Shown here: positions 1 through 64,000 of the stretch, one piece after another | Layout of the letters: each line of letters opens with the position of its first letter | Numbering within the stretch: position 1 is the stretch's first letter | Notes under the pieces: model-generated | The model's database searches: none | Seen by the model: the letters and a program-made list of their open reading frames with translations, nothing else | What the model was told of the DNA's origin: nothing | Program-made: the position numbers and the translations under genes | Assembly: GCA_947085325.1 (NCBI GenBank) | Contig: CAMTVY010000010.1 | Span: 121,276-185,275 of the forward strand | DNA: 64,000 nt | Reading direction: 5' to 3' | DNA from: an uncultured Gammaproteobacteria bacterium | GTDB taxonomy: Bacteria > Pseudomonadota > Gammaproteobacteria > SURF-13

Positions 1-2
1 CC

Positions 3-203
3 CCGCTGGACGAGGCCAATGTCGGCCGCTTCTGCCAGCTCATCAGCGAGATGTCGCAGCGTATCCAGTTCATCTACATCACGCACAACAAGGCCAGCAT
101 GGAAATGGCGCACCAGTTGATGGGCGTCACCATGCAGGAACCCGGCGTGTCACGTCTGGTGGCCGTGGACGTGGACGAAGCGGTGCAACTGGTTGCAAGC
201 TGA
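3..203 (+). CDS. smc: chromosome segregation protein SMC, C-terminal end (partial; gene starts upstream of the window)
   Basis: Frame-3 translation [56 protein letters not shown] matches the conserved SMC C-terminal ABC signature region. TGA at 201-203. Followed by zipA-ligA, as in Gammaproteobacteria. Confidence 0.8.
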
Positions 204-281
204 GTTGTTGCGGCCAGCAAGGGCCGCAAAGACGTTTTGATGTCAGCAACTATCGCTGCCTGAACTGCGGAGAGACATTGC

Positions 282-2913
<2,632 letters not shown>

Positions 2914-3008
2914 AAAACAGGGGGAGCGGACTTATCCCAACCCCATCAGGCACCTCCTTGGGTATTAATGGCGCCGTGCGCGTTAAACGTTAGCGGTTCG
3001 ATTTGCGG

Positions 3009-3908
3009 TTACATGCCCGGATTGACCACCAGGACATCGCAGCCGGCTTCGTAGATGACGTGCTTCGTTACACTGCCCAACAGCGCGTCCTCCCACCCGG
3101 ACTGGCCATGCTTGCCCATGACGATCAGATCCGGCCCGATCTGCTCCGCTTTTTCCAGAATTACGGCGGGGGCATAGCCATGTTCGACCATGTGGGATAC
3201 CCGGGCTTGATCAACCCCGCACTCAGAGACAAGCTGGCGCATTCCCTGGTTCGCCGCCTCGCGCGCCCGGGCACGATAACCGTGGATAACATCCTCGCTC
3301 ACCCCGGCGAAATGCATCCTGCCTTCGAACGGCACTTCGAACGCGTGCACCAGTGTGATGTCGGCCTGCGCGGCGATGCGCGCCGCCAGCGCCACCGCCT
3401 GCCGCGATGATTCGGAAAAGTCCACCGGCACCAGCACCCGGCGGTACGCGCCTTGCGGCTCGCGCTTGACGATCAACAGCGGGCGGGAGATTTTCCGCAG
3501 TACCTTCACGGCGGTGGCGCCGAGCAACAGCTCCCGTATATCACCCCCGCCGTGCGCACCCACGACCACAAGGCCGGCGTCAACCGCGTCGGCGTAAGCG
3601 GAAATCTCCGCATGGGTGCGGCCGATCTTGACACAGGAGTTAACCGGAGCAATACGGTGTTTTTCGCTGAGCCTGCGCCCGATATCCGCCAGTTGCTCCC
3701 TGGCCGAATCCACCAACCGCCGCTCCATCTTCTGAGGCGACTCCATGAGCAGGTGCCTGAGGGCTTCCAGCGGCGAGGCGGCGAGGACGTACAGCAGATC
3801 GAGCGACTCGCTGTCCAGCTCCCGAGCCAGCATGGCGGCCCGTGTTTCGGCGCGCGCCGCGTAAGAAGACAGATCGGTGGCGGCGACAATCCTCTTCATG
3901 GACACCAT
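3009..3908 (-). CDS. universal stress protein with tandem UspA domains
   Basis: Two USP domains (VVGAHGGGDIRELLLGATA and VMGKHGQSGWEDALLGSVT). The ATG at 3908 is preceded by AAGGAGG. The ORF track extends it to TTG 3926, but that would overlap the upstream antiporter stop. Confidence 0.85.
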   Translation of the reverse strand: MVSMKRIVAATDLSSYAARAETRAAMLARELDSESLDLLYVLAASPLEALRHLLMESPQKMERRLVDSAREQLADIGRRLSEKHRIAPVNSCVKIGRTHAEISAYADAVDAGLVVVGAHGGGDIRELLLGATAVKVLRKISRPLLIVKREPQGAYRRVLVPVDFSESSRQAVALAARIAAQADITLVHAFEVPFEGRMHFAGVSEDVIHGYRARAREAANQGMRQLVSECGVDQARVSHMVEHGYAPAVILEKAEQIGPDLIVMGKHGQSGWEDALLGSVTKHVIYEAGCDVLVVNPGM

Positions 3909-3909
3909 A

Positions 3910-5559
3910 TCAATCCTCCTTGGCAAATAGTTCTTTTGCGATAGTGTTTGCCGCGAAATCCGCCGCGTCGTCGAAAGGCATGAGCACCGTGTCTACGCCG
4001 GTCTGCGCCAGACACCCGGCGTCGCGTTCGGAATGGGCGGCCATGGCGATGCGCCCCTCAAATCCGTGCCGGCGTAGCGCGTCCAGCAGCGCCAGATTTA
4101 TTTCGATCTGGGGCAGGGTGCTCACCACCCAGCGCGCCCGGGACAAGGGCAGCGTCTCGGGAAAGACCGGATCCTCGGCATCGCCATAGCGCACCGCAAT
4201 GCCCTGGCGGCTGCACGCCGCCAGCGTCTGCGGGTCGAAATCCACCCCCAGCACACCGGCTCCCCGTTTGCGCAGGTAATCGGCGAGCCGCCGGCCGTAA
4301 CGGCCCATGCCGTACACAATCACGTCCGCCTCCCCGTGCGCCCCGGCCTGGCTCTCCACCTTCATCTCCCGGAACGGTTTCCGGCGTTCGAACGCGCCGA
4401 GCCAAGGCGCCAGCAGCCGGTACAGCTGCTGCGAATACAGGATCATATAGGTGGACAGGGCGATCGTCACCAGGCCGACCAGTGTCACCAGGCTCAGCGC
4501 GTCCTGTCCGACATGGCCCAGACTGACGCCCATGACGATGAAGATGATGGAAAACTCGCTGATTTGCGCCACCGTCAGCCCGGCCAGAAACCCTGTGCGT
4601 TTGCGGTAACCCATGTAGCCCATGATCGCCATCACGATAAGCGGGTTGCCGACCAGCACGAACAACGACAATGCCGCAGCGGCGGCCACCCCTTCGCCGA
4701 GGGCGGAAATATCCAGCTTGGCTCCGAGGTCGAGGAAAAAAAACAGCAGCAAAAAATCCCGCAGGCTGACGAGCCGCGTGCTGATGGCCTCCCGGTAGCT
4801 GGTGGAGGCGAGGGAAAATCCCGCCAGGAACGCCCCGACCTCCTTGCTGAAACCGAGGGCCTCCCCGGCGGTCGCCAGCGATGTGCCCCAGGCAATGGCG
4901 AACAGGAGCAAGAGCTCCGGCGAATGCGCCAGCATGGGCAGGAGGCGCGGGAAGACGTAGCGCATCAACAGAGCGATGAGCACCAGCGCGGCGGCCACCT
5001 TGAACACGATCACTGCGGCGGTGGTGACGAGCCCGCTTTCGCCGCCGCCGACGTTATAGGCGCTCAGCATCATCATCGCCAGCACCACCGCGATATCCTG
5101 CACGATCAGGAAGCCCATCGCGATGCGTCCGTGCAGCGAATCAATTTCGCGCTTGTCGGATAACAGCTTGACGATGATGATGGTGCTGGAAAAGGTCAGC
5201 GCGATGGCGACGTACAGCGCCGTCAGGTGAGGCATGCCGAAGGCCAGCGCGATCAGATAGCCGAATACCGTGGTGAAAACGATTTGTCCGATGCCGGTCG
5301 CCAATGCCACCGGCCCCAGGTGCTTGACCAGGTGCAGGTCGAGCTTCAGCCCCACCACGAACAGCAGCAGCGTCACCCCTATTTGCGCCAGCAAATCAAT
5401 CTGGTCGTGCGCCGTCACCCAGCCGAGCACGGCCGGGCCGACCACGATCCCCACCGCGATAAACGCCACGATCAGCGGCTGGCGCAACCTGACCGCGATG
5501 GCCCCCGCCAGGGCCGAAATCAGCAGGAGCGCGGTGAATTCGTAATAGACGCTTCCCAT
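3910..5559 (-). CDS. KefB/KefC-type monovalent cation:proton antiporter (CPA2) with C-terminal RCK/TrkA-N domain
   Basis: About 12 TM helices followed by a VIVYGMGRYGRRLADYLRKRGAGVLGVD Rossmann (RCK) domain. Start taken at MGSVYYEF (5559). The USP gene lies immediately downstream on the same strand. Confidence 0.85.
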   Translation of the reverse strand: MGSVYYEFTALLLISALAGAIAVRLRQPLIVAFIAVGIVVGPAVLGWVTAHDQIDLLAQIGVTLLLFVVGLKLDLHLVKHLGPVALATGIGQIVFTTVFGYLIALAFGMPHLTALYVAIALTFSSTIIIVKLLSDKREIDSLHGRIAMGFLIVQDIAVVLAMMMLSAYNVGGGESGLVTTAAVIVFKVAAALVLIALLMRYVFPRLLPMLAHSPELLLLFAIAWGTSLATAGEALGFSKEVGAFLAGFSLASTSYREAISTRLVSLRDFLLLFFFLDLGAKLDISALGEGVAAAAALSLFVLVGNPLIVMAIMGYMGYRKRTGFLAGLTVAQISEFSIIFIVMGVSLGHVGQDALSLVTLVGLVTIALSTYMILYSQQLYRLLAPWLGAFERRKPFREMKVESQAGAHGEADVIVYGMGRYGRRLADYLRKRGAGVLGVDFDPQTLAACSRQGIAVRYGDAEDPVFPETLPLSRARWVVSTLPQIEINLALLDALRRHGFEGRIAMAAHSERDAGCLAQTGVDTVLMPFDDAADFAANTIAKELFAKED

Positions 5560-5684
5560 TTCTTCCGGATATGTTGTTGCATTATGTTGGCTGGCATCGT
5601 GCCACAAGGCGGAAGATGAAGGAAGCGTTACTCAGCCTGGCCGCACGGCGTTTTTAACGCAAATTGGAATAAGTCAGGGATCCC

Positions 5685-7430
5685 TTAACTTAGCCGGGCA
5701 GTCTTGGCGAGTTTCAGCCCCACCTTCGCGATCACGTCGTGGTCAATCTCCCGCACCGTGATGGTGACGCTCCCCCATGCCACCCGATCCCCGACAACAA
5801 GCTTGCGGTTGAGCCGGCGCTCCATCAGTTCCGCCAAGGTCAAGGGCTGCTCATCCGGCTCCAGAGCAGCGCCATAAATTGCCGCCACGTCGGTTGCGCG
5901 GGCTGATCCGTTCAACACAAACTCCCCGAAGAAGCGTTGCGTGGAGAGCGGGCCTTCGGCGGGCAGCCGGGCGAAAGCGCGCGCCAGCTTCTCATAGTCT
6001 CCTCCCACAGCTATCACCACGGCCACGTCGCCGACCGTGTACTCCGTCTTCTTGCCCGGAAACACGAGTTGCCCCTCGCGGGCGAGGGCGACACATACCG
6101 CCGAGGTCTCCGGCATAACGCTCCCCAGCAGTTCATTGACGAGGCGACCGATGCATGGCGCATCCGCTTCGACGGGAATCTGGAGCAAGTCGGCGGGCCG
6201 GGAGAGCGGGAGCGCCAGTTCGATGCGATCGATCGGCTCTGCCTGCTGGGGTACCTGCACACGAAACAGGCGCGCAATCCAGGGCATCGTCGAGCCTTGC
6301 GCCACGAGTGATACCAGGACTACAGCGAAAGCCACATGGAACAACAGCGCTGAGTCCTTGATCCCCGCCATCACGGGAAACAGTGCCAGCACGATGGGCA
6401 CCGCGCCGCGCAGCCCCACCCAGGCGATGAAGCCCACCTCGCGGCGCGGAAAATGAAACGGCAGCAGGCTCAGCCAGATGGCGACGGGACGGGCGACCAG
6501 CATCAGAAAGACGGCTACGAGGACGGCGCTGGGCGCGTCCACCAATAGCTTGGTGGGTGTCACCAGCAGCCCCAGCACGAGAAACATGCCGGCTTGCGAG
6601 AGCCAGGCGAGGCCGTCCATGACCCGCAACACATGCCCGGTGGCGTGGGTGCGCCGATTGCCGATCAGCAGCCCGGCCAGATAGATGGCCAGAAAACCGC
6701 TGCCGCCCAGAAGGTTCACCGCCGCGAATAGCGCCAGACCTCCTGAGGCGATGAGCAGGGCATAGAGACCTTCGGCGAGACGCACCCGTTCCAGCAAGCG
6801 CGCCAGCAGGAATCCGCCCAGCGCCCCGCCCGCCGCGCCCAGTCCGAACTGTTGGGTAAAACTCCAGAGCAAGTCCACCGATCCCGGCGATTGTCCTGCC
6901 TTGATCCACTCGACCATGACAATCACCAGGAAAATCGCCATCGGGTCATTTGCGCCGGATTCGATTTCCAGCGTTGACCTCACACGCTCGTTGAGCCGGA
7001 TGCCACTTTGGCGCAGCAACGAGAACACCGCCGCCGCGTCGGTCGAACCCACGATGGCCCCGAGCAGCAAGCCGTAACGCCACTCCAGACCAAGCGCCCA
7101 TACCGTAAATGCAGCCACCAAGCCAGCCGTGGCGATGACGCCGAACGTCGCCAGCGCCAGGGCCGGGCGCAGGGCGACGCGGAAGGTCTGCATATTCGTC
7201 CGCAGCCCCCCATCGAGCAGGATGATGGCGAGCGCCAAGTTGCCGATGAAGAACGCGGTTTGGAAATCGCTGAACTGGATGCGCCCGGGGCCATCTTCAC
7301 CGGCAAGCATTCCCACGCCGAGAAAGATCAGCAGCAACGGCAGGCCAAGCCGAGTCGCCAGCAGGCTCGCGAGCACACTCACGAACAACAGCAGGCCGAT
7401 CAAGAAAAGGAGAGTATTGGCTGTTTCCAT
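5685..7430 (-). CDS. nhaP2: K+/H+ antiporter NhaP2 (CPA1 family) with C-terminal TrkA-C domain
   Basis: CPA1 Na_H_Exchanger core plus a C-terminal TrkA-C regulatory domain, as in CvrA/NhaP2. Start chosen at METANTLLFLIGL; the upstream extension to 7541 is unsupported. Confidence 0.85.
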   Translation of the reverse strand: METANTLLFLIGLLLFVSVLASLLATRLGLPLLLIFLGVGMLAGEDGPGRIQFSDFQTAFFIGNLALAIILLDGGLRTNMQTFRVALRPALALATFGVIATAGLVAAFTVWALGLEWRYGLLLGAIVGSTDAAAVFSLLRQSGIRLNERVRSTLEIESGANDPMAIFLVIVMVEWIKAGQSPGSVDLLWSFTQQFGLGAAGGALGGFLLARLLERVRLAEGLYALLIASGGLALFAAVNLLGGSGFLAIYLAGLLIGNRRTHATGHVLRVMDGLAWLSQAGMFLVLGLLVTPTKLLVDAPSAVLVAVFLMLVARPVAIWLSLLPFHFPRREVGFIAWVGLRGAVPIVLALFPVMAGIKDSALLFHVAFAVVLVSLVAQGSTMPWIARLFRVQVPQQAEPIDRIELALPLSRPADLLQIPVEADAPCIGRLVNELLGSVMPETSAVCVALAREGQLVFPGKKTEYTVGDVAVVIAVGGDYEKLARAFARLPAEGPLSTQRFFGEFVLNGSARATDVAAIYGAALEPDEQPLTLAELMERRLNRKLVVGDRVAWGSVTITVREIDHDVIAKVGLKLAKTARLS

Positions 7431-7788
7431 CCCAAGGGTAAGCCGCAGAGGAACTTGGTTCGATTGCCGCAGGAACATGCGGCCTGAGCTAATCCTATGC
7501 CAAGCTTGACATAGAAAACCACTCGTCGCCAGAATGTGCATCGAGCCGCCCTACTATTGCACTGATGCTTATTGGCGATCAGGAATTGAATCGGAGAAAG
7601 CAGCTGAGTTTATTTTTTTGTGAGGTTGTTTTTGTTGCAGGGCCCAATGCGGCCGCTCGCCGCTGAACCAGTGAGTGCCCGGATGGAATGAAATGAAATC
7701 CAGGAATTAATAATGAGGCCCGCAAAATCAATGGGCCAGACTCTGAGCCCTTTAATGCCTCCCTGCTGAAAATACTGCGGACGTAAAA

Positions 7789-7830
7789 AAACCGGCAAGC
7801 TGCATAAACAGCTTGCCGGTTTTTTGTTGA
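7789..7830. terminator. bidirectional rho-independent terminator hairpin downstream of the ppiC-type gene
   Basis: GCCGGCAAGCTG-cataaa-CAGCTTGCCGGT, a perfect 12-bp stem flanked by A7 on one side and T6 on the other. Confidence 0.65.
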
Positions 7831-7833
7831 GCG

Positions 7834-8727
7834 CTACTTGTCCGCTGGTGCTTCTGGTGCGGCAGCAGGTTCTGCGGGCTTCGTGGCCGGTGCGTCCTTG
7901 ATCTCGATCTTGGCCTTGCTCTTGAGCGTGGTGAGGTAGGTTTCGATATCCTTGTTCTGGAGAATGGAGCGGATGTTGTCCTTCACCTTTTCGAATGCCG
8001 GGGGCTGGATGTCACGCGTGTCTTCCAGCTTGATGATGTGCCAGCCAAACTGCGTCTGCACCGGGGTCTTGGTGTAGGTGCCTTTTTCCATGGTCTTTAC
8101 TGCATCACCAAAGGGTTGCACCATCTGTCCGGCTTCAAACCAGTTCAGGTTGCCGCCTTCCTTGGCCGAGCCGGTATCCTGGGATTTCTCCTTGGCGAGT
8201 GCGGCAAAGTCACCACCCTTGTCGAGTTGGGTAATGATGGCCTTGGCTTCGTCTTCGGTCTTCACCAGGATATGGCGTGCGTGATATTCCTTTCCGGTCA
8301 TCGCGCCTATGCGGCTTTCATATTCCTTTTGCAGGGCCTCATCGCTGAACTTGATGGACTCGATGTGAGCGCTGATGGCGGCGCCAGCGAGGATGTTGCG
8401 CGTCTGGTTTGCAATTTCGGCGGCGACATCGGGTTTCTTGTCCAGGCCTTTCTTTATGGCCTCGTTGTAAATCAGCTCACGGCTAATGAGTTCGTCTAGG
8501 GTTACCTTGCGATCTTCCTCGTCGTTGCCGGTAGTTGGACGCGACATGGCACGCTGGCGCGCGTAGGCATCGTAGGCCGCCTGCTGGATGGCGACACCAT
8601 TGACGATTGCAATGGGTGTGGCGGAGGCAGTGCTGCCGGATGTGCTCTCTGGTTTGTTGTTGCAGGCGGAGATGAACGCCGTGCTGAACAGGACGGCGGC
8701 GAGTGCGATGGTTTTCATGGATAACAT
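7834..8727 (-). CDS. PpiC/parvulin-type peptidyl-prolyl cis-trans isomerase, lipoprotein
   Basis: Signal peptide with lipobox FISAC. Rotamase domain (GKEYHARHILVKTEDEAKAI...GGDFAALAKEKSQD...FGWHIIKLED). Confidence 0.8.
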   Translation of the reverse strand: MLSMKTIALAAVLFSTAFISACNNKPESTSGSTASATPIAIVNGVAIQQAAYDAYARQRAMSRPTTGNDEEDRKVTLDELISRELIYNEAIKKGLDKKPDVAAEIANQTRNILAGAAISAHIESIKFSDEALQKEYESRIGAMTGKEYHARHILVKTEDEAKAIITQLDKGGDFAALAKEKSQDTGSAKEGGNLNWFEAGQMVQPFGDAVKTMEKGTYTKTPVQTQFGWHIIKLEDTRDIQPPAFEKVKDNIRSILQNKDIETYLTTLKSKAKIEIKDAPATKPAEPAAAPEAPADK

Positions 8728-8731
8728 GTGG

Positions 8732-9019
8732 CTAGTCCTTGGTGGGGTCAAATTCTTCGGGGGTCAATGCCCGTATGCTGAGCGCGTGAATTTCAGAGTG
8801 CATCTCGCGCGCCAGTGCATCATATACCAGTCGATGCCGTGCGAGCAGCCCCATGCCGGCGAAAGTCCCGGCCACGACGGTGACGTTGAAGTGGCCGCCG
8901 CCGGCCTGGGCGCCGGCATGGCCTGCATGTTTATGGCTTTCGTCGCTGATGACAAGGTGGTCGGGCGCAAGGGCGGCGGTCAGGCGTGCCCGGATGGTGT
9001 CGACGCGCGCGGCGGTCAC
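8732..9019 (-). CDS. bolA: BolA family transcriptional regulator
   Basis: IRARLTAALAPDHLVISDESHKHAGH...HFNVTVV is the BolA fold motif. GTG start. Confidence 0.8.
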   Translation of the reverse strand: MTAARVDTIRARLTAALAPDHLVISDESHKHAGHAGAQAGGGHFNVTVVAGTFAGMGLLARHRLVYDALAREMHSEIHALSIRALTPEEFDPTKD

Positions 9020-9318
9020 TATGGCAGCACCTGTTTGAAGGGCCTTACCGTGACGTGGGCATATACGCCTGCGCTGCGATACGGGTCGGCCTCGGCCCAG
9101 GCCTCGGCCTCGGCGAGCGAGCCGAATTCGGCGACGATCAGGCTGCCGGTAAATCCGGCGGGACCGGGGTCGGGGCTGTCGATGGCAGGGTGCGGGCCAG
9201 CCAGCACCAGCCGTCCGGCATCGCGCAGTGCATGTAGTCGCGCGAGGTGGGCGGCGCGTGCGGCGCCGCGCAGCGCGAGACTGTCCGGAACATCTTCTCC
9301 GTAGATGGCGTAGAGCAT
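9019..9318 (-). CDS. yciI: YciI family protein
   Basis: [17 protein letters not shown]... about 100 aa, YciI-like. The stop overlaps the bolA start by 1 nt. Confidence 0.8.
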
Positions 9319-9319
9319 G

Positions 9320-9862
9320 TTATTTTTCGTCCGTGGGGGGCGGCAGGTAGCGCGACAGGTACACCGCTTGCAGGATGACAAACAGCAGCGTCAGGCCCAC
9401 GATGCCGAACAGCTTGAAATTGACCCAGGTGTCGGTGTCGAAGTAATACACCACGTACAGGTTGGCGAACCCGAGCACGCAGAAGAACACTGTCCAGCTC
9501 AGATTGAGCCGCTTCCAGAGGGTGGCGGGCAGTGTCATGCTGCCCCCCATCATGCGCTGGGTGAGGTTTTTGCTGCCCAGATACTGGCTGCCGAGAAAGG
9601 CCGCGGCGAACAGCCAGTTCAGCACCGTGGGTTTCCATTTGATGAACATCTCGTCCTTGAGCAGCAGGGTGGCGCCGCCAAACACCACAATCAGCGCCAG
9701 GGTGACGAGATGCATGGTTTCGAACCGCCGGTGCTTGAGCCAGAACGCACCCACCTGCACAAAAGAGGCGGCAATGGCCACGGCGGTGGCGACATAGATG
9801 TCGTAGACCTTGTAGGCGGCAAAGAACAGCAGGATGGGGAATAGATCAAACAGGAATTTCAT
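9320..9862 (-). CDS. yciB: intracellular septation protein A (YciB/IspZ)
   Basis: [19 protein letters not shown]..., a 5-TM protein, with the yciB-yciI neighbourhood conserved. Confidence 0.9.
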
Positions 9863-9893
9863 GGCGCTATTTTAGCAGGGACAGCGGGTGATA

Positions 9894-12458
9894 TTACGGT
9901 GGCAGCAGGTTTTTCAGGCGATACAGGGTTTCGAGTGCCTGGCGCGGTGTAAGTTCATCGGGTTTGAGCGCGCGCAAGGTCTCGGTCAGGACATGCGGTG
10001 GCGTGGGCGCAAGCAGCGGCAATTGTGCGCTGTTCGCGGGCGGCATCTGCCCGCCCTGTTCGAGCGCGTACAGGCGCTGCTTGGCCTGTGTGATCACTGC
10101 CTGCGGCACACCCGCCAGCGCCGCCACCTGCAGGCCGTAGCTCTGGTTGGCCGGGCCGTCCTTGACGGCGTGCAGGAATACTATGCCGTCGCCGTGCTCG
10201 GCCGCGTCGAGGTGCACATTGGCGCAGGCGGGCAACTGCTCGGGCAGTGTGGTCAACTCGAAGTAGTGGGTGGCAAACAGGGTGTACGCGCCGAGCCGTG
10301 CGGCGAGATAGTGGGCACAGGCCCAGGCGAGCGAGAGACCGTCGAAGGTGCTGGTGCCGCGCCCGACCTCGTCCATCAGCACCAGACTTTCACGCGTGGC
10401 GTTGTGCAGGATGGTGGCGGTTTCCGTCATCTCGACCATGAAGGTGGAGCGCCCGCCCGCCAGATCGTCGGAGCTGCCGATGCGGGTGAAGATACGGTCG
10501 ATCGGGCCTATCGTCGCCCGCGCCGCAGGCACATAGCTGCCGATGTGGGCCAACAGCACGATGAGCGCGATCTGGCGCATGTAGGTGGATTTGCCGCCCA
10601 TATTGGGGCCGGTGATGATGAGCAGGCGGCGGTTGTCGTTGAGCTCGATATCGTTCGGCACAAACGGCGTGTCGAGTGACGCCTCCACAATCGGGTGGCG
10701 CCCGTCAATGATGGTAATGCCCGCCGTGGCGCTGAGTTCCGGTGCGCGCCAGTCCAGGCTGTCCGCGCGTTCGGCGAGCGTGGCGAGCACGTCAATTTCG
10801 GCCAGCGCGGCGGCGCACTGTTGCAGCGGAATCAGCAGAGTGACCAGCGCTTCGAGCAACTGGTCGTACAGCATTTTTTCGCGCGCCAGCGCACGTTCAG
10901 CGGCGGAGAGCGCCTTGTCTTCGAAGCTTTTCAGTTCCGGCGTGATGTAGCGTTCGGCGCCTTTCAGTGTCTGGCGGCGTTGGTAGTCGTCAGGAATTTT
11001 GCCGGACTGGGCGCGGCTGACTTCAATGTAATAACCGTGTACGCGATTGTAATTCACCTTGAGCGTAGCGATGCCGGTGCGCTCACGCTCGCGCGTCTCC
11101 AGCGCCAGCAGATAGCCGCCCGCGTTCTCGCGTAATTCGCGCAACTCGTCCAGCTCGGCATCGAAGCCGGGCGCGATCACGCCGCCGTCGCGGATCAGCA
11201 TGGGCGGGTTTTCCACCAGCGTCCGCAGCAGGTGCTGATGCAGGGCGGCATGGTCGCCGGTCTGCTGCGCCAGTTCAGCGATGCGCGGTGCATCCAGCCG
11301 AACCAGCAGGGCATGCACGGCGGGCAGCAAGCCGAGCGCCGTGCGCAGTTGCGCGAGATCACGCGGGCGGGCCGATTTGAGCGCCACCCGCGCGAGGATG
11401 CGTTCGATATCGCCGATGCCGCGCAATACCTCATGCAACGGCTGATAGCGCTGATCTTCCAGCAGCACGCCGAGGCTGTGCTGACGCATGCGCAGCACGC
11501 TGTGGTTGCGCAACGGCCGGTTGATCCAGCGCTTGAGCAAGCGGCTGCCCATGGCGGTGGCAGTGTGATCGAGCACGCCGCAGAGGGTGTGCTGGTGCGC
11601 GCCCGACAGGCTGAACTCGATCTCCAGATTGCGGCGGCTGGCGGCATCGAGCAGCAGGGCGTCGCTGCGGTTTTCCAGGCTGAGCGTGTGCAGGTGGGGC
11701 AGGCGGCTGCGCTGTGTGTCCTGCACGTAGGCCAGCAGGGCGCCCGCTGCGGCGATACCCAGCAGCGCCTGCGCGCAGCCGAAACCGGCCAGGTCGCGGG
11801 TGCCGAATTGGGTGCACAGCAGGCGCGTGGCCGTGTCGAGGTCGAAGTGCCACGGTGCCACCCGCCGTACGCCACGCCAGCCGTTCAGCGCTGCGATGGG
11901 GGCCAGGGCCTCGTTCACCAGTATTTCCGCCGGTCGCAGACGCTCAAGCTCGATCGCCAGCGCCTCTTCTCCCTCCATCTCGAGCACGCTGAAGCGGCCG
12001 CCTCCCAGATCGAGCGCCGCCAGCCCGAACCGGCCCTGCTGGGCATGCAGGCAGACGATCAGGGCGTCGCGCCGCTCCTCCAGCAGCGCCTCGTCGGTGA
12101 CCGTGCCGGGTGTGATGATGCGCGCCACTTTGCGCTCCACCGGGCCCTTGCTCCTGGCCGGATCGCCGACCTGTTCGCAGACCGCGACCGACTCCCCGGC
12201 GCGCACCAGCCGCGCAAGATAGACGTCGGCGGCATGATAGGGCACGCCCGCCATCGGGATCGGCGCGCCGCCCGACTGGCCGCGCGCCGTGAGCGTGATG
12301 TCGAGCAGGCGGGCGGCCTTGCGCGCGTCCTCGAAAAACAGTTCGTAGAAATCCCCCATGCGGTAAAACAGCAGCGTATCCGGGTGTTCGGCCTTGATGC
12401 GCAGATATTGCTGCATGACGGGCGTGTGCTGCGCCCCTGGGGTGTCGGGTTTGTTCAT
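9894..12458 (-). CDS. mutS: DNA mismatch repair protein MutS
   Basis: Full-length MutS ([35 protein letters not shown], the Walker A motif [13 protein letters not shown], and the MutS C-terminal domains). Confidence 0.97.
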
Positions 12459-12546
12459 CTTGCCAGTGTAGCGAAACTGCGGAGGCCTTGTCTGTCCGGT
12501 ATTGCTTGCGCCAAGCCCGTTCTGGCGCGGCAGAGCGGGTTATTAC

Positions 12547-12575
12547 TTGAACCAGCAGGGAATTTTTTGTATAGT
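12547..12575 (+). promoter_or_regulatory. sigma70-type promoter for metY (tRNA-fMet) and the rimP-nusA-infB operon
   Basis: TTGAAC, then a 17-nt spacer, then TATAGT. The -10 ends 11 nt before the tRNA 5' end. Confidence 0.55.
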
Positions 12576-12586
12576 AGCTGGTCTAT

Positions 12587-12663
12587 TGCGGGGTGGAGCA
12601 GTCTGGCAGCTCGTCGGGCTCATAACCCGAAGGTCGCAGGTTCAAATCCTGCCCCCGCTACCA
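12587..12663 (+). tRNA. metY: initiator tRNA-fMet (anticodon CAT)
   Basis: Cloverleaf nearly identical to E. coli tRNA-fMet, including the three G-C pairs of the anticodon stem and an unpaired 1:72 (here U1/U72). Encoded CCA. Lies upstream of rimP as in E. coli metY. Confidence 0.9.
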
Positions 12664-12730
12664 GAGTTATCGTGATGGGCCGGTTTGGCTGGGTCTGTAA
12701 GTGGGCCTGCATGTAAAGTGGTTTGAGGGA

Positions 12731-12757
12731 AGTGGGCCTTGTGCCCACTTTTTGTTT
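12731..12757 (+). terminator. rho-independent terminator/attenuator between metY and rimP
   Basis: GTGGGC-cttgt-GCCCAC followed by TTTTTGTTTG. E. coli has a partial terminator at the equivalent position. Confidence 0.55.
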
Positions 12758-12769
12758 GTGGGGGCGATT

Positions 12770-13234
12770 ATGCGCAAGGACTCCGCACGGTTGCAGGAAC
12801 TCATCGCGCCGCTGGTGGCTGCGTTGGGCTGCGAACTGGTAGGTGTGGTACATGTGCCGCAGGGGCGCCATTCGCTGTTGCGGGTGTACATTGACAGTGC
12901 CGCCGGTATTACGCTCGACGATTGTGAGCGCGTCAGTCACCAGATCAGCGGTGTGCTGGATGTGGAAGACCCGATCAGGGGCCAGTATGTGCTGGAGGTG
13001 TCTTCTCCGGGACTGGAGCGGCCATTGTTCGGCAAGGAGCAGTTTGCGCGCTTTGCGGGCCAGCGCGCCAAGGTGCGGTTACATACGCCCTTGAATGGCC
13101 GCCGCAACTTTACCGGCATGCTGGCCGGGATGCGTGACGGGCAGGTGGTGATAGTGGAAGACGGAGCGGAGTTTGCGCTGCCGTTCGAGAACATCGACAA
13201 GGCGCAACTGGTGCCGGAGTACAGTAGCAAGTAG
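12770..13234 (+). CDS. rimP: ribosome maturation factor RimP
   Basis: MRKDSARLQELIAPLVAALGCELVGV... is RimP. Start at the ATG after the terminator; the longer ORF from 12701 runs through the terminator. Confidence 0.9.
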   Translation: MRKDSARLQELIAPLVAALGCELVGVVHVPQGRHSLLRVYIDSAAGITLDDCERVSHQISGVLDVEDPIRGQYVLEVSSPGLERPLFGKEQFARFAGQRAKVRLHTPLNGRRNFTGMLAGMRDGQVVIVEDGAEFALPFENIDKAQLVPEYSSK

Positions 13235-13320
13235 CAAGAAGCGCGTATGAACCTGTGCGCCCGCTTTTTTCCTGTCACTTGCCACTTGTATCTTGATAAC
13301 TGTAGTTATTAGGTGACGCC

Positions 13321-14823
13321 ATGAACAAGGAAATTTTACTGGTGGTGGATGCGGTGTCCAATGAAAAGGGCGTTGCGAAATCCATTATCTTCGAGGCCAT
13401 CGAGGCCGCGCTCGCCATGGCGACCAAAAAACGCCACGGCGAGGAGATCGACGTGCGCGTTACCATCGACCGCGACAGCGGGGACTACCAGACCTTTCGC
13501 CGCTGGCGGGTGGTGGACAATGCCGCCGAGGATTTTCAGCCCGAGAGCCAGTTGAAGCTCATGGATGCCGAAGATGTCCGGCCGGGCATCACGCTGGATG
13601 AATACATCGAAGAGCCGTTGGAGTCGGTGAGCTTTGGCCGCATCGGTGCGCAGACCGCCAAGCAGGTTATTGTGCAGAAGGTGCGCGAAGCCGAGCGCGC
13701 ACAGGTGGTGGAGGCGTACAAGGAGCGCATAGGCGAGCTGGTCACCGGTGTGGTGAAGCGCATCGAGCGCGGCAGCGTGTTGCTTGATCTGGGCAACAAT
13801 GTCGAGGCCCTTGTCAGCCGCGACGACATGATTCCGCGTGAGCCGGTGCGCTCCGGTGACCGCCTGCGTGGCTATTTGTATGAGGTGCGGGCCGAGGTGC
13901 GTGGACCGCAGCTGTTTGTCAGCCGTACCGCGCCTGAGCTGCTGATCGAGCTGTTCAAGCTCGAGGTGCCGGAGATCAGTTCCGGCCTGATCGAGATCAA
14001 GGGCGCTGCGCGCGACCCCGGCCTGCGCGCCAAGATCGGCGTCAAGGGCAACGATGCGCGTATCGACCCGGTCGGCGCCTGCGTCGGTATGCGCGGTTCG
14101 CGCGTGCAGGCGGTATCGAGCGAGATTGCCGGTGAGCGCGTCGACATCATCCTGTGGAATGAAAACCCCGCGCAGTACGTGATCAACGCCATGTCGCCCG
14201 CCGAGGTACAGTCCATCGTGGTGGACGAGGACACGCACAGCATGGATGTCGCCGTGGCCGAAGACCAGCTCTCGCAGGCCATCGGTCGCAACGGCCAGAA
14301 CGTGCGTCTTGCCAGCCAGCTCACCGGCTGGGAGTTGAACGTGATGTCCGAGGCGCAAGCCGACGAAAAGAGCGAGGGCGAGTCCGAGGAACTGCGCAAG
14401 CTGTTCATGGAACAGCTGGATGTGGACGAAGATGTGGCTGCGATTCTGGTGCAGGAAGGTTTCTCCAGCATCGAAGAGGTGGCCTATGTGCCGGCGCAGG
14501 AGATGGTCGCCATCGAGGAATTCGATGAGCAGATCGTGGAGGAGCTGCGCAGCCGCGCCAAGGACGTATTGCTTACCCGTGCCATTGCCAAGGAAGAGGT
14601 GCTGGGCACGGCGCAGGCCGCACCCGACCTGCTCGCTATGGAAGGCATGGATCCGCGCCTGGCGCAGATACTGGCCAGCCGCGGCATAGTGACCATGGAG
14701 GATCTGGCCGAGCAATCGGTAGACGAGCTGCTCGACATCGATGGCATGGACGCCGAGCGCGCCAGCCAGCTCATTATGACGGCGCGCGCGCCGTGGTTTG
14801 CCGGCGAAGAGCAGGGTTCGTGA
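13321..14823 (+). CDS. nusA: transcription termination/antitermination protein NusA
   Basis: [18 protein letters not shown]..., with the S1, KH and two AR domains. Confidence 0.97.
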
Positions 14824-14831
14824 GGCTATAA

Positions 14832-17324
14832 ATGTCAGAGGTTACCGTAAGACAGTTTGCCGACGTGGTGGGAACCACGGTAGAGCGTTTGCTGGTTCAG
14901 CTGAGCGAGGCGGGCCTCGTGGGCAAGGGCGCGGATGACATCATCGGCGACAGCGAGAAGCTGCAGTTGCTGACCCATTTGCGGCGCAGTCACGGCGCGA
15001 GCGATGAGCTGGGAACCGCCGAGCCGCGCAAGGTGACACTGAAGCGCAAGACCGTCAGCGCACTCAAGCTGACCGGCGCGCAAGGCAAGGTCAAAACAGT
15101 GAACGTCGAGGTGCGCAAGAAACGCACCTACGTCAAGCGCAGCGTCCTCGAAAGCGAAGATGCCGAGCGGGTGGCAGCGGAAGTCGCGCTGAAACAGGTA
15201 GCCGCTGAAGCTGTACAGCAGCAGCTGGAAGAGACAAAGAAGGCTGAAGCCCAGGCTGTCGCGCGCATCGAGGAAGATGCGCGGGCGCAGGTGGAAGCTG
15301 AGGCCAGGCTCAAGGCGGCGCAGGAAGCCGCTGCACAAGGCACTGCCGTAACACCGGCAGTGCAGCAGCCGGCCAAGCCGGTAGCCGCGCCTGAGAAGGT
15401 CGACAAGAAACCCAAGTGGCGCGGCGAGCGTGCAAGCGGTACCAAATACGGGCGTGAAGAGCTGCACATTGCCACCGACCTCTCGGGGCGGCGCAAGAAA
15501 AAACATCGGGCGAGCGGCGTGGTTGTCACTGGTGCGCCCAAGCACGGCTTCGAACGTCCCACTGCCCCCATCGTGCACGAGGTCGGCATTCCGGAAACCA
15601 TCACCGTAGCTGAGCTGGCGCAACGCATGTCGGTGAAGGCCGCCGAACTCATCAAGGCGATGATGAAGCTCGGCAGCATGGCTACCATCAATCAGGTCAT
15701 TGACCAGGACACGGCCGCCATCGTGGTGGAGGCGATGGGCCATGTGCCCAAGTTACTGGCAGAGAATGCGCTGGAGGCGGGGCTTGGGCAGGATGAGAAG
15801 CAGGCGGGTGACAAGGTCGCGCGCGCGCCGGTGGTCACCATTATGGGCCACGTAGATCACGGCAAGACTTCGCTGCTCGATTATATCCGTCGCACCAAGG
15901 TCGCGACGGGTGAGGCGGGGGGTATCACGCAGCATATCGGCGCCTATCATGTGGAAACGCCGAAGGGTATGATCACCTTTCTCGACACACCCGGCCACGC
16001 CGCTTTTACCTCCATGCGTGCACGCGGCGCGAAGCTCACCGATATCGTGGTGCTGGTGGTGGCGGCCGATGATGGCGCCATGCCGCAAACCATTGAGGCG
16101 ATTCAGCATGCCAAGGCAGCCTCTGTTCCGATCGTGGTGGCGGTGAACAAAATAGACAAGCCCGAGGCTGACCCTGAGCGGGTACGACAGGATCTGGTCA
16201 AATATGAAGTAGTGCCGGACGATTGGGGTGGCGACACGATTTTCACCAATGTTTCAGCCAGGACCGGCGAGAATGTAGATGCCCTGCTCGATTCCATACT
16301 GGTGCAGGCCGAAGTGCTTGAACTCAAGGCGCACATGGATGTTCCTGCATCCGGCGTGGTGGTGGAGTCGAGCCTGGACAAGGGCCGTGGCCCGGTGGCT
16401 ACGGTGCTGGTGCAAAACGGTGTGCTGCGCAAGGGCGACATGCTGCTCGCCGGTTCCGAGTACGGCCGTGTGCGCGCGCTGCTGGATGAGAATGGTGCGC
16501 AGGTGGACGCAGCCGGGCCGTCGGTGCCGGTGGTGGTGCTGGGGTTATCCGGTACGCCCAATGCAGGCGACGACGTGCTGGTGGTGAAAGATGAACGCAA
16601 GGCGCGCGAGGTTGCGTTGTTCCGGCAAGGCAAGTTCCGCGATGTGAAGCTGGCGCGCGAGCGTGCCGACAAGCCGGAAAATGCCTTCACCCAGATGGAA
16701 GAGGGCAAGGTCAGCACCCTTAACATCATCATCAAGGCCGATGTGCAGGGTTCCGCCGAAGCGCTGACGGAGTCGCTGAAGAAGCTGTCGACGGATGAGG
16801 TGCGGGTGAGAATCATCTCCAGCGGTGTCGGCGGCATCAACGAGTCGGATGCCACCCTCGCCATGGCGTCGCAGGCATTGCTGGTCGGATTTAATACCCG
16901 TGCTGATGCCACCGCGCGCCGCCTGGTGTCCGAGCACGGTGTGGATATGCGCTACTACAGCGTGATTTATAACGTGATCGACGACGTGCGGGCCGCGATG
17001 ACGGGCATGCTGGCACCTGAATTCCAGGAGCAGATCATCGGGCTGGCCGAGGTGCGCGATGTCTTCAAGTCATCCAAAATGGGTGCGGTTGCGGGCTGCA
17101 TCGTGGCGGAAGGCGCGGTGCGGCGCAATAATCCCATCCGTGTCCTGCGCAACAACGTGGTGATCTACGAGGGTGAGCTCGAGTCGCTGCGCCGCTTCAA
17201 GGACGACGTGAACGAAGTGCGCGCCGGCACCGAATGCGGCATCGGCGTCAAGAACTACAACGACGTCAAACCCGGCGACCAGATCGAGGTCTTCGAGCGC
17301 GTGCAGGTAACACGTAAACTCTAA
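14832..17324 (+). CDS. infB: translation initiation factor IF-2
   Basis: GTPase G domain [17 protein letters not shown], full-length IF-2. Confidence 0.97.
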
Positions 17325-17343
17325 AATATAGATATTTAAGAGA

Positions 17344-17424
17344 AAAGATACAAGATACAAGGTACAAGTTAATGACAAACCCGTTCAGTATTTTCTTGTA
17401 TCTTTCCCCTTGTATCTTGTATCT
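17344..17424 (+). promoter_or_regulatory. long perfect inverted repeat (probable RNA hairpin) in the AT-rich infB-rbfA spacer
   Basis: AAAGATACAAGATACAAGG (17344-17362) pairs with CCTTGTATCTTGTATCT (17408-17424) as a 17-bp perfect stem. The right arm ends 6 nt before the rbfA ATG. Confidence 0.5.
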
Positions 17425-17430
17425 GCCTTT

Positions 17431-17811
17431 ATGAAAGAATTCAGCCGAACCCTGCGCATTGCAGAAGACATCAAGCGTGATGTCGCTGCCATGGTGCAAA
17501 GCGAGATCAAGGATCCGCGTGTCGGTATGGTTACCATCTCCCGCGTCGAGGTTTCACCCGACCTGGTGCATGCCAAGGTGTTTGTTACCCTGATGGATGA
17601 CGGGCACGAACTTGCCGCCAGCCTGCAGGCGCTGAATCATGCGGCGGGCTACCTGCGTCGTGCACTGGCGAAACGGCTGCGACTGCGTATCGTGCCGCAG
17701 TTGCGCTTTGTGCATGACGAGAGCGTGGTGCGCGGTGCGCGCCTGTCCGCATTGATTGATGCTGCGGTGGCAGCGGATCGTGGCTCCAGCAAGGCGTATG
17801 ACAAGCAGTGA
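17431..17811 (+). CDS. rbfA: ribosome-binding factor A
   Basis: MKEFSRTLRIAEDIKRDVAAMVQSEIKDPRVGMVTISRVEVSPDL aligns with E. coli RbfA. Confidence 0.9.
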   Translation: MKEFSRTLRIAEDIKRDVAAMVQSEIKDPRVGMVTISRVEVSPDLVHAKVFVTLMDDGHELAASLQALNHAAGYLRRALAKRLRLRIVPQLRFVHDESVVRGARLSALIDAAVAADRGSSKAYDKQ

Positions 17812-17815
17812 ACCC

Positions 17816-18736
17816 GTGACACGCCAGCGCCGTGGACGGGACGTGCACGGCATAGTGCTGCTCGACAAACCCTCCGGTATCAGCTCCAACGCAGCGCTGC
17901 AAATTACCAAACGGCTCTATCAGGCGCGCAAGGCAGGCCACTGCGGCAGCCTTGATCCGCTCGCCAGCGGTCTGTTGCCGCTGTGTTTGGGTGAGGCGAC
18001 CAAGGTGGCGGGCTTCCTGCTGACCACCGACAAGCACTACCAGACGCGCTGCCGCCTGGGGGTCACCACTACCACAGGGGATGCCGAGGGCGAGGTGCTG
18101 GCCGTGCAACCGGTCGGGGCGTACTCCATGGCAGAGCTGGAGAGCGTGCTGGCAGGCTTTCGGGGTGAGCAGCAGCAGGTTCCGCCCATGCATTCGGCAC
18201 TCAAGCAGCAGGGCCAGCCGCTCTACAAGCTGGCCCACCGGGGCTTGTCGGTAGAGCGCGCGCCCCGCACCATCAGTGTGAATGAGCTGCGGCTGGTGCA
18301 TTACAGCGGTGACGAGCTGACCCTGGAGGTCGCATGCTCCAAGGGCACGTATATCCGCACGTTGGTGGAGGATATCGGCGTCCGTCTCGGTTGCGGGGCG
18401 CATGTTACTGCGTTGCGCCGCACTGGCGCGGGCGGTTACAGGGTGGAGGATGCCATTTCCCTGCCAGCCTTGCAGGTGCTGGCCGGACAGGGCCCGGAAA
18501 GCCTGGATCAGCTGTTGCTGCCGATGCAGAGCGCCCTGGCGGGCTGGCCGCAGCTGCGATTATCCGAGGATTCGACCTATTATTTACAGCGCGGACAGGC
18601 CGTTTTCGTGCCGCAGGCACCAGCCTCCGGCTGGGTTTCACTGTATGCGGCGGACGAACGCTTTCTTGGTATGGGAGAAATGCTGGGGGATGGCCGGGTG
18701 ACTCCGCGCCGCCTGATCAACTACCCCGCCTGCTAA
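17816..18736 (+). CDS. truB: tRNA pseudouridine(55) synthase TruB
   Basis: (V)TRQRRGRDVHGIVLLDKPSGISSNAALQ...GHCGSLDPLASGLLPLCLGEATK aligns with E. coli TruB. GTG start just after the rbfA stop. Confidence 0.92.
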   Translation: MTRQRRGRDVHGIVLLDKPSGISSNAALQITKRLYQARKAGHCGSLDPLASGLLPLCLGEATKVAGFLLTTDKHYQTRCRLGVTTTTGDAEGEVLAVQPVGAYSMAELESVLAGFRGEQQQVPPMHSALKQQGQPLYKLAHRGLSVERAPRTISVNELRLVHYSGDELTLEVACSKGTYIRTLVEDIGVRLGCGAHVTALRRTGAGGYRVEDAISLPALQVLAGQGPESLDQLLLPMQSALAGWPQLRLSEDSTYYLQRGQAVFVPQAPASGWVSLYAADERFLGMGEMLGDGRVTPRRLINYPAC

Positions 18737-18833
18737 ACTCCGGCCAGGCGCAATGCATGCTTCCCAAATCGGGCTGTTTCCGCTAAAATATTGCACTCTC
18801 AATTGAATGAATGAACGTAGCCAGGAGCCGTAC

Positions 18834-19103
18834 ATGTCGCTCAGCGTCGAACAAAAGAGCAAGGTTATACAGGATCACCAGCGTGCCGCCAATGACACCG
18901 GGTCGCCCGAGGTGCAGGTCGCGTTACTGTCCACCAACATTGACCAGTTGTCGAGCCACTTCAAGGCCCACATCCACGATCATCACTCCCGCCAGGGTCT
19001 GCTGCGCATGGTGAGCCAGCGCCGCAAGCTGCTCGACTATCTCAAAAAGAAAAATGTGGATAGCTACCGCAAACTCATCGCACGGCTGGGTCTGCGTAAA
19101 TAA
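18834..19103 (+). CDS. rpsO: 30S ribosomal protein S15
   Basis: [36 protein letters not shown]... is S15. Confidence 0.93.
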
Positions 19104-19162
19104 CAGACCCGAGTTGCCGCCCCCCGCCTGATGTGCCGTTCATTCGTATAAGGAACCAATCC

Positions 19163-21244
19163 GTGCCCTCCATCAAAAAGACCTTTCAGTACGGTGACCA
19201 TGCAGTCACGATAGAAACCGGTGAAATTGCACGCCAGGCCTCCGGCGCCGTGATGATCAGTATGGGCGACACCGTGGTGATGGTGACTGCGGTCGGCATC
19301 AAGGAAGCCAAGGAGGGGCGTGATTTCTTTCCGCTCACCGTCAACTACCAGGAACGTACCTACGCCGCCGGCAAGATCCCCGGCGGTTTTTTCAAGCGCG
19401 AAGGCCGCCCGAGTGAAAAGGAAACCCTCACCTCGCGCCTGATCGACCGTCCGTTACGTCCGCTGTTCCCGAAGGGCTTTCTCAACGAAGTGCAGGTGAT
19501 TGCCACCGTGGTGTCGATCGATCCCGAGATCGATTCCGACATTCCGGCGATGCTGGGCGCCTCGGCGGCGGTAGCGCTCTCCGGCATTCCGTTCAGCGGC
19601 CCCATCGGCGCCGCGCGCATCGGTTATAACGACGGCAAGTATTTGCTCAACCCCAGCCGCAGCCAGTTGCAGGATTCGGCGCTCGATCTGGTGGTGGCAG
19701 GCACCGAGAACGCCGTGTTGATGGTGGAGTCGGATGCGCGCGAGCTGGCAGAAGACGTGATGCTGGGTGCGGTGATGTTTGGCCATGAACAGATGCAGAT
19801 CGCCATCAAGGCGATCCGTGAACTGGCTGCTGCTGCGGCCCAGCCCGCGTGGAGCTGGCAGGCCGCGACCAAGGATGCCGAACTGCTGGCCGCTGTCGCA
19901 GCGGCAGGCGAGAGCGCCATCAACGAGGCCTATCAGCTGCGTGAGAAGCAGGCGCGCCAGCAGCGTCTGGCGGAGATTCGCACCACGGTGCTGGCCAAGC
20001 TGGCGCCGGAAGGCTCGGGCACGGCAGAGGCCGTCAAGCACGCGATCGAATCCCTGGAGAAGAAGGTCGTGCGCGGGCGCATCCTCAAGGGTGAGCCGCG
20101 CATCGACGGCCGTGACACCCGCAGCATACGCCCGATCACGGTACGCACCGGCGTGTTGCCGCGTACCCACGGTTCCGCCCTGTTCACGCGCGGCGAGACG
20201 CAGGCGCTGGTGGTGGCCACGCTCGGCACCGGGCGTGATGCACAGCTTATTGACGCCATTGAAGGTGGGCGCAAAGAGCCGTTCATGCTGCACTACAATT
20301 TCCCGCCTTCCTGTACCGGCGAGACCGGCATGGTGGGCAGCCCCAAGCGGCGCGAGATCGGCCACGGACGGCTTGCCAAGCGCGGTGTCGCGGCAGTCAT
20401 GCCGGGCATGGACGAATTTCCGTATGTGATCCGTGTGGTGTCCGAGATTACGGAATCGAATGGTTCAAGCTCGATGGCGAGCGTGTGCGGCAGCAGTCTG
20501 GCGTTGATGGATGCCGGTGTGCCGATCAAGTCGCCAGTGGCGGGTATCGCCATGGGCCTGATCAAGGAAGGCGATGGTTTTGCGGTGTTGTCCGACATTC
20601 TGGGTGACGAAGATCACCTGGGCGACATGGATTTCAAGGTGGCGGGTACCGCGCAGGGTGTGACCGCGCTGCAAATGGATATCAAGATCGACGGCATCAC
20701 GCGCGAGATCATGGCAGCGGCACTGGTGCAGGCCAAGGAAGGCCGCCTGCATATCCTCGGCATCATGAACGAGGCGCTGTCATCTCCGCGCAGCCAGATG
20801 TCCGACTACGCCCCGCGCATCATCAGCTTCAAGATACATCCGGACAAGATCCGTGATGTGATTGGCAAGGGTGGCGCCACCATCCGCGCTATCACCGAAG
20901 AGACCGGCGCCACCATCGATATCGTTGACGATGGCACGGTGAAGATCGCCTCGGTGGACAAGGCCGCCGGGCTGGAGGCACGCCGCCGGGTGGAAGAGAT
21001 TACTGCCGACGTCGAGGTTGGGCGTGTCTATGAAGGCCGCGTGGCGAAACTCATGGACTTCGGCGCGTTCGTTACCATCCTGCCGGGCCGCGACGGCCTG
21101 GTGCACATCTCACAGATATCCGAGGAGCGCGTCGAGAACGTCAGCGACAAGCTTACCGAGGGCGAGCTGGTGCGCGTCAAGGTGCTTGAGGTCGACAAGC
21201 AGGGGCGGATTCGCCTCAGCATGAAGGCAGCACTGATCAGCTGA
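19163..21244 (+). CDS. pnp: polyribonucleotide nucleotidyltransferase (PNPase)
   Basis: Full PNPase (two RNase PH domains, KH, S1). GTG start chosen by alignment with E. coli ([22 protein letters not shown]). The ORF is open from 19133. Confidence 0.93.
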
Positions 21245-21248
21245 TATC

Positions 21249-21270
21249 CCCGGGCCCGTGTCCGGGCCCG
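21249..21270. terminator. GC hairpin between convergent pnp and CDGSH genes
   Basis: CCGGGCCCG-tgtc-CGGGCCCGG, a 9-bp perfect stem with no clear U tract. Confidence 0.4.
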
Positions 21271-21282
21271 GTTCACACCGTC

Positions 21283-21519
21283 TTACAGCTGTTGGTGGGT
21301 GCCGTCGCAGTAAGGCGGCGTTCGCGTACGCTTGCAGCCGCACAGCGCCACCTTGGTCTTTTCCTTCAGCGTGAACTCCAGCGGTGTGATGCCGGTGCCT
21401 TGATGGGAGCCGTCGCAAAACGGCTGGTTAGCGGAGCGGCCACAGGCACACCACCAATATGCGCCAGCCTCCAGCGTCAGCATAAAAGGAGATTTCTGCG
21501 CAATCACGGCCTCTGTCAT
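21283..21519 (-). CDS. CDGSH iron-sulfur domain-containing protein
   Basis: Two CDGSH motifs (CACGRSANQPFCDGSH and CGCKRTRTPPYCDGTH). Confidence 0.85.
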   Translation of the reverse strand: MTEAVIAQKSPFMLTLEAGAYWWCACGRSANQPFCDGSHQGTGITPLEFTLKEKTKVALCGCKRTRTPPYCDGTHQQL

Positions 21520-21647
21520 ACTAGCTCCCTGTATCAGGTCATGGTGGAAGACATCCGTCCGCAGTATAGCGCGCCAACCCGCAGAATGATGGTATCAGCC
21601 CCATGCCTGACATCCCGTCCGTCGTAACTCACCGCTCCTCTTCCGCC

Positions 21648-22259
21648 ATGCCAAGCGTCGTCTTGCGGGCCCGGCTGCGTGTCGAGAAGCTGACCAGTCA
21701 CAGTTTTGGACCCATCAGCTTCAGCCTCGATGAGGGTGAGTGCATGTGCCTCAGTGGCCCCTCCGGGTCGGGCAAAACACTGCTGCTGCGCGCCCTTGCA
21801 GACCTGGATCCGCACGGTGGCGAGGTGTCACTGGATGAGGTCGAGTGCCGGAATATGCGCGGACATGTGTGGCGCCGGTACGTGGGCATGCTGCCGGCGG
21901 AGAGTCAGTGGTGGTGGCCGACGGTGGGCGAGCACTTCAACGAGATAGATGCAGAGAAGCTCGAATGGCTGGGGTTTGAGCGCACTGTCATGGGCTGGCC
22001 GGTGACGCGCCTGTCGAGTGGCGAGCGCCAACGCCTGGCATTGTTGCGCCTGCTGGCACATCAGCCGCGGGTGCTGCTGCTGGACGAGGCCAGCGCCAAT
22101 CTGGATGACAGCAACGTGCGTCGCGTAGAGACCTTGATCGCAGATTATCGCGCCCGGCATGGCGCCTGCGTGGTGTGGGTCAGTCATGACATGCAGCAGA
22201 TTGCGCGCATCGGCGGGCGTCACTGCATGCTGGCAGACGGCAGGCTGGAGAGCGCATGA
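21648..22259 (+). CDS. fetA: ABC transporter ATP-binding protein, FetA/YbbL-type (putative iron export)
   Basis: Walker A GPSGSGKT, signature LSSGERQR, Walker B LLLDEA. About 200 aa like E. coli YbbL. Overlaps the permease gene by ATGA. Confidence 0.8.
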   Translation: MPSVVLRARLRVEKLTSHSFGPISFSLDEGECMCLSGPSGSGKTLLLRALADLDPHGGEVSLDEVECRNMRGHVWRRYVGMLPAESQWWWPTVGEHFNEIDAEKLEWLGFERTVMGWPVTRLSSGERQRLALLRLLAHQPRVLLLDEASANLDDSNVRRVETLIADYRARHGACVVWVSHDMQQIARIGGRHCMLADGRLESA

Positions 22260-23053
22260 ATGTCATAGTTTTGAGTCCGTGGGCGCTCGCGCTGGCGGCA
22301 GTACTGGTGCTGGCGCTGGCGCTGCTTTCGCTACGGCTGCGACTCACGCTGACGCAGGAAATCATCATTGCGGCGCTGCGTACCACGGTGCAGTTGTTGC
22401 TGGTGGGTCTGGTGCTCAAGACGCTGTTCACGCATGTCCATCTGGGCTGGGTGGTGCTGATAGCATGCGTGATGTTGCTGATAGCGGGACGTGAAGTGGT
22501 TGCGCGCCAACGCCATGGTTACGCCGGCGTCTGGGGCTTTGGCATGAGCATACTGTCCATGTTTGTCGCCTCGTTTTCGGTGACCGTGCTCGCCCTGGTG
22601 GTGTTTATAGGCCCCACGCCCTGGTATACACCGCAATATTCCATTCCTCTGCTGGGCATGATGCTGGGAAATACCATGAGCGGTGTGGCGCTCGCGATTG
22701 ATCGTCTGACCCAGACCGCATGGCACCAGCGCGCGCAGATCGAGGCGCGGCTGCTGCTGGGGCAGGATTGGTCAGAGAGTGTGAGTGGCCTGCGCCGTGA
22801 CGCGGTGCGGGTGGGGCTGATTCCCACCATCAACGCCATGGCGGCGGCAGGCGTGGTGAGCTTGCCCGGCATGATGACCGGGCAGATACTGGCAGGTACG
22901 CCGCCGCTGGAGGCGGTAAAGTACCAGATACTGATCATGTTTCTGGTGACCGCAAGCACCGGCTTTGGTACGCTTGCGGCCGTCTGGCTGGGCGCCCGGC
23001 GCCTGTTTGATGAGCGCGAGCGGCTGCGTATCGACCGTTTACGGGCGGAATAG
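22256..23053 (+). CDS. fetB: iron export ABC transporter permease FetB/YbbM (UPF0014)
   Basis: Aligns along its length with E. coli FetB (IQLLLVG...SLPGMMTGQILAG...KYQIMVTF). Confidence 0.85.
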   Translation: MNVIVLSPWALALAAVLVLALALLSLRLRLTLTQEIIIAALRTTVQLLLVGLVLKTLFTHVHLGWVVLIACVMLLIAGREVVARQRHGYAGVWGFGMSILSMFVASFSVTVLALVVFIGPTPWYTPQYSIPLLGMMLGNTMSGVALAIDRLTQTAWHQRAQIEARLLLGQDWSESVSGLRRDAVRVGLIPTINAMAAAGVVSLPGMMTGQILAGTPPLEAVKYQILIMFLVTASTGFGTLAAVWLGARRLFDERERLRIDRLRAE

Positions 23054-23068
23054 CGACAGACCGTAACC

Positions 23069-23512
23069 ATGAAGAAGGCCATGCTGATGTTGCTGTTGTT
23101 GGCGTGCGGCGCTGCCGGTGCGGCGGGTGTGTACACCTGGACTGATGAAAACGGCAAAGTCCACTACGCCGATCAGCCCGGTAACGCAGCGGCGCGCGAG
23201 ATCACCCTGCCTGCCGCACCCGCGCCGGACGAAGGTCAGCGCGAACGTCTGCAGAAGCAGCAGAAACTGCTGGAGGTGTTCGAGGCCGAGCGGGAAGAGA
23301 AGCGCCAGCAGGCATCCAGACACAAGGCCGAGCAGCAGCAGCGAGAGCAGGCGTGCAAGGTTGCCAGAATGCGCCTGAAACAGTACGAGCAGGCCGGTGG
23401 CCTCAGAACGCAAGAGGCCGATGGCACGGAACGCCAGCTTTCAAAGGCAGAGTACCGGCAGGTGCTGGAAGACGCGCGCAAGGCCGTGGCACATTGGTGT
23501 GAGGGGTTTTGA
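23069..23512 (+). CDS. DUF4124 domain-containing secreted protein
   Basis: Signal peptide followed by VYTWTDENGKVHYADQP (the DUF4124 hallmark), then a charged coiled-coil tail. Confidence 0.7.
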   Translation: MKKAMLMLLLLACGAAGAAGVYTWTDENGKVHYADQPGNAAAREITLPAAPAPDEGQRERLQKQQKLLEVFEAEREEKRQQASRHKAEQQQREQACKVARMRLKQYEQAGGLRTQEADGTERQLSKAEYRQVLEDARKAVAHWCEGF

Positions 23513-23591
23513 GTGTGCGCCGTACGGTCAGACGTAAAAGTGGGGTGAGGATGGAGTTTTCTTTGTTGCCTGCAGCCGCTAAGCTAGCACC

Positions 23592-24317
23592 ATGATTCAG
23601 GACGAAGACATACGCAGGCAGTATCTGCACGCAATGGGCATAACGCTGTGGGAGCAGCGGCATGCCCGACCACAGGCGGGAGGCAGCATGCCCACAGAGC
23701 AGGCAGACGCTGTGCCGGTGACACAGACGCCGCAGGCGGCTGTAGACAGCACCGATCAGCGTGCATGGGACGAACTCGAGCAGGCGGTGCGTACCTGCAC
23801 CCGCTGTCCGCTGTATGAAACGCGCACGCAGGCGGTGTTCGGGGTCGGTAACAAGCGCGCCGAGTGGATGGTGATCGGAGAGGCGCCGGGTGCCGATGAA
23901 GACCGGCAGGGCGAACCGTTTGTGGGGCGGGCGGGGCAATTGCTCACATCCATGCTGAAGGCCATGGGGCTCACGCGGGAGCAGGTATACATCGCCAATA
24001 TCCTGAAAAGCCGGCCGCCCAACAACCGTGATCCGCTGCCGGAAGAGGTGGCCGCGTGCGAGCCTTATCTCAAACGCCAACTGGAACTGATCCGGCCCAA
24101 AATCATACTCACGGTGGGCCGCATCGCGGCGCAGAACCTGCTCAAGACAGACACCAAAATCGGTGCGCTGCGCGGCCGGCGCCATACCTGCCCCGGCACG
24201 GACATTCCTGTCGTGGTGACCTACCATCCGGCTTACCTGTTGCGGTCGCCGCTGGAGAAGCGCAAGGCCTGGGAAGACCTGAAGTTTGCGCGCCGGGTGC
24301 TGCGAGGTGACGCGTGA
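23592..24317 (+). CDS. uracil-DNA glycosylase, family 4 (4Fe-4S)
   Basis: [36 protein letters not shown]...[12 protein letters not shown] carries the family-4 UDG motifs. Confidence 0.85.
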
Positions 24318-24370
24318 GCCAGGTGCTGTATGCGCCGCTGGAGATGTTTTCTGACACCCATCTGCGCCCC

Positions 24371-24796
24371 ATGACTGCCGAGGACATCGAGGCTGTGATG
24401 GCGATCGAGCTGCGTGCCTACGAGTATCCGTGGAGCGAGGGCATTTTCCATGACTGCCTGAACGTCGGCTACTGTTGCTGGGTGTACAAGACAGAGCATG
24501 CGCTTGCAGGCTATGCGGTAATGTCAGTCGGCGCGGGCGAGTCGCACATCCTGAATCTCTGTGTGCGGCCCGAATCGCGCAGGCGCGGGCTGGGCCGCCG
24601 CCTGCTCAAGCACATGCTGGCTATCGCGCGCGGTCATCAGGCGGATACCGCATTGCTCGAGGTGCGGCCCTCGAACCGCGATGCCATAGCGCTGTATAGG
24701 GCGGTGGGCTTCAATGAGGTCGGCATACGCAAGGCCTATTACCCTGCCGCCGATGGCAAGGAAGATGCCATCATTCTCGCGCTCAGTTTGCTATAA
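24371..24796 (+). CDS. rimI: ribosomal-protein-alanine N-acetyltransferase RimI
   Basis: GNAT fold aligning with E. coli RimI ([10 protein letters not shown]...[18 protein letters not shown]...[16 protein letters not shown]). An alternative GTG start at 24314 would overlap the UDG stop. Confidence 0.8.
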
Positions 24797-24834
24797 TTGG
24801 CGCTACTGATCTTTCGATACCGTTTTATTTCCCG

Positions 24835-26415
24835 ATGTCCGTAATCAGCAGCGAAGCAGCGCGACGCCGCACCTTCGCCATTATTTCCCATCCCGACGCG
24901 GGCAAGACCACGCTCACCGAAAAGCTGTTGCTGTTCGGCGGCGCGATCCAGCTCGCGGGTACGGTGAAGGGGCGCAAGAGCCAGCGCCATGCAACCTCCG
25001 ACTGGATGGAGCTGGAAAAGCAGCGCGGTATTTCCGTCACTTCCTCGGTGATGCAGTTCCCCTATCGCGACAAGATCATCAATCTGCTCGACACGCCGGG
25101 GCACGAGGATTTTTCCGAGGACACCTACCGCACGCTGACCGCAGTCGATTCCGCGCTCATGGTCATAGATTCCGCCAAGGGCGTAGAGGCGCGCACCATC
25201 AAGTTGCTGGAGGTGTGCCGCCTGCGCACCACACCTATCGTCACCTTCATCAACAAGCTCGACCGCGAAGGGCGCGCGCCGGTCGAACTGCTGGATGAAA
25301 TCGAAACCGTGCTCAACATCCGCTGCGCACCGGTAACCTGGCCCATCGGCATGGGCAAGCGCTTCAAGGGCATCTTTCATCTGCCCAACGACAGCGTGCA
25401 CCTGTTTGCGTCTGCGCACGGCGGCAAGATACAGCAGGGCGAAATCATCCAGGGCCTGGACAATCCGCGTCTCGATGAACTGTTCGGCCCCATGGCGGCG
25501 GAACTGCGCGAGGAGATCGAACTGGTCAAGGGCGCCAGTCATGCGTTTAATCTTCAGTCTTTTCTCGCCGGAGAACTGACGCCGGTGTTTTTCGGCTCGG
25601 CGATGAACAATTTCGGCGTGAAAGAATTGCTCGATGCCTTTGTCGAGGTCGCGCCGCCGCCGCAACCGCGCGCCACCACCACGCGCAGCGTGCAGGCCGA
25701 GGAAGAAAAATTCACCGGTTTCGTTTTTAAAATACAGGCCAATATGGATCCGGCGCACCGCGACCGCATCGCGTTTGTGCGCGTGTGCTCGGGCAGTTAT
25801 TCAAAAGGCATGAGAATTCACCACGTGCGCATCGCGCGCGAGGTGCAGATATCGAACGCCATCACCTTCATGGCCGGCGAGCGCGAGCACATCGACGCCG
25901 CCTTTCCCGGCGACATCATCGGCTTGCACAACCACGGCACGATCCAGATCGGCGACACCTTCACCCAGGGCGAAGAACTGAAATTCACCGGCATCCCGTA
26001 TTTCTCGCCCGAGCTGTTCCGCCGCGTGCGGCTGCGCGATCCGTTGCGCATGAAGGCGCTGCAAAAGGGGCTCGATCAACTGTGTGAAGAAGGCGCGACC
26101 CAGCTATTCCGCCCCTTGAGTAGCAATGATCTGATTCTGGGCGCCGTCGGCGTGCTGCAATTCGACGTGGTGGCCTACCGCCTGCAGCACGAGTACGGCG
26201 TGGAATGCGCCTTCGAGAATGTGCAAGTCGCCACTGCGCGCTGGGTGAAGTGTGCCGATGCCAAAAAGCTGGAGGAGTTCCGCCAGAAAGCGTACGACCA
26301 TCTTGCCTTGGACAGCGCGGGCCAGCTCGCCTACATCGCGCCCACACGCATCAATCTGGAGCTGACCATGGAGCGCTGGCCGGAGATCGAGTTCCGCGCC
26401 ACGCGCGAGCATTAG
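24835..26415 (+). CDS. prfC: peptide chain release factor 3
   Basis: [29 protein letters not shown]..., full-length RF3 GTPase. Confidence 0.97.
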
Positions 26416-26419
26416 CAGC

Positions 26420-27364
26420 CTACTTGCGCAGTCCCAGCAGGATGGCCTCGGCGCGTGCGCCGAAATAAACGTATAACCCGAGGCCTACCAGCAGGCCCAC
26501 CGCGGTCAACATCATCCACACGCCCTGCAGTGTCTCCGCGCCGTTGTTCAAGGCGCCCTTGAACATCAGCATCAAGGCCTCGATGGAGACTGCAATCAGG
26601 ATCGCGGCGATGAAGCGGGTGATGGTGCGCCGGGTGGAACTGTGGCGGAGGATATCTTTCTGCATCAACACCTCTTCTTCCAGGATGGTCTTCCCCAGAT
26701 CGAAGATGGCGAGCGCCAGGGTTATGAAGATGATAACGCTGAACGGCTTGAGCTGTATGGCCTCGAGGGTATGTCCTGCCTGAAACAGGGTGGCGAGATC
26801 GGTGAAGGCGGAATACAGCAGCACCGCCACCACGCTGAACAACCCGATCACAATCAGCGCATAAATGGATTTGAACACTGGTTGAAACCTGCTCCGCGAA
26901 CCGTCACCCATGAGAAATTCGATGGTCTTGGCCAGATCAACATCAAGCACCAGATAGCCTGTGGTTTGTGTGTGACTGTCATGGATTTTTATCACCGCCG
27001 TGATGCACAACTTTCTGCTGGCGTTGGATAAATAAGGATCGGTGACGGTGATCTGATTGTTGGCGCGCGCTTGAATAAAGTAAGGACGCTGGCTGCGATC
27101 CTTGCTCTTGCCGTCTTCGATGGCCTGCTTCCAGTAGGGGCTGGTGATGTTGTCACTGGTTTGCATGCCGCTGGCATCGAGAATATAGAGCAGGTCAACA
27201 AAACGATAGAGTTTTGCGAGTGACTGCATCGCCTTGTGTTGCGCCGTGGGGTCATCCATCAGGCACGGTTCCGCGATGCCGGTCAGGATGGAGGCCACCA
27301 TGTCCTGTACGCCTGCGCGATGTTCGTGATAACGCTCGATGACGTTAATGTAATTCATGGTCAA
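26420..27364 (-). CDS. hypothetical membrane protein: N-terminal cytoplasmic Cache/PDC-like domain plus four C-terminal TM helices
   Basis: No N-terminal TM or signal peptide. DPYLSNASRKLCITAVIKI resembles the Cache/PDC core motif. Four hydrophobic helices follow and no output domain is present. GC is lower than the flanks. Confidence 0.5.
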   Translation of the reverse strand: MTMNYINVIERYHEHRAGVQDMVASILTGIAEPCLMDDPTAQHKAMQSLAKLYRFVDLLYILDASGMQTSDNITSPYWKQAIEDGKSKDRSQRPYFIQARANNQITVTDPYLSNASRKLCITAVIKIHDSHTQTTGYLVLDVDLAKTIEFLMGDGSRSRFQPVFKSIYALIVIGLFSVVAVLLYSAFTDLATLFQAGHTLEAIQLKPFSVIIFITLALAIFDLGKTILEEEVLMQKDILRHSSTRRTITRFIAAILIAVSIEALMLMFKGALNNGAETLQGVWMMLTAVGLLVGLGLYVYFGARAEAILLGLRK

Positions 27365-27379
27365 CCCCGGTTATCCTGC

Positions 27380-28672
27380 CTAGAATTGAAAGTCGGCCTG
27401 TAGCCAGAATTTGCTCAAGTCGCGTGACAAGGTGAGATTGCGCGCCACGTTGGTGGCATTGGTGTCGCCGCTGTAGTCGGCATATTTGGCCAGCAGGGTG
27501 AGAGTCTTGTTCACCTTCTTGCTGGCTTGCAGGCCCAGCTCGCTGCCGTAGTCGTAGCCGCCGGTGTCGGAAGAATAGCGGTCGTAACGCGCGAGCCAGT
27601 GGATGCCCTTCCAGCTTTTTTCGAGGGTGACGAAAATATCTTGCAAGCCATCCCTGGGCGTGCCCAGGAACTGATCGGCCCAGCCGTTGAAGGCATGCCC
27701 TGTGGCAAACGGCGTGGCAAAGCCGTATACCCCGTCACCGCCCAATACTTCGTAGTTCAATTTGACCTGGACGGTCTTGACCTCGGCGCCCAGAACCAGA
27801 TTCCTGTAGCTGGCGTCGACGCTGCTTGCACCGTTTTTATAATCACTCTGATTGGCGTACTCCGCAGTGTAGAAAAATTTGGTGCCGCCTTCCGGCTGAT
27901 GCCAGCCGTCAAAACGCAGGCCCAGTGTTTTATTGGACGCGGTGACTGCAATTGGCTGCCCCGGCGCATAGTCCAGCAGGTAGGCATAGCCGATCAGGGT
28001 GCCGGGCTTGAAACCGCGATAGGCGATGTTCAAAAGCTCACCGTTGAGCCTGACGTCACCCTGGCTGCTATTCTGGCCGAAAATACGGTTGGCGTTGGTT
28101 ACGTGAGCAAAGAAGACGTTGACGTTATTGGTCACTGCGGACGTTGCGGAAAAGGCGTCGAATGTCTGTGAATTCTGCCGCCAGCCTACGCTGCCGATGA
28201 AGCGCTGGTTGTCGAGATTGATGATCTGCCGTCCGTACCTGATAGTGGTATCCGCAAGCAGCGTATCGGGGCCTCCTTTGTAACTGATAAAGCCCTGATT
28301 GATCTCGGTGCTCTCCGGATCGGCAACGGTGGGGTACTGGGTCAAGCCGTTGATGGTGTCGTTGTAGCGGTTGCTGCCGAGATTGCGGATGTCTTCAAAC
28401 TGCACAAAGACGCCGAAGCCCTTGAAGTCACCGGTGGCGTAGCCAAGCTGTGTGCGCAGGGTGAAGGCGCTGGCCTTGTCGGACTTGCCTTCCTGGGTGA
28501 CCGACTCGAAGCGCGGACGCAACTGGCCGGAGACCTTGCCTCCGGTAATGGCCTCAAGAAAGGCTCCCTCGGCATGAGCCGCCGGCGATACAAGCAGGCC
28601 CAGCAGGTGAATGAGGCCCACATAATAGACAGGTCTGCGCATGCGGTTTACGGATGGTGTGATGAAGTTCAT
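27380..28672 (-). CDS. outer-membrane porin, alginate-export (AlgE-like) family, adjacent to the nitrate-type ABC transporter
   Basis: Signal peptide ending AHA-EG. Alternating beta-strand pattern and a C-terminal aromatic residue (WLQADFQF). Family assignment is from motif resemblance only. Confidence 0.6.
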   Translation of the reverse strand: MNFITPSVNRMRRPVYYVGLIHLLGLLVSPAAHAEGAFLEAITGGKVSGQLRPRFESVTQEGKSDKASAFTLRTQLGYATGDFKGFGVFVQFEDIRNLGSNRYNDTINGLTQYPTVADPESTEINQGFISYKGGPDTLLADTTIRYGRQIINLDNQRFIGSVGWRQNSQTFDAFSATSAVTNNVNVFFAHVTNANRIFGQNSSQGDVRLNGELLNIAYRGFKPGTLIGYAYLLDYAPGQPIAVTASNKTLGLRFDGWHQPEGGTKFFYTAEYANQSDYKNGASSVDASYRNLVLGAEVKTVQVKLNYEVLGGDGVYGFATPFATGHAFNGWADQFLGTPRDGLQDIFVTLEKSWKGIHWLARYDRYSSDTGGYDYGSELGLQASKKVNKTLTLLAKYADYSGDTNATNVARNLTLSRDLSKFWLQADFQF

Positions 28673-28705
28673 GTAATGAAGCTCCTTGATTATGTTTGGA
28701 TTGGA

Positions 28706-29527
28706 TCAGGCGGCATGCCTGGCATGGCGCTGATAGAGAAATTTCAATACCTCACTGCGCAGGCTCGCGTAACGCGCATCTTCGGCCAGCGCCAAACGGT
28801 TGCGCGGACGCGGCAGGGCGATCTCCAGTACTTGCCCGATCGTGGCCGCAGGGCCGTTGGTCATCATGACGACACGATCGGAGAGCAGCACCGCTTCGTC
28901 CACGTCGTGGGTCACCATCATTACCGTGCAGCCGCTGGCCGCAACGATGCGCATCAGTTCGTCCTGCAGCAGTGCGCGTGTCAGGGCATCCAATGCACCA
29001 AAGGGTTCATCCAGCAGCAGCACCTTGGGTTGCATGGAGAGCGCGCGCGCGATGCCGACGCGCTGCTTCATCCCGCCCGAGATTTCGTGCGGATATTTAT
29101 GCTGCGCCTCCTTGAGGCCGACCAGGTCGAGCACCTGTTCGGTGCGCTCACGCAAACGCGGTTTTTTCTCGGTGCGGCCAAAGACGCGCTCCACCGCGAG
29201 GTACACGTTGCCGAAGCAGGTGAGCCAGGGCAGCAGCGAGTGATTCTGGAACACCACGCCGCGATCCGGGCCGGGCCCGGTGATCTCGCGCCCGTTGCAG
29301 AGCATGATGCCGCCGCTCGCCGGAGTGAGGCCCGCCACAAGATTGAGCAAGGTGGATTTGCCGCAGCCCGAGTGGCCAATAATGGAAACAAACTCACCTT
29401 GTTGAATCGCCAGGTTGATGTCGGTGATGGCCGTGTAGGTGCCCTGTCTGGTGACAAAGACCCGCTCTACATTTTCCAGTTGTATGAATTTTTTGTGCAT
29501 GGCTGTTCCTTTTGGGTCAACTGTCAA
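28706..29527 (-). CDS. ABC transporter ATP-binding protein, nitrate/sulfonate/bicarbonate (NrtD/SsuB/CmpD) family
   Basis: Walker A GHSGCGKST, signature LSGGMKQR, Walker B LLLDEPF. Confidence 0.85.
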   Translation of the reverse strand: MTVDPKGTAMHKKFIQLENVERVFVTRQGTYTAITDINLAIQQGEFVSIIGHSGCGKSTLLNLVAGLTPASGGIMLCNGREITGPGPDRGVVFQNHSLLPWLTCFGNVYLAVERVFGRTEKKPRLRERTEQVLDLVGLKEAQHKYPHEISGGMKQRVGIARALSMQPKVLLLDEPFGALDALTRALLQDELMRIVAASGCTVMMVTHDVDEAVLLSDRVVMMTNGPAATIGQVLEIALPRPRNRLALAEDARYASLRSEVLKFLYQRHARHAA

Positions 29528-30423
29528 TATTCAAAGCGTCTGGCGAGCATGAGCAGCGCCTGTTCGAGTAACAGACCGATGATGCCGACGACAAAAATGG
29601 CGATGATGATGTGCTCGACATTGAGATTGTTCCATTCGTCCCACACCCAGAATCCGATTCCCACGCCGCCGGTCAGCATCTCCGCCGCCACGATGACCAG
29701 CCAAGCCACACCGACGGACAGCCTGACCCCGGTCATCATGTAGGGCAGTACTGCGGGAAACAGGATTTTGCTGAATATCCTGAATTCCGACAGGTTCAAT
29801 ACGCGCGCAACATTGAGGTAGTCGACCGGCACCTTGGTTACGCCGACCGCCGTGTTGATGACCATGGGCCAGATGCTGGAGATGAAGATCACCCAGATCG
29901 CGGCGGGCTGCGCCTCCTTGAATACCAGCAAGCCGATGGGCAGCCACGCCAGCGGCGACACCGGGCGCAGCAGGCTGATGATCGGCGCCGTCATTTTGTT
30001 TAGAAAGCTGAAACGTCCGATCATGAACCCCAGCGGGATGCCGACCAGCGCCGCGAGACCGAAGCCCAGCCCGACCCGTTCGAGGGAGTGCAGGATATTC
30101 CAGCCGATGCCTTGGTCATTCGGCCCGTTGTCGTAGAAGGGATCGCTGAATAACTCGACGGCGGAGTGCCAGGTTTTCACCGGCCCCGGCAGCTGCGGAC
30201 TGTACTCGGCGAGCAGTGACCACCCCAGCAGGAACACGATCAGACCGAGCAGCGGCGGGATCGCCCCTTTGGCCAGCGCATCCATGCCGCCATACAGTGA
30301 GGCCGTCCAGTTTCGCGCAGCCGGCCGTTGGGCCACGTTCGGCGTGGGCTGCTGCACTGAACCGGCGGCGTCATTCCTGCTTATTGGGATGACGTCTTTT
30401 TTCGTCATGGGCACCACGTTCAT
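29524..30423 (-). CDS. ABC transporter permease, NrtB/SsuC family
   Basis: BPD_transp_1 permease fold. Start set at MNVVPMTKKD (ATG 30423), preceded by AAGGAGG-ctcccg. The ORF is open to 30504 but that would overlap the SBP gene. Confidence 0.8.
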   Translation of the reverse strand: MNVVPMTKKDVIPISRNDAAGSVQQPTPNVAQRPAARNWTASLYGGMDALAKGAIPPLLGLIVFLLGWSLLAEYSPQLPGPVKTWHSAVELFSDPFYDNGPNDQGIGWNILHSLERVGLGFGLAALVGIPLGFMIGRFSFLNKMTAPIISLLRPVSPLAWLPIGLLVFKEAQPAAIWVIFISSIWPMVINTAVGVTKVPVDYLNVARVLNLSEFRIFSKILFPAVLPYMMTGVRLSVGVAWLVIVAAEMLTGGVGIGFWVWDEWNNLNVEHIIIAIFVVGIIGLLLEQALLMLARRFEY

Positions 30424-30436
30424 CGGGAGCCTCCTT

Positions 30437-31708
30437 TCAGGCCTTGAGCTGGAAGCTTGCGGCATACTGTTTGGGATTTTTTCCGTCCCATACCGTGCCG
30501 TCAAACAAGGTGCTGCTGCGCAACGGCTCGGCCGGCACCGGGACCTTGAGTTGCTCAGCCGCCTGTTTGTATAAAGCGATTTGATTTATCTGACTCGCCA
30601 CGGCCAGATAATCCGGATCCTCGGTCAGCAAGCCCCAGCGTTTATGCTGTGTCATGAACCACATGCCATCGGATAGATAAGGGAAATTGACGCGGCCGTC
30701 GTTGTAGAATTTCATGTAGTCGGGATCGATCCAGGATTTGCCGAGCCCGTTTTCATACTTGCCCAGCATGCGGCCTTCAATCACCGGATCGGGCGCATTC
30801 ACGTAAGACTTGCGGGCGATGATCTTGGCGACCTGTGGGCGATTAGCGGTGGTGTCTATATATTTCGACGCCTCCAGCACGGCCATGATGAGCGCGCGTG
30901 CCGTGTTGGGATATTTCTGGACAAACTCCAGCGTGGTGCCCAGCACCTTTTCCGGGTGGTCTTTCCAGATGGCCTGCGTGGTGGTGGCGGTGAAGCCGAC
31001 CTGGTCGTAGATCGCGCGCGCATTCCACGGCTCGCCGACACAGTAGCCATCCATGTTGCCTACGCGCATGTTCGCCACCATTTGCGGCGGCGGGATCACG
31101 ATGTTCTTGACGTCCTTGTAAGGATGAATGCCGTGCGCCGCCAGCCAGTAGTTGAGCCACATGGCATGGGTGCCGGTGGGGAATGTCTGTGCGAAGGTAT
31201 ACTCGCTCTTTTCAGTATCAATCAGTTTTTTCAGGCTCGCACCATCCACGGCGCCTTTGTCCTTGAGTGCGTTCGACAGGGTGATGGCCTGGGCGTTGTG
31301 GTTGAGGCCCATCAGGATCGCCATGTCTTTTTTCTGGCCGCCGATGCCGAGCTGCACGCCGTAGATGAGGCCGTACAACACGTGCGCGGCGTCCAGTTCG
31401 CCCAGCATCAGTTTGTCGCGCACCCCGGCCCAGCTCGCCTCTTTGGTCACCGTCACGTTGAGGCCGTATTTTTTGTACAGGCCGAGCTCGCCCGCCATCA
31501 CCACGCTGGCGCAGTCGGTGAGAGGAATAAAACCAATCTTGAGATCGGTTTTTTCCGGTGCATCGGAACCGGCGGCATGCACGCGGCTGCTGAGACCGGC
31601 GGGCATCACGCTGTAGATGCTTGCGGCGAGCAGCGATTTCATGAATTCACGGCGCGTCGTGCCCGTAGTGCTGCCGGTGGGTAGTTCAGTCTGTGTGTCA
31701 TGCGTCAT
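30437..31708 (-). CDS. ABC transporter substrate-binding protein, NrtA/CmpA-like, Tat-exported
   Basis: Twin-arginine signal (TRREFMKSLLAASIYSVMPAGLSSRVHAAG), then an NMT1/NrtA-type fold. Confidence 0.85.
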   Translation of the reverse strand: MTHDTQTELPTGSTTGTTRREFMKSLLAASIYSVMPAGLSSRVHAAGSDAPEKTDLKIGFIPLTDCASVVMAGELGLYKKYGLNVTVTKEASWAGVRDKLMLGELDAAHVLYGLIYGVQLGIGGQKKDMAILMGLNHNAQAITLSNALKDKGAVDGASLKKLIDTEKSEYTFAQTFPTGTHAMWLNYWLAAHGIHPYKDVKNIVIPPPQMVANMRVGNMDGYCVGEPWNARAIYDQVGFTATTTQAIWKDHPEKVLGTTLEFVQKYPNTARALIMAVLEASKYIDTTANRPQVAKIIARKSYVNAPDPVIEGRMLGKYENGLGKSWIDPDYMKFYNDGRVNFPYLSDGMWFMTQHKRWGLLTEDPDYLAVASQINQIALYKQAAEQLKVPVPAEPLRSSTLFDGTVWDGKNPKQYAASFQLKA

Positions 31709-31742
31709 GGCAAAATCTCCTCATCAAGTTATACATAGCGCC

Positions 31743-31821
31743 AAAAAAAAGCGCCCATCCCGCAAGGATTGCTCCCGCAGAATGGACGCCGTTGTCCATG
31801 CGCAAGCCGGCATTGGCTTGC
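31743..31821 (-). promoter_or_regulatory. candidate ANTAR-responsive antitermination leader upstream of the nrtA-like gene
   Basis: In the RNA sense there are two adjacent 6-7 bp hairpins with hexaloops AAUGCC and AACGGC (A at position 1, G at position 4). They are separated by 2 nt, then about 30 nt of GC-rich sequence and a U8 tract 35 nt before the start codon. Confidence 0.55.
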
Positions 31822-31896
31822 TGGTACTTTAGTTACGGAACCAGCCCTTCGTTGGGAGGGTTCTTGAATCTGCTGCGCTTAAGCCGACTTACGACT

Positions 31897-32484
31897 TCAC
31901 ATCAATAATTCCGCCGCTGTAATGACCGTCTGCGCCACTTCCGTCATGCGCAGGTTGCGTGTCATGGCCAGCTTGCGCAGGGCTTGATAGGCCTCGTCTT
32001 CCGAACACTGGCGCTGTTTCATGACCATCCCCTTGGCGCGCTCGATCAGCTTGCGCTCCTCCAGCGCAGTAGTGGCCTTGGTCAACTCACCGCGCAGGGC
32101 CTGAAACTCCTGAAAGCGCGCGATGGCGACATCGATGATGGGTTTAATGCGTTCACTGCCGAGGCCGTTGACGATATAGGCGCTGACGCCGGCATGCATC
32201 GCGAGGCGAATATTTTCCTCGTCGCCGTCATGGGTGAACATCACCAGCGGCAGGTCACGACCGATACAGCACATGTGTTCCAGGGTGTCGCGGTCGGGTG
32301 ACTCCATGTCGATGATGATGACGTCCGGCTGAATCTCCGCAACGCGCGCGCGCAGGTCGTCATGGGGCGCGATGTGCGCGGCCACCGCATGGCCTGCCTG
32401 ACGCAAGGCCTGCTCCACTGCTCCGGCCCGGTGCGGGCTTTCATCCACCAGCAGCACACGTAACGCTTTAGACGGTTTATTCAT
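31897..32484 (-). CDS. nasT: ANTAR-domain response regulator (NasT/AmiR family antiterminator)
   Basis: CheY-like receiver (LLVDESP...DVIIIDMESPDRD...VMFT) plus a C-terminal ANTAR domain (ERKLIERAKGMVMKQRQCSEDEAYQALRKLAMTRNLRMTEVAQ). Start at MNKPSKALRVLLVDE; the longer ORF from 32580 would encode through a terminator hairpin. Confidence 0.85.
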   Translation of the reverse strand: MNKPSKALRVLLVDESPHRAGAVEQALRQAGHAVAAHIAPHDDLRARVAEIQPDVIIIDMESPDRDTLEHMCCIGRDLPLVMFTHDGDEENIRLAMHAGVSAYIVNGLGSERIKPIIDVAIARFQEFQALRGELTKATTALEERKLIERAKGMVMKQRQCSEDEAYQALRKLAMTRNLRMTEVAQTVITAAELLM

Positions 32485-32504
32485 ATTCAGCCGGGCGGCC
32501 AGCA

Positions 32505-32548
32505 GGTATAAAAAGAACCCACTCTCCGAGGAGAGGCGGAGAGTGGGT
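32505..32548 (-). terminator. intrinsic-terminator-like hairpin between the two ANTAR regulator genes
   Basis: In the RNA sense: ACCCACUCUCCG-ccucuccu-CGGAGAGUGGGU (a 12-bp perfect stem) followed by UCUUUUUA. It ends 21 nt before the nasT start codon. Confidence 0.5.
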
Positions 32549-32611
32549 GTGAGCACCAGACATGCGCCCCACATAGCCAACTGAAGTTATTCGCATCATC
32601 ATCGACCTGAT

Positions 32612-33193
32612 TCAAGCATGCGCCAGTAAACTCTGTTCCATGACGATGAAGTCCTGCGCTACATCCACGGTGCGTTTGTTGCGAGTCAGGGCGAGCCTGC
32701 GCAGCGCCTGCTGGGCGCCGTTCCGGGAGATGCGGGCTTTCTGCATGAGGATGGCCGCAGCCTGCCCTATAAGTCTGCGTTCAGCCGCAGTCGTGTGGGT
32801 CTGTTCCAGTTGATTGAGCAGAAGCTGTGTTTCATTGAAGCGGATGATGGCAACATCCATGATCGGCTTTACCCGCTCCGGCCACAGTCCATCGACAATA
32901 TAGGCGCTGATGCCGGCTTTCAGTGCCGCGTTGATAGTCGGCGCATCGCCCTGGCGGGTAAACATGACGATCGGGCATGGCTGGCCAAGATAAATGCGTT
33001 CAATCTGGCGCAGTTGCCTGTGACTAACGTGTTCCAGCGCAAACACCAGTATGTCGGCTTCAATGGTTTTGAGTGCGAGCTGTAGTTCCGGGATGCTGGT
33101 GACGAGCTCGACTATCTCGTGTCCATGCTTGTGCGTGGCGGACTGTAGCAGTTCCGCATCTTCTGCATTTTCCACGACTAGCGCGATGCGCAT
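32612..33193 (-). CDS. second ANTAR-domain regulator with degenerate (pseudo-)receiver domain
   Basis: ANTAR domain (AERRLIGQAAAILMQKARISRNGAQQALRRLALTRNKRTVDVAQ). Receiver-like N-terminus with Ala at the expected phospho-acceptor position (ILVFALEH vs IIIDME in the neighbour). Confidence 0.8.
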   Translation of the reverse strand: MRIALVVENAEDAELLQSATHKHGHEIVELVTSIPELQLALKTIEADILVFALEHVSHRQLRQIERIYLGQPCPIVMFTRQGDAPTINAALKAGISAYIVDGLWPERVKPIMDVAIIRFNETQLLLNQLEQTHTTAAERRLIGQAAAILMQKARISRNGAQQALRRLALTRNKRTVDVAQDFIVMEQSLLAHA

Positions 33194-33397
33194 GAAAGTC
33201 TCCCGATCAAGTGTTGTCGGGGAAGTATCAGCAATAGCCGTGCCAACCAGAGAAAGCGTATTATTTTCAGTGAATTAAAGGTTGTATGGTGCTCGGTCTG
33301 GGAACCGTTGCGCACCATTCTGCGTGTGTCAGGGAGCGAGTTGAATCATTTTGGGGCGGAATGTGTTCGTGCAGTCTTGCCCAAGGCTGCGCAGGCG

Positions 33398-33700
33398 TTA
33401 GTGGTACTTTAGCAGCCAGCTTCGGAATTCATCGGCGGGTAAGGGGCAGGAGAAGAAGTAGCCCTGTGCCTTGTCGCAACCGAGTGCAATCAGCCGGTCA
33501 AGAGTTTCCTGAGTCTCCACGCCTTCGGCCACGACTTGCAGGTTGAGGTTGTGCGCCAGCTCAATAGTAGAGCGTACGATGGCGGCGTTGTCGTCATCGG
33601 TTACCATGTCTATCACAAAAGACTTGTCCACCTTGATTTCATCTACCGGCAGCTTCTTGAGGTAACTCAGAGACGAGTAACCTGTGCCTAAGGTCGTCAA
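33398..33700 (-). pseudogene. 3' remnant of an EAL-domain (c-di-GMP phosphodiesterase) gene
   Basis: Encodes only the last ~100 aa of an EAL domain ([28 protein letters not shown]...VAEGVETQETL...) and lacks the upstream catalytic half. The frame hits a stop about 16 codons upstream, exactly where the prfC-3' copy begins. Paralogous to the C-terminus of the intact GGDEF-EAL gene at 33902-36157. Confidence 0.7.
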
Positions 33701-33856
33701 TGGAGAGGCATATACCCATCTGGCGTTGGACGGTGTGGGTGATCTGGCCTATATCGCTCCTACGCGTATCAATCTGGAGCTGACCATGGAGCGCTGGCCG
33801 GACATCGAATTCCGCGCCACCCGCGAGCATTAGCAGGCCTGCTCACGCAGTGAAGC
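33700..33856 (+). repeat. imperfect second copy of the prfC 3' end (last ~45 codons, the stop and ~25 nt downstream); right boundary of the inserted module
   Basis: About 85% nucleotide identity to 26298-26435. Encodes ...[41 protein letters not shown], against ...[41 protein letters not shown] at the real prfC end. Confidence 0.85.
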
Positions 33857-33901
33857 TGTAGTGATAGTTTGACGGTGGACTGCAACGGATGGATGCAGCA
33901 G

Positions 33902-36157
33902 TTAGCGAAGCTCGAATTTGAACGTCTGTATCCGCTCCCAGCTCTGGACCAACCCGGCAAACTCATCGGCCGGGAGCGGCTTGCTGAAGTAGTAGCCTTG
34001 GGCCATGTCGCAGCCCTCCTCGCGCAGAAATTTGAGCTGCTCGAAGGTTTCCACTCCCTCCGCGATGACTTTCATGTTGAGCGTGCGGGCCATGGCGATG
34101 ATGGTCTTTGCTATCGCGGCATCATTGGGATCAGTGGCGATGTCACGTACGAAGCTGCGGTCTATTTTTAAGAAATCTATGGGACAGCGCTTGAGGGTAC
34201 TTAGGGATGAGTGGCCCGTACCAAAATCATCAAGCGAGCAGGACACGCCGTCCGCTTTTAGCGCCTCCAGGCACTGGATGGCATCCTCTGGGTCGCGCAT
34301 CAGCATGCTCTCGGTTAATTCAAGATCGAGTCTGGATGCCGCGAGGCCGCTCTCCTCGAGCGCCTTCCTGACCGTCCGCAGGAAATCTTTTTGTCGCAAC
34401 TGCCGGGCCGACACATTCACCGCTAGGCGCAGTGGGGGGAGGCCCATCTGCTGCAATATCCGTGTCTGCGCGCATGCAGCTTGCAGTACCCACGCGCCGA
34501 TTGGAGCAATCAGCCCGGTCTCCTCGGCCACGGGGATGAACTCCAGTGGCGTGATGAGTCCTTCCTCGGGTTGGTGCCAGCGCAGCAGTGCCTCCATGCC
34601 GATGATTTCTCCGGTACGGAGAACCACTATCGGCTGGTAGTGCAGCAGGAACTCTCCTCTCTCTAGGGCGCGGCGCAGACCGCTTTCCAGAGTCAGACGT
34701 CGGCTGGCACGGTCATGGAGATCGGGTGTGTAGAGTCTGAAGGTGTTACGCCCAGACTCCTTGGCATGATACATGGCGGTGTCGGCACTTTTGAGGAGCC
34801 CTTCCGCATCGTCTTCATCCAGCGGGTACAGGGTGATGCCGATGCTTACGCTCACATGTATCTCTCGGCCATCAACAATGAAAGGAAGATCCAGCAGCTG
34901 CTGGATCTTCCGAACCATACCGGCGACTTCGCCCACGTGATGAATCTCGGGGAGCACTATGGCAAATTCGTCTCCTCCGAGGCGGGCAATGGTATCACTC
35001 GCCCGGAGGCCGGTGCCGAGCTGCGTGGCTACCATCTTAAGCAGCTTGTCACCCGCGCTGTGTCCGAAGGTATCGTTGACATATTTAAAGTAATCGATGT
35101 CTATGAATAGCACGGCGACAATGTAATTCCCGCGGTCGGCATCGCTTATGATCTGCCGCAGGCGGTCATCAAGCAGCTGTCGGTTGGGAAGCCCGGTCAG
35201 AGAGTCATACAGCGCAAGCTGTTTGAGGCGCTCCTCGGCCTGTTTGCGCTCGGTGATGTCGCTCATGAGACAGTAGTGACCAGAGAAATTATTACGCTCG
35301 TCGTAGATTCCGACCATCACTGCATGCATGTAGAAAATCGAACCATCTTTGCGCAGTGCTCTGGCTTCCACATCCGCTTTTCCGCTCGCGCGCAAGCGCT
35401 GGTAGGCGGCCTGCATCAGGCCAAGGTCATCCGGCTGCACTGTCAGCGATCGCTCGGCGTCGATCAGGTCTTCTGGCGCGTAACCGACCATGTCGGCGTA
35501 GGACTTGTTGACCATACGAAAGCGCCCCTCTACATCCAGCCGCGCGATCCCCTCAACAGCATGTTCCAGTGCGGTGGCCGTTTCACGCAGCGCCTGTTCC
35601 ATCTTGGCACGTTCGGCAATCTCGGCGCGTAATAAATAATTTTGCTGTGAAAGGTGGAATGCGCGCGCGAGTTCCGCGCTGTACAATTCATGCTGTGCCC
35701 ACACAGCCAGCTCGTGCAGTGTGTCGAGTTGTGTCTGGTCCAGCTGGCGTGGGCGGTAGTCTGCGATGCACAAGGTGCCGATCCGGCTGTCGTTCGGTGC
35801 GCTGATCGGGAAGCCGGCGTAGAAACGGATATGCGGCGCTCCTGTCACCAACGGATTGTCAGCGAAGCGTTTGTCGAGCCGCGCGTCGGGAACGACCATG
35901 GCACGATCTCCCAGAATGGTGTGCCCGCAAAATGAAATACTGCGTGGCGTCTCGGAGGCTTGCAGGCCCTGGCAGGATTTGAACCACTGGCGTTCCGCGT
36001 CCACCAGGGTAATGAGCGCGATCGGTACATCGAACAGCCGGGTGGCGAAGCGCGTGATGCGGTCAAAGCGCTCCTCGGGAGGTGAATCCATGATGGACAG
36101 GGCATGAAGCGCGGCCAGCCTGATCGGTTCATCTGGCGGCAGCGGCGGTTCTTTCAT
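33902..36157 (-). CDS. GAF-PAS-GGDEF-EAL multidomain c-di-GMP signalling protein
   Basis: GAF (FDVPIALITLVDAERQWFKS), PAS, GGDEF (RLGGDEFAIVL), EAL (EALLRW...DDFGTGHSSLSTL). Confidence 0.9.
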   Translation of the reverse strand: MKEPPLPPDEPIRLAALHALSIMDSPPEERFDRITRFATRLFDVPIALITLVDAERQWFKSCQGLQASETPRSISFCGHTILGDRAMVVPDARLDKRFADNPLVTGAPHIRFYAGFPISAPNDSRIGTLCIADYRPRQLDQTQLDTLHELAVWAQHELYSAELARAFHLSQQNYLLRAEIAERAKMEQALRETATALEHAVEGIARLDVEGRFRMVNKSYADMVGYAPEDLIDAERSLTVQPDDLGLMQAAYQRLRASGKADVEARALRKDGSIFYMHAVMVGIYDERNNFSGHYCLMSDITERKQAEERLKQLALYDSLTGLPNRQLLDDRLRQIISDADRGNYIVAVLFIDIDYFKYVNDTFGHSAGDKLLKMVATQLGTGLRASDTIARLGGDEFAIVLPEIHHVGEVAGMVRKIQQLLDLPFIVDGREIHVSVSIGITLYPLDEDDAEGLLKSADTAMYHAKESGRNTFRLYTPDLHDRASRRLTLESGLRRALERGEFLLHYQPIVVLRTGEIIGMEALLRWHQPEEGLITPLEFIPVAEETGLIAPIGAWVLQAACAQTRILQQMGLPPLRLAVNVSARQLRQKDFLRTVRKALEESGLAASRLDLELTESMLMRDPEDAIQCLEALKADGVSCSLDDFGTGHSSLSTLKRCPIDFLKIDRSFVRDIATDPNDAAIAKTIIAMARTLNMKVIAEGVETFEQLKFLREEGCDMAQGYYFSKPLPADEFAGLVQSWERIQTFKFELR

Positions 36158-36279
36158 GTCATTGCAGCATCGTCGGTAGCTCTATTCTCGGGCGATAATA
36201 GACGATGAGATGGCAGATCGGCTAGGAATTTGTTGAAGAAAGTCCCTTCACGGACTTTACGTTGTGATCAAAACTACCT

Positions 36280-37674
36280 TCAGAGTTGTCCCTCGTGCGC
36301 AGCCTTATGCACCAATGCGTCGAATTCCTCGTGGCTCATCAGGCCATGCTCTGCCACGATGTCGCGCACGGGTTTGCCGGTCTTCTCGGATTCCTGCGCG
36401 ATCTTCGCCGCTTGCTCGTAGCCTATGCCTGGGTTGAGCAGCGTGGCCAGCGCTACGCTTTGGTGCAGGAAATTCTTGCAGCGTTCACGGTCGACCGTCA
36501 GCCCTTTGAGATTCAGTTCAGTTGCGGCGTTGATGGCGTTGGTAAGCCAGTCCATCGCGTCAAACAGCGCCGAGCCGAGTGCGGGCATCATCACGTTCAA
36601 CTCCAGTTGCCCGGCCTGGGTCATGGCGGCAATGGCGGCATCCTGCCCGATGACCTGGTAGCACACCTGGTTCAGCATCTCGAACATCACCGGGTTCACC
36701 TTGCCCGGCATGATGCTGGAGCCGGGCTGCACGGCGGGCAGAATAATTTCGCCCAGCCCCGTGCGCGGGCCGGAGGCGAGCAGGCGCATGTCGTTGGCGA
36801 TGCGCGTGAGTTCGAGCGCCAGCGCGCGGATTGCATTGGAAAGGTGTTGCAGGTCGAGCATCGACTGCATCTGTGCAGCGAGATCAGGCGCCGGGCGCAG
36901 CGGTTCGCCGCTCAGGCGCGCAAGTTCCGCCGCGACCTTTTCGATGTAGCCCGGCGCGGTGTTGAGGCCGGTACCTGCGGCACTGCCACCGAGGCCGATA
37001 TCGCACAATGGCAGGCGTGTCTCCTGCAGCCGCTCGGCGCAGCGCGTGAGCGTCCAGGCATAGGCGTTGAATTCGCGCCCTACGGTGGTGGGCACGGCAT
37101 CCTGCAAATGGGTGCGCGCGCTCTTGACCGTAGCTGTTTCGCGCGCACCGATGCGTGCGTACTCACTCGCCATGCCATGCACGGCTTTGATGAGGCGCGG
37201 CAGCTTGGCGAGCGCCGCGAGACGGATGGCGGTCGGGATGGTGTCGTTGGTGCTTTGCCCCATGTTGACGTGATCGTTGGGGTGCACCGGACGGTAAGTG
37301 CCGCGTTCAACGCCGAGTGTGGCGTTGGCAAGGTTGGAAATCACTTCGTTGCTGTTCATGTTATGGCTGGTGCCGGCGCCGGCCTGAAAACGATCCACTA
37401 CGAATTGATCGAGATAGCTGCCTGCCAGAATGTCATCGCAGGCCGCCAGGATGGCGCGCGCCGGCGTATCTTCCAGTTGCCCACACTGCTGGTTGGCAAC
37501 CGCTGCCGCGCGTTTGACGCGCACATGGGCCAGTACGAAGTCACGATCAGGGCCGCGCCCGCTGATCGGGAAATTGGCCACGGCGCGCGCGGTTTGAACG
37601 CCATACCAGGCGTGGGCGGGAACCTTCAGTTCGCCCAGGCTGTCTCTCTCGGTGCGGAAGCTGATATCATTCAT
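36280..37674 (-). CDS. aspA: aspartate ammonia-lyase (class II fumarase/aspartase family)
   Basis: GSSIMPGKVNP signature. GQSTNDTIPT and the overall alignment are closer to AspA than to FumC. Confidence 0.8.
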   Translation of the reverse strand: MNDISFRTERDSLGELKVPAHAWYGVQTARAVANFPISGRGPDRDFVLAHVRVKRAAAVANQQCGQLEDTPARAILAACDDILAGSYLDQFVVDRFQAGAGTSHNMNSNEVISNLANATLGVERGTYRPVHPNDHVNMGQSTNDTIPTAIRLAALAKLPRLIKAVHGMASEYARIGARETATVKSARTHLQDAVPTTVGREFNAYAWTLTRCAERLQETRLPLCDIGLGGSAAGTGLNTAPGYIEKVAAELARLSGEPLRPAPDLAAQMQSMLDLQHLSNAIRALALELTRIANDMRLLASGPRTGLGEIILPAVQPGSSIMPGKVNPVMFEMLNQVCYQVIGQDAAIAAMTQAGQLELNVMMPALGSALFDAMDWLTNAINAATELNLKGLTVDRERCKNFLHQSVALATLLNPGIGYEQAAKIAQESEKTGKPVRDIVAEHGLMSHEEFDALVHKAAHEGQL

Positions 37675-37731
37675 GCAGGTTTAGTCCGTGCGGGCGGCGA
37701 GTTCTGCCGAAATGGGTGTGTGGGAGGCTGT

Positions 37732-38268
37732 GTGCAGATCAGTGTTTGTAAAGCCATTTTAATCCTTTTTGCCGTGCTATGGGTATCTGCTGCGCAGGCC
37801 AAGGGCGACGGCGGCCACGACTTCACCCTGCCCGACAGCAACGGCGTGAGCCACAAGCTGTCGGATTACCGCGGCAAATGGGTGGTGGTGAACTACTGGG
37901 CCACCTGGTGCCCCCCCTGTCTGGAGGAAATCCCCGAACTGGTGATGTTCCATGACAGGCACAAAAACAAGGACGCCCTGGTGTTGGGGGTATCCGTCGA
38001 GGATATCGGCATAGCGGCCCTGCGCAAGTTCATGGATGAGCGCATGATGGATTATCCGGTGTTGCTGGGCGGGTCAACCTACGAATCACCGCTGGGGCCG
38101 GTGCGGGGTCTGCCCGTGACCTTTCTCATTGCCCCCAATGGCGAGATTGCCGCGACCCATCTGGGGCGCATAGACGCTGCGTCGATCGAGCGCTTCATAG
38201 CTTCGTCGCCTGCGCACGTCCGGGTCAAGGCAGGCGCGGTCCCTGCCGGGAAGACGACGCCCAGGTAG
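37732..38268 (+). CDS. TlpA-family thiol:disulfide oxidoreductase (thioredoxin-like), exported
   Basis: Signal peptide ...VLWVSAAQA-KG, thioredoxin motif WATWCPPC. GTG start preceded by GGGAGG. The long ORF from 36286 is only antisense to aspA upstream of this point. Confidence 0.75.
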   Translation: MQISVCKAILILFAVLWVSAAQAKGDGGHDFTLPDSNGVSHKLSDYRGKWVVVNYWATWCPPCLEEIPELVMFHDRHKNKDALVLGVSVEDIGIAALRKFMDERMMDYPVLLGGSTYESPLGPVRGLPVTFLIAPNGEIAATHLGRIDAASIERFIASSPAHVRVKAGAVPAGKTTPR

Positions 38269-38276
38269 CGGCGCGC

Positions 38277-38546
38277 ATGGCGGCCTGCATGCGTTATGTC
38301 GTGTCGGGCCGGGTGCAGGGCGTGGGTTTCCGGGTCGGCGTGTGCGCACAGGCGCAGGCGCTCGGCTTGACCGGTTGGGTGCGCAATCGTGACGACGGCG
38401 CAGTCGAACTGCTGGCCTGTGGCGCAGACAGCGCACTGGAGGCCTTGCATGCGTGGCTGCGTATCGGGCCAGTGCTGGCGGAAGTGGCGGCGGTAGAGAG
38501 GGCATCGGTTCCACTTGCGCACCACAAAAGTTTCGCAATTCGCTGA
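38277..38546 (+). CDS. acyP: acylphosphatase
   Basis: VSGRVQGVGFRVGVCAQAQALGLTGWVRNRDDGAVELLACG is the acylphosphatase signature. Confidence 0.85.
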   Translation: MAACMRYVVSGRVQGVGFRVGVCAQAQALGLTGWVRNRDDGAVELLACGADSALEALHAWLRIGPVLAEVAAVERASVPLAHHKSFAIR

Positions 38547-38564
38547 CGGCGCGCACCCATCCAC

Positions 38565-39953
38565 ATGGATTTTTTCCCGATTTTTCTGAACATCAAAGCC
38601 AGACCCTGCCTGGTGGTGGGCGGCGGCGAGGTTGCCGCGCGCAAGACACTGCAATTATTGCGCGCGGGCGCCATGGTGCATGTGGTAGCGCCTGAGTTGT
38701 GCCAGCGATTGCAGGAGCATGCAGCGCGGCACGATATTCTCTGGCGCAACGGGCGGTTCGAGGCCGCTGATGTCACAGGCTGTGTGCTCGTTGTTGCCGC
38801 GACGGATGATAGTGCCGTCAATCAGGCCGTGCACGCAGCCGCACTGCAACAAAATATCCCGGTCAATGTGGTGGACAACCCTGCCCTGTGCAGTTTCATC
38901 ATGCCTGCCGTGGTCGATCGCTCCCCGGTGTTGATTGCAGTGTCCTCCGGTGGCGCGGCGCCGGTGCTCACGCGCCTGTTGCGGGCACGGCTGGAAACGC
39001 TGATCCCCGCTGCCTATGGCAGGCTTGCCACGCTCGCCGCGAAATTCCGTGTGGCGGTGAAGCAGCGTGTTGTCGATGCTGCGCAGCGTCGCCGGTTCTG
39101 GGAAAGTGTATTGCAAGGCCCGGTGGCGGAGCGGGTCTTCGCGGGGCAGGGGCAGGCCGCCGAAGCGGCGCTGCAATCGGCGCTGGAGAGCGCGGATACC
39201 GCAGTGACCGCAGGCGAAGTCTATCTGGTCGGTGCCGGGCCGGGTGACCCCGATCTGCTCACGTTTCGCGCCTTGCGCCTCATGCAGCAGGCCGACGTCG
39301 TGTTGCACGACCGGCTGGTGCCGGATGCCATTCTCAACCTCGTGCGTACCGATGCCGAGCGCATCTACGTGGGCAAGCGCCGCAGCGAACACACGCTGCG
39401 CCAGGACATGATCAACCAGCTGCTGGTGCAGCATGCCAAGGCTGGCAGGCGCGTGCTGCGCCTGAAGGGCGGCGACCCGTTTATTTTCGGGCGCGGCGGC
39501 GAGGAGATTGCCACGCTGGCCGAGGAGGGCATTCCGTTTCAGGTCGTGCCGGGTATTACAGCAGCGTCGGGTTGCGCGGCGTATGCCGGCATCCCGCTCA
39601 CGCACCGCGAGTACGCGCAGTCGTGCGTGTTTGTCACCGGCCAGATGAAAGACGGCGGCATGGACTTGAACTGGGCCGGGCTGATTCAGCCGCAGCAGAC
39701 CATCGTCGTGTACATGGGGCTGGCGGCGGTCGATATACTGTGCCGCGAACTGATCGCGCACGGACTGCCCGCCACTACGCCGAGCGCGCTGGTCGAACAG
39801 GGCACCACACCGCACCAGCGCGTGCTGACCGGCACCCTCGACACCTTGCCGGGGATCATCGGCAACACCGAAGTGCACGCGCCCACGCTGATCATCGTGG
39901 GCGATGTGGTGCGGCTGCACGACAAACTGGCGTGGTTTCGTTCGGAGCGCTGA
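38565..39953 (+). CDS. cysG: siroheme synthase CysG (uroporphyrinogen-III C-methyltransferase / precorrin-2 dehydrogenase / sirohydrochlorin ferrochelatase)
   Basis: N-terminal NAD-binding and ferrochelatase module ([24 protein letters not shown]) plus a C-terminal SAM methyltransferase ([15 protein letters not shown]). Confidence 0.93.
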
Positions 39954-39957
39954 GCCC

Positions 39958-40449
39958 ATGCCGAATGCATCCTCTGTGATAGAAATCAGCATCGCAGAAC
40001 AGCGCCTGCGACTGCGTGAAGGCAGTCACATTGCGCTGGACGTTGCCGTGAGCACGGCCAAAAACGGTGCAGGTGAAATCAATGGCAGCGAATGCACGCC
40101 GCGCGGCGCACACGTGGTGCGCGCGAAGATCGGCGCCGGGTGTGCGGCCAATACTGTATTCGTGAGCCGGCGCCCGACCGGCGAAATTTACACGCCTGCA
40201 CTGCGCAGGCAACACCCGCAACGTGACTGGATACTCACGCGCATCCTGTGGCTGAGTGGTTTGGAGATCGGGAAAAACCGGCGGGGCAATGTGGACACCC
40301 TGCGCCGTTACATTTACATTCACGGCTGCCCGGATGAAGACACGATGGGTGTCCCCGGCTCGCACGGCTGCGTGAAGATGCGTAACCAGGATGTGATTGA
40401 ACTCTTCGAGCGTGTACCAGTGGGTGCGCGCGTCATCATTCGTGAGTGA
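39958..40449 (+). CDS. L,D-transpeptidase family (YkuD domain) protein
   Basis: IHGCPDEDTMGVPGSHGCVKM is the catalytic His/Cys motif of YkuD. ATG immediately after the cysG stop. Confidence 0.8.
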   Translation: MPNASSVIEISIAEQRLRLREGSHIALDVAVSTAKNGAGEINGSECTPRGAHVVRAKIGAGCAANTVFVSRRPTGEIYTPALRRQHPQRDWILTRILWLSGLEIGKNRRGNVDTLRRYIYIHGCPDEDTMGVPGSHGCVKMRNQDVIELFERVPVGARVIIRE

Positions 40450-40465
40450 TCGCAAGGATGAAATC

Positions 40466-41497
40466 ATGCCGCTAGGCCCGGTAATGCTTGATCTGGCGGG
40501 GCTCGAAATCAGCCCGGCCGAACGCGAACTGCTCAAGCATCCCGCTGTGGGCGGCGTGATCCTGTTTGCCCGCAATTATGCGTCTGCCGACCAGGTCGCG
40601 ATGCTGGTGGCCGAGATACACCGCTTGCGCGAGCCACGCCTGCTGGTGGCTGTGGACCACGAAGGCGGTCGGGTGCAACGCTTTCGCGACGGCTTCACAG
40701 CGCTACCCGCCGTGCGCCATCTGGGCACGCTGTATGACAGCGACCGCAAACGCGCCAAGCGCCTCGCTGAGACCCATGGCTGGCTCATGGCGGCGGAGGT
40801 GCGCGCCGTGGGCATTGATTTCAGTTTCGCGCCGGTGCTGGATCTCGATAGAGGCGTGAGCGCCATCATCGGCGACCGCGCCTTTCATTCCGACCCGGAG
40901 AGGGTCGCTGATCTTGCGCACTCCTATATGAGCGGCATGGCGCGCGCCGGCATGGCGGCGACCGGCAAACACTTTCCCGGCCATGGCGCAGTAGAGGCCG
41001 ACTCGCACGTCGCAATTCCCGTGGATGAGCGCCGCTATGAAGATATCTATGCCGAAGATATCCTGCCGTTCGAACGCATGATTCACTTCGGACTTGCTGC
41101 GGTGATGCCCGCGCACGTGATCTATCCGCGTGTCGATCCGCACCCCGCGGGATTTTCACCGTTCTGGATGCAGGAAGTGCTGCGCAAGCGCCTGGACTTT
41201 CAGGGGGTGATTTTCAGTGACGATCTCAGCATGGAAGGCGCCAGTGTGGCGGGCAGCTACGTCGAGCGTGCCCACGCCGCACTGAATGCGGGTTGCGATA
41301 TGGCGCTGGTATGCAACAATCCCGAGGCGGCGGCGCAGGTTGTGGAGGCGCTTACCGACCACCACAGCCCCGCCTCTCACGCCCGCCTGTTGCGCATGCG
41401 TGGCCGTACCGCGCCTGATCGCCTGCAGCTGCAAAAAACAGCGGCGTGGCAGCAGGCGGTGCAGGCGGTAACGATGCATGCAACCCGAATCGGCTAG
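40466..41497 (+). CDS. nagZ: beta-N-acetylhexosaminidase NagZ
   Basis: GH3 family motifs (GGVILFARN, KHFPGHG, DDLSM), about 340 aa. Confidence 0.9.
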   Translation: MPLGPVMLDLAGLEISPAERELLKHPAVGGVILFARNYASADQVAMLVAEIHRLREPRLLVAVDHEGGRVQRFRDGFTALPAVRHLGTLYDSDRKRAKRLAETHGWLMAAEVRAVGIDFSFAPVLDLDRGVSAIIGDRAFHSDPERVADLAHSYMSGMARAGMAATGKHFPGHGAVEADSHVAIPVDERRYEDIYAEDILPFERMIHFGLAAVMPAHVIYPRVDPHPAGFSPFWMQEVLRKRLDFQGVIFSDDLSMEGASVAGSYVERAHAALNAGCDMALVCNNPEAAAQVVEALTDHHSPASHARLLRMRGRTAPDRLQLQKTAAWQQAVQAVTMHATRIG

Positions 41498-41549
41498 CCA
41501 GTACCGCGCCGGCTCCTTATAATTCGTCACAATAGCCACGAGAAAGCTG

Positions 41550-42107
41550 ATGTCAGTTGCCACAGAGCAGGTGCTCGATGTTTATGCCCACGCCGACTGT
41601 CTGCATACCCAGGCTGAGGTCGAGGCGGCGCTGACGCGCATGGCCAGCGAGATCGGCGCGAGGCTCAAAGACAGTAATCCGCTGCTGCTGTGCACGATGA
41701 TCGGTGGGGTGGTGGTGACGGGGCGTCTGCTGACGCAGTTCGATTTCCCGTTGCAGGTCGACTACCTGCACGCCACGCGCTATGCGAGCGGCACACAAGG
41801 CGGCGCGCTGCAATGGAATGTGCGGCCCGCAACGGCGTTGTGTGATCGCGTGGTGCTGGTGCTGGATGACATCCTGGATGAAGGCAATACGCTCGCAGCA
41901 ATTTTGCAGTATTGCAAGGCAGAAGGCGCGCGCAAGGTGTATAGCGCGGTGCTGGTGAACAAGCTGCACGACCGCAAATGCGATGTGCACGCCGATTTTA
42001 TCGGGCTGACGGTGCCGGATCGCTATGTGTTCGGTTACGGCATGGATTACAGGAACTACTGGCGCAACGCGCCTGGCATCTTCGCGGTACGGGAGGAAGA
42101 TATTTAA
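41550..42107 (+). CDS. hpt: hypoxanthine-guanine phosphoribosyltransferase
   Basis: PRTase motif VVLVLDDILDEGNT, about 185 aa. Confidence 0.9.
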   Translation: MSVATEQVLDVYAHADCLHTQAEVEAALTRMASEIGARLKDSNPLLLCTMIGGVVVTGRLLTQFDFPLQVDYLHATRYASGTQGGALQWNVRPATALCDRVVLVLDDILDEGNTLAAILQYCKAEGARKVYSAVLVNKLHDRKCDVHADFIGLTVPDRYVFGYGMDYRNYWRNAPGIFAVREEDI

Positions 42108-42848
42108 ATGACTCAACTGGCCATTATCGGCGGCAGCGGGCTTACCTCGCTGAAAAATCTGGAGGTCACGCGGCGCGAGGTGGTGTATACCCCCTATGGC
42201 GAGCCTTCCGGCCCGCTGACGCATGGCAGGCTATGCGGCAAGGAAGTGGTGTTTTTGCCGCGTCACGGCTATGGCCACACCATCCCCCCCCACCTGATCA
42301 ATTATCGCGCCAACCTGCGGGCGCTGCAGCAGATTGGCGTGAAGCAGGTGATTGCGATCGCGGCGGTGGGAGGCATCCGCGCCGACCTGTTGCCGGGCAG
42401 TATCGTGATTCCGGATCAGGTCATCGACTATACGTGGGGGCGGGCGCATACGTTTTTCGAGGGCGGCGACATGCCCGTCACGCATATTGATTTTACCCGA
42501 CCCTACAGTGCCGAGTTGCGTGCGCTGTTGATGCGGGGTTGTGCCGGCGCCGGGCTGACGTGCAACGGCCTGGCGACCTACGGTGCGACACAGGGGCCGC
42601 GGCTGGAGACCGCGGCCGAGATCAATCGCCTGGAGCGCGACGGTTGCGACATTGTGGGCATGACCGGCATGCCGGAGGCGGGGTTGGCGGCCGAACTCGG
42701 GCTGGCCTACGCATCCTGCGCGGTGGTGGCAAACATGGCCGCAGGCCGGGGTGAGGCATCCATTTCCATGGCGGAGATTGAGCATACGCTCAAGCAGGCC
42801 ATGGAAAAGGTGCGCACCCTGCTCGCACATGTTATCCCGCTGACCTGA
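42108..42848 (+). CDS. mtnP: S-methyl-5'-thioadenosine phosphorylase / purine nucleoside phosphorylase family
   Basis: MTQLAIIGGSGL...VVFLPRHGYGHTIPPH...DIVGMTGMPEA, PNP/MTAP family. Confidence 0.85.
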   Translation: MTQLAIIGGSGLTSLKNLEVTRREVVYTPYGEPSGPLTHGRLCGKEVVFLPRHGYGHTIPPHLINYRANLRALQQIGVKQVIAIAAVGGIRADLLPGSIVIPDQVIDYTWGRAHTFFEGGDMPVTHIDFTRPYSAELRALLMRGCAGAGLTCNGLATYGATQGPRLETAAEINRLERDGCDIVGMTGMPEAGLAAELGLAYASCAVVANMAAGRGEASISMAEIEHTLKQAMEKVRTLLAHVIPLT

Positions 42849-42849
42849 C

Positions 42850-43377
42850 ATGGCCGTCAGGGAAGTGCTGCGCATGGGTAACCCGCTGCTGTTGCAGGTG
42901 GCGCAGCCGGTGGCCGAATTTAATACCCCCGAGCTCGATGACCTTATCGCCGACATGTTCGACACCATGGCGGCGCGCAACGGCGCCGGGCTCGCCGCAC
43001 CCCAGATCGGTGTCAGCCGGCGCGTGGTGATTTTCGGTGTAGAGCACAACCTGCGTTATCCGGAGGCCGAATCGGTGCCGACTACGGTGCTCATTAATCC
43101 GCTGGTTGAGGTGACGGGTGACGAAGACGACGAGTTGTGGGAAGGCTGCCTGAGCGTGCCGGGTATGCGCGGCCTGGTGCGGCGCCCGACCCAGGTGCGT
43201 TATTCGGGCTTCGACCAGCGCGGCAACCGTATTGAGCGTGAGGCGCGGGATTTTCACGCCCGCGTGGTGCAGCATGAGTGCGACCACCTCGACGGCATTT
43301 TGTATCCGCTCCGCATCGCTGATCTGCGCCTGTTCGGTTTTGAGGATGAGTTGCTGCGGGCCGCAGACCGGATCTGA
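42850..43377 (+). CDS. def: peptide deformylase
   Basis: GAGLAAPQIG, EGCLSVPG and QHECDHLDG motifs. Confidence 0.92.
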   Translation: MAVREVLRMGNPLLLQVAQPVAEFNTPELDDLIADMFDTMAARNGAGLAAPQIGVSRRVVIFGVEHNLRYPEAESVPTTVLINPLVEVTGDEDDELWEGCLSVPGMRGLVRRPTQVRYSGFDQRGNRIEREARDFHARVVQHECDHLDGILYPLRIADLRLFGFEDELLRAADRI

Positions 43378-44153
43378 TGCGCGTCGCGCTCGGGGTTGAG
43401 TACGACGGCACACGCTTTTATGGCTGGCAGGTACAGCCCGGCACGCGTACGGTGCAGGAGTGCATCGAGCAGGCCTTGTCGAAGGTTGCCGATCATCCGC
43501 TGCGCGTTATTACCGCAGGCCGTACCGATACCGGTGTGCATGCCCTGGGGCAGGTGATTCACTTTGATACCGATGCCGTGCGTGAAGATCACTCATGGGT
43601 CTTCGGCGCCAATGCCCATCTCCCCGATGACTGTGGCGTGGTGTGGGCGCGGCGCGTGGATGACGACTTCAGCGCCCGCTTTTCCGCCACGGCGCGCCAT
43701 TACCGCTATGTGATATTCAACCGCAGCGTGCGCCCGGGTGCATTTGGCACCAAGGTGAGCTGGTGTTACCGTCCGCTGACGGTGGAGCGGATGCAGGCTG
43801 CGGCGCAGTATCTCGTGGGCGAACACGATTTTTCCTCTTATCGCGCGCTGTCGTGTCAGGCGAAACATGCCGTGCGCACGGTGCAGCGGCTGGATGTCGT
43901 ACGCCAGGGCGATCTGGTGGTGATCGACATCGTCGCCAATGCCTTTTTGCAGCACATGGTGCGGAATATCGCCGGCGTGCTGATGACGGTAGGCGCAGGC
44001 GAGCGTCCGCCCGAGTGGGTGCGGGAGGTGCTGGAGGCGCGCGACCGCACTTTGGGGGGGGTGACCGCCACCCCGCATGGACTGACGCTGATGGCCGTGG
44101 ACTACCCGGCCCGCTTTGACCTGCCTCGGCCCACCTTAGCGCTGTGTTTTTAG
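43377..44153 (+). CDS. truA: tRNA pseudouridine(38-40) synthase TruA
   Basis: MRVALGVEYDGTRFYGWQ...AGRTDTGVHALGQVIHFD. Start overlaps the def stop by 1 nt. Confidence 0.93.
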   Translation: MRVALGVEYDGTRFYGWQVQPGTRTVQECIEQALSKVADHPLRVITAGRTDTGVHALGQVIHFDTDAVREDHSWVFGANAHLPDDCGVVWARRVDDDFSARFSATARHYRYVIFNRSVRPGAFGTKVSWCYRPLTVERMQAAAQYLVGEHDFSSYRALSCQAKHAVRTVQRLDVVRQGDLVVIDIVANAFLQHMVRNIAGVLMTVGAGERPPEWVREVLEARDRTLGGVTATPHGLTLMAVDYPARFDLPRPTLALCF

Positions 44154-44245
44154 CTACAATACGGCTTTATTCCGGAATCGCTCCGGGCCCCAGTCTGGCC
44201 TTTTCCCCTGCTACCCGGGCAATGTGACACTTTTATCGGTTTTAT

Positions 44246-44855
44246 ATGCGTACACGGGTTAAAATCTGCGGCATTACCCGCCCTGAGGATGCACAGGCAG
44301 CAGCGGTGCTGGGAGCGGACGCCATCGGCCTGGTGTTTTACGCGCCCAGCCCGCGCGCGGTGACGATAGTGCAGGCGCAGACGATAGTGAGCGCACTGCC
44401 GCCGTTTGTCACCGTCGTGGGCCTGTTTGTGGATGCCGCGCCGGCTGAGATCGCGGCCGTGCTGCAATCGGTGCGCATAGACGCGCTGCAATTTCACGGG
44501 CACGAGACGGCGGCGCAGTGTGAGCGCTATGGGCGGCCTTACATCAAGGCGTTGCGTATGCGCGAGGACATGGATGTGGCGGCCGGTGTGCGTGATCATG
44601 CCGGGGCGAGCGGCGTGCTGCTGGACACCCATCACGACCGGCTCACGGGCGGTACCGGCGAGGCCTTTGACTGGACGCGCGTGCCGGCGCAGCTGGCGCT
44701 GCCGGTGATACTCGCGGGCGGTCTCACGCCGCAGAATGTGGCGGCGGCGGTGCGGCAAGTGCGGCCCTACGCCGTGGATGTGAGCGGCGGTGTGGAGTCG
44801 GCAAAAGGCATCAAGGATCAGCAGAAAATGGCGGCATTCATACAAGAGGTGAACA

Positions 44856-44869
<14 letters not shown>
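44246..44869 (+). CDS. trpF: N-(5'-phosphoribosyl)anthranilate isomerase
   Basis: [32 protein letters not shown]..., PRAI fold. Confidence 0.9.
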
Positions 44870-46069
<1,200 letters not shown>

Positions 46070-46073
<4 letters not shown>

Positions 46074-46939
46074 ACCGCGCCCAGCCAGAGCAAAAAATAC
46101 AGCTGCAGGAAGCCGGCGTGAGTCGCATCACACAGTGTTTCGACCAGTTGCGCGCACAGAAACGCAAGGCGCTGATTCCTTTTATTACTGCCGGCGATCC
46201 GAATCCGGAGCTGACGGTGTCGCTGATGCATGCCATGGCGGGCGCCGGGGCGGACATCATCGAGCTCGGCGTGCCTTTCTCCGATCCGATGGCCGATGGC
46301 CCGGTGATACAGCGCGCCTCCGAGCGCGCACTCAAACACCATGTGAGCCTGCGCCGGGTGCTGGAGATGGTGCGCGTGTTCCGCGCCAGCGACAACACCA
46401 CACCGGTGGTGCTCATGGGTTACCTCAATCCGGTGGAGGTGATGGGTTATGAGCAGTTTGCCGCCGCCGCTGCTGTTGCGGGCGTCGATGGCGTGCTTAC
46501 GGTGGACATGCCGCCCGAGGAGGCCGATGACCTGCTTGCGGCCCTGCAGGCGCATGCGATTGCGCCGATCTTTCTGCTCGCACCCACCAGCACCCGCGAG
46601 CGCATCGCCAAGATCAGCGCAGTGGCGCAGGGGTATATTTACTACGTCTCGCTCAAAGGCGTGACCGGCGCCGCAACGCTGGATATAGGCGCGGTTGGGG
46701 GCAAGCTGGGCGAGATTCGCACCCTGACCGATCTGCCGCTGGGTGTGGGCTTCGGCATCAAGGATGCCGCTACGGCCGCCGCTGTGGGCCGCCTCGCCGA
46801 TGCCGTGATTGTGGGCAGTGCGCTGGTGCAAAAGGTCGAGCAGTTACAACACGCGCCGGAAAAGATTGCACCCGAAATCTGCACGCTGCTTGCCGGAATG
46901 CGTCAGGCGCTGGACGAAACTGCCGGTAACGCGCCATGA
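46070..46939 (+). CDS. trpA: tryptophan synthase alpha chain
   Basis: [11 protein letters not shown]...[25 protein letters not shown] overlap with trpB. Confidence 0.93.
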
Positions 46940-47805
46940 ACTGGTTCGAGAAACTGCTGCCGTCCAGAATCAGGACCGAGGGCAATGGCCCGAAAAAAAC
47001 GGTGCCGGAAGGATTGTGGACCAAGTGCGAGCTATGCAGCGCCGTATTGTTTCGTGCCGAGCTCGACCGTAATCTCCACGTCTGCCCGAAATGCAATCAC
47101 CACATGCGTATTGGTGCGCGCAAACGGCTGGATCATTTTCTGGACGCCGAGCCGCGCGAAGAGCTTGCCGCGCAACTGGCGCCGGTGGACGTACTCAAGT
47201 TTCGTGACAGCAAACGCTACAAGGATCGCCTGTCGCAGGCGCAAAAGGACACGGGCGAACAGGATGCCCTGATAGTCGTGGCAGGCCGGCTCAAGAACCA
47301 GCCGATAGTCGCCTGCGCATTCGAGTTTCGCTTCATGGGCGGTTCGATGGGCTCGGTGGTGGGCGAGCGCTTTGTGCGCGCGGTGAATCATTGTCTGGAG
47401 CAGGGCGTGCCGCTGGTCTGTTTCTCTGCCAGCGGCGGCGCGCGCATGCAGGAAGGCCTGTTCTCGCTGATGCAGATGGCCAAGACCAGTGCCGCCCTTG
47501 CGCGTCTGCGCGAGCGCGGCATTCCGTTTATCTCCGTGCTCACCGACCCTACCATGGGTGGCGTGTCGGCCAGCCTGGCCATGCTGGGCGATGTGAACGT
47601 GGCGGAACCCAAGGCGCTGATCGGTTTCGCCGGGCCGCGCGTCATTGAGCAGACCGTGCGCGAAGTGCTGCCGGAGGGTTTTCAGCGTGCCGAGTTCCTG
47701 CTCGATCACGGCGCCATCGACATGATCATCAGCCGCCATGAAATGCGCGACCGGGTGGCACGCCTGCTGGCGGTGTTGATGCATAGACCGGTGGTGAGTA
47801 ACTAG
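46936..47805 (+). CDS. accD: acetyl-CoA carboxylase carboxyltransferase subunit beta
   Basis: Zn ribbon CELCSAVLF...CPKCNHH plus the CoA carboxyltransferase domain. Confidence 0.95.
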
Positions 47806-47869
47806 GGCAGGGTGCGGCCCGCAATGATGGTTTTAGACGGCCAGGTGCTGCCGCGAGTTGTTCCATTAA

Positions 47870-49144
47870 ATGCGTTTTAACTCGCTCGCCGACTGGCTGT
47901 CCTGGCAGGAAACCCAGCATCCCAAACTGATCGACCTGGGCCTGGAGCGGGTCAGCGCCGTGCTCTGGCGCATGGGCCTTGCGCAGCCGTCGCATGCCGT
48001 CATCACGGTGGCGGGCACCAACGGCAAAGGGTCGTGCGTCGCCTTGCTGGAATCGATATACCGCGCTGCCGGTTACCGCACAGGCAGTTACAGCTCCCCG
48101 CATCTGCTGCGCTACAACGAGCGCATCCGGGTGCTGGGCGCGGAGGTGGATGATGCGCGTTTATGCGCGGCCTTTGAACGCATAGACGCTGCACGGGCCG
48201 GAATCTCCCTCAGCTATTTCGAGTTCGGCACGCTGGCGGCGATAGACATCCTGCAGCGCGCACAACTCGATGTGGCCATACTGGAGGTCGGGCTGGGCGG
48301 GCGGCTCGATGCAGTGAACATACTGGAGCCCGATGTCGCCGTGGTGACGAGCATCGGCATCGATCATGTGGAATGGCTGGGCCCGGATCGGGAAAGCATC
48401 GGGCGCGAAAAGGCCGGCATCTTCCGCGCCGGGCGGCCCGCGATCTGCGGCGATCCGGATCCGCCGCACAGCCTGCATGCCCGGGCCGAGGAGTTGTCCG
48501 CGCCTTTTTACCGTATCCGGCATGATTTCGGCTGGGCTGTGAGCGGCGACGGCTGGACCTGGTGGGGCAGGCCAGCGGGCACAAGTGCGCGCTATGAACA
48601 CCTGCCTTTCCCTGCCCTGCGCGGCGCATTTCAGTTGCAAAATGCGGCTACCGCAGTGATGGCGTTGCAGTTGCTCATGGCGCGGTTGCCGGTGAGCGCA
48701 GAGGCCATACAGCAGGGGTTGACGGAAGTCAGTCTGCCGGGCCGATTTCAGATGCTGTCCGGGCCGGTGACGCGAATTTTCGATGTGGCCCATAATCCGC
48801 ATGGCGCAGAGGTGCTGGCGCGCAGCCTGCTGGAGTACCCCTGTACGGGGCGCACGCTGGCAGTGTTTTCCATGCTGGCCGACAAGGATATCGCCGGTGT
48901 GGTGGGCGCCATGCGCGGGAGCGTGCATCACTGGCAGGTGGCGGCGCTGCCGGCGGCGCGCGCGGCCACTACGGCGCAGATCATGCAGGCCGTGCGCGAG
49001 AATGCCCCTGCGGCCGGCGTCGATCACAGCGCCAGCGTCGGCGACGCCTGGCGTGCCGCCTGGAGTCAGGCCCGGCAGGGCGACCGCGTGGTGGCGTTTG
49101 GTTCGTTTTATACCGTGGCTGAGGCCATGCAAGCAGCGCTATAA
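47870..49144 (+). CDS. folC: bifunctional folylpolyglutamate synthase / dihydrofolate synthase
   Basis: AGTNGKGS P-loop. Aligns with E. coli FolC over its full length. Confidence 0.93.
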   Translation: MRFNSLADWLSWQETQHPKLIDLGLERVSAVLWRMGLAQPSHAVITVAGTNGKGSCVALLESIYRAAGYRTGSYSSPHLLRYNERIRVLGAEVDDARLCAAFERIDAARAGISLSYFEFGTLAAIDILQRAQLDVAILEVGLGGRLDAVNILEPDVAVVTSIGIDHVEWLGPDRESIGREKAGIFRAGRPAICGDPDPPHSLHARAEELSAPFYRIRHDFGWAVSGDGWTWWGRPAGTSARYEHLPFPALRGAFQLQNAATAVMALQLLMARLPVSAEAIQQGLTEVSLPGRFQMLSGPVTRIFDVAHNPHGAEVLARSLLEYPCTGRTLAVFSMLADKDIAGVVGAMRGSVHHWQVAALPAARAATTAQIMQAVRENAPAAGVDHSASVGDAWRAAWSQARQGDRVVAFGSFYTVAEAMQAAL

Positions 49145-49151
49145 TGGGCGC

Positions 49152-49742
49152 ATGTCGCAACAAGGCCGATACATGGAAGACGGCGGGCTGAAGCAGCGTC
49201 TGGTGGGCGCTGTTGTACTGGTCATCCTGGGGGTGATTGTCATTCCCATGCTGCTGGGCAGGGAAGGCCACAGCCCGCTGACCAAGAGCAATATCCCTCC
49301 ACCGCCTGCGTCCGAATTCAGCTCCAAGATCATCCCGCTGGAGGATATCCCGCCTGCCGGCAGTCTCAACCCGGTGCCGGCCGAGCTGGCGCCTATCGCT
49401 GAACCTGCACCCCCTGCGCCGGTGCCGCCAGCGATTCAGAAAGCGCCGGCGCAAGCGTTGCCGATGCCGGGCAGTGTTGACCGCAAACCCGCCGCCGATA
49501 CAGCAGGGTGGGTGGTGCGTCTGGGCAGCTTTGCCAATGAGCAGAATGCACATGCCCTGCGCGACCAACTGCGGCGCAAGGGATACAAGCCGCTGGTGGA
49601 GAAGATCACGACTAACGGCGCCACATTGCTGCGCGTGAGTGTGGGGCCGGAGACTGATCGCACGCGCGCTGAAGCGGTGCGCGACCGGCTGCTGAAGGAG
49701 CTCAAGATCAAGGGTAGCGTGGTGCAGTATCCCCGACCGTAG
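49152..49742 (+). CDS. dedD: SPOR domain-containing cell division protein (DedD-like)
   Basis: One TM helix (RLVGAVVLVILGVIVIP), a Pro/Ala-rich linker and a C-terminal SPOR domain (GWVVRLGSFANEQNAHALRDQLRRKGY). The start may be ATG 49173. Confidence 0.75.
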   Translation: MSQQGRYMEDGGLKQRLVGAVVLVILGVIVIPMLLGREGHSPLTKSNIPPPPASEFSSKIIPLEDIPPAGSLNPVPAELAPIAEPAPPAPVPPAIQKAPAQALPMPGSVDRKPAADTAGWVVRLGSFANEQNAHALRDQLRRKGYKPLVEKITTNGATLLRVSVGPETDRTRAEAVRDRLLKELKIKGSVVQYPRP

Positions 49743-49814
49743 ATGCTTAGGCGGCTAAACGGGTCTGTGTTAAAATGCCGTCTGTATAGTGCGCAGGCAT
49801 AGGTCAGTGACGGC

Positions 49815-50318
49815 ATGATCTGGGTTGACTATACCATCATCGGGATTATCGCCCTTTCAACGCTGATCGGTCTGGTTCGCGGGCTGGTACGAGAGGCCTT
49901 GTCGCTGGTCGCTTGGGTTGTGGCCTTCTGGGTCGCAATAAGCTTTTCACCGCGCGGCGCCGAATTGTTTGCCGCCTATATTCCGGCGCCCTCCATGCAA
50001 CTGGCGGCGGCGTTTGTCAGTCTGTTTGTCATCACGCTGATCTGTGCGGCCATCGTGAACTACCTGATTATGCGGCTGGTGGACAAGACCGGTCTCAAGG
50101 GCACCGACCACATGCTGGGCGTGATATTCGGTGTAGCGCGCGGTGTGGTTGTGGTGGCAATACTGGTATTGCTGGCCGGAGCCACGCCGCTACCCCAAGA
50201 CCAGTGGTGGCAGGACTCGCTGCTCATCGACCAGTTCCAGACCCTGGCTGTATGGTTGCGCGGAATGCTGCCGCCGGAGTTTGCGCAGAAATTCGAGTAC
50301 GTCGACAGCCCTTTGTGA
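49815..50318 (+). CDS. cvpA: colicin V production protein CvpA
   Basis: [23 protein letters not shown]..., 4 TM, with the cvpA-purF linkage. Confidence 0.9.
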
Positions 50319-50328
50319 GGTAGCGTGC

Positions 50329-51840
<1,512 letters not shown>

Positions 51841-51842
51841 GC

Positions 51843-53042
51843 ATGATGCACGACAGAAAAAAAGGCGGCCATAAAGGCCAGCGGTTCGACACGCGCGCCG
51901 TGCGCGCAGGCCAGATTCGCACCACGGAAGACGAGCAGTCCGAGCCGATCTTCCCTACCGTGAGCTTTGTGGCGCAGAGCGCCGCGCAGGCCGCCGCGCG
52001 CTTTTCAGGCGCCGAGCCGGGCAACATCTACTCGCGTTTCACCAACCCCACGGTACGCACCTTCGAGCAGCGCCTCGCCAGCCTCGAAGGCGGCGAGCGC
52101 TGTGTGGCGACCGGCTCCGGCATGTCCGCCATCCTCACCACCTGCATGGGGCTGCTGAAGAGCGGCGACCACATCGTCGCCTCGCGCAGCATCTTCGGCC
52201 CCACGGTGATCCTGTTCAATACCATCCTCGCGCGCTTCGGCATCGAGACCAGCTTTGTGCCGCTCACCGATCTCGCTGCGTGGCAGCAGGCACTGCGCCC
52301 CAACACGCGCCTGCTGTTCCTGGAGACGCCGTCCAATCCGCTCACCGAAGTGGCCGACATCGCCGCGCTGGCGAAAATCGCGCACAAAAACGGAAGTTTA
52401 CTGGTGGTGGACAACTGCTTCTGCACTCCGGCGTTGCAGCTACCGCTCGCGCTCGGCGCGGACATCGTCGTGCACTCCGCGAGCAAATACATCGACGGCC
52501 AGGGCCGCGCGGTGGGCGGCGCGATCGTCGGCAGCGACAAACTGGTGGGCGGCGACATCTACGCCTTCCTGCGTACCGCCGGGCCGAGCATGAGCCCGTT
52601 CAATGCCTGGATTTATCTCAAGGGGCTGGAAACCCTGCGCCTGCGTATGGACGCACACAGCCGCAGTGCGCTGCAGCTTGCCGAATGGCTGGAACAGCAA
52701 CCCGCAGTCAAGCGCGTGCATTACCCGGCCCTGCCGTCGCACCCGCAGCACGCCCTCGCCATGAAGCAGCAAACCGCGGGCGGCGGCGTGTTGTCGTTTG
52801 AACTCGCGGGCGGGAAAGAGGCCGCGTGGAAACTGATCGACGCCACACAGATCATCTCCATCACCGCCACCTTCGGCGACACCAAGAGCACCATCACCCA
52901 CCCCGCCACCACCACCCACTGGCGCCTGACACCCGAAGCCCGCGCCGCCGCCGGCATCAGCGACGGGCTGGTGCGCATCGGCGTCGGCCTTGAAGACGTT
53001 GAGGATTTGAAGGACGACCTCAAGGTCGGGCTCTCCGCCTGA
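51843..53042 (+). CDS. metZ: O-succinylhomoserine sulfhydrylase
   Basis: PLP-dependent Cys/Met metabolism fold (SASKYIDGQGR). Conserved purF-metZ linkage. Confidence 0.88.
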   Translation: MMHDRKKGGHKGQRFDTRAVRAGQIRTTEDEQSEPIFPTVSFVAQSAAQAAARFSGAEPGNIYSRFTNPTVRTFEQRLASLEGGERCVATGSGMSAILTTCMGLLKSGDHIVASRSIFGPTVILFNTILARFGIETSFVPLTDLAAWQQALRPNTRLLFLETPSNPLTEVADIAALAKIAHKNGSLLVVDNCFCTPALQLPLALGADIVVHSASKYIDGQGRAVGGAIVGSDKLVGGDIYAFLRTAGPSMSPFNAWIYLKGLETLRLRMDAHSRSALQLAEWLEQQPAVKRVHYPALPSHPQHALAMKQQTAGGGVLSFELAGGKEAAWKLIDATQIISITATFGDTKSTITHPATTTHWRLTPEARAAAGISDGLVRIGVGLEDVEDLKDDLKVGLSA

Positions 53043-53105
53043 CACTACCACCCTCAGCGCGAGAGATATTGCGCCTGAGAAGCATGGCAGTGCAGCCTTG
53101 ATATG

Positions 53106-53132
53106 TGTAATGCGATGGATTACAATCGCATT
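53106..53132 (+). promoter_or_regulatory. nested palindromes immediately upstream of higB (candidate HigA operator)
   Basis: TGTAAT-gcgatgg-ATTACA nested with AATGCGAT-ggattaca-ATCGCATT, ending 6 nt before the higB ATG. Confidence 0.4.
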
Positions 53133-53137
53133 CGCCC

Positions 53138-53415
53138 ATGATAAAAACCTTCGCACGCAAAGGGCTTGAGAACTTTTTTAGCCGAGGCTCGAAAAAAGGC
53201 ATCAACCCCCAGCAGGCCGACCGTATCCGGCGCATTCTCGACCGTCTAGAAGGGGTGGTAGCGGCGGCGGATATGAGCTTGCCCGCTATGGTTTCCATGA
53301 ACTGAAGGGCAACCGGAAAGGCACCTACAGTGTGGAGGTGTCGGGCAACTGGCGGATTACATTTCGATTCAAGGGCGGCAACGCCTTTGACGTGAACCTT
53401 GAGGATTACCACTGA
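53138..53415 (+). pseudogene. higB: HigB (plasmid-maintenance killer, PF05015-type RelE/ParE toxin) disrupted by a 1-nt frameshift
   Basis: Frame A gives MIKTFARKGLENFFSRGSKKGINPQQADRIRRILDRLEGVVAAADMSLPAMVSMN*. Frame B continues ...GFHELKGNRKGTYSVEVSGNWRITFRFKGGNAFDVNLEDYH*. Together they match the HigB consensus if one G is restored in cccG-ctatgg (about 53285). Confidence 0.7.
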
Positions 53416-53729
53416 TGGAAACTCTACGCGACCCTAAACGCAAACCCACCCATCCCGGCGAAGTGCTGCGGAAAGACGTGTTACCCGCCTTGGACATCAC
53501 GCAAACGGAATTTGCCAACCGGCTAGGGGTATCGCGTCTCACCGTGTCGGAACTGCTGCACGAAAAGCGCACCCTATCCCCGGATATGGCGGTGCGCCTG
53601 GGCAAGCTGCTGAACACCACCCCGGAAAGCTGGGTAAGAATGCAATACGCTGTGGATTTGTGGGAGCTGACCCACGGCAAAAACGCCAAACGGTACCGAG
53701 GCATCAAGCCGCTGGACATAGCGGCGTAG
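53415..53729 (+). CDS. higA: HigA antitoxin (XRE-family HTH)
   Basis: HPGEVLRKDVLPALDITQTEFANRLGVSRLTVSELLHEKRTLSPDMAVRLGKLLNTTPESW. Start overlaps the higB stop (TGATG). Confidence 0.85.
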   Translation: METLRDPKRKPTHPGEVLRKDVLPALDITQTEFANRLGVSRLTVSELLHEKRTLSPDMAVRLGKLLNTTPESWVRMQYAVDLWELTHGKNAKRYRGIKPLDIAA

Positions 53730-53855
53730 GCTTCGCCAAGGATGGGAGCCATGTAGAGTGGGAAACTTGGTGTCCACATGTTTGAATCGAGCTTGAATCC
53801 GCGTGGGCAAACAAAATCCGTTTGCCCACCCTTGGCTGATTCATGAGATAGCTTC

Positions 53856-54706
53856 ATGGCCGCACCGGCGAACATCGGAACAGAGAGCCAGAAACTGATC
53901 GCGTTGCTCGATGAGGCCACAGACGTACTTACTTCATTCGTTGTTCCGCTTTATGAGGACAACGACGGTCGGCCATCCCTGTTCGGAAGTGGTTTCTTCG
54001 TCAGATCTGGAGTTGATCACTTTCTTGTTTCCGCAGCTCATGTACTTGAAGCGCTGCGGGGAAGACCACTGTTCTATTACATAACGCCAACCACCACGCG
54101 AAAACTCTCTGGACAGCTTCGGCTTAATCGGTGGAATGGTGACCGCAACAGTGACCCGATAGACATCGGGGTTCTGAGGCTGACAGAAAGCTCCCCCCAT
54201 ATCCTGAAGTGAAGAAGTTCGCGATGGACATCTCTTGCCTTCGTCCACGACTTCTTCCGCGAGATGAGAAGATATATGCATTTGTGGGCTTTCCGGCGTC
54301 ACGCGGTAAAGTGAATACACTGGTGAAGGAAGTTACAGCGGCGCCTTACGCTTATCGGAGCCGCTCCGCTCCCGATCAAGAGTACTCCATGTATGGGGTG
54401 TCGCCAGAGACTCATATCGTATTGCCGCTCGACTTAAAGCAGGGCGTCGACTCGAATGGAGGTCATCGAAACTTCCCAAAGCCTCAAGGAATGAGCGGAT
54501 CTCCAATTTGGACATTGCTCGATGAACAGGGTGCCACCGACTCGCAGGTATTTTCGGTCGTCGCCGTGGGTACCAAGTACCGAAAGGCCAAGCGAGTTCT
54601 GCTTGGGACCGATATTGGAGTTGCAGTGAGGATGATTCATGAAGCTGTCTTACGGGGCAATCAACCTGATCTACCAGAAAGTGTAGGGCGGATTAGCGAA
54701 GCGTAA
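53856..54706 (+). pseudogene. cytoplasmic trypsin-like (S1/Trypsin_2) serine protease, split into two ORFs at a C6 homopolymer
   Basis: ORF1 (53856-54212) carries the His (GSGFFV...VSAAHV) and Asp (DIGVLRL) motifs. ORF2 (54209-54706, -1 frame) carries the Ser motif GMSGSPIW. Inserting one C in the C6 run at 54193-54198 fuses them into a ~283-aa protein. No signal peptide. GC about 52%. Confidence 0.6.
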
Positions 54707-54779
54707 TCCGCCGAATGTGTGGGCTGACGCAGAAGTTAAGTTGAGCGGGTTTAACAGATGAATAAATCTTTGAAAAGAT

Positions 54780-54855
54780 TGGAGCTGGCGAGAGGAGTCG
54801 AACCCCCGACCGGCTGATTACAAATCAGCTGCTCTACCAACTGAGCTACGCCAGC
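54780..54855 (-). tRNA. tRNA-Thr (anticodon TGT)
   Basis: The reverse complement folds as GCTGGCG-TA-GCTCAGTTGGTAGAGC-A-GCTGA-TTTGTAA-TCAGC-...-GGTTCGACTCC-...-CGCCAGC-T-CCA. The 3' end abuts the low-GC islet. Confidence 0.88.
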
Positions 54856-54919
54856 GCTGGAAGCCGATCTATGCGGAAACGGCGTGGTCATTGTAGGTAA
54901 TTCGGGCAGCGAAGGCAAT

Positions 54920-55129
54920 TTAAGGAGCCTCCGCCGGCTGCAAGGGCAGCTCCTCGGTGACGACGGGGGTCAGTTGTGTGAGCTGCTCAGCGTTGAGCTC
55001 GCGCAACAACACGAGGGTTTTCGCTGTGTCTCCGCCGACGGCTGCTGTTGTCGTGGTCTGGTCGTCCATAAACTGCCAGGCCAGTGCGCCCAGGTTCAAA
55101 AGTATCAGCAACAGAAACAACACTTTCAT
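54920..55129 (-). CDS. small hypothetical protein with N-terminal hydrophobic segment
   Basis: 69-aa ORF translationally coupled to the coaX stop (MKVLFLLLILLNLGALAWQ...). No recognisable domain. Confidence 0.4.
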   Translation of the reverse strand: MKVLFLLLILLNLGALAWQFMDDQTTTTAAVGGDTAKTLVLLRELNAEQLTQLTPVVTEELPLQPAEAP

Positions 55130-55890
55130 GGTGCACCTCCCGCAATGACAGTCAATCCTTGCAGCACCAGGTCAGGCTGGTGGTGATAATGGCCGCTGAG
55201 ATGGGCCAGGACAGCGGGCGCATCTCCACCAGTGATGACGCGAATGACCTCGGTGCCGAGGGTGGCCTCAGTATCGGCAACCGCGCGTTCGATGGCGCCG
55301 GTGACGGCATACAGTGCGCCATGCTGCACCGCAGTGCTGGTTGAGCGCGCATACGGCGTGAGCGGGTACGGGGCCTGATTCATGTTTGTAGCAATTTGTT
55401 GCGTGTGATCAAGCAAGGCGCGCTGCATCAGGGCCAGTCCCGGCAGTATTACGCCGCCCGCATGATGGCCGTCGTCCATCAAGGTATCAATAGTGACGGC
55501 GGTGCCGCAATCCACCACGCACACCGCACCGGGTGTGTGGGCGTGTGCCGCGATCAGCGCCACCCAGCGGTCTGCCCCCAACCTGCCGGGCTCGGTATAG
55601 CCATTGGTGATACCAAAGGCGCTGGCCTGTGCGCAGACGAACTCCGGTTCCCGTTGCCACAGGGCCTGAGTGACTTCCGACAGGCGTGCACGCAGCTCGG
55701 CACCAGCCACATTCGATACCACGATGCGTGCAGGCGTGGCGACCGCGCCCCATACGGTGTGTGCGTGCGCGCGCAGATCCAGCCCGGCATGTGCAACGTT
55801 GCCTGTATGTTCCAGCCCGGAGGCTGACAACCACGCCCATTTGATGCGTGTGTTGCCGATATCGAGCAGCAGGATTTTGTCGGTATTCAT
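55126..55890 (-). CDS. coaX: type III pantothenate kinase
   Basis: ILLLDIGNTRIKWAW and GADRWVALIAAH (ASKHA fold, CoaX). Confidence 0.9.
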   Translation of the reverse strand: MNTDKILLLDIGNTRIKWAWLSASGLEHTGNVAHAGLDLRAHAHTVWGAVATPARIVVSNVAGAELRARLSEVTQALWQREPEFVCAQASAFGITNGYTEPGRLGADRWVALIAAHAHTPGAVCVVDCGTAVTIDTLMDDGHHAGGVILPGLALMQRALLDHTQQIATNMNQAPYPLTPYARSTSTAVQHGALYAVTGAIERAVADTEATLGTEVIRVITGGDAPAVLAHLSGHYHHQPDLVLQGLTVIAGGAP

Positions 55891-56864
55891 GATGATTTCC
55901 GCATGCTCACTTCGCCGGAATAATAACGCCGGATAACGCCATTCACCAACAGATTCAGTGCACCGTCGGCGGCAACGCCCTGGGCCACGCCATGCACGGG
56001 GCGCCCGCCATGGTCGAGTGTTACCCGCGTACCCTTGATGAGATCAAACTGTTCCCACTCCTGCATGAAAGGTGCGAGACCGTGCTGCTGGAATTCGTGC
56101 AAGGCCAGCAGCAGATGTTGCAGCAGCAGGCCGGCGAGGTGGTTGCGTGACGGCGCAGGGTCAAGCGCCGTGCGCATGTCCGCCCAGGGTTGATCCAGGG
56201 CAAAGACCGCCTGCGGTGGCATGGCGACATTGAGGCCAACGCCTGCGACCAGATGGCAGGGGCCGGTGACTTCACCCGCCATGTCGAGCAGGATGCCGGC
56301 CAGTTTGCGGCCCTGCCACAGGACATCGTTGGGCCATTTCAGCCCGGCGTTGTTGAGCCCGGCGGCGCGCAATGCCCGCATCACGCCTATGGCCACGGCG
56401 AGGCTGACGCCGCCGACGGCAGTGGGTGCCATACTAAAGCGCCATAGCAGCGAGAGGTAGATGTTCCCGCCCGGCGGCGATATCCAGGTACGCCCATGAC
56501 GGCCTCGCCCGGCGTGTTGCTGCTCGGCAAAACAGGCCGTGCCGCCCGGTGTGCCGCTGCCGGCCTGGCGCAATAAATAGATATTGGTGGAGTCGATCTC
56601 GTCCAGGATATCGATGTTGCCAAGCAGTCGCAGTGCCGACGGGCTGAGCGCCGCACGTATCGCGGTCTCATCCAGCGCCTCGATGGGGTGGGCAAGGCGA
56701 TAGCCGCGACCGGGCACGGCATGTATCTCGTGGCCGAGGCTGCCGAGCTGGCGGATTTCCTTCCATATCGCGCTGCGGCTTACGCCCAGGCGCAGCCCCA
56801 GCGCAGTGCCGGAGTGGAAGTGGCCGTCACGCAGCATATCCAGGAGTTGTCGTTTCTGGCGCAT
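55887..56864 (-). CDS. birA: bifunctional biotin-[acetyl-CoA-carboxylase] ligase and biotin operon repressor BirA
   Basis: N-terminal HTH (GTALGLRLGVSRSAIWKEIRQL) plus the BPL catalytic motif GRGRHGRTWISPPGGNIYLS. The ORF is open to 56882. Confidence 0.9.
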   Translation of the reverse strand: MRQKRQLLDMLRDGHFHSGTALGLRLGVSRSAIWKEIRQLGSLGHEIHAVPGRGYRLAHPIEALDETAIRAALSPSALRLLGNIDILDEIDSTNIYLLRQAGSGTPGGTACFAEQQHAGRGRHGRTWISPPGGNIYLSLLWRFSMAPTAVGGVSLAVAIGVMRALRAAGLNNAGLKWPNDVLWQGRKLAGILLDMAGEVTGPCHLVAGVGLNVAMPPQAVFALDQPWADMRTALDPAPSRNHLAGLLLQHLLLALHEFQQHGLAPFMQEWEQFDLIKGTRVTLDHGGRPVHGVAQGVAADGALNLLVNGVIRRYYSGEVSMRKSS

Positions 56865-56967
56865 CACGGCCCAGTGTAGCAAAATAGGAATAGCGGGTTA
56901 TATTAAGCAGCGGGTTGCGAGTAGTCGGCGGGCGGGTGCAGCCTGTGCAGCACAATTTTGGAGCGCT

Positions 56968-58302
56968 ATGCGTCAGGTCTGGATAAATGAATTTTGGCGG
57001 TTGACCGGGGTCGCGTTCGTCGCGCTCTTGATCGGGCTGATTGCCGACAACGTACTGCTGTTTATGTTGCTCGCGGCGCTGGGATATCTCGGCTGGCATT
57101 TCATTAATTTGCGGCGGTTGCAGCGCTGGCTGATGGAGAGCGAGGATGCCTACCCTCCGGTTTCGAGCGGGATATGGGATGCGACTTTTAACGATCTGGG
57201 GCGGTTGCAGGCGCGTAACAGCAAGCGCAAGCGCAAACTGACGCGTATCCTCACCCGGTTTGAAGACGCCGCTGCAGCGCTGCCCGATGCCGTGGTGGTG
57301 CTGGGGTTGAATGCCGAAATCGAATGGTTTAACAATGCAACGCAAGAACTGCTGGGCCTGCACTGGCCGCAAGACGTCGGTCAGCGCATTACCAATCTGG
57401 TGCGGCATCCGCAGTTTATCGAGTTTCTTGCGGCGAGCGACTACTCCGGCGGGATAGAGCTGGCGGCGCCCGCCAATGCCGAGGTGATGCTGGCGGCACT
57501 GATAGTCCCGTACGGCAACTCGCGGCGCCTGCTGGTGGCGCGTGACATCACGCACCTCCGCCGCCTTGAGCAAGTACGCAGCGACTTTGTCGCCAATGTG
57601 TCGCACGAGCTGCGCACGCCGCTTACCGTGATCAACGGTTTCCTCGAAACAGCGAATGAAGCGGCGCCGGAATGCCCGCCCGGCTGGCAGCGTCCGTTAC
57701 AACTGATGCGGCAGCAGGCGCAGCGTATGCAGAATATCGTGCAGGATCTGCTGCTGTTGTCACGGCTGGAGATGGAGCAGCCGTCGCTGATGGGGAGTGT
57801 GGTAGTGACCGGATTGCTGGAGGGTGTGGTTCAGGAGGCGCGGGTATTGAGTGGCGCACGTAGCCACACTATTCAGCTCGACGCCGATCCTGATCTTGGC
57901 CTGCGTGGCAATGAAGATGAGTTGCGCAGCGCGTTTTCCAACCTGGTGTTCAATGCCGTGCAATATACACCGGAGCACGGGGCGATCCGCGTGCGCTGGT
58001 TCCGCGATGCGGCGGGCGCCCACCTCGTGGTGAGCGACACCGGTGTGGGTATCGCCAACCACCATATCCCGCGGCTGACGGAGCGCTTTTACCGCGTAGA
58101 CACGGGCCGCTCGCGCCAGAGTGGCGGCACCGGCCTCGGTCTTGCCATCGTCAAGCACGTGCTCAATCGGCATGACGCCCAGTTGCATATCGAGAGCGAG
58201 CAGGGCAAGGGCAGTACCTTCCGTTGTGATTTTCCGCTCACGAAGCTGGTACATCTGGCAGGCACGCAACAGCATGTGAGTGGTGACGCGCACAACGTTT
58301 GA
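56968..58302 (+). CDS. phoR: PhoR-like phosphate regulon sensor histidine kinase
   Basis: TM, charged HFINLRRLQRWL segment, PAS, then HisKA (FVANVSHELRTPLT) and HATPase (DTGVGI...GGTGLGLAIVKH). Closely parallels E. coli PhoR. The ORF is open from 56806. Confidence 0.85.
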   Translation: MRQVWINEFWRLTGVAFVALLIGLIADNVLLFMLLAALGYLGWHFINLRRLQRWLMESEDAYPPVSSGIWDATFNDLGRLQARNSKRKRKLTRILTRFEDAAAALPDAVVVLGLNAEIEWFNNATQELLGLHWPQDVGQRITNLVRHPQFIEFLAASDYSGGIELAAPANAEVMLAALIVPYGNSRRLLVARDITHLRRLEQVRSDFVANVSHELRTPLTVINGFLETANEAAPECPPGWQRPLQLMRQQAQRMQNIVQDLLLLSRLEMEQPSLMGSVVVTGLLEGVVQEARVLSGARSHTIQLDADPDLGLRGNEDELRSAFSNLVFNAVQYTPEHGAIRVRWFRDAAGAHLVVSDTGVGIANHHIPRLTERFYRVDTGRSRQSGGTGLGLAIVKHVLNRHDAQLHIESEQGKGSTFRCDFPLTKLVHLAGTQQHVSGDAHNV

Positions 58303-58373
58303 GCGTGGCACGCAAGACAGGCGCGGGGGCAGTGGGACTGGCCGCGCCGGCGTGACCGGCGCGGATGGGGAAG

Positions 58374-58449
58374 TGGTGGGCCGTGTAGGGGTCGAACCTA
58401 CGACCTACTGATTAAGAGTCAGCTGCTCTACCAACTGAGCTAACGGCCC
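58374..58449 (-). tRNA. tRNA-Lys (anticodon CTT)
   Basis: Reverse complement: GGGCCGT-TA-GCTCAGTTGGTAGAGC-A-GCTGA-CTCTTAA-TCAGT-AGGTC-GTAGGTTCGACCCCTAC-ACGGCCC-A-CCA. Confidence 0.8.
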
Positions 58450-58573
58450 GGTACTAAAACGTGTTTGCCGCAATCTCTGGCAGGGCTGTAATGCCTGTGC
58501 CAGTCACATCCATCTGCCTGGGTGTGTGCTCCCGCTTCACGGGCCTACCCAACGGGGCTGAGGGGTCATATTA

Positions 58574-58650
58574 TGGGGTGAGCGATGGGGCTCGAACCCA
58601 CGACCACCGGAATCACAATCCGGGGCTCTACCAACTGAGCTACGCCCACC
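58574..58650 (-). tRNA. tRNA-His (anticodon GTG)
   Basis: Extra 5' G(-1) pairing with C73 is diagnostic for tRNA-His. Anticodon loop TTGTGAT. Encoded CCA. Confidence 0.9.
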
Positions 58651-58690
58651 ATAATTGGCTGCTAGTGTACTACATTCCTGCATATTCGGG

Positions 58691-58764
58691 TGCGCCCGGC
58701 AGGACTCGAACCTGCTACCCCCGGCTTAGAAGGCCGGTGCTCTATCCGGATGAGCTACGGGCGC
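58691..58764 (-). tRNA. tRNA-Arg (anticodon TCT)
   Basis: GCGCCCG-TA-GCTCATCCGGATAGAGC-A-CCGGC-CTTCTAA-GCCGG-...-CGGGCGC-A. The 3' end reads ACCC, so only CC of the CCA is genome-encoded. Confidence 0.85.
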
Positions 58765-58837
58765 AAAATGGTGTCTCAGGCCGCCCCGGCCTTCGCCCGG
58801 AAGGCTGCTCCGCAGACCCATTTAGCTCCCGACGAAA

Positions 58838-58914
<77 letters not shown>

Positions 58915-58947
58915 AAAATCCTTCACCCTCGCCAGATACTACACCTG

Positions 58948-58993
58948 CGACGCACAGGGCGTGCTAGTGTCGGGAGGCAGGATGCCGGGAGCG
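58948..58993 (+). repeat. about 48-bp direct repeat, copy 1 (upstream of folD, in the tRNA-Pro operon 5' region)
   Basis: CGACGCACAGGGCGTGCTAGTGTCGGGAGGCAGGATGCCGGGAGCG. The second copy at 60036-60084 matches 47 of 49 positions. Confidence 0.7.
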
Positions 58994-59146
58994 GCAACCG
59001 GACTCCGGCACAAGGTTGGCGATCATACGCGCCGTACCCGCGAGGGTCAATTGGGCACCCAATTATAATCCCCCCGTCCCCCGCTTGGTGAAATGCTGTG
59101 GGCATGCGATCATTGAACCCCTATTGAGATCACTCGCTTCCCCAGC

Positions 59147-60004
59147 ATGAGCGCACACATCATTGACGGCAAGGCCATTGCTGCGGGCTTGCAGCAGGCC
59201 GTAAAGCAGCGCGTGCAGGCGCGGCTGGCGGCGGGGCGGCGCGCGCCGGGGCTGGCGGTCATACTGCTGGGCGAGGGGGCCGCGTCCCAGGTCTATGTGC
59301 GCAGCAAGCGCAGGGCCTGCGAAGAGGCCGGCATACGCTCGCTGGCGTACGATCTCCCCGCAACCACCTCGCAGCATGCGCTGCTCGCCCTTATCGATGA
59401 ACTGAACGCGCGCGCCGACGTGGACGGCATTCTGGTGCAGTTGCCGCTGCCGGAGCACATCCAGGCCGATGCCGTGATCGAGCGCATCAACCCGGCCAAG
59501 GACGTGGACGGCTTTCATCCCTGTAACATCGGGCTGCTGGCGCTGCGCATGCCGCGCCTGCGTCCCTGCACTCCGCGCGGCGTGATGACGCTGCTGGAGC
59601 ACACCGGCGTGGCGCTACGGGGCAAGTATGCGGTGGTGGTGGGTACCTCCAATATCGTCGGCCGGCCGATGGGGCTGGAACTGCTGCTGGCGGGCTGCAC
59701 CGTCACCCTCTGCCACCGCTTTACGCAAGACCTCGGCGCGCACGTTGCGCGCGCCGACATCGTGGTGGCCGCCGTCGGCAAGCCCGGCCTGATTCAGGGT
59801 GAATGGATCAAGCCCGGCGCCATTGTCATCGACGTCGGCATCAACCGCCTGCCCGACGGTACACTCTGCGGCGATGTGGAATTTGAAGCCGCCTGCACCC
59901 GCGCCGGCTGGATCACGCCGGTGCCCGGCGGCGTAGGCCCGATGACAGTGGCGACACTGCTGCAAAACACCGTCGACGCGGCGGAGCATCTGTCAGTGGA
60001 GTAG
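59147..60004 (+). CDS. folD: bifunctional methylenetetrahydrofolate dehydrogenase / methenyltetrahydrofolate cyclohydrolase
   Basis: [12 protein letters not shown]...[11 protein letters not shown]...[10 protein letters not shown]...[15 protein letters not shown]. Confidence 0.93.
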
Positions 60005-60035
60005 GTTGGATCAAGGAGCGAAGCGACGGATCCAA

Positions 60036-60084
60036 CGACGCACAGGGACGTGCTAGTGTCGCGGGAGGCAGGATGCCGGGAGCG
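60036..60084 (+). repeat. about 48-bp direct repeat, copy 2 (immediately downstream of folD)
   Basis: CGACGCACAGGGACGTGCTAGTGTCGCGGGAGGCAGGATGCCGGGAGCG. Confidence 0.7.
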
Positions 60085-60094
60085 ACCAAACCTG

Positions 60095-60253
60095 CTCGAT
60101 CTATACATAGCGCCAGAAATCGTAGCGAGCGGCTTTCAGGCGGGGGCGGCGGAGCGCAGGAACCGGAGTGTACAAGTAGTACATGAGGATTCCGAGCACC
60201 GCACGCACCCGCATCTAAAGACGCGCAGTAGATTTATGGCGCTATGTATAATT
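60095..60253. repeat. pair of 14-20 bp inverted repeats (TATACATAGCGCCA / TGGCGCTATGTATA) enclosing about 120 bp between convergent folD and mfd
   Basis: Left arm 60102-60115 and right arm 60237-60250 are perfect 14-mers. With one mismatch the arms extend to about 20 bp. The right arm contains TATAAT and the mfd stop codon. Confidence 0.6.
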
Positions 60254-63200
60254 GCCCGGCGCCAATGTCTGCAACAACTGCTCGACAGCGTTAATGCGTT
60301 CGGCAGCGTCCGGCAGCGATTTAATCATGCGCAGTTTATTCTGCCCGTCCAGCTTGTAGACCTTGGGCTCGCGTTGAATCAAGGCGATGATCGTGCCGGG
60401 ATCGACGGCGGGCCGGTCATTGAAGATCACGCGCGCACCGCCTTCGCCGGCCTCGATTTTGCGGATGCCGAGCGGCTGCGCCTTGAGCTTGAGGGCGGTA
60501 AGGGCGAACAGGTTTTTGGCGGCGTCAGGCAGCAGGCCGAAGCGGTCGATCATTTCCACCTGTAGTTCGCGCAGTTCATCGTCGGTCGTGGCGCTGGCGA
60601 TACGCTTATAGAGCATGAGGCGGGCGTGCACGTCCGGCAGGTAGTCGTCCGGTATCAGCGCGGGCAGGCGCAGGTCGATCTCGGCGCCGTGGTCGAGCGG
60701 GCGGTCGAGATCAGGCTGGCGCCCGGATTTGAGCGAGGCCACGGCGCGCTCCAGTAATTCACAGTAGAGCGTAAAACCGATCTCCTGCATCTGCCCGCTC
60801 TGGTCTTCGCCCAGCAGTTCGCCTGCGCCACGAATTTCGAGGTCGTGGGTGGCGAGGGTGAAGCCCGCGCCCAGTTCCTGAATCGACTCGATGACCTCCA
60901 GTCGCTTGTGCGCGTCGGCACTGATGGCGCTGTGGTGCGGAATAATCAGATAGGCGTAGGCGCTGTGATGCGAGCGCCCGATGCGACCACGCAGCTGGTA
61001 AAGCTGCGCCAGACCGAATTTGTCCGCGCGGTTGATGATGATGGTATTGGCGCTGGGTACGTCGATGCCGGTCTCGATGATGGTGGTGCACACCAGCAGG
61101 TTGAAACGCTGGTGATAAAAGTCGAGCATGACCTGCTCCAGATCGCGCTCGCGCATCTGCCCGTGCGCGACCCGCACGCTCGCCTCCGGCACCAGCGCGG
61201 TGAGGTCGCGCGCCATTTTCTCGATGGTGTCCACGTCGTTGTGCAGAAAATATACCTGGCCGCCGCGCTTGATCTCGCGCAGCACGGCCTCATGCATCAG
61301 CGCCCTGTCCCATTCGCGCACGAAGGTCTTGACCGCGAGACGGCGCGCGGGCGGGGTGGCGATGATGGAGAGATCGCGCAGGCCGGAGAGCGAGAGCGAA
61401 AGCGTGCGCGGGATGGGCGTGGCGGTGAGGGTGAGCACGTCGACTTCGGCGCGGAGCTGTTTGAAGCGCTCTTTTTGGCGCACACCGAAGCGGTGTTCCT
61501 CGTCAAGGATCACCAGTCCCAGACGCTTGAAGGCGATGCCTTCCTGCAACAGTTTGTGTGTGCCGATCACGATGTCGATCGTGCCTTCGTCCAGACCCTT
61601 GATGACGGCGCCCTGTTCTTTCTTGGAGCGGAAGCGCGAGATGGCCTCTATGCGCACCGGCCAGTCGGCGAAGCGATCCTTGAAGTTTTGATAATGCTGC
61701 TGGGCAAGCAGGGTGGTCGGTACCAGTATGGCGACCTGACGCCCGCCTTGCACCGCGACGAAGGCCGCGCGCATGGCGACTTCGGTCTTGCCGAAGCCGA
61801 CGTCGCCGCATACCAGGCGATCCATGGGTTTGCCGCTTTGCAGGTCGGTGAGCACGCTGTCGATGGCATCGTGCTGGTCAGGTGTTTCCTCAAACGGGAA
61901 CGCCGCTGCGAAGGCATGGTAATCATGTGCGTCGAGTGCGAAGGCGTGGCCCTCACGCGCCGCGCGCCGGGCGTGAATCTCCAGCAGTTCGGCGGCGACA
62001 TCGCGCACCCGTTCCGCTGCCTTGCGCTTGGCGCGCACCCATTGCTCGCCGCCGAGTTTGTGCCATGGCGCCTGCTCCGGCGCTGCGCCGGTGTAACGGC
62101 TGACAAGGTGTAACGAGGCGACCGGTACATAGAGTTTGTCGCCACCCGCATATTCCAGGGTGAGAAATTCGGTTTGCAGGCCACCGACATCGAGGATTTG
62201 CAGGCCGCGGTAGCGCCCGACGCCGTGGTCTTCGTGCACCACCGGGCTGCCCAGGGAAAGCTCGGCCAGATTGCGTACCAGCCCTTCGGCGTCGCGCGTG
62301 CGCGCCTTGCGGCGGCGGCGCTGCAATACCTGTTCGCCGAAGAGCTGCTGCTCTGCAATGACAGCGACGTGCGCCTCCGGCAATAACAGGCCATGCTCCA
62401 GCGGCGCTACGGTAATGCCGAGCGGCGCGTTACCGGCGAGGAAGCCGGGCCAGTCGGGGAATACGGTGGGATGCAGGCCGGTGTTTTTGAGCAGATCGAT
62501 GAGCGTCTCGCGCCGCCCCGAGGTCTCAGCGGCCAGCAGCACGCGGCCGGAAAATGTAGCCAGAAACTCCAGCAGCCGTGCGGCGGGTTGTGCAGCGCGC
62601 CCATCGAACGTGAGATCAGGCGGTGTGCCGGTGGCGAAATTGATCGCTGCGAGATTCGGCGCAGGTTGCAGTTGTATCTGCGGGAAGCTTTGCAGGCCCG
62701 CGAACAGCGCCTCGGGTTGAACAAATATCGACTCCGGCGCCAGCAGCGGGCGCTCCCGGTCGTGGCGGCGCTGCTCATGGCGCTCACCCGCCGTGCGCCA
62801 GAAGGCCTGTGCCGCCTGCTCCACGCCTTCCATGATGAGTGCACAACTGGTCTGCGGCAGGTAGTCGAGCAGGGTATGGGTGTGGTTGAAGAAGAGCGGC
62901 AGGTAATATTCTATGCCGGGCGGCACAAAGCCATTGCTCACGTCGCGATAAAGCGGGCTTTGCTGCGGGTCACCCTCGAACCGGGTGCGATAGTTCTGGC
63001 GGAACAGGCTGATCGCGTTTTCATCCAGCGGAAACTCACGCGCAGGCAACAGACGGACGGACTGCACCGTGCCATGGGAGCGCTGACTCTCGGTATCAAA
63101 GGTGCGCAGGCTGTCGATGCAGTTATCAAACAGATCAATGCGATAGGGCTGGTTGCTGCCCATGGGGAACAGATCCAGCAGGCTGCCACGCACGGCAAAC

Positions 63201-63679
63201 TCGCCATGCTCCATTACCTGCGATACGCAGCGATAACCGCTGGCCTCCAGCCGGGTGCGCATGGCCGCGAGATCGAAGCGCGCGCCGGTTTCGAGCAGCA
63301 GGCTGCGCCCCTGTACGTACTCGGACGGTGCGATGCGATGCAGCAGCGTCTCTACCGGTACGATCAGCACGCCGCGCCCCAGCGCGGGGAGTTGATAGAG
63401 CGTGGTCAGGCGTTGCGAGATGATGTCCTGGTGTGGCGAGAAAGTGTCGTATGGCAATGTTTCCCAGTCGGGAAAGGTGAGCACAGGAAAACCGGCCTGC
63501 GCCCCTCCGACATAGAAGCGTATCTCATGCTCCAGCCGGGTGGCGGTGTGACTGTCCGGAGTAATGAGTAGCAGCGGTCCACCGTGGTGGCGTGCGGCTT
63601 CACAGCTGGCCAGCCCCTGGCTGCTGCCAGCCAGCTGTGCCCAGCGCGCGCAGGCGCCCGCCTCCGCAGGGAGCGGCAT
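60242..63679 (-). CDS. mfd: transcription-repair coupling factor Mfd
   Basis: UvrB-homology, RNAP-interacting, DEAD/DEAH helicase (DVGFGKTEVAMRAAF) and TRCF domains, full length. Start chosen at MPLPAEAGAC; the ORF is open to 63751. Confidence 0.95.
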   Translation of the reverse strand: MPLPAEAGACARWAQLAGSSQGLASCEAARHHGGPLLLITPDSHTATRLEHEIRFYVGGAQAGFPVLTFPDWETLPYDTFSPHQDIISQRLTTLYQLPALGRGVLIVPVETLLHRIAPSEYVQGRSLLLETGARFDLAAMRTRLEASGYRCVSQVMEHGEFAVRGSLLDLFPMGSNQPYRIDLFDNCIDSLRTFDTESQRSHGTVQSVRLLPAREFPLDENAISLFRQNYRTRFEGDPQQSPLYRDVSNGFVPPGIEYYLPLFFNHTHTLLDYLPQTSCALIMEGVEQAAQAFWRTAGERHEQRRHDRERPLLAPESIFVQPEALFAGLQSFPQIQLQPAPNLAAINFATGTPPDLTFDGRAAQPAARLLEFLATFSGRVLLAAETSGRRETLIDLLKNTGLHPTVFPDWPGFLAGNAPLGITVAPLEHGLLLPEAHVAVIAEQQLFGEQVLQRRRRKARTRDAEGLVRNLAELSLGSPVVHEDHGVGRYRGLQILDVGGLQTEFLTLEYAGGDKLYVPVASLHLVSRYTGAAPEQAPWHKLGGEQWVRAKRKAAERVRDVAAELLEIHARRAAREGHAFALDAHDYHAFAAAFPFEETPDQHDAIDSVLTDLQSGKPMDRLVCGDVGFGKTEVAMRAAFVAVQGGRQVAILVPTTLLAQQHYQNFKDRFADWPVRIEAISRFRSKKEQGAVIKGLDEGTIDIVIGTHKLLQEGIAFKRLGLVILDEEHRFGVRQKERFKQLRAEVDVLTLTATPIPRTLSLSLSGLRDLSIIATPPARRLAVKTFVREWDRALMHEAVLREIKRGGQVYFLHNDVDTIEKMARDLTALVPEASVRVAHGQMRERDLEQVMLDFYHQRFNLLVCTTIIETGIDVPSANTIIINRADKFGLAQLYQLRGRIGRSHHSAYAYLIIPHHSAISADAHKRLEVIESIQELGAGFTLATHDLEIRGAGELLGEDQSGQMQEIGFTLYCELLERAVASLKSGRQPDLDRPLDHGAEIDLRLPALIPDDYLPDVHARLMLYKRIASATTDDELRELQVEMIDRFGLLPDAAKNLFALTALKLKAQPLGIRKIEAGEGGARVIFNDRPAVDPGTIIALIQREPKVYKLDGQNKLRMIKSLPDAAERINAVEQLLQTLAPGNYT

Positions 63680-64000
63680 ATGCAGCAGCAAATCCAGTGC
63701 GGGCAGGGTGTCTGCCGCCACTGAGGCTGTTTCCGGTACCGGGCGGGTCATCAGGTGAGAGTAAATGTAGCGGTCTATTGTCCCATATTCCGCTGCCTGG
63801 GGCAGATTTTTCGTGGTGACCGGGGCCGCGACAGCTTGCTATTGAAAATTGAACTGTAACTGCCTAACCTAGGTCTCACTAGGCATGGAAATACGGCAAC
63901 TCTTGCCGCAGTCTGGCTTGCAGGCATGCCCGCTTCTGCTATTGCGACCGATATACAGTTATGGCGTACACTCCGGATCAGGGCAGGGACGATGGCGTAG

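Follow-up and report, generated by a model that had tools for sequence, protein, structure and literature searches.

The hairpin that separates infB from rbfA in this uncultured gammaproteobacterium is probably one copy of a dispersed, palindromic, intergenic repeat, and would accordingly represent a generic intercistronic hairpin as opposed to a dedicated regulator of rbfA. The arms of the element follow a simple design in which tandem heptads of the form NAG-NNN-C (here AAGATAC) make up the 5' arm and their complement makes up the 3' arm, and the family to which it belongs is widespread and barely described. All positions given below are those of the window, meaning the whole 64-kb stretch of DNA that was analyzed (Table 1).

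The original prediction, made from the sequence alone, was of an AT-rich 106-nt spacer (17325-17430) containing a perfect stem that ends just ahead of rbfA, and this description proved accurate in nearly every respect. Specifically, the spacer is present as claimed, the 17-nt arms AGATACAAGATACAAGG and CCTTGTATCTTGTATCT are exact reverse complements enclosing a 45-nt loop, a third partial copy, CTTGTATCTT, is located at 17395-17404, and the stem closes 6 nt 5' of the rbfA ATG (5 nt if counted from the terminal CTG). The GC content of the spacer is 31.1%, close to the value of approximately 33% first noted, while that of the operon, first given as 65%, is 61.4%. In both arms the heptad arrays extend further than had been noticed, with TRF period-7 calls at 17345-17368 and 17394-17424. 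Relative to the end consensus of the family, the window element has a canonical right end and a degenerate left one.

Table 1. Features of the infB-rbfA spacer and of the related repeat upstream, in window coordinates
Feature	Position	Strand	Basis
infB stop codon, TAA	17322..17324	+	ORF 14832-17324 is IF-2 (TIGR00487, 858 bits)
Small AT-rich hairpin over infB stop, CTCTAAAATAT / ATATTTAAGAG	17319..17342	+	Inverted repeat I6, 11 nt, 91% complementary; paired in predicted MFE fold
5' arm heptads AAGAGAA AAGATAC AAGATAC AAGGTAC AAG, AG in phase every 7 nt	17338..17368	+	TRF period 7, 3.4 copies, 94% matches; CAAG-N3 pattern matches
Left arm of perfect 17-bp stem	17346..17362	+	Exact reverse complement of 17408-17424
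45-nt loop, with predicted inner 6-bp helix UACAAG / CUUGUA (3' side 17395-17400) and 7-nt bulge UCUUUCC	17363..17407	+	MFE structure
3' arm heptads TCTT GTATCTT TCCCCTT GTATCTT GTATCTG, CT in phase every 7 nt	17394..17425	+	TRF period 7; in register with 3' arms of five orthologues, CT invariant
Right arm of perfect 17-bp stem	17408..17424	+	Exact reverse complement of left arm
Terminal motif CTG-CCTTTA-TG joining element end to rbfA start, no SD	17422..17433	+	CTG-YYTT(T)A-TG also in L123, L124, L128, L129, L154, L156
rbfA, 126 aa	17431..17811	+	TIGR00082, 122 bits; exact protein on Logan contig SRR4188484_6893
Degenerate heptad inverted repeat in rimP-nusA spacer, AGTAGCA AGTAGCA AGAAGC ... 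CACTTGCCACTTGTATCTTGATAAC, around GC hairpin and T6	13221..13302	+	TRF period 7 at 13223-13242

Folding of the spacer RNA, the check proposed along with the original prediction, yields a very stable predicted hairpin, with a minimum free energy (MFE) of -35.3 kcal/mol as compared to -16.4 +/- 2.9 kcal/mol for shuffled sequences (z = -6.4; 0 of 200 shuffles as stable). In the modeled structure the helix continues inward, GGUACAAG pairing with CUUGUAUC beyond a 7-nt bulge, such that approximately 23 bp would form in total. An equally stable fold is obtained for the reverse strand (-34.2 kcal/mol, z = -4.7). When up to three mismatches are allowed, the 17-mer has four matches in the window, where 0.05 are expected and none of 100 shuffles reaches four. 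A chance origin of the repeat and of the stem is ruled out. Searches with Rfam covariance models placed no real family on the spacer, either at the gathering threshold or at E <= 10 (the best score belonging to a plant miRNA model, E = 0.23), and gave no matches in 15 other element-bearing loci.

Because every orthologue retains both ATGAAAGAAT and an N-terminal MKEF, in contrast to the variable sequence further upstream, ATG 17431 is the start codon of rbfA, and an in-frame TTG located within the stem at 17410 is ruled out. As had been claimed, no Shine-Dalgarno (SD) sequence is visible before this start. The SD is likewise absent before rbfA in hairpin-free relatives (L122, L132, L135), and translation of rbfA in this lineage appears to be SD-independent, hairpin or no hairpin. 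A split SD lying 5' of the hairpin and brought close to the AUG by folding was also considered and, as judged by eye, is inconsistent across tandem contexts.

Comparison of relatives reveals a hairpin at the same infB-rbfA site in six of the eight lineages sampled from the clade of the window, the orthologous spacers each folding with z between -4.1 and -6.3 and the infB 3' flank being 88-95% identical. The heptads themselves differ by lineage (AAGATAC, NAGTRGC, AAGTGAC, AAGAGAA): L123 carries the same element as the window, L124 to L128 carry AGTGGCG/AGTAGCT heptads, L129 carries AAGTGAC, and L156 carries AAGAGAA. Constant across lineages are only the AG/CT dinucleotides, once per 7 nt, and the terminal CTG-YYTTTA-TG. 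When whole orthologous spacers were aligned with MAFFT, the 3' arms aligned well and the 5' arms did not. Covariation of the arms, proposed as a check along with the original prediction, is evident in that both arms change together across the orthologous spacers; since such co-variation can arise from the dynamics of a palindrome at the DNA level, it does not by itself demonstrate a function of the RNA. The heptads at infB-rbfA have thus been replaced in both arms together while the hairpin persisted through the clade, with two deletions. These deletions affect close relatives whose RbfA proteins are 94% and 75% identical to that of the window, only right-arm remnants being left in spacers of 21 nt (L122) and 28 nt (L154), so that the conservation among close relatives on which the original prediction was staked holds in six lineages and fails in two. 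More distant relatives (58-63% identity) lack the hairpin and never had it. L124 to L127, four assemblies obtained independently from a single population, are identical, and slippage is therefore not rapid. Retention at one site in six of eight lineages could reflect selection for a local function, and both points count against the interpretation favored here.

Support for that interpretation comes from the occurrence of the same element elsewhere. A scan with the pattern GATACAAGATAC-N38-68-GTATCTTGTATC detected the GATACAA...TTGTATC hairpin at a minimum of 120 loci in at least 37 assemblies, where, by our own estimate, approximately 0.1 loci would be expected. Carriers include GC-rich Clostridia, sulfur-oxidising Gammaproteobacteria, CPR, and Bacteroidota, among others, with at least 22 copies in the richest assembly and, by the strict pattern, at least 4-22 in related genomes. 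Among the matches listed, 115 of 123 copies are intergenic, and the flanking genes are tandem in 78 cases, divergent in 16 (16%), and convergent in 5. The order of the arms, again among the matches listed, is purine-arm-first in 132 and reversed in none, a further 9 being solo arrays, and the steps between units measure 7 nt in 497 of 656 and 8 nt in 154. This polarity, with the purine-rich arm 5' and the pyrimidine-rich arm 3', applies on both strands. The reversed arm order was found at 16 metagenomic loci, in a collection other than that of the forward scan and hence for rough comparison only; several of these loci carry either long palindromes of no relation to the family or a short hairpin of another kind, and the others lie in low-GC genomes. 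Phage contigs yielded no match with either arm order, a plasmid collection yielded none by blastn, and a literature search using the literal repeat sequence returned only chance primer matches.

On either side, the ends of family members (n = 50 ends) conform to the consensus TAAARR-CAGATACAAG, giving the element defined terminal inverted repeats of the kind that mark MITEs. Gammaproteobacterial copies have in common the ends TAAARR-CAGATAC...GTATCTG-YYTTTA as well as the TTTCCCC interruption seen in the window, and they fill the whole spacer, with a stop codon 0-7 nt before the element and an SD-less start 5-9 nt after it. Approximately 17 gammaproteobacterial starts, including those of trmL, folB, ftsE, lpxB, proB, uppS, kdsC, speA, and rbfA, are positioned in this way, and an SD is present in 1 of 17. 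The Clostridial copies inspected lie 5' of normal SDs, half of all element ends point toward a stop codon or a tRNA end, and at one locus (L100) the element constitutes the entire 95-nt region between the divergent genes trmL and pyrD.

Within the window itself the repeat is found twice, once in full between infB and rbfA and once in degenerate form between rimP and nusA. The latter displays CAAG-N3 matches on the + strand at 13221-13245 and on the - strand at 13264-13302, includes a terminator-like site at 13241-13260 together with its T-run, and folds with z = -2.2. It is only through this degenerate second copy that multi-copy status is established in the window's own organism.

Several additional observations concern the behavior of the family as DNA. 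Firstly, in 78 copies situated between co-oriented genes, G-U pairs number 142 in the sense and 160 in the antisense direction, indicating no preference for the sense strand, and sense and antisense MFE values in the same 78 copies are not asymmetric. Secondly, at a site other than rbfA, L041 and L081 carry the same element inverted as a whole, with 96 of 103 positions identical to the reverse complement versus 76 of 103 in the forward direction. Thirdly, loops are common to copies of one genome in either orientation: among 99 non-gammaproteobacterial loops, mostly from Clostridia, 167 pairs exceed 99.9% of the null (2 null pairs do so), while in the gammaproteobacterial set the signal is weak (8 pairs, and 1 null pair). 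The 45-nt loop of the window has no significant relative among 124 family loops. Strand-symmetric pairing, whole-element inversion, and shared loops are traits of a palindromic DNA repeat. The longest direct repeats at the flanks are distributed as in the null except for one 10-bp case in L048, though a TA duplication may be present, and a survey of 1,561 ORFs from 120 loci for a shared neighbor gene or transposase returned only generic families (ABC ATPases, response regulators, SDRs). As neither a target-site duplication nor a transposase or shared neighbor gene was found, a mechanism of transposition is not demonstrated.

Taken together, these data lead us to infer that spread or self-renewal of the element takes place at the level of DNA. 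This could occur through copy-and-paste of whole elements and through replication slippage within the arrays, while template switching or recombination between the two arms would keep them complementary. Its presence between cistrons would be tolerated because the transcript can fold into a compact stem-loop, leaving the upstream stop and the downstream start only approximately 10-20 nt apart in space. Given such a compact fold, the element would be at most a generic intercistronic hairpin in this operon: a barrier to 3' exonucleases, a possible substrate for double-strand RNases, and an obstacle that modestly slows read-through or the access of 30S subunits to rbfA.

It is possible, if doubtful, that the heptad array instead serves as the target of a trans-acting factor (for example S1 or a cold-shock-domain protein with a site of 6-7 nt) or of the ribosome itself, and directs SD-independent initiation or coupling at a start 5-9 nt downstream. 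A role of this kind has been proposed for the TAACTGA repeats of Beggiatoaceae (PMC4679880), and heptamers that directly adjoin SD-less starts have been described before (PMC4679880; Nostoc preprint). An array of protein-binding GATACAA heptads had been offered as an alternative in the original prediction, and its interest is raised by the finding that AG in the 5' arm and CT in the 3' arm recur without exception at 7-nt intervals in each of the four heptad flavors at the orthologous site, as well as by the strict polarity of the family, the sharing of the GATACAA heptad by distant phyla, and the scarcity of SDs at the closely spaced gammaproteobacterial starts. However, no candidate factor has been identified, rbfA is SD-less without the element too, the Clostridial copies inspected stand upstream of normal SDs, half of the element ends adjoin stop codons or tRNA ends, and the close spacing could be no more than a consequence of insertion into operon spacers of 8-18 nt. 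To our knowledge, none of the motifs of RNase E, Hfq, IHF, DnaA, or Fur fits the heptad.

An unlikely alternative is that the hairpin and its T-rich tail act as a partial terminator or attenuator, lowering read-through from infB into rbfA-truB. Such a signal, t3, is located just 5' of rbfA in E. coli, where the 4.8-kb rimP-nusA-infB RNA ends (PMC6511841). In addition, the infB-rbfA spacer of L130 has a GC-rich hairpin followed by a U-tract, the gammaproteobacterial ends (AAA-GGCAG...CUGCC-UUUA) resemble a bidirectional terminator, and the rimP-nusA copy encloses a canonical terminator-like site. Nevertheless, no terminator-like site was called in the element, either in the window (17200-17550 scanned) or in L100. 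Where an intrinsic terminator calls for a GC-rich stem, a loop of 3-8 nt, and at least 5 T within 8 nt of the stem, the window element has an AU-rich stem, a 45-nt loop, only three Ts after the stem (tail GCCTTTAT), and no GGCAG/CUGCC clamp on its left side. Family copies moreover lie 5-9 nt 5' of start codons and between divergent pairs, and convergent contexts are not enriched (5 of 99).

The function favored in the original prediction, a dedicated RNase III site or translational-control hairpin whose stem is cut, or masks the region 5' of the SD-less AUG, and so sets RbfA levels relative to IF2, is quite unlikely. Transcribed palindromic repeats such as the Correia elements of Neisseria are RNase III substrates, and the predicted helix of approximately 23 bp, ending 6 nt from the AUG and composed of 17 perfect bp plus 6 bp past the 7-nt bulge, would in principle be long enough for this enzyme (approximately two turns, at least 20 bp mostly uninterrupted). 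A stable hairpin is indeed predicted, and its placement at one site in six lineages with arms that change together agrees with the proposal; what is not supported is the notion of a device specific to rbfA. The same element occurs at many unrelated loci, including beside tRNA genes and between divergent genes, it has been lost from close relatives and is absent from more distant ones, it displays no sense-strand bias and can flip its orientation, and rbfA is SD-less regardless of the hairpin. In the E. coli operon, whose RNase III processing had been cited as a parallel, the sites lie near metY and the known feature just 5' of rbfA is terminator t3 (PMC6511841).

Finally, an AT-rich island with outward promoters that gives rise to leaderless or short-leader rbfA mRNA from TTGTAT ... 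TATCTT-like hexamers in the 3' arm is very unlikely: the TTGTAT-N17/18-TATCTT spacing would put a possible start site near the ATG, and in L100 the element is all that lies between trmL and pyrD, but no sigma-70-like site was called in the window element or in L100, the terminal hexamer TATCTG is without the conserved final T, and promoters may sit inside the neighboring genes.

Returning to the interpretation of the hairpin as a dispersed repeat, two features count against it in that selection accounts for them better than a purely selfish model, namely the AG/CT phase, which does not vary, and the tight spacing of 5-9 nt to SD-less starts. One tentative and rather improbable extension is that heptad palindromes with an invariant AG/CT phase are cross-phylum, self-renewing intergenic elements that take over the entire interval from stop codon to start codon. 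A conserved factor whose footprint spans 7 nt, be it S1, a cold-shock-domain protein, or the ribosome, would read them, and SD-independent initiation or re-initiation would become possible at the start fixed 5-9 nt on, either because the element is folded out or because its pyrimidine-rich 3' arm is bound. That bacteria carry an excess of heptanucleotide repeats between their genes has been recognized since 2007, and published accounts have dealt with single cases (GGGAATC, TAACTGA, STRR) and offered no mechanism; if the extension is true, factor-read heptad palindromes would give that unexplained excess a function. New in the present work is a hairpin-forming heptad family that is bounded by CAG...CTG termini, has a single polarity, keeps its AG/CT phase invariant, and shares one heptad among phyla distant from each other. 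Four heptad flavors and two deletions at one housekeeping site, along with one inversion at another locus, constitute a natural comparative series that makes it possible to test selfish DNA kept paired by palindrome correction against generic mRNA hairpins and against sites for a 7-nt-reading factor in SD-less translation. The series also holds a caution for RNA-motif discovery, as co-variation of arms at an orthologous site does not equate to RNA function if the element is a DNA palindrome.

Several known systems bear comparison with the family described here. REP, BIME, and REPIN sequences are short, multi-copy, intergenic, palindromic, and lineage-specific, are found within or after operons, and when transcribed form hairpins that can protect upstream mRNA. 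The present family resembles them in being short, multi-copy, intergenic, palindromic, and lineage-specific in sequence. REPs, however, are imperfect palindromes of 20-40 nt with no 7-nt period, are linked to RAYT, and are rare in divergent promoter regions, whereas the arms of the present family are heptad arrays, no RAYT gene is shared beside the copies, and 16% lie between divergent genes. The Correia/NEMIS MITEs of Neisseria, approximately 100 nt in length with inverted ends, occur in many copies near genes, are co-transcribed, and form hairpins that are cut by RNase III. Like the copies of a MITE, Clostridial copies of the present element have loops and longer flanks in common, but no target-site duplication is detected, no parent IS is known, and the arms are internally repetitive with a variable number of units. 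The cyanobacterial STRR heptanucleotide repeats, reportedly described by Mazel et al. in 1990 as mainly direct arrays used for fingerprinting, are by that account likewise intergenic, multi-copy, tandem heptamers, although of other heptads and mainly in direct arrays.

The E. coli metY-nusA-infB operon, with terminator t3 before rbfA and RNase III sites near metY, has the same gene order as the window operon, and each has a structured element between infB and rbfA together with another signal early in the operon (PMC6511841). The resemblance ends there, in that t3 is a terminator, the RNase III sites lie elsewhere, sequence similarity is absent, and the window element fails the terminator consensus.

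Closer parallels are found among the heptamer repeats. TAACTGA repeats, known from marine Beggiatoaceae, Cyanobacteria, and Bacteroidetes (MacGregor, 2015), form arrays of 2-6 units, at times split by a related 7-mer, end a few nt 5' of SD-less starts, including those of ribosomal-protein operons, and are spread patchily across phyla, sulfur-oxidising Gammaproteobacteria among them (PMC4679880). They differ in being direct only, with one inverted case in 170 and no hairpin (PMC4679880), and in being oriented to the gene, whereas the window element is a symmetric palindrome of a family that faces stops and tRNA ends too. The GGGNATC heptameric repeats of Xanthomonas and Nostoc, which include inverted pairs (Rehm et al., 2015; PMC4692102), are similarly intergenic tandem heptads located mostly between co-oriented ORFs, with the purine-rich arm first. 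Each Xanthomonas genome contains 70-75 pairs of facing arrays on opposite strands, capable of forming stem-loops, and relatives differ in the number of repeats but agree in whether the array is single or an inverted pair (PMC4692102). The Rehm repeats are G-rich and have been read as G-quadruplex-forming, a structure that GATACAA cannot adopt, and neither CAG...CTG termini, sharing of a heptad across phyla, nor abutment to SD-less starts has been described for them (PMC4692102). In arrangement, nonetheless, the window element, with two arrays facing each other 45 nt apart in a non-coding spacer between aligned ORFs, is an inverted heptamer pair of the LSSR class.

The operon tRNA-Met, rimP, nusA, infB, rbfA, truB, rpsO, pnp of the window contains, between infB and rbfA, a spacer of 106 nt whose GC content is 31.1%, as against 61.4% for the operon. 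The original prediction described an AT-rich, heptad-bearing spacer with a 17-bp stem close to the rbfA ATG and no Shine-Dalgarno (SD) motif, and both the sequence and its fold confirm this description. The stem encloses a 45-nt loop and ends 6 nt before the ATG; its 5' arm is composed of the heptads AAGAGAA AAGATAC AAGATAC AAGGTAC AAG and its 3' arm of CTT GTATCTT TCCCCTT GTATCTT GTATCTG, with an inner helix of 6 bp lying beyond a 7-nt bulge. The predicted fold of the spacer RNA (-35.3 kcal/mol, z = -6.4) was matched by none of 200 shuffles, the opposite strand folds with comparable stability (-34.2 kcal/mol), and the stem 17-mer, with up to three mismatches allowed, is matched four times in the window where 0.05 matches are expected. 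As read from the sequence, rbfA lacks an SD, while those of nusA (AGGTGA), infB (GAGG), rpsO (AGGAG) and pnp (AAGGAA) are apparent. Although the mechanically called rbfA reading frame begins at an in-frame TTG (17410) within the 3' arm, the real start is the ATG at 17431 because ATGAAAGAAT is conserved among orthologues.

Features of the window operon, and the orthologous infB-rbfA site in relatives reached through RbfA homologues
Feature or locus	Position	RbfA identity	Description
tRNA-Met	12587-12663		
Second heptad inverted repeat	13221-13302		degenerate; rimP-nusA spacer
infB	14832-17324		
Stem left arm, AGATACAAGATACAAGG	17346-17362		exact reverse complement of CCTTGTATCTTGTATCT
Stem right arm, CCTTGTATCTTGTATCT	17408-17424		exact reverse complement of AGATACAAGATACAAGG
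rbfA	17431-17811		
L122		94%	21-nt spacer TCATTCTCCTTGTATTGAT
L123		91%	AAGATAC hairpin as in window
L128		79%	hairpin, TAGTGGC / GAGTAGC units
L124 to L127		78%	hairpin, TAGTGGC / GAGTAGC units
L154		75%	28-nt spacer retaining GCCACTCGC
L129		74%	AAGTGAC / AAGTAGC units
L155 and L156		74%	AAGAGAA / AAGAGGC units
L130	5895-6000	63%	unrelated GC-rich hairpin, then UUUUGUUUUGAUUUG (U-tract); terminator-like, without heptads
L132 and L135		58% and 60%	short, unstructured spacers

The second inverted repeat carries AGTAGCA AGTAGCA AGAAGC on the + strand and, on its other side, CACTTGCCACTTGTATCTTGATAAC, which reads AAGATAC AAGTGGC AAGTGAC on the - strand (CTTGCCA/CTTGTAT units); enclosed by these heptads is a canonical terminator-like GC hairpin with T6 (13241-13270). 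With up to two mismatches, CAAG-N3-CAAG-N3-CAAG has 14 matches in the window against 5.3 expected, 12 of them in the infB-rbfA and rimP-nusA spacers. Other signals in the window include a conserved GC hairpin with a T-run (GTGGGCCTTGTGCCCACTTTTTGTTT; 12740-12770, between tRNA-Met and rimP), which is near-identical upstream of rimP in three distant relatives (L130, L132, L135) and is probably the counterpart of t1/t2, the attenuators that precede rimP in E. coli. Also present are five tRNA genes, four of them tightly clustered (54783-54855 and 58377-58914, -), and an Rfam match to the Xanthomonas sRNA sX9 (60111-60184, -; 59 bits, gathering score 44), the closest named RbfA relatives of the organism being Chromatiales and Thioalkalivibrio rather than Xanthomonas.

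A scan that covered each species by one genome, with the pattern GATACAAGATAC-N38-68-GTATCTTGTATC, retrieved at least 120 loci, against about 0.1 expected by our estimate from 24 specified bases. The loci listed fall in 37 assemblies. Among these matches, GC-rich Clostridia/Eubacteriales MAGs account for 15 assemblies (up to 22 matches each) and Gammaproteobacteria, including Acidiferrobacterales, Thiohalophilus and the isolate Thioalkalivibrio denitrificans ALJD, for 12 (up to 4 each), followed by Peribacteria/Peregrinibacteria (3), Bacteroidota (2-3), and Armatimonadota, Nitrospirota, Burkholderiales and 'Muproteobacteria' (1 each); the window's own genome is absent from the matches listed, and its exact RbfA protein was found solely on a Logan metagenome contig. 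Copies are intergenic in 115 of 123 cases (GC3-based gene call), and the spacing of their units is 7 nt in 497 cases and 8 nt in 154. The purine arm comes first in 132 arrays and second in none, and 9 further arrays are unpaired; in a much larger metagenome collection the reversed order occurs at just 16 loci, several of which are other kinds of palindrome. No match was found in phage contigs or plasmids, no Rfam family matches the element, and no gene family is common to the neighbourhoods of its copies. Many Clostridia loci (L003, L004, L005, L009 and L025 among them) bear a 17-nt GC hairpin, CGCCGAGCAAGCTCGGC, nested amid the heptads of either arm at variable position, seemingly a further mobile repeat of smaller size that inserts into the heptad arrays, and many of these copies have longer flanks in common (AAATTTGGGGTTTAxCG...), resembling a larger MITE. 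Downstream of pnp in L135 (9902-10068) lies a heptad hairpin of another flavour, (GGTGAGN)n ... (CTCACNC)n, in which AG/CT is again in 7-nt phase; a canonical terminator comes after it.

The window element is a member of a gammaproteobacterial subfamily with sharp ends, TAAARR|CAGATACAAG ... CTTGTATCTG|YYTTTA (n=50 ends), in which the variant units AAGGGGA, AAGAGAA and AAGGTAC recur, precisely those of the window. Window positions 17394-17432 are 97% identical (38/39 nt) to L023, and 17391-17431 are 95% identical (39/41 nt) to L079, the matched stretch including CTTGTATCTTTCCCCTTGTATCTTGTATCTGCC. Copies occupy the whole spacer: stop codons lie 0-7 nt ahead of an end, often as TAA-NNN-CAG, and start codons 5-9 nt past an end, these starts being true N-termini by translation (TrmL, FolB, FtsE, LpxB, ProB, UppS, KdsC, SpeA, RbfA) with an SD at just 1 of 17. 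Copies are also found 8 nt ahead of the 5' end of a tRNA-Trp and 9 nt past the 3' end of a tRNA-Gly, and in L100 the element is the entire 95-nt region separating divergent trmL and pyrD. No target-site duplication was detectable around gammaproteobacterial copies; L048 (4850-4990) is the sole copy whose flanking repeats exceed the null.

At the orthologous infB-rbfA site, the hairpin is retained in L123, L124-L129 and L155/L156 and lost from L122 and L154, whose spacers are deletion derivatives bearing right-arm remnants. Heptad hairpins of the relatives gave z values against shuffles of -4.95, -6.33, -4.91, -4.12 and -5.57. The last 60 nt of infB in L123, L124, L128 and L129 are 88-95% identical to the window, yet the heptads, apart from those of L123, are entirely different. 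Across flavours both arms change together. Orthologous 3' arms align in register; CT is invariant in them at 7-nt steps, as AG is in the 5' arms, and the element end keeps its CTG-YYTT(T)A-TG motif. Therefore, the position and pairing of the site have persisted while the sequence of both arms was replaced together and loss was tolerated. The arrays are not hypervariable over short time-scales, since L124 to L127, four independent assemblies from one population, are identical.

Selection on the transcript would allow G-U pairs in the sense strand only. For the 78 copies that lie between co-oriented genes, G-U pairs in the predicted folds number 142 on the sense strand and 160 on the antisense strand, and mean MFEs are -40.7 and -41.5 kcal/mol, respectively; neither difference is significant. 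Furthermore, at orthologous loci of two Acidiferrobacterales MAGs (L041, 2517-2619; L081, 2326-2428), flanks are in the same orientation (52/60 and 57/60 identical), whereas the L041 element matches the L081 element at 96/103 positions in reverse complement against 76/103 forward (centre, 43/47 against 24/47); one of the two copies has been flipped in place. Loop homology in either orientation across loci exceeded 99.9% of the null in 167 pairs among 99 non-gammaproteobacterial loops, mostly from Clostridia (2 null pairs), and in 8 gammaproteobacterial pairs (1 null pair); the window loop has no sibling among the compared copies. Judged from these comparisons, the element behaves as a palindromic DNA repeat subject to copying, flipping and homogenisation. 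Arms can stay complementary without selection, through template switching in quasi-palindromes or through recombination of one inverted arm with the other. Given such properties, arm co-variation, the check suggested with the original prediction, is present but not usable as evidence for RNA function.

The best-supported reading takes the infB-rbfA element for a dispersed heptad palindrome that, once transcribed, folds as a generic intercistronic hairpin. It may be tolerated because folding would bring stop and start codons near each other, and the hairpin could act by stabilising the 3' end of infB, by damping read-through or as a substrate of double-strand-specific RNases. Three further explanations remain. 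An attenuator is suggested by E. coli, where terminator t3 lies directly upstream of rbfA and the RNase III sites of the operon lie near metY (PMC6511841), and by the terminator-like hairpin of L130; however, the window element does not meet the terminator consensus and family copies are not enriched between convergent genes. Alternatively, a heptad-reading factor could aid SD-independent initiation, by analogy with one proposed for TAACTGA repeats (PMC4679880) and suspected in Nostoc; the invariant AG/CT phase, strict polarity and 5-9 nt spacing to SD-less starts favour this. Against it, no candidate factor emerged, and the spacing could follow simply from the shortness of the operon spacers into which copies insert. 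The third, an RNase III site or translational control of rbfA as originally proposed, finds partial support; it is weakened by the dispersed family, by turnover and loss at the site, by the DNA-level behaviour, and by rbfA being SD-less in relatives without the hairpin too. An outward promoter is unlikely in the window element and L100, where it was sought.

Heptanucleotide repeats are, as summarised in PMC4679880, the commonest long simple repeats of many bacterial genomes (Mrazek 2007). The element is an inverted heptamer-repeat intergenic element, a kind already known but unexplained, of which this variant is new; the infB-rbfA locus alone is ordinary once seen as a repeat copy, and it is the family, with the comparative series at this site, that is relevant to a long-standing open question. 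REP elements and MITEs are alike in copy number and location, but their defining feature checked here, target-site duplication, is lacking. The closest described kind is the inverted GGGAATC array pairs of Xanthomonas, 70-75 per genome between aligned ORFs (PMC4692102). In contrast to these, the present family has a heptad incapable of forming G4 and defined termini, is spread across phyla, turns over its heptad flavours at one site, and fits exactly between stop codons and SD-less starts.

What the first reader, a model, noticed from the sequence alone, without database searches (positions are those of the whole stretch)
26298..33856. A 7.4 kb module inserted at the 3' end of prfC, bracketed by diverged direct copies of the prfC terminus
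The last ~135 nt of prfC plus ~25 nt beyond its stop occur twice in the same orientation, at 26298-26435 (functional, in-frame end) and 33700-33856. The two copies are about 85% identical; the core ATCAATCTGGAGCTGACCATGGAGCGCTGGCCGGA is identical in both. The 7.4 kb between them is a nitrate-transport and regulator cargo with lower GC at its cache-like/porin end, not housekeeping genes. Just beyond the second copy lies the stop of a convergent GGDEF-EAL gene, which in relatives presumably abuts prfC directly. This is the arrangement expected when an integrative element targets the 3' end of a conserved gene and supplies a replacement terminus. The 15% divergence of the copies argues against a recent in situ duplication. 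No integrase or IS gene is present, so the mechanism is unresolved.
Basis: seen in the sequence. Interest (0 to 1): 0.7.

Follow-up and report, generated by a model that had tools for sequence, protein, structure and literature searches.

The report
Recombination scar duplicating the prfC end
The repeated end of the release-factor-3 gene is real, but it looks like a leftover from recombination between two versions of this chromosome region in related bacteria, not the edge of a mobile element carrying nitrate-uptake genes.

Summary
The last ~126 nt of prfC plus ~18 nt beyond its stop occur twice, 7,418 bp apart. They are 86% identical over 121 nt and share an identical 35-nt core.

The "inserted 7.4 kb module" reading is only partly right. 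The predicted empty site exists: in L166, prfC directly abuts the GGDEF-EAL gene. But outgroup relatives (L178, L179-181, L168/L172/L177) carry the same nitrate block (dCache, porin, nrtCBA, nasT) in this prfC-fumC neighbourhood, and none that covers prfC has a second prfC end. L178 also has the identical 4-nt prfC/dCache junction. So the block is ancestral here, and copy A is not a junction.

X is intact at that position in L174/L175. The joint (33708-33726) is a patch where X and prfC are 14/17 alike. No integrase, tRNA or IS is present.

Best reading: a "long" allele (prfC-nitrate block-X-fumC) recombined with a "short" allele (prfC-GGDEF-EAL 751-fumC), through one homologous crossover and one microhomology joint. 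This is homology-facilitated illegitimate recombination, or a recircularised fragment plus a single crossover. Which allele was resident is unresolved.

It is ordinary in kind, and a clean natural example.

The parts
24835..26415 (+). prfC (RF3), intact, 526 aa. It groups with L167 from ~24550 onward (dS 0.26), not with L166 (dS 0.66).
   Evidence: Pfam; three-way sites; dS
24500..24600 (.). Phylogenetic breakpoint inside the GNAT acetyltransferase gene. To its left the window groups with L166 (99 vs 29 informative sites); to its right it groups with L167 (193 vs 62).
26296..26435 (+). Repeat copy A: the functional prfC terminus plus ~18 nt that are also the last codons of the convergent dCache gene. 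It is collinear with outgroup L178, so it is not a junction.
26350..26384 (.). 35-nt core identical to 33768-33802.
26420..27364 (-). dCache_1 periplasmic-sensor-like protein (314 aa). Its stop lies 4 nt from the prfC stop. It is conserved next to the porin in all nitrate-block relatives.
27380..28672 (-). Outer-membrane porin (Alginate_exp family).
28706..29527 (-). Nitrate ABC transporter ATPase (TIGR01184, 350 bits, above cut-off).
29524..30504 (-). Nitrate ABC transporter permease (TIGR01183, above cut-off). The true start is probably further downstream: 299 aa in L174.
30437..31708 (-). NrtA/CmpA-type nitrate-binding protein (NMT1_2, E = 3e-105).
31750..31790 (-). Terminator-like hairpin (17-bp stem plus T run) in the nasT-nrtA leader. 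Probably the ANTAR antitermination target (inference).
31897..32580 (-). Response-regulator-ANTAR protein (NasT-like).
32612..33193 (-). ANTAR-only protein (193 aa). From here to 33724 the window is at background divergence from L174 (dS 0.7), unlike the nitrate genes (dS 0.08-0.17).
33398..33726 (-). 3' fragment (about 100 codons) of GGDEF-EAL gene X, a pseudogene. It is 92% aa identical to the X gene of L167 and 86.5% nt identical to the intact 769-aa X of L174/L175, which sits at this position next to the ANTAR gene.
33708..33726 (.). Illegitimate joint. X homology runs in from the left to ~33726 and prfC homology from the right to ~33708. In this overlap the parental proxies (X GCGTACGCCCATGTGGC; prfC GCGTACGACCATCTTGC) are 14/17 alike.
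33708..33833 (+). Repeat copy B: a prfC pseudogene fragment of the last ~41 codons plus the stop. Right of the core it is 31/31 identical to L166. Left of the core it is 62-72% identical to every sampled prfC.
33834..33901 (.). 68-nt spacer, 95.6% identical to the prfC/GGDEF-EAL spacer of the short-allele relative L166. Its first ~18 nt resemble the dCache 3' end that follows copy A.
33902..36157 (-). GAF-PAS-GGDEF-EAL gene, 751 aa, intact. dS to L166 is 0.25, against 0.65 for the neighbouring fumC. Its first 519 nt are shared (91%) with X(769) of L174; the rest is ~45-49% aa identical to the X alleles.
36158..36286 (.). Intergenic region homologous to that of L166 and unrelated to that of L174/L175.
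36280..37674 (-). fumC, the conserved right anchor of the interval in all relatives.

Best explanation
The second prfC terminus is a scar of recombination between two structural alleles of the prfC-fumC interval that coexist in a group of related, uncultured gammaproteobacteria.

**The two alleles**
- The long allele is ancestral: prfC -> <- dCache-porin-nrtCBA-nasT-ANTAR <- GGDEF-EAL 'X' <- fumC.
- The short allele lacks the nitrate block: prfC -> 68 nt <- GGDEF-EAL '751' <- fumC.
- The window is a hybrid of the two.

**Favoured course of events**
- A long-allele chromosome took up DNA from a short-allele relative.
- The right end recombined homologously, in the shared 5' part of the GGDEF-EAL gene or at the fumC boundary.
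- The left end, which happened to lie ~41 codons before the end of the donor's prfC, was joined illegitimately to the resident X gene at a short microhomology.
- This replaced about 1.5-2.1 kb of X with about 1.9-2.6 kb carrying the 751 allele.
- It left the last ~100 codons of X and a hitch-hiking prfC tail (copy B) as pseudogene scraps.

This is homology-facilitated illegitimate recombination (HFIR).

**Shown:** the repeat, the truncated X, the microhomology joint, the ancestral position of the nitrate block, the existence of both parental alleles, and the mosaic ancestry.

**Inferred:** the direction, the uptake route and RecA dependence.
For: **Both parental alleles exist.**
- Short allele: L166.
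- Long allele with intact X(769) between the ANTAR gene and fumC: L174/L175.

**The nitrate block is ancestral here.** L178 has it between prfC and fumC with the same 4-nt stop-to-stop junction. L168, L172 and L177 have it beside fumC. L179-181 have it downstream of prfC.

**The duplication is unique to the window.** It alone has two prfC ends among the 122 loci that matched a prfC terminus.

**The joint is at a 14/17 microhomology** between two 5'-truncated genes placed head to head. Reported HFIR junctions show 3-10 bp of microhomology, and the deletion is about the size of the insertion (PMC3240628).

**Both scraps are recent pseudogenes.** dN/dS is 0.10 for copy B against copy A, and 0.06 for the X fragment against L174.

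**For the favoured direction**
- ANTAR2 and the X fragment sit at background divergence from L174 (dS 0.68-0.74), like fumC (0.65). That suggests they are resident.
- 751 has dS 0.25 to L166 and the spacer is 95.6% identical to it, against 0.65 for the adjacent fumC, cysG and GH3 genes. That suggests the segment came in more recently.
- The promoter region of 751 is of the L166 type.

**No mobile-element features.** No recombinase, tRNA or IS. No plasmid carries the module.
Against: **Direction is not settled.**
- The window also switches from L166-like to L167-like at ~24550. That is what an incoming long-allele fragment anchored in prfC would produce.
- UDG is as L166-like (dS 0.26) as 751 is.

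**Copy B is not uniformly L166-like.** Its left 60 nt are only 62% identical to L166. An L166-like donor does not predict this.

**No sampled genome is the actual parent.** The best proxies differ by 3-14%.

**Every scenario needs at least one extra recombination event.** One example is the 96-98% patch shared with L174 over 26860-32500.

**Linkage across the 35-nt core of copy B rests on the window assembly alone.** The independent k = 31 contigs stop there.
Confidence: 0.45

Rival explanations
1. Same two parental alleles, opposite direction. A short-allele genome (prfC next to GGDEF-EAL 751, as in L166) re-acquired the ancestral nitrate block from a long-allele relative.

Two routes are possible:
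- (a) HFIR, with the homologous crossover at ~24550 and the illegitimate joint between donor X and resident prfC codon ~485.
- (b) A linear fragment [prfC tail-nitrate block-X 3' end] was recircularised at the X::prfC microhomology and integrated by a single RecA crossover in the 35-nt core, duplicating the prfC tail.

For: - There is a sharp switch from L166-like to L167/L174-like ancestry at ~24550, and L166-like sequence resumes right of the joint (spacer 95.6%, 751 dS 0.25). One import of 24550-33724 would explain both.
- In E. coli, most HFIR-like products were recircularised fragments integrated by a single crossover. These gave 109-950 bp duplications of the homologous end (PMC3240628). 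That is the topology seen here, with a 126-140 bp duplication.
- Route (b) predicts a break in ancestry inside copy B at the core. That break is seen: left 62%, right 100% identical to L166. It also explains why the core is exactly identical in both copies.
Against: - A single donor would have to be mosaic: nitrate genes at dS ~0.1 to L174, but ANTAR2 and the X fragment at dS ~0.7. The X fragment is an outgroup to both L167 and L174 (31 sites where the window stands alone, against 9 and 11).
- Route (b) predicts that copy A is chimeric too, but both halves of copy A are L167-like.
- Route (a) puts the illegitimate joint inside the region homologous to the anchor. That is atypical, and there is no accompanying deletion.
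- 751 (dS 0.25) differs from fumC (dS 0.65), so the right flank is not uniform 'native' sequence.
Confidence: 0.3
2. A 7.4 kb integrative element carrying the nitrate genes inserted site-specifically into the 3' end of prfC, supplying a replacement terminus. The two copies are attL and attR, and the integrase has been lost or acts in trans.
For: - An empty-site relative exists (L166).
- The direct repeats have an exactly identical 35-nt core.
- prfC is a known target of the SXT/R391 ICE family, though at its 5' end (PMC2791158).
Against: - The block is at this locus in outgroups that have no second prfC end, and the prfC/dCache junction is conserved down to the 4-nt gap.
- The sequence next to copy B is a truncated chromosomal gene that is intact in L174/L175.
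- There is no recombinase, excisionase, relaxase, IS or tRNA.
- GC3 of the cargo is close to that of the flanks.
- No plasmid or similar element carries the module.
Confidence: 0.03
3. An in situ tandem duplication of [prfC codon ~485 ... X 3' end] in a long-allele ancestor created the X::prfC joint. The second nitrate block was then deleted. Later homologous imports made the two prfC ends and the two GGDEF-EAL 3' ends differ.
For: - A b::a joint at a microhomology is the signature of a tandem duplication.
- The ~18 nt after copy B's stop resemble the dCache 3' end, as if a second dCache had been deleted there.
- The locus is demonstrably mosaic.
Against: - It needs at least four events.
- The X fragment and the 3' end of 751 are only 56% aa identical. 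Replacing one of them by homologous recombination would itself require a short-allele donor.
- Both scraps show strong purifying-selection signatures (dN/dS 0.06-0.10), so they were functional genes in separate lineages until recently.
Confidence: 0.07
4. Assembly chimera. Reads from co-occurring long-allele and short-allele strains were joined wrongly.
For: - Related strains with both alleles exist in metagenomes.
- The linkage across the 35-nt core of copy B could not be checked independently, because the Logan contigs stop there.
Against: - The unusual joint (X fragment to the left part of copy B) is spanned by 100% identical contigs from three independent samples, SRR4188484, ERR3478710 and ERR4904396. 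It has only a ~5-17 nt microhomology, too short to mislead a k >= 31 assembler.
- The right part of copy B through 751 to fumC is likewise independently assembled in two of these samples.
- Ordinary reads of 100 nt or more span a 35-nt core.
Confidence: 0.05

Closest known systems
Homology-facilitated illegitimate recombination (HFIR), described in Streptococcus pneumoniae, Acinetobacter baylyi and Pseudomonas stutzeri (summarised in PMC3240628)
   Same: - One end of the exchanged segment lies in homologous sequence, and the other is a joint between unrelated sequences at a short microhomology.
- Under the favoured direction, ~1.9-2.6 kb came in and ~1.5-2.1 kb was lost, matching the 'deletion of similar size' rule.
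- No dedicated recombinase is involved.
   Different: - It is inferred here from a natural genome, not observed experimentally.
- The donor is a diverged orthologous locus with a different gene content, so the hitch-hiking donor end happens to duplicate a gene that lies 7.4 kb away.
- The direction and RecA dependence are untested.
Recircularised linear fragment plus single crossover, giving a partial duplication of the homologous end (E. coli conjugation experiments, PMC3240628)
   Same: - The product has the insert flanked by a direct duplication of part of the homologous segment: 109-950 bp there, 126-140 bp here.
- It also has an illegitimate closure joint inside the insert.
   Different: - The homology available would be only ~126 nt at ~86% identity, with a 35-nt identical stretch.
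- Copy A does not show the predicted chimerism.
Orphan 3' gene ends left by allele displacement in T6SS effector-immunity and Rhs loci (PMC5361080)
   Same: An incoming allele with a conserved 5' part and a variable 3' part displaces the resident one and pushes a remnant 3' end downstream. HFIR is the proposed mechanism there too. In the window, the GGDEF-EAL gene has a shared 5' 519 nt and alternative 3' cassettes, and an orphan 3' end of the displaced allele remains.
   Different: - The genes are cyclic-di-GMP signalling genes, not toxins.
- There is a single remnant, not an array.
- A scrap of an unrelated housekeeping gene (prfC) was co-inserted.
SXT/R391 integrative conjugative elements, which integrate into prfC (PMC2791158)
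   Same: The target gene, prfC, is the same.
   Different: SXT uses a tyrosine recombinase and inserts in the 5' end of prfC. Here the repeat is at the 3' end, there is no Int, no conjugation genes, and the 'cargo' is ancestral chromosomal DNA.

Membership tests
Integrase-mediated integrative element / genomic island at a gene 3' end | A site-specific recombinase gene at one end of the element | tested here: not met
   Pfam on all eight ORFs between the repeats and on the flanking ORFs found no integrase, transposase or excisionase.
Integrase-mediated integrative element / genomic island at a gene 3' end | Both repeat copies are element-chromosome junctions, so synteny with element-free relatives breaks at both | tested here: not met
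   Relative to L166, both copies look like junctions. But outgroup L178 is collinear straight through copy A into dCache...nrtA. The copy B side is a truncated resident gene.
Integrase-mediated integrative element / genomic island at a gene 3' end | An empty site in relatives | tested here: met
   In L166, prfC is followed directly by GGDEF-EAL 751 and fumC.
Integrase-mediated integrative element / genomic island at a gene 3' end | Cargo is foreign to the locus: absent from outgroups and atypical in composition | tested here: not met
   The block is present at the locus in L178, L179-181, L168, L172, L177 and L174. GC3 is 0.74-0.76, against mostly 0.70-0.83 for flanking genes.
SXT/R391 ICE | Int_SXT tyrosine recombinase and integration at the 5' end of prfC | tested here: not met
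   The repeat is at the 3' end and there is no integrase. The family definition is from PMC2791158.
HFIR product | An illegitimate joint between unrelated sequences with 3-10 bp of microhomology | tested here: met
   At 33708-33726, the X and prfC proxies are 14/17 alike, and CCCAT is shared exactly by the window and the X proxy. The criterion is from PMC3240628.
HFIR product | The other end lies in homologous sequence, detectable as a change of ancestry | tested here: inconclusive
   There are two candidate crossovers: ~24550 and the 751/fumC boundary (dS 0.25 against 0.65). Which one belongs to this event is unresolved.
HFIR product | Loss of recipient DNA of similar size to the insertion | tested here: inconclusive
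   This is met if the long allele was resident: L174 positions 1050-2515 are replaced by window 33725-35639. It is not met in the opposite direction.
HFIR product | RecA dependence and DNA uptake by transformation | not testable with these tools
   Requires genetics in a cultured relative.
Recircularised fragment + single crossover | A direct duplication of part of the homologous segment flanking the insert | tested here: met
   A 126-140 bp duplication flanks 7.3 kb. Reported sizes are 109-950 bp.
Recircularised fragment + single crossover | Both repeat copies are chimeric, donor on one side of the crossover and recipient on the other | tested here: inconclusive
   Copy B shows contrasting halves (62% against 100% identical to L166). 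Copy A does not (92% and 97% identical to L167). The stretches are only 31-60 nt long.
Tandem duplication | Near-identical copies and a second copy of the intervening genes | tested here: not met
   The copies are 86% identical with dN/dS 0.10. There is a single nitrate block. The X fragment is only 56% aa identical to the 3' end of 751.

The most novel reading that the evidence does not exclude
The prfC-tail repeats may make the nitrate-uptake block an integrase-free, RecA-driven cassette.

- Recombination in the 35-nt core would excise a 7,418-bp circle and regenerate exactly the short allele seen in L166.
- The prfC end of L166 does look like copy-A-left plus copy-B-right: 77% against 62% identical on the left, and 31/31 against 28/31 on the right.
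- The circle, or DNA from lysed cells, could re-enter short-allele genomes by a single crossover.
- The long, short and hybrid alleles would then be interconverting states of a population-level gain/loss switch for nitrate assimilation.
Probability: 0.1. Interest if true: 0.55.

Novelty: new member of a known kind. Interest (0 to 1): 0.3.

Why it matters
**A caution for island-calling.** A housekeeping-gene terminus repeated around accessory-looking genes, together with an empty site in a relative, mimics an integrative element. Here it is a by-product of host recombination between structural alleles. Adding outgroups reversed the polarity: the 'cargo' is ancestral and the 'empty site' is a deletion.

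**A natural, base-pair-resolved example.** It shows an illegitimate microhomology joint coupled to homologous exchange in uncultured environmental gammaproteobacteria, with both parental allele types still in circulation.

**The prfC-fumC interval appears to be a recombination hot spot.**
- dS ranges from 0.08 to 0.8 within 12 kb.
- Nitrate-uptake genes are gained or lost there.
- GGDEF-EAL sensor cassettes (GAF-GAF against GAF-PAS) are swapped behind a shared 5' module.

Tried and rejected
**Scans for close relatives gave little.**
- The genome contigs and metagenome-contig scans with RF3 returned only distant relatives (83% aa or less). None kept the downstream context. The useful loci came from exact-protein look-ups of close RF3 and NrtA homologues.
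- Exact look-ups of the window's own RF3 and dCache proteins found nothing.

**dCache and the EAL fragment are not two halves of one split gene.** Rejected: the fragment belongs to a GAF-GAF-GGDEF-EAL gene (X) unrelated to dCache.

**The EAL fragment is not a copy of the neighbouring 751 gene.** Rejected: 56% aa identity.

**Composition as evidence of foreignness is uninformative.** GC3 of the nitrate genes is close to that of the flanks.

**The spacer after copy B has no other recognisable source.** Apart from the in-register ~18 nt resembling the dCache end, there is no significant similarity to other parts of the locus.

**No source lineage was found for the left part of copy B.** Its best match is copy A itself, at 84% including the core.

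**The direction of the event stayed unresolved.** I tried sliding identity, three-way informative sites and dS. The result was a mosaic with no unique solution.

**The plasmid search found only generic nrtABC similarity**, at about 68%.

Full report
**1. The observation**

- The repeat finder reports one two-copy family, 26298-26418 and 33716-33836: 121 nt, 86% identical, spacing 7,418.
- The pairwise alignment extends it about 18 nt past the stop codon, to 26435 and 33853. It contains a 35-nt stretch (26350-26384 = 33768-33802) that is identical in both copies.
- Copy A is the in-frame end of a complete 526-aa RF3.
- Copy B reads in frame as ...[41 protein letters not shown], preceded by stop codons.
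- The two copies differ at 14 synonymous and 7 non-synonymous positions (dN/dS 0.10). They therefore diverged as working genes in separate lineages, and copy B has been a pseudogene only briefly.

- a dCache protein;
- an Alginate_exp-type porin;
- nitrate ABC ATPase and permease (TIGR01184 and TIGR01183, above cut-off);
- an NrtA-like binding protein;
- a response-regulator-ANTAR protein;
- an ANTAR-only protein.

The compositional argument is weak. Total GC dips at the dCache/porin end, but GC3 (0.74-0.76) is close to that of the flanking genes.

**2.

Directly left of copy B, on the minus strand, 33398-33700 encodes the last ~100 residues of an EAL domain (profile positions 153-236 of 236, E = 3e-31).
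- It is not a copy of the neighbouring 751-aa GAF-PAS-GGDEF-EAL gene (56% aa identity).
- So the left edge of copy B is a head-to-head joint of two 5'-truncated genes.

**3. Independent support for the structure**

Contigs 100% identical to the window, from other sequencing runs, cover two stretches:
- the ANTAR gene, the EAL fragment and the left part of copy B (SRR4188484, ERR3478710, ERR4904396);
- the right part of copy B, 751 and fumC (ERR3478710, ERR4904396).

Each stops inside the 35-nt core. That is expected of a k = 31 graph in which the core occurs twice (my knowledge of Logan's k). The odd joint is therefore not an artefact of one assembly. Only the linkage across the core itself rests on the window assembly.

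**4. Relatives**

The broad scans with RF3 gave only distant genomes (83% aa or less) without conserved downstream context. Exact-protein look-ups of close RF3 and NrtA homologues were decisive.

| Locus | Relation to window | Arrangement | Calls |
|---|---|---|---|
| L166 (GCA_030680605.1) | RF3 94% aa | UDG-GNAT-prfC -> 68 nt <- the same 751-aa GGDEF-EAL <- fumC. Collinear with window 14812-26432 and 33718-41469.
| L167 | RF3 96% aa | prfC -> 28 nt <- a different GGDEF-EAL gene, X. Its 3' end matches the window's EAL fragment (88% nt, 92% aa). | 27, 28, 30 |
| L174/L175/L176 | NrtA 99% aa; one strain in three samples | fumC, intact X (769 aa, GAF-GAF-GGDEF-EAL), ANTAR, NasT, NrtABC, porin, dCache. 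No prfC scrap and no 751. | 34, 36, 60 |
| L178 (GCA_041695115.1) | ~79% nt | UDG-GNAT-prfC -> <- dCache-porin-nrtCBA-nasT-fumC. Collinear with window 31856-23796, same 4-nt gap between the prfC and dCache stops, one prfC end, no GGDEF-EAL gene. | 39, 43 |
| L168, L172, L177 | outgroups | The nitrate block lies beside fumC. | 32, 33, 38 |
| L179-181 | outgroups | The nitrate block lies downstream of prfC, behind a further 6.4 kb insert. | 45 |

Among the 122 fetched loci that matched a prfC terminus, only the window has two.

**5. Consequences**

- The nitrate block is ancestral in the prfC-fumC interval. Copy A is not an insertion junction.
- The short arrangement (L166, and with the X allele L167) is best read as a deletion allele. 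The ~18 nt after the prfC stop in L166 and in copy B still resemble the dCache 3' end.
- The window is a hybrid. Up to 33726 it is long-allele DNA ending inside X. From 33708 on it is short-allele DNA starting ~41 codons before the end of prfC.
- In the 33708-33726 overlap, the X proxies read GCGTACGCCCATGTGGC and the prfC proxy reads GCGTACGACCATCTTGC, which is 14/17 alike. This is a microhomology joint.
- There is no recombinase, IS or tRNA in or beside the block. The nearest tRNAs are at 12.6 kb and 54.8 kb.
- No plasmid carries the module.

**6. Mechanism**

The structure is what a recombination event produces when it has one homologous crossover and one illegitimate microhomology joint. 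Two documented routes give it:
- **HFIR.** It shows 3-10 bp of microhomology at the joint, and an insertion accompanied by a deletion of similar size (PMC3240628).
- **A recircularised linear fragment integrated by a single crossover.** In E. coli this accounted for most HFIR-like products and duplicated 109-950 bp of the homologous end.

A natural analogue is the displacement of T6SS and Rhs 3' cassettes, which leaves orphan 3' ends (PMC5361080). The window's GGDEF-EAL gene fits that pattern:
- X(769) and 751 share their first 519 nt at 91%;
- beyond that they have no nucleotide similarity, and overall they are ~49% aa identical.

**7. Direction**

Synonymous divergence shows a strongly mosaic locus.

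| Comparison | dS |
|---|---|
| Background between the four lineages (fumC, cysG, GH3; UDG and prfC in non-sister pairs) | 0.62-0.8 |
| Window vs L174, nitrate genes | 0.08-0.17 |
| Window vs L167, prfC | 0.26 |
| Window vs L166, 751 | 0.25 |
| Window vs L166, UDG | 0.26 |
| Window vs L174, ANTAR2 and X fragment | 0.68-0.74 |

The spacer after copy B is 95.6% identical to that of L166.

*For a resident long allele with incoming 751 (favoured, 0.45):*
- ANTAR2 and the X fragment sit at background distance, like fumC. The X fragment is an outgroup to both L167 and L174.
- 751 and its non-coding flanks are much closer to L166 than the adjacent fumC is.
- The sizes fit canonical HFIR: ~1.9-2.6 kb in, ~1.5-2.1 kb out.

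*For a resident short allele that re-acquired the nitrate block (0.30):*
- There is a sharp ancestry switch at ~24550 in the GNAT gene: 99:29 L166-like to its left, 193:62 L167-like to its right.
- L166-like sequence lies on both outer sides.
- The exactly identical core, and the contrast inside copy B (left 62%, right 100% identical to L166), are what a single crossover in the core predicts.

Each scenario needs at least one extra exchange. The left 60 nt of copy B match no sampled prfC well. I could not resolve the direction.

**8. Other rivals**

- An integrase-borne element is contradicted by L178 and by the truncated resident gene (0.03).
- An in situ tandem duplication plus deletion needs many steps, and the purifying-selection signature of both scraps argues against it (0.07).
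- An assembly chimera is unlikely, given the independently assembled joint (0.05).

**9. Verdict**

The empty site and the non-duplicative origin hold. The integrative-element reading and the foreign-cargo reading do not.
- The feature is a recombination scar of a known kind, in a locus that appears to be a hot spot for allele exchange.
- It is of modest interest as a clean natural example and as a warning for island prediction.

Noticed in passing
window 53020-54706 (with tRNA-Thr at 54780-54855): Three ORFs with low GC (0.52-0.57) and low GC3 (0.52-0.63) have no Pfam hit and lie directly beside a tRNA-Thr gene. This could be a small island at a tRNA.
   Followed up: no
window 31709-31896 (hairpin 31750-31790, minus strand): The nasT-nrtA leader holds a strong terminator-like hairpin (17-bp stem plus T run), the expected target of ANTAR antitermination. 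This intergenic stretch is also the most diverged piece (71-84%) inside the otherwise 96-98% identical window/L174 patch.
   Followed up: partly
window 35640-36157 vs L174 532-1049: The 751-aa GAF-PAS-GGDEF-EAL gene and the 769-aa GAF-GAF-GGDEF-EAL gene X share their first 519 nt at 91% and then lose all nucleotide similarity. dS in this 5' module is ~0.25-0.31 between all three lineages. This suggests sensor/output cassettes are swapped behind a common 5' module.
   Followed up: partly
window 34884-34911: A perfect 28-nt palindrome (GGAAGATCCAGCAGCTGCTGGATCTTCC) lies inside the coding region of the 751-aa GGDEF-EAL gene.
   Followed up: no
L179 11600-17990 (also L180, L181): In another lineage (RF3 87% aa), 6.4 kb is inserted between prfC and the dCache gene of the nitrate block. 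It carries two GT2 glycosyltransferases, a dCache-HAMP-GGDEF protein and a solute-binding protein, and has no prfC-end repeat. The prfC/dCache junction seems to be a recurrent insertion point.
   Followed up: partly
L167 3713-5110: The X gene next to prfC in L167 is split into two ORFs, so it is a probable pseudogene. L167 lacks the nitrate block, making it a second kind of short allele.
   Followed up: partly
L177 14348-16014: In L177 the dCache gene is reduced to a 93-aa ORF. It is followed by a PIN-domain toxin gene and several small ORFs instead of prfC.
   Followed up: no
window 21200-22400: The window and L166 drop to 71-84% identity here, and the ABC ATPase gene has dS 0.87. Neighbouring genes are at 88-94% identity. 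This is another likely recombination patch in the left flank.
   Followed up: no
window 58374-58914: A cluster of four tRNA genes (Lys, His, Arg, Pro) lies on the minus strand.
   Followed up: no

Follow-up and report, generated by a model that had tools for sequence, protein, structure and literature searches.

Gene content of the nrtA locus

The window analyzed here, a 64-kb stretch of DNA from an uncultured gammaproteobacterium, carries on its minus strand two genes encoding ANTAR-domain proteins, designated ANTAR-1 and ANTAR-2, which are followed by a nrtA-like gene and by additional genes for transport. An earlier note on this DNA had placed two ANTAR genes immediately upstream, and a nrtA-like gene downstream, of a set of RNA hairpins, and searches against Pfam agree with each of these assignments. 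The genes, as well as nrtA's ribosome-binding site, are as follows:

32612-33193, minus strand: ANTAR-1, a NasT paralogue confined to the lineage, in which both the receiver and the ANTAR domain are degenerate (Pfam ANTAR, just 37.7 bits)
31897-32487, minus strand: ANTAR-2, the NasT orthologue, receiver plus ANTAR, 196 aa from the ATG at 32487 (Pfam Response_reg and ANTAR, 76.6 bits)
31717-31722, minus strand: ribosome-binding site GAGGAG of nrtA, read from the sequence and lying outside all hairpins
30437-31708, minus strand: nrtA-like periplasmic substrate-binding protein with a Tat-type RREFMK signal, predicted to be the first regulated gene (Pfam NMT1_2, 3e-105)
29524-30504, minus strand: nrtB permease (NCBIfam TIGR01183, 252 bits; cutoff 209)
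28706-29527, minus strand: nrtC/D ATPase (NCBIfam TIGR01184, 350 bits; cutoff 292)
27380-28672, minus strand: Alginate_exp-like porin (Pfam)
26420-27364, minus strand: Cache-domain protein (Pfam)

Among proteins of solved structure, the best relative of the NrtA-like protein is Synechocystis NrtA (2G29, 1.6e-88), with the bicarbonate protein CmpA ranking behind it. The porin and Cache genes are probably the distal genes of the nrtABC operon: their order after nrtC is kept in the related loci L081, L082, and L087. The next gene after the Cache-domain gene, prfC, lies on the opposite strand. In about ten more distant loci, too, nrtA occurs together with the porin gene. On the upstream side, the order of genes on the minus strand is an aspartate ammonia-lyase-like gene, a GAF-PAS-GGDEF-EAL gene, ANTAR-1, and ANTAR-2. 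The rest of the window consists of housekeeping genes (ligA, mutS, nusA-infB, pnp, mfd); cysG is found at 38565-39953, and no gene for a nitrate or nitrite reductase was found in the 64-kb window.

Variation in gene content is apparent among relatives. In L088, whose NrtA is 86% identical, cynS, encoding cyanate lyase, lies between nrtA and nrtB (6264-6719), and its presence within the operon means that the substrate of the transporter is not certain and that the family may also handle cyanate. In L083, a Halothiobacillaceae MAG, the region 7259-10642 contains nasT, nrtA, and the porin gene but neither nrtB nor nrtC, and VWA, PP2C, and kinase genes come next.

Hairpins and terminator between nasT and nrtA

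The hairpins are located on the minus strand in the interval between the stop codon of ANTAR-2 (31899-31897) and the start codon of nrtA (31708-31706), in the following order of transcription:

31838-31863, minus strand: P0, candidate hairpin GAACC..CCC-AACGAA-GGG..GGUUC (folding; relatives)
31802-31821, minus strand: P1 hairpin GCAAGCC-AAUGCC-GGCUUGC, 7 bp, A1/G4 hexaloop (sequence)
31782-31799, minus strand: P2 antiterminator hairpin AUGGAC-AACGGC-GUCCAU, 6 bp, A1/G4 hexaloop (sequence)
31751-31790, minus strand: intrinsic terminator stem-loop GGCGUCCAUUCUGCGGGAGCAAUCCUUGCGGGAUGGGCGC(U) (terminator scan, 17 pairs; MFE folding)
31743-31750, minus strand: U8 tract of the terminator (sequence; terminator scan)

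P1 and P2 are joined by the 2-nt linker GC (31801-31800), and P2 is followed by 31 nt, by the U8 tract (31750-31743), and by a further 34 nt leading to the nrtA ATG. The tandem hexaloop hairpins of the minus strand, with A1 and G4 in both loops and a linker of 2 nt, are exactly as the earlier note had read them, and the U8 tract that it had described before nrtA belongs to the terminator. When folded alone, P1 and P2 have predicted energies of -11.3 and -6.7 kcal/mol, respectively, and the 40-nt segment spanning both folds exactly as two hairpins (-20.0 kcal/mol, z -3.1). An exhaustive scan of both strands for dual A..G hexaloop hairpins in which each stem has 5 bp or more returned this site as the only one in 64 kb. 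In dinucleotide shuffles such sites arise by chance at 0.35 per window when stems of at least 5 bp are required and at 0.05 when stems of at least 6 bp are required, the latter pattern being present in 7 of 150 shuffles of the window. The dual-hairpin pattern by itself is thus only moderately improbable, and the site is secure because of what lies beyond the pattern, namely its position, the overlapping terminator, and its conservation.

The energy of the terminator is about -27 to -29 kcal/mol; at -29.2 kcal/mol, its z is -5.1 and none of 200 shuffles is as stable. Moreover, it is the MFE structure in every construct that contains its sequence. Because the 5' arm of the terminator (31790/89-31773) contains loop bases 4-6 of P2 (GGC) as well as the entire 3' arm of P2 (GUCCAU), P2 and the terminator are mutually exclusive. 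Specifically, the nascent RNA from 31865 to 31782 folds as P0, P1, and P2, and the full leader folds as P0, P1, and the terminator. Such exclusion between the second hairpin and a terminator stem had been anticipated earlier with the stem itself left undrawn; the terminator is now defined by both the scan and the folding, and the folding, which might have shown the lack of any stable terminator overlapping the second hairpin, instead revealed a stable one.

An ANTAR target has previously been defined as a dual hairpin that overlaps a terminator (PMC3369931), and each sequence-testable component of that definition can be located in the window. Firstly, the definition calls for two adjacent stem-loops of at least 3 bp each, separated by a variable linker, and stems of 7 bp and 6 bp with a 2-nt linker are present. 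Secondly, it calls for hexanucleotide loops with A1 and G4 in both hairpins, which are here AAUGCC and AACGGC. Additionally, P2 overlaps a correctly oriented intrinsic terminator, and ANTAR-domain proteins are encoded in the genome by the two genes immediately upstream (PMC3369931). The remaining component, relief of termination through binding of the RNA by the ANTAR protein, is predicted here for ANTAR-2. Judged from its sequence, the window element therefore possesses every sequence-testable property of an ANTAR target, and its arrangement is, by analogy, the default-off, protein-locked type described for such targets (PMC3369931).

Conservation and transcription of the leader

Conservation was assessed in a comparative set of 80 loci from Beta- and Gammaproteobacteria, retrieved by a profile of NrtA homologues, in which each locus was tested automatically for an A..G hexaloop hairpin followed downstream by a U-run, with the 3' arm of the hairpin pairing in an MFE stem with the segment adjacent to the U-run. 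A P2 overlapped by a terminator with a U-run was found in 64 of the 80 nrtA loci, and the upstream P1 was found as well in 57; several of the 16 loci that failed the automated test show the motif by eye. The P2 core GGAC-AAMGGC-GUCC (M = A/C) is nearly invariant across the 64 loci, and AACGGC or AAUGGC is the usual consensus of the P1 loop.

An alignment of 39 sequences, all short-linker examples, revealed that A1 and G4 of the loops are invariant and that double-sided changes have occurred in 10 of 13 pairs (6 of 7 in P1). Since the loci used for covariation were picked by a scan demanding at least four paired bases beside each loop, the inner pairs among the 88% of cells that are paired in this alignment owe their pairing to the selection, although the range of pair types remains informative; none of 500 shuffles reaches this degree of pairing, and no slid register comes near it. 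Across loci, there is three-way covariation among the 5' arm of P2, the 3' arm of P2, and the 3' arm of the terminator. At pair 4, the triplet formed by these three positions is G-C-G in 40 loci, A-U-A in 9, C-G-C in 2, and U-A-U in 1, and a similar three-way pattern is seen at pair 5. Three-way covariation of this kind is what two alternative pairings, both of them functional, would predict.

The covariance-model scan proposed in the earlier note was likewise carried out. A model that includes the window sequence assigns the site 43.9 bits, and a leave-one-out model, constructed from other genomes only, recovers it at 41.2 bits (E about 7e-10), the next match in the window scoring 13.8. With filters off, neither covariance model found a further ANTAR site above 13.8 bits in the window; the second-best match (22924-22973, minus strand; 13.7-13.8 bits, rough E about 0.03) lies within an ORF and has a second loop of 13 nt, and is regarded as a chance match. 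When applied to the 80 loci, the model yields 74 matches, all of which are on the nrtA strand and nearly all of which are just upstream of nrtA. In L086, the closest relative (NrtA 96% identical), the 79 nt extending from P1 to U8 are identical to those of the window and both flanks have diverged.

Second dual-hairpin sites were observed elsewhere, downstream of nrtC or before a porin gene (L053:6063-6115, L069:9141-9192, L050:10618-10655, L034:10635-10672, L008:12501-12547, L041:9154-9193, and L002:4178-4216). These second sites suggest multi-site NasT regulons in those seven loci; the window has one site.

Upstream of P1, the candidate P0 is composed of 3 bp, a 2x2 internal loop, and 5 bp, which together present the loop AACGAA with A1 and G4; its energy is -10.3 kcal/mol (z -2.7), and it is part of the MFE structure of both the nascent and the full leader. 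As modelled, P0 is probably a third, weaker hexaloop hairpin. A stronger equivalent, with an A..G hexaloop and a different stem sequence, was found in all seven of the close relatives examined, so that the leader in this lineage probably comprises three hairpins of the ANTAR type instead of two. About a third of the 80 loci likewise have two hexaloop hairpins preceding P2, a count that includes some spurious matches on the sigma-54 promoter and that compares with a background of 0.19 per 130 nt. The cited ANTAR literature (including PMC3369931 and PMC10783516) describes the targets as dual hairpins only.

The hairpins start about 35 nt past the nasT stop codon, and no promoter was detected between that codon and P0/P1, either in a sigma-70 scan or in a search for the sigma-54 pattern with up to two mismatches. 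With this tolerance, the overall count of sigma-54 patterns in the window is at chance level. Between nasT and the hairpins, CTGGTTCCGTAACTAA was dismissed by eye as a sigma-54 promoter, the -24 GG being present and the -12 GC absent. Two features further upstream are relevant to the origin of the transcript:

33230-33245, minus strand: sigma-54 promoter consensus TGGCACGGCTATTGCT upstream of ANTAR-1, the sole zero-mismatch match in 64 kb
32517-32548, minus strand: terminator-like hairpin between ANTAR-1 and ANTAR-2 (terminator scan, 12 pairs and UCUUUUU)

The sigma-54 site at 33245-33230 is positioned 1.4 kb upstream of P0/P1, and this element is also present before ANTAR-1 in L081 and before nasT in L083. 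About 60-100 nt further upstream of this promoter are GGTGC/GCACC half-sites that appear NtrC-like by eye. On the simplest reading, the nrtA leader RNA would be made by read-through from nasT and ultimately from the sigma-54 promoter at 33245-33230. The earlier note had placed the hairpins in a 5' leader; the site does precede nrtA, but it is probably intercistronic, lying between nasT and nrtA, and since no promoter was detected between nasT and the hairpins, the term intercistronic attenuator fits better. The terminator-like hairpin separating ANTAR-1 from ANTAR-2, before which the covariance model found no ANTAR-type hairpins, raises the possibility that ANTAR-2 has its own unrecognised promoter.

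Read-through from nasT would mean that the terminator before nrtA also ends the uninduced nasT message, and the question arises of whether the site is a plain intrinsic terminator of the upstream nasT to which the small hairpins are incidental. The terminator is situated about 107-147 nt past the nasT stop codon with no promoter between, and so probably does end nasT transcripts made in the default state. That this is its whole function is nonetheless very improbable, given that the hexaloops with their A1 and G4 are conserved while the stems covary, and that P2 and the terminator covary three ways. Furthermore, the motif is found before nrtA in loci that have no ANTAR gene in the upstream flank of up to 6 kb (for example, L012 and L016), and most betaproteobacterial orthologues have, between nasT and P1, a sigma-54 promoter (TGGCAC-N5-TTGC) that provides the motif with a promoter of its own.

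Putative regulatory proteins and related RNA switches

The element is, with high probability, a protein-dependent transcription attenuator of the ANTAR/NasT type that governs whether transcription continues into nrtABC and, probably, into the porin and Cache genes. According to the proposed mechanism, the small hairpins would form during transcription in the order P0, P1, and P2. If left unheld, P2, which amounts to -6.7 kcal/mol alone, would be invaded by the downstream sequence, and the resulting 17-pair terminator (about -27 kcal/mol), together with U8, would then stop transcription 34 nt before the nrtA start codon. Active ANTAR-2 would instead bind the A1/G4 hexaloops of P1 and P2, lock P2, and block the terminator, such that the operon is transcribed.

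ANTAR-2 aligns end to end with EutV (6WSH), its best match among solved structures (3e-24), and with Rv1626, and it has the receiver-like domain and C-terminal ANTAR domain that are characteristic of NasT. In about 60 of the 80 loci, the gene directly upstream of nrtA is NasT-like, and its product is always closer to ANTAR-2 than to ANTAR-1. Mutational analysis of NasR has demonstrated that alteration of R340, or the change W362A, abolishes RNA binding, that K347R weakens it about 10-fold, and that K345R behaves like the wild type (PMC7496416); ANTAR-2 keeps the equivalents of R340, K345 (as R), K347, and W362 (as Y). ANTAR-1 is 37% identical to ANTAR-2 and belongs to a small clade with about 11 close homologues in the database. 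At the positions equivalent to NasR K345, K347, and W362, members of this clade have Q, then A (or E, V, T, or G), and then a non-aromatic residue, and at the receiver Asp position they have Ala. Having lost the equivalents of K345, K347, and W362, ANTAR-1 probably does not bind RNA. ANTAR-2 is proposed to be the RNA-binding antiterminator of the nrtA leader on the grounds of the linkage of NasT and the residues kept, the degeneracy of ANTAR-1, and the sharing of the same three-hairpin leader by relatives that possess an ANTAR-2 orthologue only (L083, L085, L087, L088, and L089). The earlier statement that two ANTAR regulators are encoded beside the target is correct in that both genes adjoin it, but the conserved NasT orthologue, in which the RNA-contact residues are intact, is the proximal one alone.

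The switch might operate as proposed with ANTAR-1, or a hetero-oligomer of ANTAR-1 and ANTAR-2, as the acting protein in place of ANTAR-2 alone. The two genes are adjacent and occur as a conserved pair in L081, L082, and L086, the closest relatives, and ANTAR-1 is directly behind the only perfect sigma-54 promoter of the window; moreover, the leader has three hairpins, and NasT of P. putida has been reported to be tetrameric (PMC10783516). The loss of lysines and of an aromatic residue that matter for binding by NasR, and the leaders served by an ANTAR-2 orthologue only, make a direct role for ANTAR-1 unlikely, and ANTAR-2 alone is retained as the preferred antiterminator.

A tblastn search of the 64-kb window revealed no nasS paralogue, the sole NrtA-like gene carrying a Tat-type signal. 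The window thus has no gene for a cytoplasmic NrtA-like sensor of the NasS type, and the signal that would activate ANTAR-2 is presumably nitrate or nitrite under nitrogen limitation. The region between aspA and ANTAR-1 contains, relative to L081, L086, and L087, an insertion with the GAF-PAS-GGDEF-EAL gene (33902-36157, minus strand) and a truncated EAL fragment (33401-33700, minus strand; profile positions 153-236). In 7 of the 80 loci, the upstream 6 kb also include GGDEF/EAL genes, and c-di-GMP has been reported to inhibit the binding of NasT to RNA in P. putida (PMC10783516). A more speculative proposal, which we regard as doubtful, is that a NasT switch has been rebuilt here without an adjacent NasS, with a three-hairpin leader, with ANTAR-1 as a pseudo-NasT taking the NasS role of a partner-switching inhibitor or co-factor, and with a hint of c-di-GMP input.

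Switches of the same type are formed by NasT and NalA, by NasR and nasF, and by EutV and the eut leaders (PMC3369931, PMC10783516, PMC11387622, PMC5424462). The nirBD leader of Pseudomonas aeruginosa and P. putida, known as both NalA and P11 (PMC11387622; RF00625, controlled by NasS-NasT), likewise has two A1/G4 hexaloop hairpins, whose hexaloops are there bound by NasT in an A1/G4-dependent manner (PMC10783516, PMC11387622). As in the window, its second hairpin competes with a Rho-independent terminator, and its transcription is nitrogen-regulated through sigma-54/NtrC, a property that the window may share by way of the sigma-54 site 1.4 kb upstream. The two differ in target, which is nirBD in the one case and the ABC transporter nrtABC with the porin and Cache genes in the other, and in the window there is no nasS beside nasT, there is no sigma-54 promoter directly upstream of the hairpins, and the leader has the extra upstream hairpin P0. 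The nasF leader of Klebsiella oxytoca is similarly a nitrate-assimilation leader in which an ANTAR protein, NasR, prevents an intrinsic terminator by acting on A1/G4 hexaloops (PMC3369931, PMC7496416); NasR, however, is a one-component NIT-ANTAR protein, whereas the regulator in the window has the receiver-ANTAR architecture of NasT. The eut leaders of Enterococcus faecalis, recognized by EutV, also comprise dual-hairpin ANTAR targets with a P2 that overlaps the terminator (PMC3369931), but they serve the ethanolamine pathway in another phylum, and the activating signal arrives via the EutW kinase.

At gathering thresholds, Rfam reports only tRNAs and sX9 in the whole window and nothing at the site. 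The tRNA genes include a cluster of four at 58377-58914 (minus strand), and the match to the Xanthomonas sRNA sX9 (60111-60184, minus strand; 59 bits, above threshold) adjoins mfd. Under the permissive thresholds of cmscan, the window scores 21.9 bits for P11 (RF00625; gathering threshold 70) and 23.2 bits for narK (RF03032; gathering threshold 43.2), and the window copy is thus outside both families by their own thresholds. Orthologous leaders in L046 and L040 pass the narK threshold (46.2 and 45.5 bits against 43.2). The narK consensus shares with the window the CCAACGGCGG P1 hairpin and a P2-like ACGACAAAGACGUCG segment, but its 5' third reads GGCaCAgcucUUGCU, which is sigma-54 promoter-like and which the window lacks; the shortfall of the window is plausibly owed in large part to the missing GGCaCAgcucUUGCU start. 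A further difference is that Rfam annotates one hairpin only for narK and names no protein partner.

The match of orthologous leaders to a family typed by Rfam only as 'Cis-reg' could be taken to mean that the RNA senses a ligand as a riboswitch or regulates in cis in some other way that needs no protein, and the paper that probably describes the narK motif mentions neither narK, ANTAR, nor nitrate in its main text. This explanation is exceedingly improbable in view of the conserved parts of the RNA, which are two or three tiny hairpins with no junction that could form a pocket and which fit exactly the ANTAR target defined by experiment (PMC3369931, PMC10783516), and in view of the nasT gene linked to the motif in about 75% of loci. 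Across the Beta- and Gammaproteobacteria, the Rfam narK motif almost certainly represents the NasT/ANTAR target of nitrate-transporter operons.

Though ordinary, the switch described here exemplifies a known bacterial RNA switch very clearly, and it leaves the known mechanism unchanged. It provides a confident regulatory annotation for the nrtABC-porin-Cache operon in an uncultured gammaproteobacterium, and the combination of three hairpins in place of two with a NasT paralogue that has lost its RNA-binding residues could broaden the NasS-NasT paradigm.

Follow-up and report, generated by a model that had tools for sequence, protein, structure and literature searches.

A degenerate NasT paralogue encoded ahead of nasT as a possible modulator of antitermination at a nitrate-uptake locus of an uncultured gammaproteobacterium

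Results

Organization of the locus

The window analyzed in this work, a stretch of 64 kb of DNA, carries on its minus strand a locus whose elements follow one another in the order sigma-54-type promoter, P2, T1 hairpin, nasT, dual-hexaloop leader with the T2 terminator, nrtA, nrtB, nrtD, a porin gene and the gene of a Cache-4TM protein, the whole being read here as one transcription unit, predicted to be nitrogen-regulated. As the sequence-only reading had stated, two of these genes encode ANTAR regulators arranged in tandem. The product of nasT (31897-32484), of 195 amino acids, is an antiterminator of the NasT type in which the acceptor Asp and all RNA-contact residues are present and the receiver Lys is absent. 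P2 (32612-33193) encodes a NasT paralogue of 193 amino acids, in which a long linker helix joins a pseudo-receiver devoid of the acceptor Asp to an ANTAR fold without the base-reading residues. Both are ORFs of the minus strand, and both products match the Pfam ANTAR profile above its cutoff.

Downstream of nasT, and on the same strand, lie nrtA (30437-31708; Pfam NMT1_2, 352 bits), which encodes a periplasmic nitrate/nitrite-binding protein with a Tat signal, the genes of the NrtB permease and the NrtD ATPase (28706-30504; Pfam BPD_transp_1 and ABC_tran), that of a porin-like outer-membrane protein identified by its Pfam profile match (Alginate_exp family; 27380-28672) and, as the last gene of the unit and convergent with prfC, the Cache-4TM gene (26420-27358), whose product has an N-terminal PDC/Cache-like domain followed by four hydrophobic segments and no output domain. 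Within this region nrtD occupies 28706-29527, and the longest ORF of nrtB spans 29524-30504, its true start being probably later. The order nrtB-nrtD is the same in the related loci L008 and L026, and the porin-like gene is conserved 3' of nrtD in L026/27.

A candidate sigma-54-type promoter, TGGCACGGCTATTGCT (33230-33245, minus strand; -24 GG, -12 GC), is located 37 nt 5' of the P2 ATG, and we infer its promoter function from the sequence. The TGGCAC-N5-TTGCW element matches exactly at 33245-33230, which is the sole match in the window at no more than one mismatch; at that stringency 1.6 matches are expected, so the single match is not significant alone. Its position is conserved in L005, L020, L022, L028, L029 and L032, and the element is degenerate in L026. 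Further upstream, the conserved element GCAGAATGGTGCGC (33310-33323, minus strand) may be a pair of NtrC-type enhancer half-sites, a putative site that we take as such from the TGCACC/GGTGCA consensus. Blocks containing ATGGTGC are found at equal distance upstream in L005, L022, L028, L029 and L032.

The T1 hairpin and the nrtA leader

The terminator-like hairpin previously noticed between P2 and nasT was recovered by folding and scanning as a 12-bp stem followed by a T-rich tract. This element, T1 (32508-32548, minus strand), carries an invariant 8-nt loop, CCUCUCCU, and continues into UUCUUUUU; its stem runs from 32548 to 32517, followed by TTCTTTTT, at about 23 nt from the nasT ATG. Across five distinct sequences, six of the 12 pairs show compensatory changes and 98% of the cells are paired, a result that none of 500 shuffles matched. 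The U-run is missing from the T1 homologue in L026 and L032, and the hairpin is absent in L028. The sequence hallmarks of an intrinsic terminator, a G+C-rich hairpin and a U-run, are found in T1 as well as in T2 (31742-31790, minus strand), where 17 pairs (31790-31750) are followed by T8, that is, U8 in the RNA.

The 5' arm of T2 overlaps the second hairpin of a dual hexaloop located in the nrtA leader (31782-31821, minus strand), which consists of P1 (GCAAGCC-AAUGCC-GGCUUGC) and the P2-stem (AUGGAC-AACGGC-GUCCAU). No other dual ANNGNN motif of the window combines stems of at least 6 bp with a terminator-like hairpin behind it, and the one in the nrtA leader is conserved in L005, L029, L020, L026, L028 and L008, with compensatory changes in the P1 stem. 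The nrtA leader thus presents NasT with the dual A1/G4 hexaloop overlapping a terminator that characterizes ANTAR targets. The Rfam search returned sub-threshold matches only, to narK RNA (23 bits, vs 43) and to P11/NalA (22 bits, vs 70).

No ANNGNN hexaloops were found in T1, the only candidate target for P2, nor did the scan of the window detect a dual hexaloop motif near it, and T1 was therefore ruled out as an ANTAR target. The joint loss of P2 and of the T1 U-run in L026/27 was also considered as a sign of antitermination by P2, and was rejected because L032 combines an intact P2 with a U-less hairpin. Small ORFs span T1, and in several loci they terminate at the start codon that follows or overlap it. 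They lie in three different frames and their peptides are not conserved; a leader peptide across T1 was discarded.

Receiver domains of P2 and NasT

P2 and NasT align over 190 residues at 37% identity, with 2 positions gapped (E 4e-41). Against Pfam cutoffs of 27.3 bits for ANTAR (PF03861) and 30.2 bits for Response_reg, NasT scored 76.6 and 39.5 bits, respectively, and P2 scored 37.7 and 18.6 bits, so that ANTAR exceeds its cutoff in both proteins and Response_reg in P2 remains below it. In the receiver alignment, D59 of NasT (IIIDME) stands opposite A52 of P2 (LVFALE), and D14-E15 of the NasT acidic pocket opposite V7-E8 (DE to VE), in agreement with the earlier description of the upstream regulator as an Asp-less pseudo-receiver with a degenerate acidic pocket. 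That description had been aligned by eye; as Ala occupies the phospho-acceptor position in 12 of 12 P2-clade sequences, the residue was not misaligned. The column of the Lys at the end of beta5 (KP motif) holds D101 in P2, Asn in NasT and the K-P of EutV. Of the acceptor Asp and the KP-motif Lys, two of the five catalytic residues (DD, D, T/S, K) of a canonical phospho-accepting receiver, P2 has neither and NasT only the Asp. The NasT receiver, which had been called canonical, is accordingly so in its acceptor and not in its conserved Lys. The pseudo-receiver definition given in a preprint (10.1101/2025.06.23.661182) covers P2 and NasT alike.

The dead receiver of P2 had been given emphasis. 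Among the 149 nearest family representatives, the acceptor Asp is kept in 58 and absent in 91, and the Lys column contains D in 113 and K in 2, leaving 147 without the Lys. Since receivers lacking Asp or Lys are this common in the family, the dead receiver of P2 does not set it apart.

Loss of RNA-reading residues from P2's ANTAR domain

Judging from the alignments, the most distinctive feature of the locus is the loss of RNA-reading residues from P2's ANTAR domain. The roles of the RNA-contact residues of EutV, including R142, K149, E160, Y164, R168 and M172, have been described (PMC8934654), and the aromatic residue is essential in NasR too, as W362 (PMC7496416). NasT keeps all recognition residues, both those listed for EutV and R340, W362, R366 and N373 of NasR. 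At the EutV contacts P2 shows the replacements K149 to A, Y164 to Q (the position of W362 in NasR), M172 to L, K147 to Q and E160 to R, and it retains the equivalents of EutV R142 and R168 and of NasR N373. The conserved recognition residues of a functional RNA-binding ANTAR domain are thus found in NasT and not in P2. The same positions are nearly fixed in the 149 nearest representatives (K in 147, Y/F in 141, M in 140 and E in 147), and K, the aromatic residue and M are missing together only in the P2-clade representative. Inside the P2 clade the lost positions vary (A/E/V/T; Q/H/R/S/A), which would fit relaxed constraint better than a new specificity. The view that P2 shares the ANTAR domain with NasT is therefore correct for profile and fold (37.7 bits), and incorrect for the residues that read RNA.

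The basic positions that contact the RNA backbone are kept in P2, namely R139, R165 and an invariant RNKR loop (R171-N172-K173-R174), and the net charge of its ANTAR domain, +2 to +7, is similar to that of its relatives, so that RNA binding may persist. Q144 and L169, on the RNA-facing side of the domain, are invariant residues specific to the P2 clade.

Fold, selection and distribution of P2

The AlphaFold2 model of P2 (pLDDT 87.4) has a REC + helix + ANTAR layout with C-terminal helices at 136-153, 157-170 and 175-192, and its top Foldseek matches are EutV, Rv1626 and AmiR (E 4e-7 for AmiR). P2 is under purifying selection, with dN/dS values of 0.11-0.25 (vs 0.09-0.18 for NasT) that hold down to 54% identity, a reading frame intact in seven lineages and 54 columns invariant across 11 P2-clade sequences; at the protein level its rate of change is two to six times that of NasT. 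Identity between P2 and the NasT of its own locus is 48-65% in beta4-alpha4-beta5 and 46-62% in the linker helix, vs 20-29% in the rest of the receiver. The interface region shared by P2 and NasT is conserved across the whole NasT family, and its retention therefore does not single out this pair.

P2 is located immediately 5' of nasT in the window and in L005, L020/21, L028, L029/30 and L032, with NasT identities to the window copy of 96% in L005 and 79% in L020, and no second ANTAR gene was found in 93 other NasT-like loci. In L022, P2 is intact (dN/dS 0.11 vs the window copy) though nasT-nrtABD-porin is missing from the locus, and P2 and T1 precede a different gene, Cache-4TM directly following them. 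In L026/27, P2 has shrunk to a remnant of 29 codons and compensation is not obvious, which indicates that P2 is dispensable in some lineages. The clade is rare: 5.8 billion sequences yielded about a dozen clusters at 90% identity. It was seen solely in uncultured Gammaproteobacteria. A metagenome scan with the P2-clade alignment, the patterns of which are family-wide, yielded 80 loci, 79 of them ordinary NasT-like; they were rejected as new examples of P2 and used as a baseline instead.

Search for NasS, AmiC and kinase partners

In the sequence of NrtA we read the twin-arginine motif TRREFMK, together with a hydrophobic stretch and VHA|AG; the best solved relative of the protein is Synechocystis NrtA (2G29, 300 bits). 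With the signal peptide predicted by eye, these features uphold its earlier assignment as a Tat-signal periplasmic component. A tblastn search of the 64 kb detected no second NrtA-like gene, the only one being nrtA with its Tat motif, and no NasS-type or AmiC-type gene was present among the window ORFs scanned. There is no cognate histidine kinase near the ANTAR pair; the only HisKA/HATPase_c protein of the window, encoded at 56806-58302 about 24 kb away, is of the PhoR type. The claimed absence of NasS, of an AmiC-type partner and of a kinase nearby thus holds within the 64-kb window.

Among 52 comparable NasT-like loci with enough flanking sequence, 25 have NasS directly 3' of nasT and 20 show NasT, a spacer or leader and a Tat-signal nrtA without NasS in between; the close single-NasT relatives L008 and L026/27 are also devoid of an adjacent NasS. 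The missing NasS, which had been presented as a puzzle of this pair, is therefore a nitrate-sensing puzzle of the whole subfamily, as far as absence within 64 kb allows it to be posed. It is possible that NasT relatives without NasS respond to nitrogen limitation only, and that nitrate is sensed at all at this locus, vs nitrogen limitation alone, is presumed. A link to c-di-GMP through the upstream GGDEF-EAL gene was discarded, this neighbour being absent in L020 and L026 and the c-di-GMP residues of Pseudomonas putida NasT not mapping reliably to the proteins of this locus.

Discussion

We tentatively propose that P2 modulates NasT through mixed oligomers. In this model NasT would be the working antiterminator, binding the dual hexaloop so that transcription enters the nitrate-uptake genes. 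P2 would be an old, diverged copy of NasT. Still present in it are the receiver-like fold with its alpha4-beta5-alpha5 face, the long linker helix and an ANTAR fold of three helices, and gone from it are the phospho-acceptor Asp and the residues recognizing the flipped G of the RNA hexaloop. Mixed dimers or tetramers formed through the conserved helix and face would then set the amount of fully RNA-competent NasT. Because the RNA target needs two competent ANTAR domains, the likeliest sign of the effect would be negative, P2 being an 'anti-antiterminator' derived from an antiterminator, and because P2 precedes T1 it would be made in excess over NasT. Both the contact between P2 and NasT and its sign are presumed; the P2-NasT heterodimer, already raised by the sequence-only reading, is reasonable as an idea. 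Heterodimers of a pseudo-receiver protein with a paralogue are known for WhiI/BldM and have been proposed for CmrT/CmrR (preprint 10.1101/2025.06.23.661182). Against the model speak the intact, selected P2 of L022 in a locus without nasT, the backbone-contacting basic positions that P2 retains, the family-wide conservation of the interface region and the reduction of P2 to a remnant in L026/27. That the degenerate P2 takes the regulatory place of NasS, either by poisoning NasT dimers or as a pseudo-receiver that senses a nitrogen signal, and so gives a NasS-less NasT subfamily a second, protein-level input, seems distinctly unlikely.

P2 could instead still bind RNA with a changed target, the CCUCUCCU hairpin 3' of its own gene, forming a two-step antiterminator cascade that acts on read-through or stability of the nasT message. 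In EutV the N173/R175/R177 loop and in NasR the residues R340/R366/N373 are needed for RNA binding (PMC8934654, PMC7496416), and P2 keeps R139, R165 and the R171-N172-K173-R174 loop on an ANTAR domain that stays basic and has Q144 and L169 invariant in its clade on the RNA face. The invariant loop of T1 and its six compensatory pairs, the lack of room for a promoter of nasT itself after T1, and the preservation in L022 of P2 and T1 as a unit ahead of another gene speak for it as well. We nevertheless hold this cascade to be unlikely, given that the hairpin is absent from L028 in spite of its intact P2, that L026/27 keep the hairpin with P2 destroyed, that the hairpin accompanying P2 in L032 has no U-run, and hence no terminator for P2 to relieve, and that the lost base-reading positions vary in the clade and have not been re-fixed. 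A different role for the protein surface is that of a decoy for an inhibitor or sensor of NasT, for instance of the NasS type and encoded elsewhere, so that P2 would free NasT under nitrogen limitation as a positive regulator. NasS controls NasT by protein binding in Paracoccus (PMC3795266) and Pseudomonas (PMC10783516), P2 retains the family-wide surface GxSAYIVDGL..ERVKPI, and it would be expressed from the predicted sigma-54-type promoter ahead of nasT; however, there is no NasS in the 64-kb window and the closest NasT relatives are generally without an adjacent one, which makes a decoy very unlikely.

Only a slight chance is given to the case in which NasT is not controlled by nitrate, or answers to a remote kinase or NasS, and P2 does little, being a duplicate in decay. 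The 20 of 52 loci with the NasS-less NasT-leader-nrtA layout do without P2, which has moreover been lost in L026/27 and changes two to six times faster than NasT. A dN/dS of 0.11-0.25 maintained down to 54% identity, 54 columns invariant across 11 sequences and a frame open in seven lineages are, however, not pseudogene-like. It had further been suggested that nitrate is sensed by the Cache-4TM membrane protein encoded last in the operon, which would signal to the ANTAR pair. Its gene is co-oriented with the porin gene and lies about 20 nt 3' of it; in L022 the gene comes right after P2 and T1. As neither a signal nor a TM segment precedes the Cache/PDC-like domain of the protein, this domain is probably cytoplasmic. 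Yet the family has more than 1400 matches, at about 60% identity across many lineages; homologues in L023 and L024/25 have unrelated genes around them, neither ANTAR nor nrt genes lying close by; the gene simply adjoins prfC here, as in L026/27; and the protein is devoid of an output domain and is not known to be linked to ANTAR proteins. Its gene seems to be a resident of the prfC neighbourhood, a dedicated sensor was rejected on genomic context, and signalling from it to the ANTAR pair is extremely unlikely.

Three modes of control are known for ANTAR antiterminators: phosphorylation, as in EutV and PdtaR; a sensor fused to the regulator, as in NasR; and a separate protein that binds the ligand, as with AmiC and NasS. 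If the modulation of NasT by P2 through mixed oligomers were true, it would add a fourth mode, control by the regulator's own degenerate copy, kept under selection 5' of its working twin. About four in ten NasT-like loci lack an adjacent NasS. The practical reach of P2 is limited by the rarity of its clade and its confinement to uncultured Gammaproteobacteria.

Compared with known systems, the locus does not show the layout of a classical two-component system, no cognate histidine kinase being encoded in the window. For the REC-helix-ANTAR architecture as a whole, the closest matches in structure and sequence are EutV of Enterococcus faecalis and Rv1626/PdtaR of Mycobacterium tuberculosis; they are, however, true phospho-receivers with the cognate kinases EutW and PdtaS, and have lost neither the receiver Lys nor any RNA-contact residue. 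AmiR, from the AmiC-AmiR pair in the amidase operon of Pseudomonas aeruginosa, resembles P2 in fold (Foldseek E 4e-7) and likewise joins an ANTAR domain to a pseudo-receiver without the Asp, its control being exerted by protein contact and not by phosphorylation. AmiR nonetheless remains competent in RNA binding and antitermination, and it is the ligand sensor AmiC that holds it, whereas P2 has no base-reading residues and no AmiC-like gene accompanies it. WhiI-BldM of Streptomyces and CmrT-CmrR of Clostridioides difficile also pair a non-phosphorylatable paralogue with a related regulator and are thought to be heterodimeric, but they bind DNA, and the output domain of their atypical member still works, in contrast to the RNA-binding ANTAR domain with degenerate recognition residues found here. 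The NasS-NasT systems of Paracoccus denitrificans, Azotobacter vinelandii and Pseudomonas share with this locus a NasT-type receiver+ANTAR protein, two ANNGNN hexaloops overlapping a terminator, nitrogen control of the sigma-54/NtrC type, predicted here, and a target operon for nitrate assimilation or uptake. Unlike them, the present locus has no signal-less NrtA-like NasS by nasT or elsewhere in the 64 kb; nasT is here part of the unit predicted to be under nitrogen control and follows a terminator-like hairpin, and the neighbouring regulatory gene is a degenerate paralogue of nasT.

Organization of the locus

The unit is read on the minus strand and begins with an exact intergenic match to the sigma-54-type element TGGCACGGCTATTGCT (33245-33230), followed by the gene of the degenerate NasT paralogue P2 (33193-32612, 193 aa), by T1, a strong hairpin with a U-run (32548-32508), and by the NasT-type gene (32484-31897, 195 aa). 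A leader of 188 nt separates nasT from nrtA, after which nrtA, nrtB, nrtD, an Alginate_exp-family porin and a Cache-like four-TM protein (Cache-4TM) follow in that order (31708-26420). The terminator-like hairpin that the sequence-only reading had placed between the two regulator genes was recovered by a terminator scan, as was the leader terminator. Public automatic gene calls start NasT 30 codons earlier (225 aa), with an extension (32484-32574, minus strand) that crosses the T1 hairpin; because this extension is unconserved, and out of frame in the related locus L029, we preferred the 195-aa protein starting MNKPSK.

The N-terminus of NrtA (MTHDTQTELPTGSTTGTTRREFMKSLLAAS...VHAAG), read by eye, combines a twin-arginine motif with a hydrophobic core and an AxA site, in agreement with the Tat signal proposed earlier; the best match among solved structures is Synechocystis NrtA, which binds nitrate. 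No second NrtA-like copy was found by tblastn of NrtA against the window, and the sole histidine kinase there is of PhoR type, about 24 kb from the ANTAR pair, so the reported lack of a NasS and of a cognate kinase holds for the window. Genes for nitrate or nitrite reductase did not turn up among the scanned window ORFs, and the remainder of the 64 kb consists of housekeeping genes (ligA, mutS, nusA-infB, truB, pnp, prfC, fumC, cysG, trpBA, accD, folC, birA, phoR and mfd). Cache-4TM (26420-27358, minus strand) combines a Cache/PDC-like domain, preceded by neither a signal nor a TM segment, with four hydrophobic segments, and lacks an output domain; its family is large and well conserved (more than 1400 matches, about 60% identity across Gammaproteobacteria and Nitrotoga).

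P2 keeps the ANTAR fold and loses the RNA-reading residues

Both regulators scored above the Pfam cutoff for ANTAR (27.3 bits), NasT with 76.6 and P2 with 37.7 bits, and aligned end to end with 37% identity, which confirmed that two ANTAR proteins are encoded in tandem. Only NasT passed the Response_reg cutoff of 30.2 bits (39.5 bits, compared to 18.6 bits for P2). As had been claimed for the upstream receiver, P2 lacks the acceptor Asp, A52 (LVFALE) being aligned with D59 of NasT (IIIDME); V7-E8 of P2 face D14-E15, and the conserved receiver Thr is present in both. The NasT receiver, described earlier as canonical, does have its Asp59 acceptor but carries Asn in place of the conserved receiver Lys. 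The AlphaFold2 model of P2 was confident (mean pLDDT 87.4); in it, a REC-like (beta-alpha)5 domain is linked by a long helix (105-130) to three helices at the C-terminus, with EutV, Rv1626 and AmiR as best full-length structural matches. Apart from the correction to the NasT receiver, all factual elements of the earlier observation are present.

P2 was also scored against 1.84 billion representative proteins, and key columns were tabulated in the 149 best matches. The phospho-acceptor was Asp in only 58 of the 149 (A, N, E, G, S, V, K and others in the rest), and the receiver Lys column contained Asp in 113 and Lys in 2. Asp-less or atypical receivers are therefore the rule in the NasT-like family, and the dead receiver, previously taken as distinctive, is an ordinary trait. 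The equivalents of EutV K149 (Lys in 147/149), E160 (Glu in 147/149), Y164 (Tyr or Phe in 141/149) and M172 (Met in 140/149) were almost invariant among these relatives. Such positions are RNA contacts according to the EutV-RNA crystal structure and mutagenesis (PMC8934654), and some are essential by NasR mutagenesis (PMC7496416). Among the 149, the Lys, the aromatic residue and the Met were jointly missing only in the P2 clade (P2 and its orthologues). Clade members differ here, with A, E, V or T replacing the Lys and Q, H, R, S or A the aromatic residue, and this variation fits relaxed constraint. Some RNA-related features survive in P2: the Arg equivalents of EutV R142 and R168, the invariant R-N-K-R loop and the net positive charge of the ANTAR domain. 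Overall, P2 has retained the fold and lost the phospho-acceptor and the base-reading residues.

P2 is a conserved gene of a small clade

As judged from sequence comparison, P2 is a selected gene. It is transcribed in the same direction as nasT, which it precedes, and a conserved, predicted promoter of sigma-54 type lies ahead of it. The clade comprised eleven 90%-identity clusters (54-100% identity) among 5.8 billion sequences, approximately one 50% cluster among the 1.84 billion representatives, and had 54 invariant columns. Pairwise dN/dS ranged from 0.11 to 0.25 for P2 and from 0.09 to 0.18 for the adjacent NasT. At the protein level P2 changed two to six times faster than NasT, the window proteins being 81 and 96% identical, respectively, to those of L005, and 54 and 79% identical to those of L020. 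The nearest relatives outside the clade were the proteins P0012, P0013 and P0159 (about 40-43% identity, Glu at the acceptor), followed by the local NasT group, with the window NasT 7th of 166, a ranking that fits an old duplication of a NasT-type gene. The ANTAR domain is intact in P0012, P0013 and P0159, and P2 may have diverged from this NasT lineage, which may be constitutively 'on-like'. In the comparison of the window (31897-33193) with L005 (10001-11296), synonymous divergence was 0.68 in P2 but only 0.16 in nasT, which suggests a recombination breakpoint between them.

P2 lies directly upstream of nasT in the window, L005, L020/21, L028, L029/30 and L032, followed by nrtA where the contig reaches. 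At L022 (10001-11637), P2 (84% identical) and the hairpin lie directly next to the Cache-4TM gene, and nasT-nrtABD-porin is absent; a HigB/HTH toxin-antitoxin pair lies downstream, and this P2 is still under purifying selection (dN/dS of 0.11 against the window). In L026/27, the same chromosomal position (fumC ... prfC) holds a degenerate sigma-54-type element, a 29-codon P2 remnant (MRVVVVVEDADYAEPLL...), a hairpin without U-run and then nasT-leader-nrtABD-porin-Cache4TM. The remnant, MRVVVVVEDADYAEPLLLAAKKYAQAGAG* (L026 4577-4666, the same in L027), marks a natural P2 knockout lineage. From this synteny, P2 is ancestral to the group and as a rule occurs with nasT, and at least one lineage could dispense with it. 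The GAF-PAS-GGDEF-EAL gene upstream (33902-36157, minus strand) is present in the window, L005 and L022; as L020 and L026 lack it, it does not accompany P2 consistently. Between it and P2 lies a 100-aa C-terminal EAL-domain fragment (33398-33700, minus strand), a remnant of a different EAL gene since it is only 56% identical to the C-terminus of the full one. Binding of c-di-GMP has been reported for P. putida NasT (PMC10783516).

RNA elements

Within the window, only the nrtA leader has a dual ANNGNN hexaloop that combines long stems with a terminator-like hairpin after it (31821-31782; loops AAUGCC and AACGGC), and a 17-pair terminator with U8 (T2) shares the 3' arm of the second hexaloop hairpin. 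This design is kept in L005, L029, L020, L026, L028 and L008, where the first stem has changed in a compensatory manner. Comparison with Rfam gave weak, sub-threshold matches to narK RNA and to P11/NalA, the NasT-responsive leader of Pseudomonas. NalA is also treated as the NasT target in the P. putida study (PMC10783516). By its predicted structure, the nrtA leader is a textbook NasT target.

Six of the 12 pairs in the T1 stem show compensatory changes when five distinct sequences are compared; 98% of cells were paired, matched by 0 of 500 shuffles, the 8-nt loop CCUCUCCU is invariant, and T1 contains no ANNGNN hexaloops. Copies of the hairpin lie at 32517-32548 (minus strand) in the window, L005 10641-10680, L020 10605-10640, L022 10627-10666, L026 4718-4752 and L032 965-999. 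The U-run is present in the window, L005, L029, L022 and L020 and missing in L032 (P2 intact) and L026 (P2 lost), and L028 lacks the hairpin. T1 is therefore conserved as an RNA structure, but it is a terminator in some loci only and does not strictly go with P2; its conserved role is not simply termination because L032 and L026 have no U-run. The loop CCUCUCCU is complementary to Shine-Dalgarno-like AGGAGA, including the copy ahead of P2. Since in the window a promoter would not fit into the gap from T1 to the nasT start codon, and the scan of that strand showed no sigma-70-like site within P2, nasT must be read through T1, and P2 would consequently outnumber NasT.

Small ORFs run from near the P2 stop through T1 to the next start codon in the window (32477-32602, minus strand), L005, L029, L022, L020 and L026. 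They stop 7 nt inside nasT in the window, L005 and L029; that of L022 overlaps the Cache-4TM start as ATGA, and that of L020 begins at TAAATG and stops 3 nt before the nasT ATG. Their frames differ and their peptides are unconserved, and they may reflect translational coupling or chance.

NasT loci without an adjacent NasS

We compared 93 other NasT-like loci from genomes and metagenomes; in 52 of them the sequence extended 2.5 kb or more downstream. In 25 of the 52, a signal-less NrtA-like gene (NasS) lay within about 130 nt 3' of nasT, whereas in 20 nasT was followed by an nrtA, usually with a twin-arginine motif, and no NasS in between, with a spacer of 200-850 nt in all but one; the remaining 7 had neither NasS nor a spaced nrtA. 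The NasS-less loci include L008, L036, L040, L053, L059, L065, L077, L080, L086, L099, L101-L103 and others; NrtA of L008 is 70% identical to that of the window. Mean identity to the window NasT was 52% for the NasS-less nrtA type and 48% for the NasS type. In L056 and L067, a signal-less NrtA-like gene occurs about 3.9 kb further downstream instead. With 20 of 52 comparable loci showing it, the missing adjacent NasS, noted before, is an arrangement that recurs and does not set this locus apart, and how NasT is switched there appears to be a general question. None of the 93 loci had a second ANTAR gene; the tandem arrangement is the rare part of the locus.

Possible roles of P2

NasT itself, by its sequence, has every residue of a working ANTAR protein and a canonical target before nrtA. 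Nitrogen limitation would switch the unit on through NtrC and sigma-54, a control described for nas systems (PMC10783516). NasT would then relieve T2, and P2 would act on NasT by protein contact. Identity between P2 and its own NasT was highest in beta4-alpha4-beta5 (48-65%) and the linker helix (46-62%), which form the dimer contacts in the AmiR, Rv1626 and EutV structures. ANTAR proteins are dimers when they bind the two hexaloops (PMC8934654), and the NasT of P. putida is a tetramer (PMC10783516); a mixed P2-NasT oligomer would therefore contain fewer competent RNA-reading domains, which makes a negative effect of P2 the likeliest. Contact with NasT in such mixed oligomers, probably inhibitory, is the reading that we tentatively favor.

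The main rival, in which P2 would remain an RNA-binding protein but recognize a new target (possibly the T1 hairpin), seems unlikely to us, as the lost positions vary within the clade and P2 does not track the hairpin or its U-run in L028, L032 and L026. We give little credence to P2 as a decoy for a remote NasS-type partner, and just as little to a near-functionless duplicate. Cache-4TM, suggested earlier as the nitrate sensor for the ANTAR pair, is a very improbable one, given a family of more than 1400 members that occurs in unrelated neighborhoods. Nitrate may also not be sensed here at all, in which case the uptake operon would respond to nitrogen status only.

Comparison with known systems

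In full-text literature searches on ANTAR proteins in connection with NasT/NasS, pseudo-receivers and heterodimers, we found no tandem or degenerate ANTAR paralogue described. The unusual part of the locus is clear at the level of sequence, its function is what we infer, and the lineage is rare and uncultured. The window NasT, as a member of the ANTAR receiver family, would work like the NasT half of NasS-NasT, whereas a search of the window for NasS, the defining partner, did not find one nearby. P2 has an Asp-less pseudo-receiver like AmiR, but should not be filed as an antiterminator because it lacks the ANTAR RNA-reading residues. The nearest conceptual precedents are WhiI-BldM and possibly CmrT-CmrR, where a pseudo-receiver paralogue forms a heteromer with a related regulator, although these proteins keep working DNA-binding outputs.
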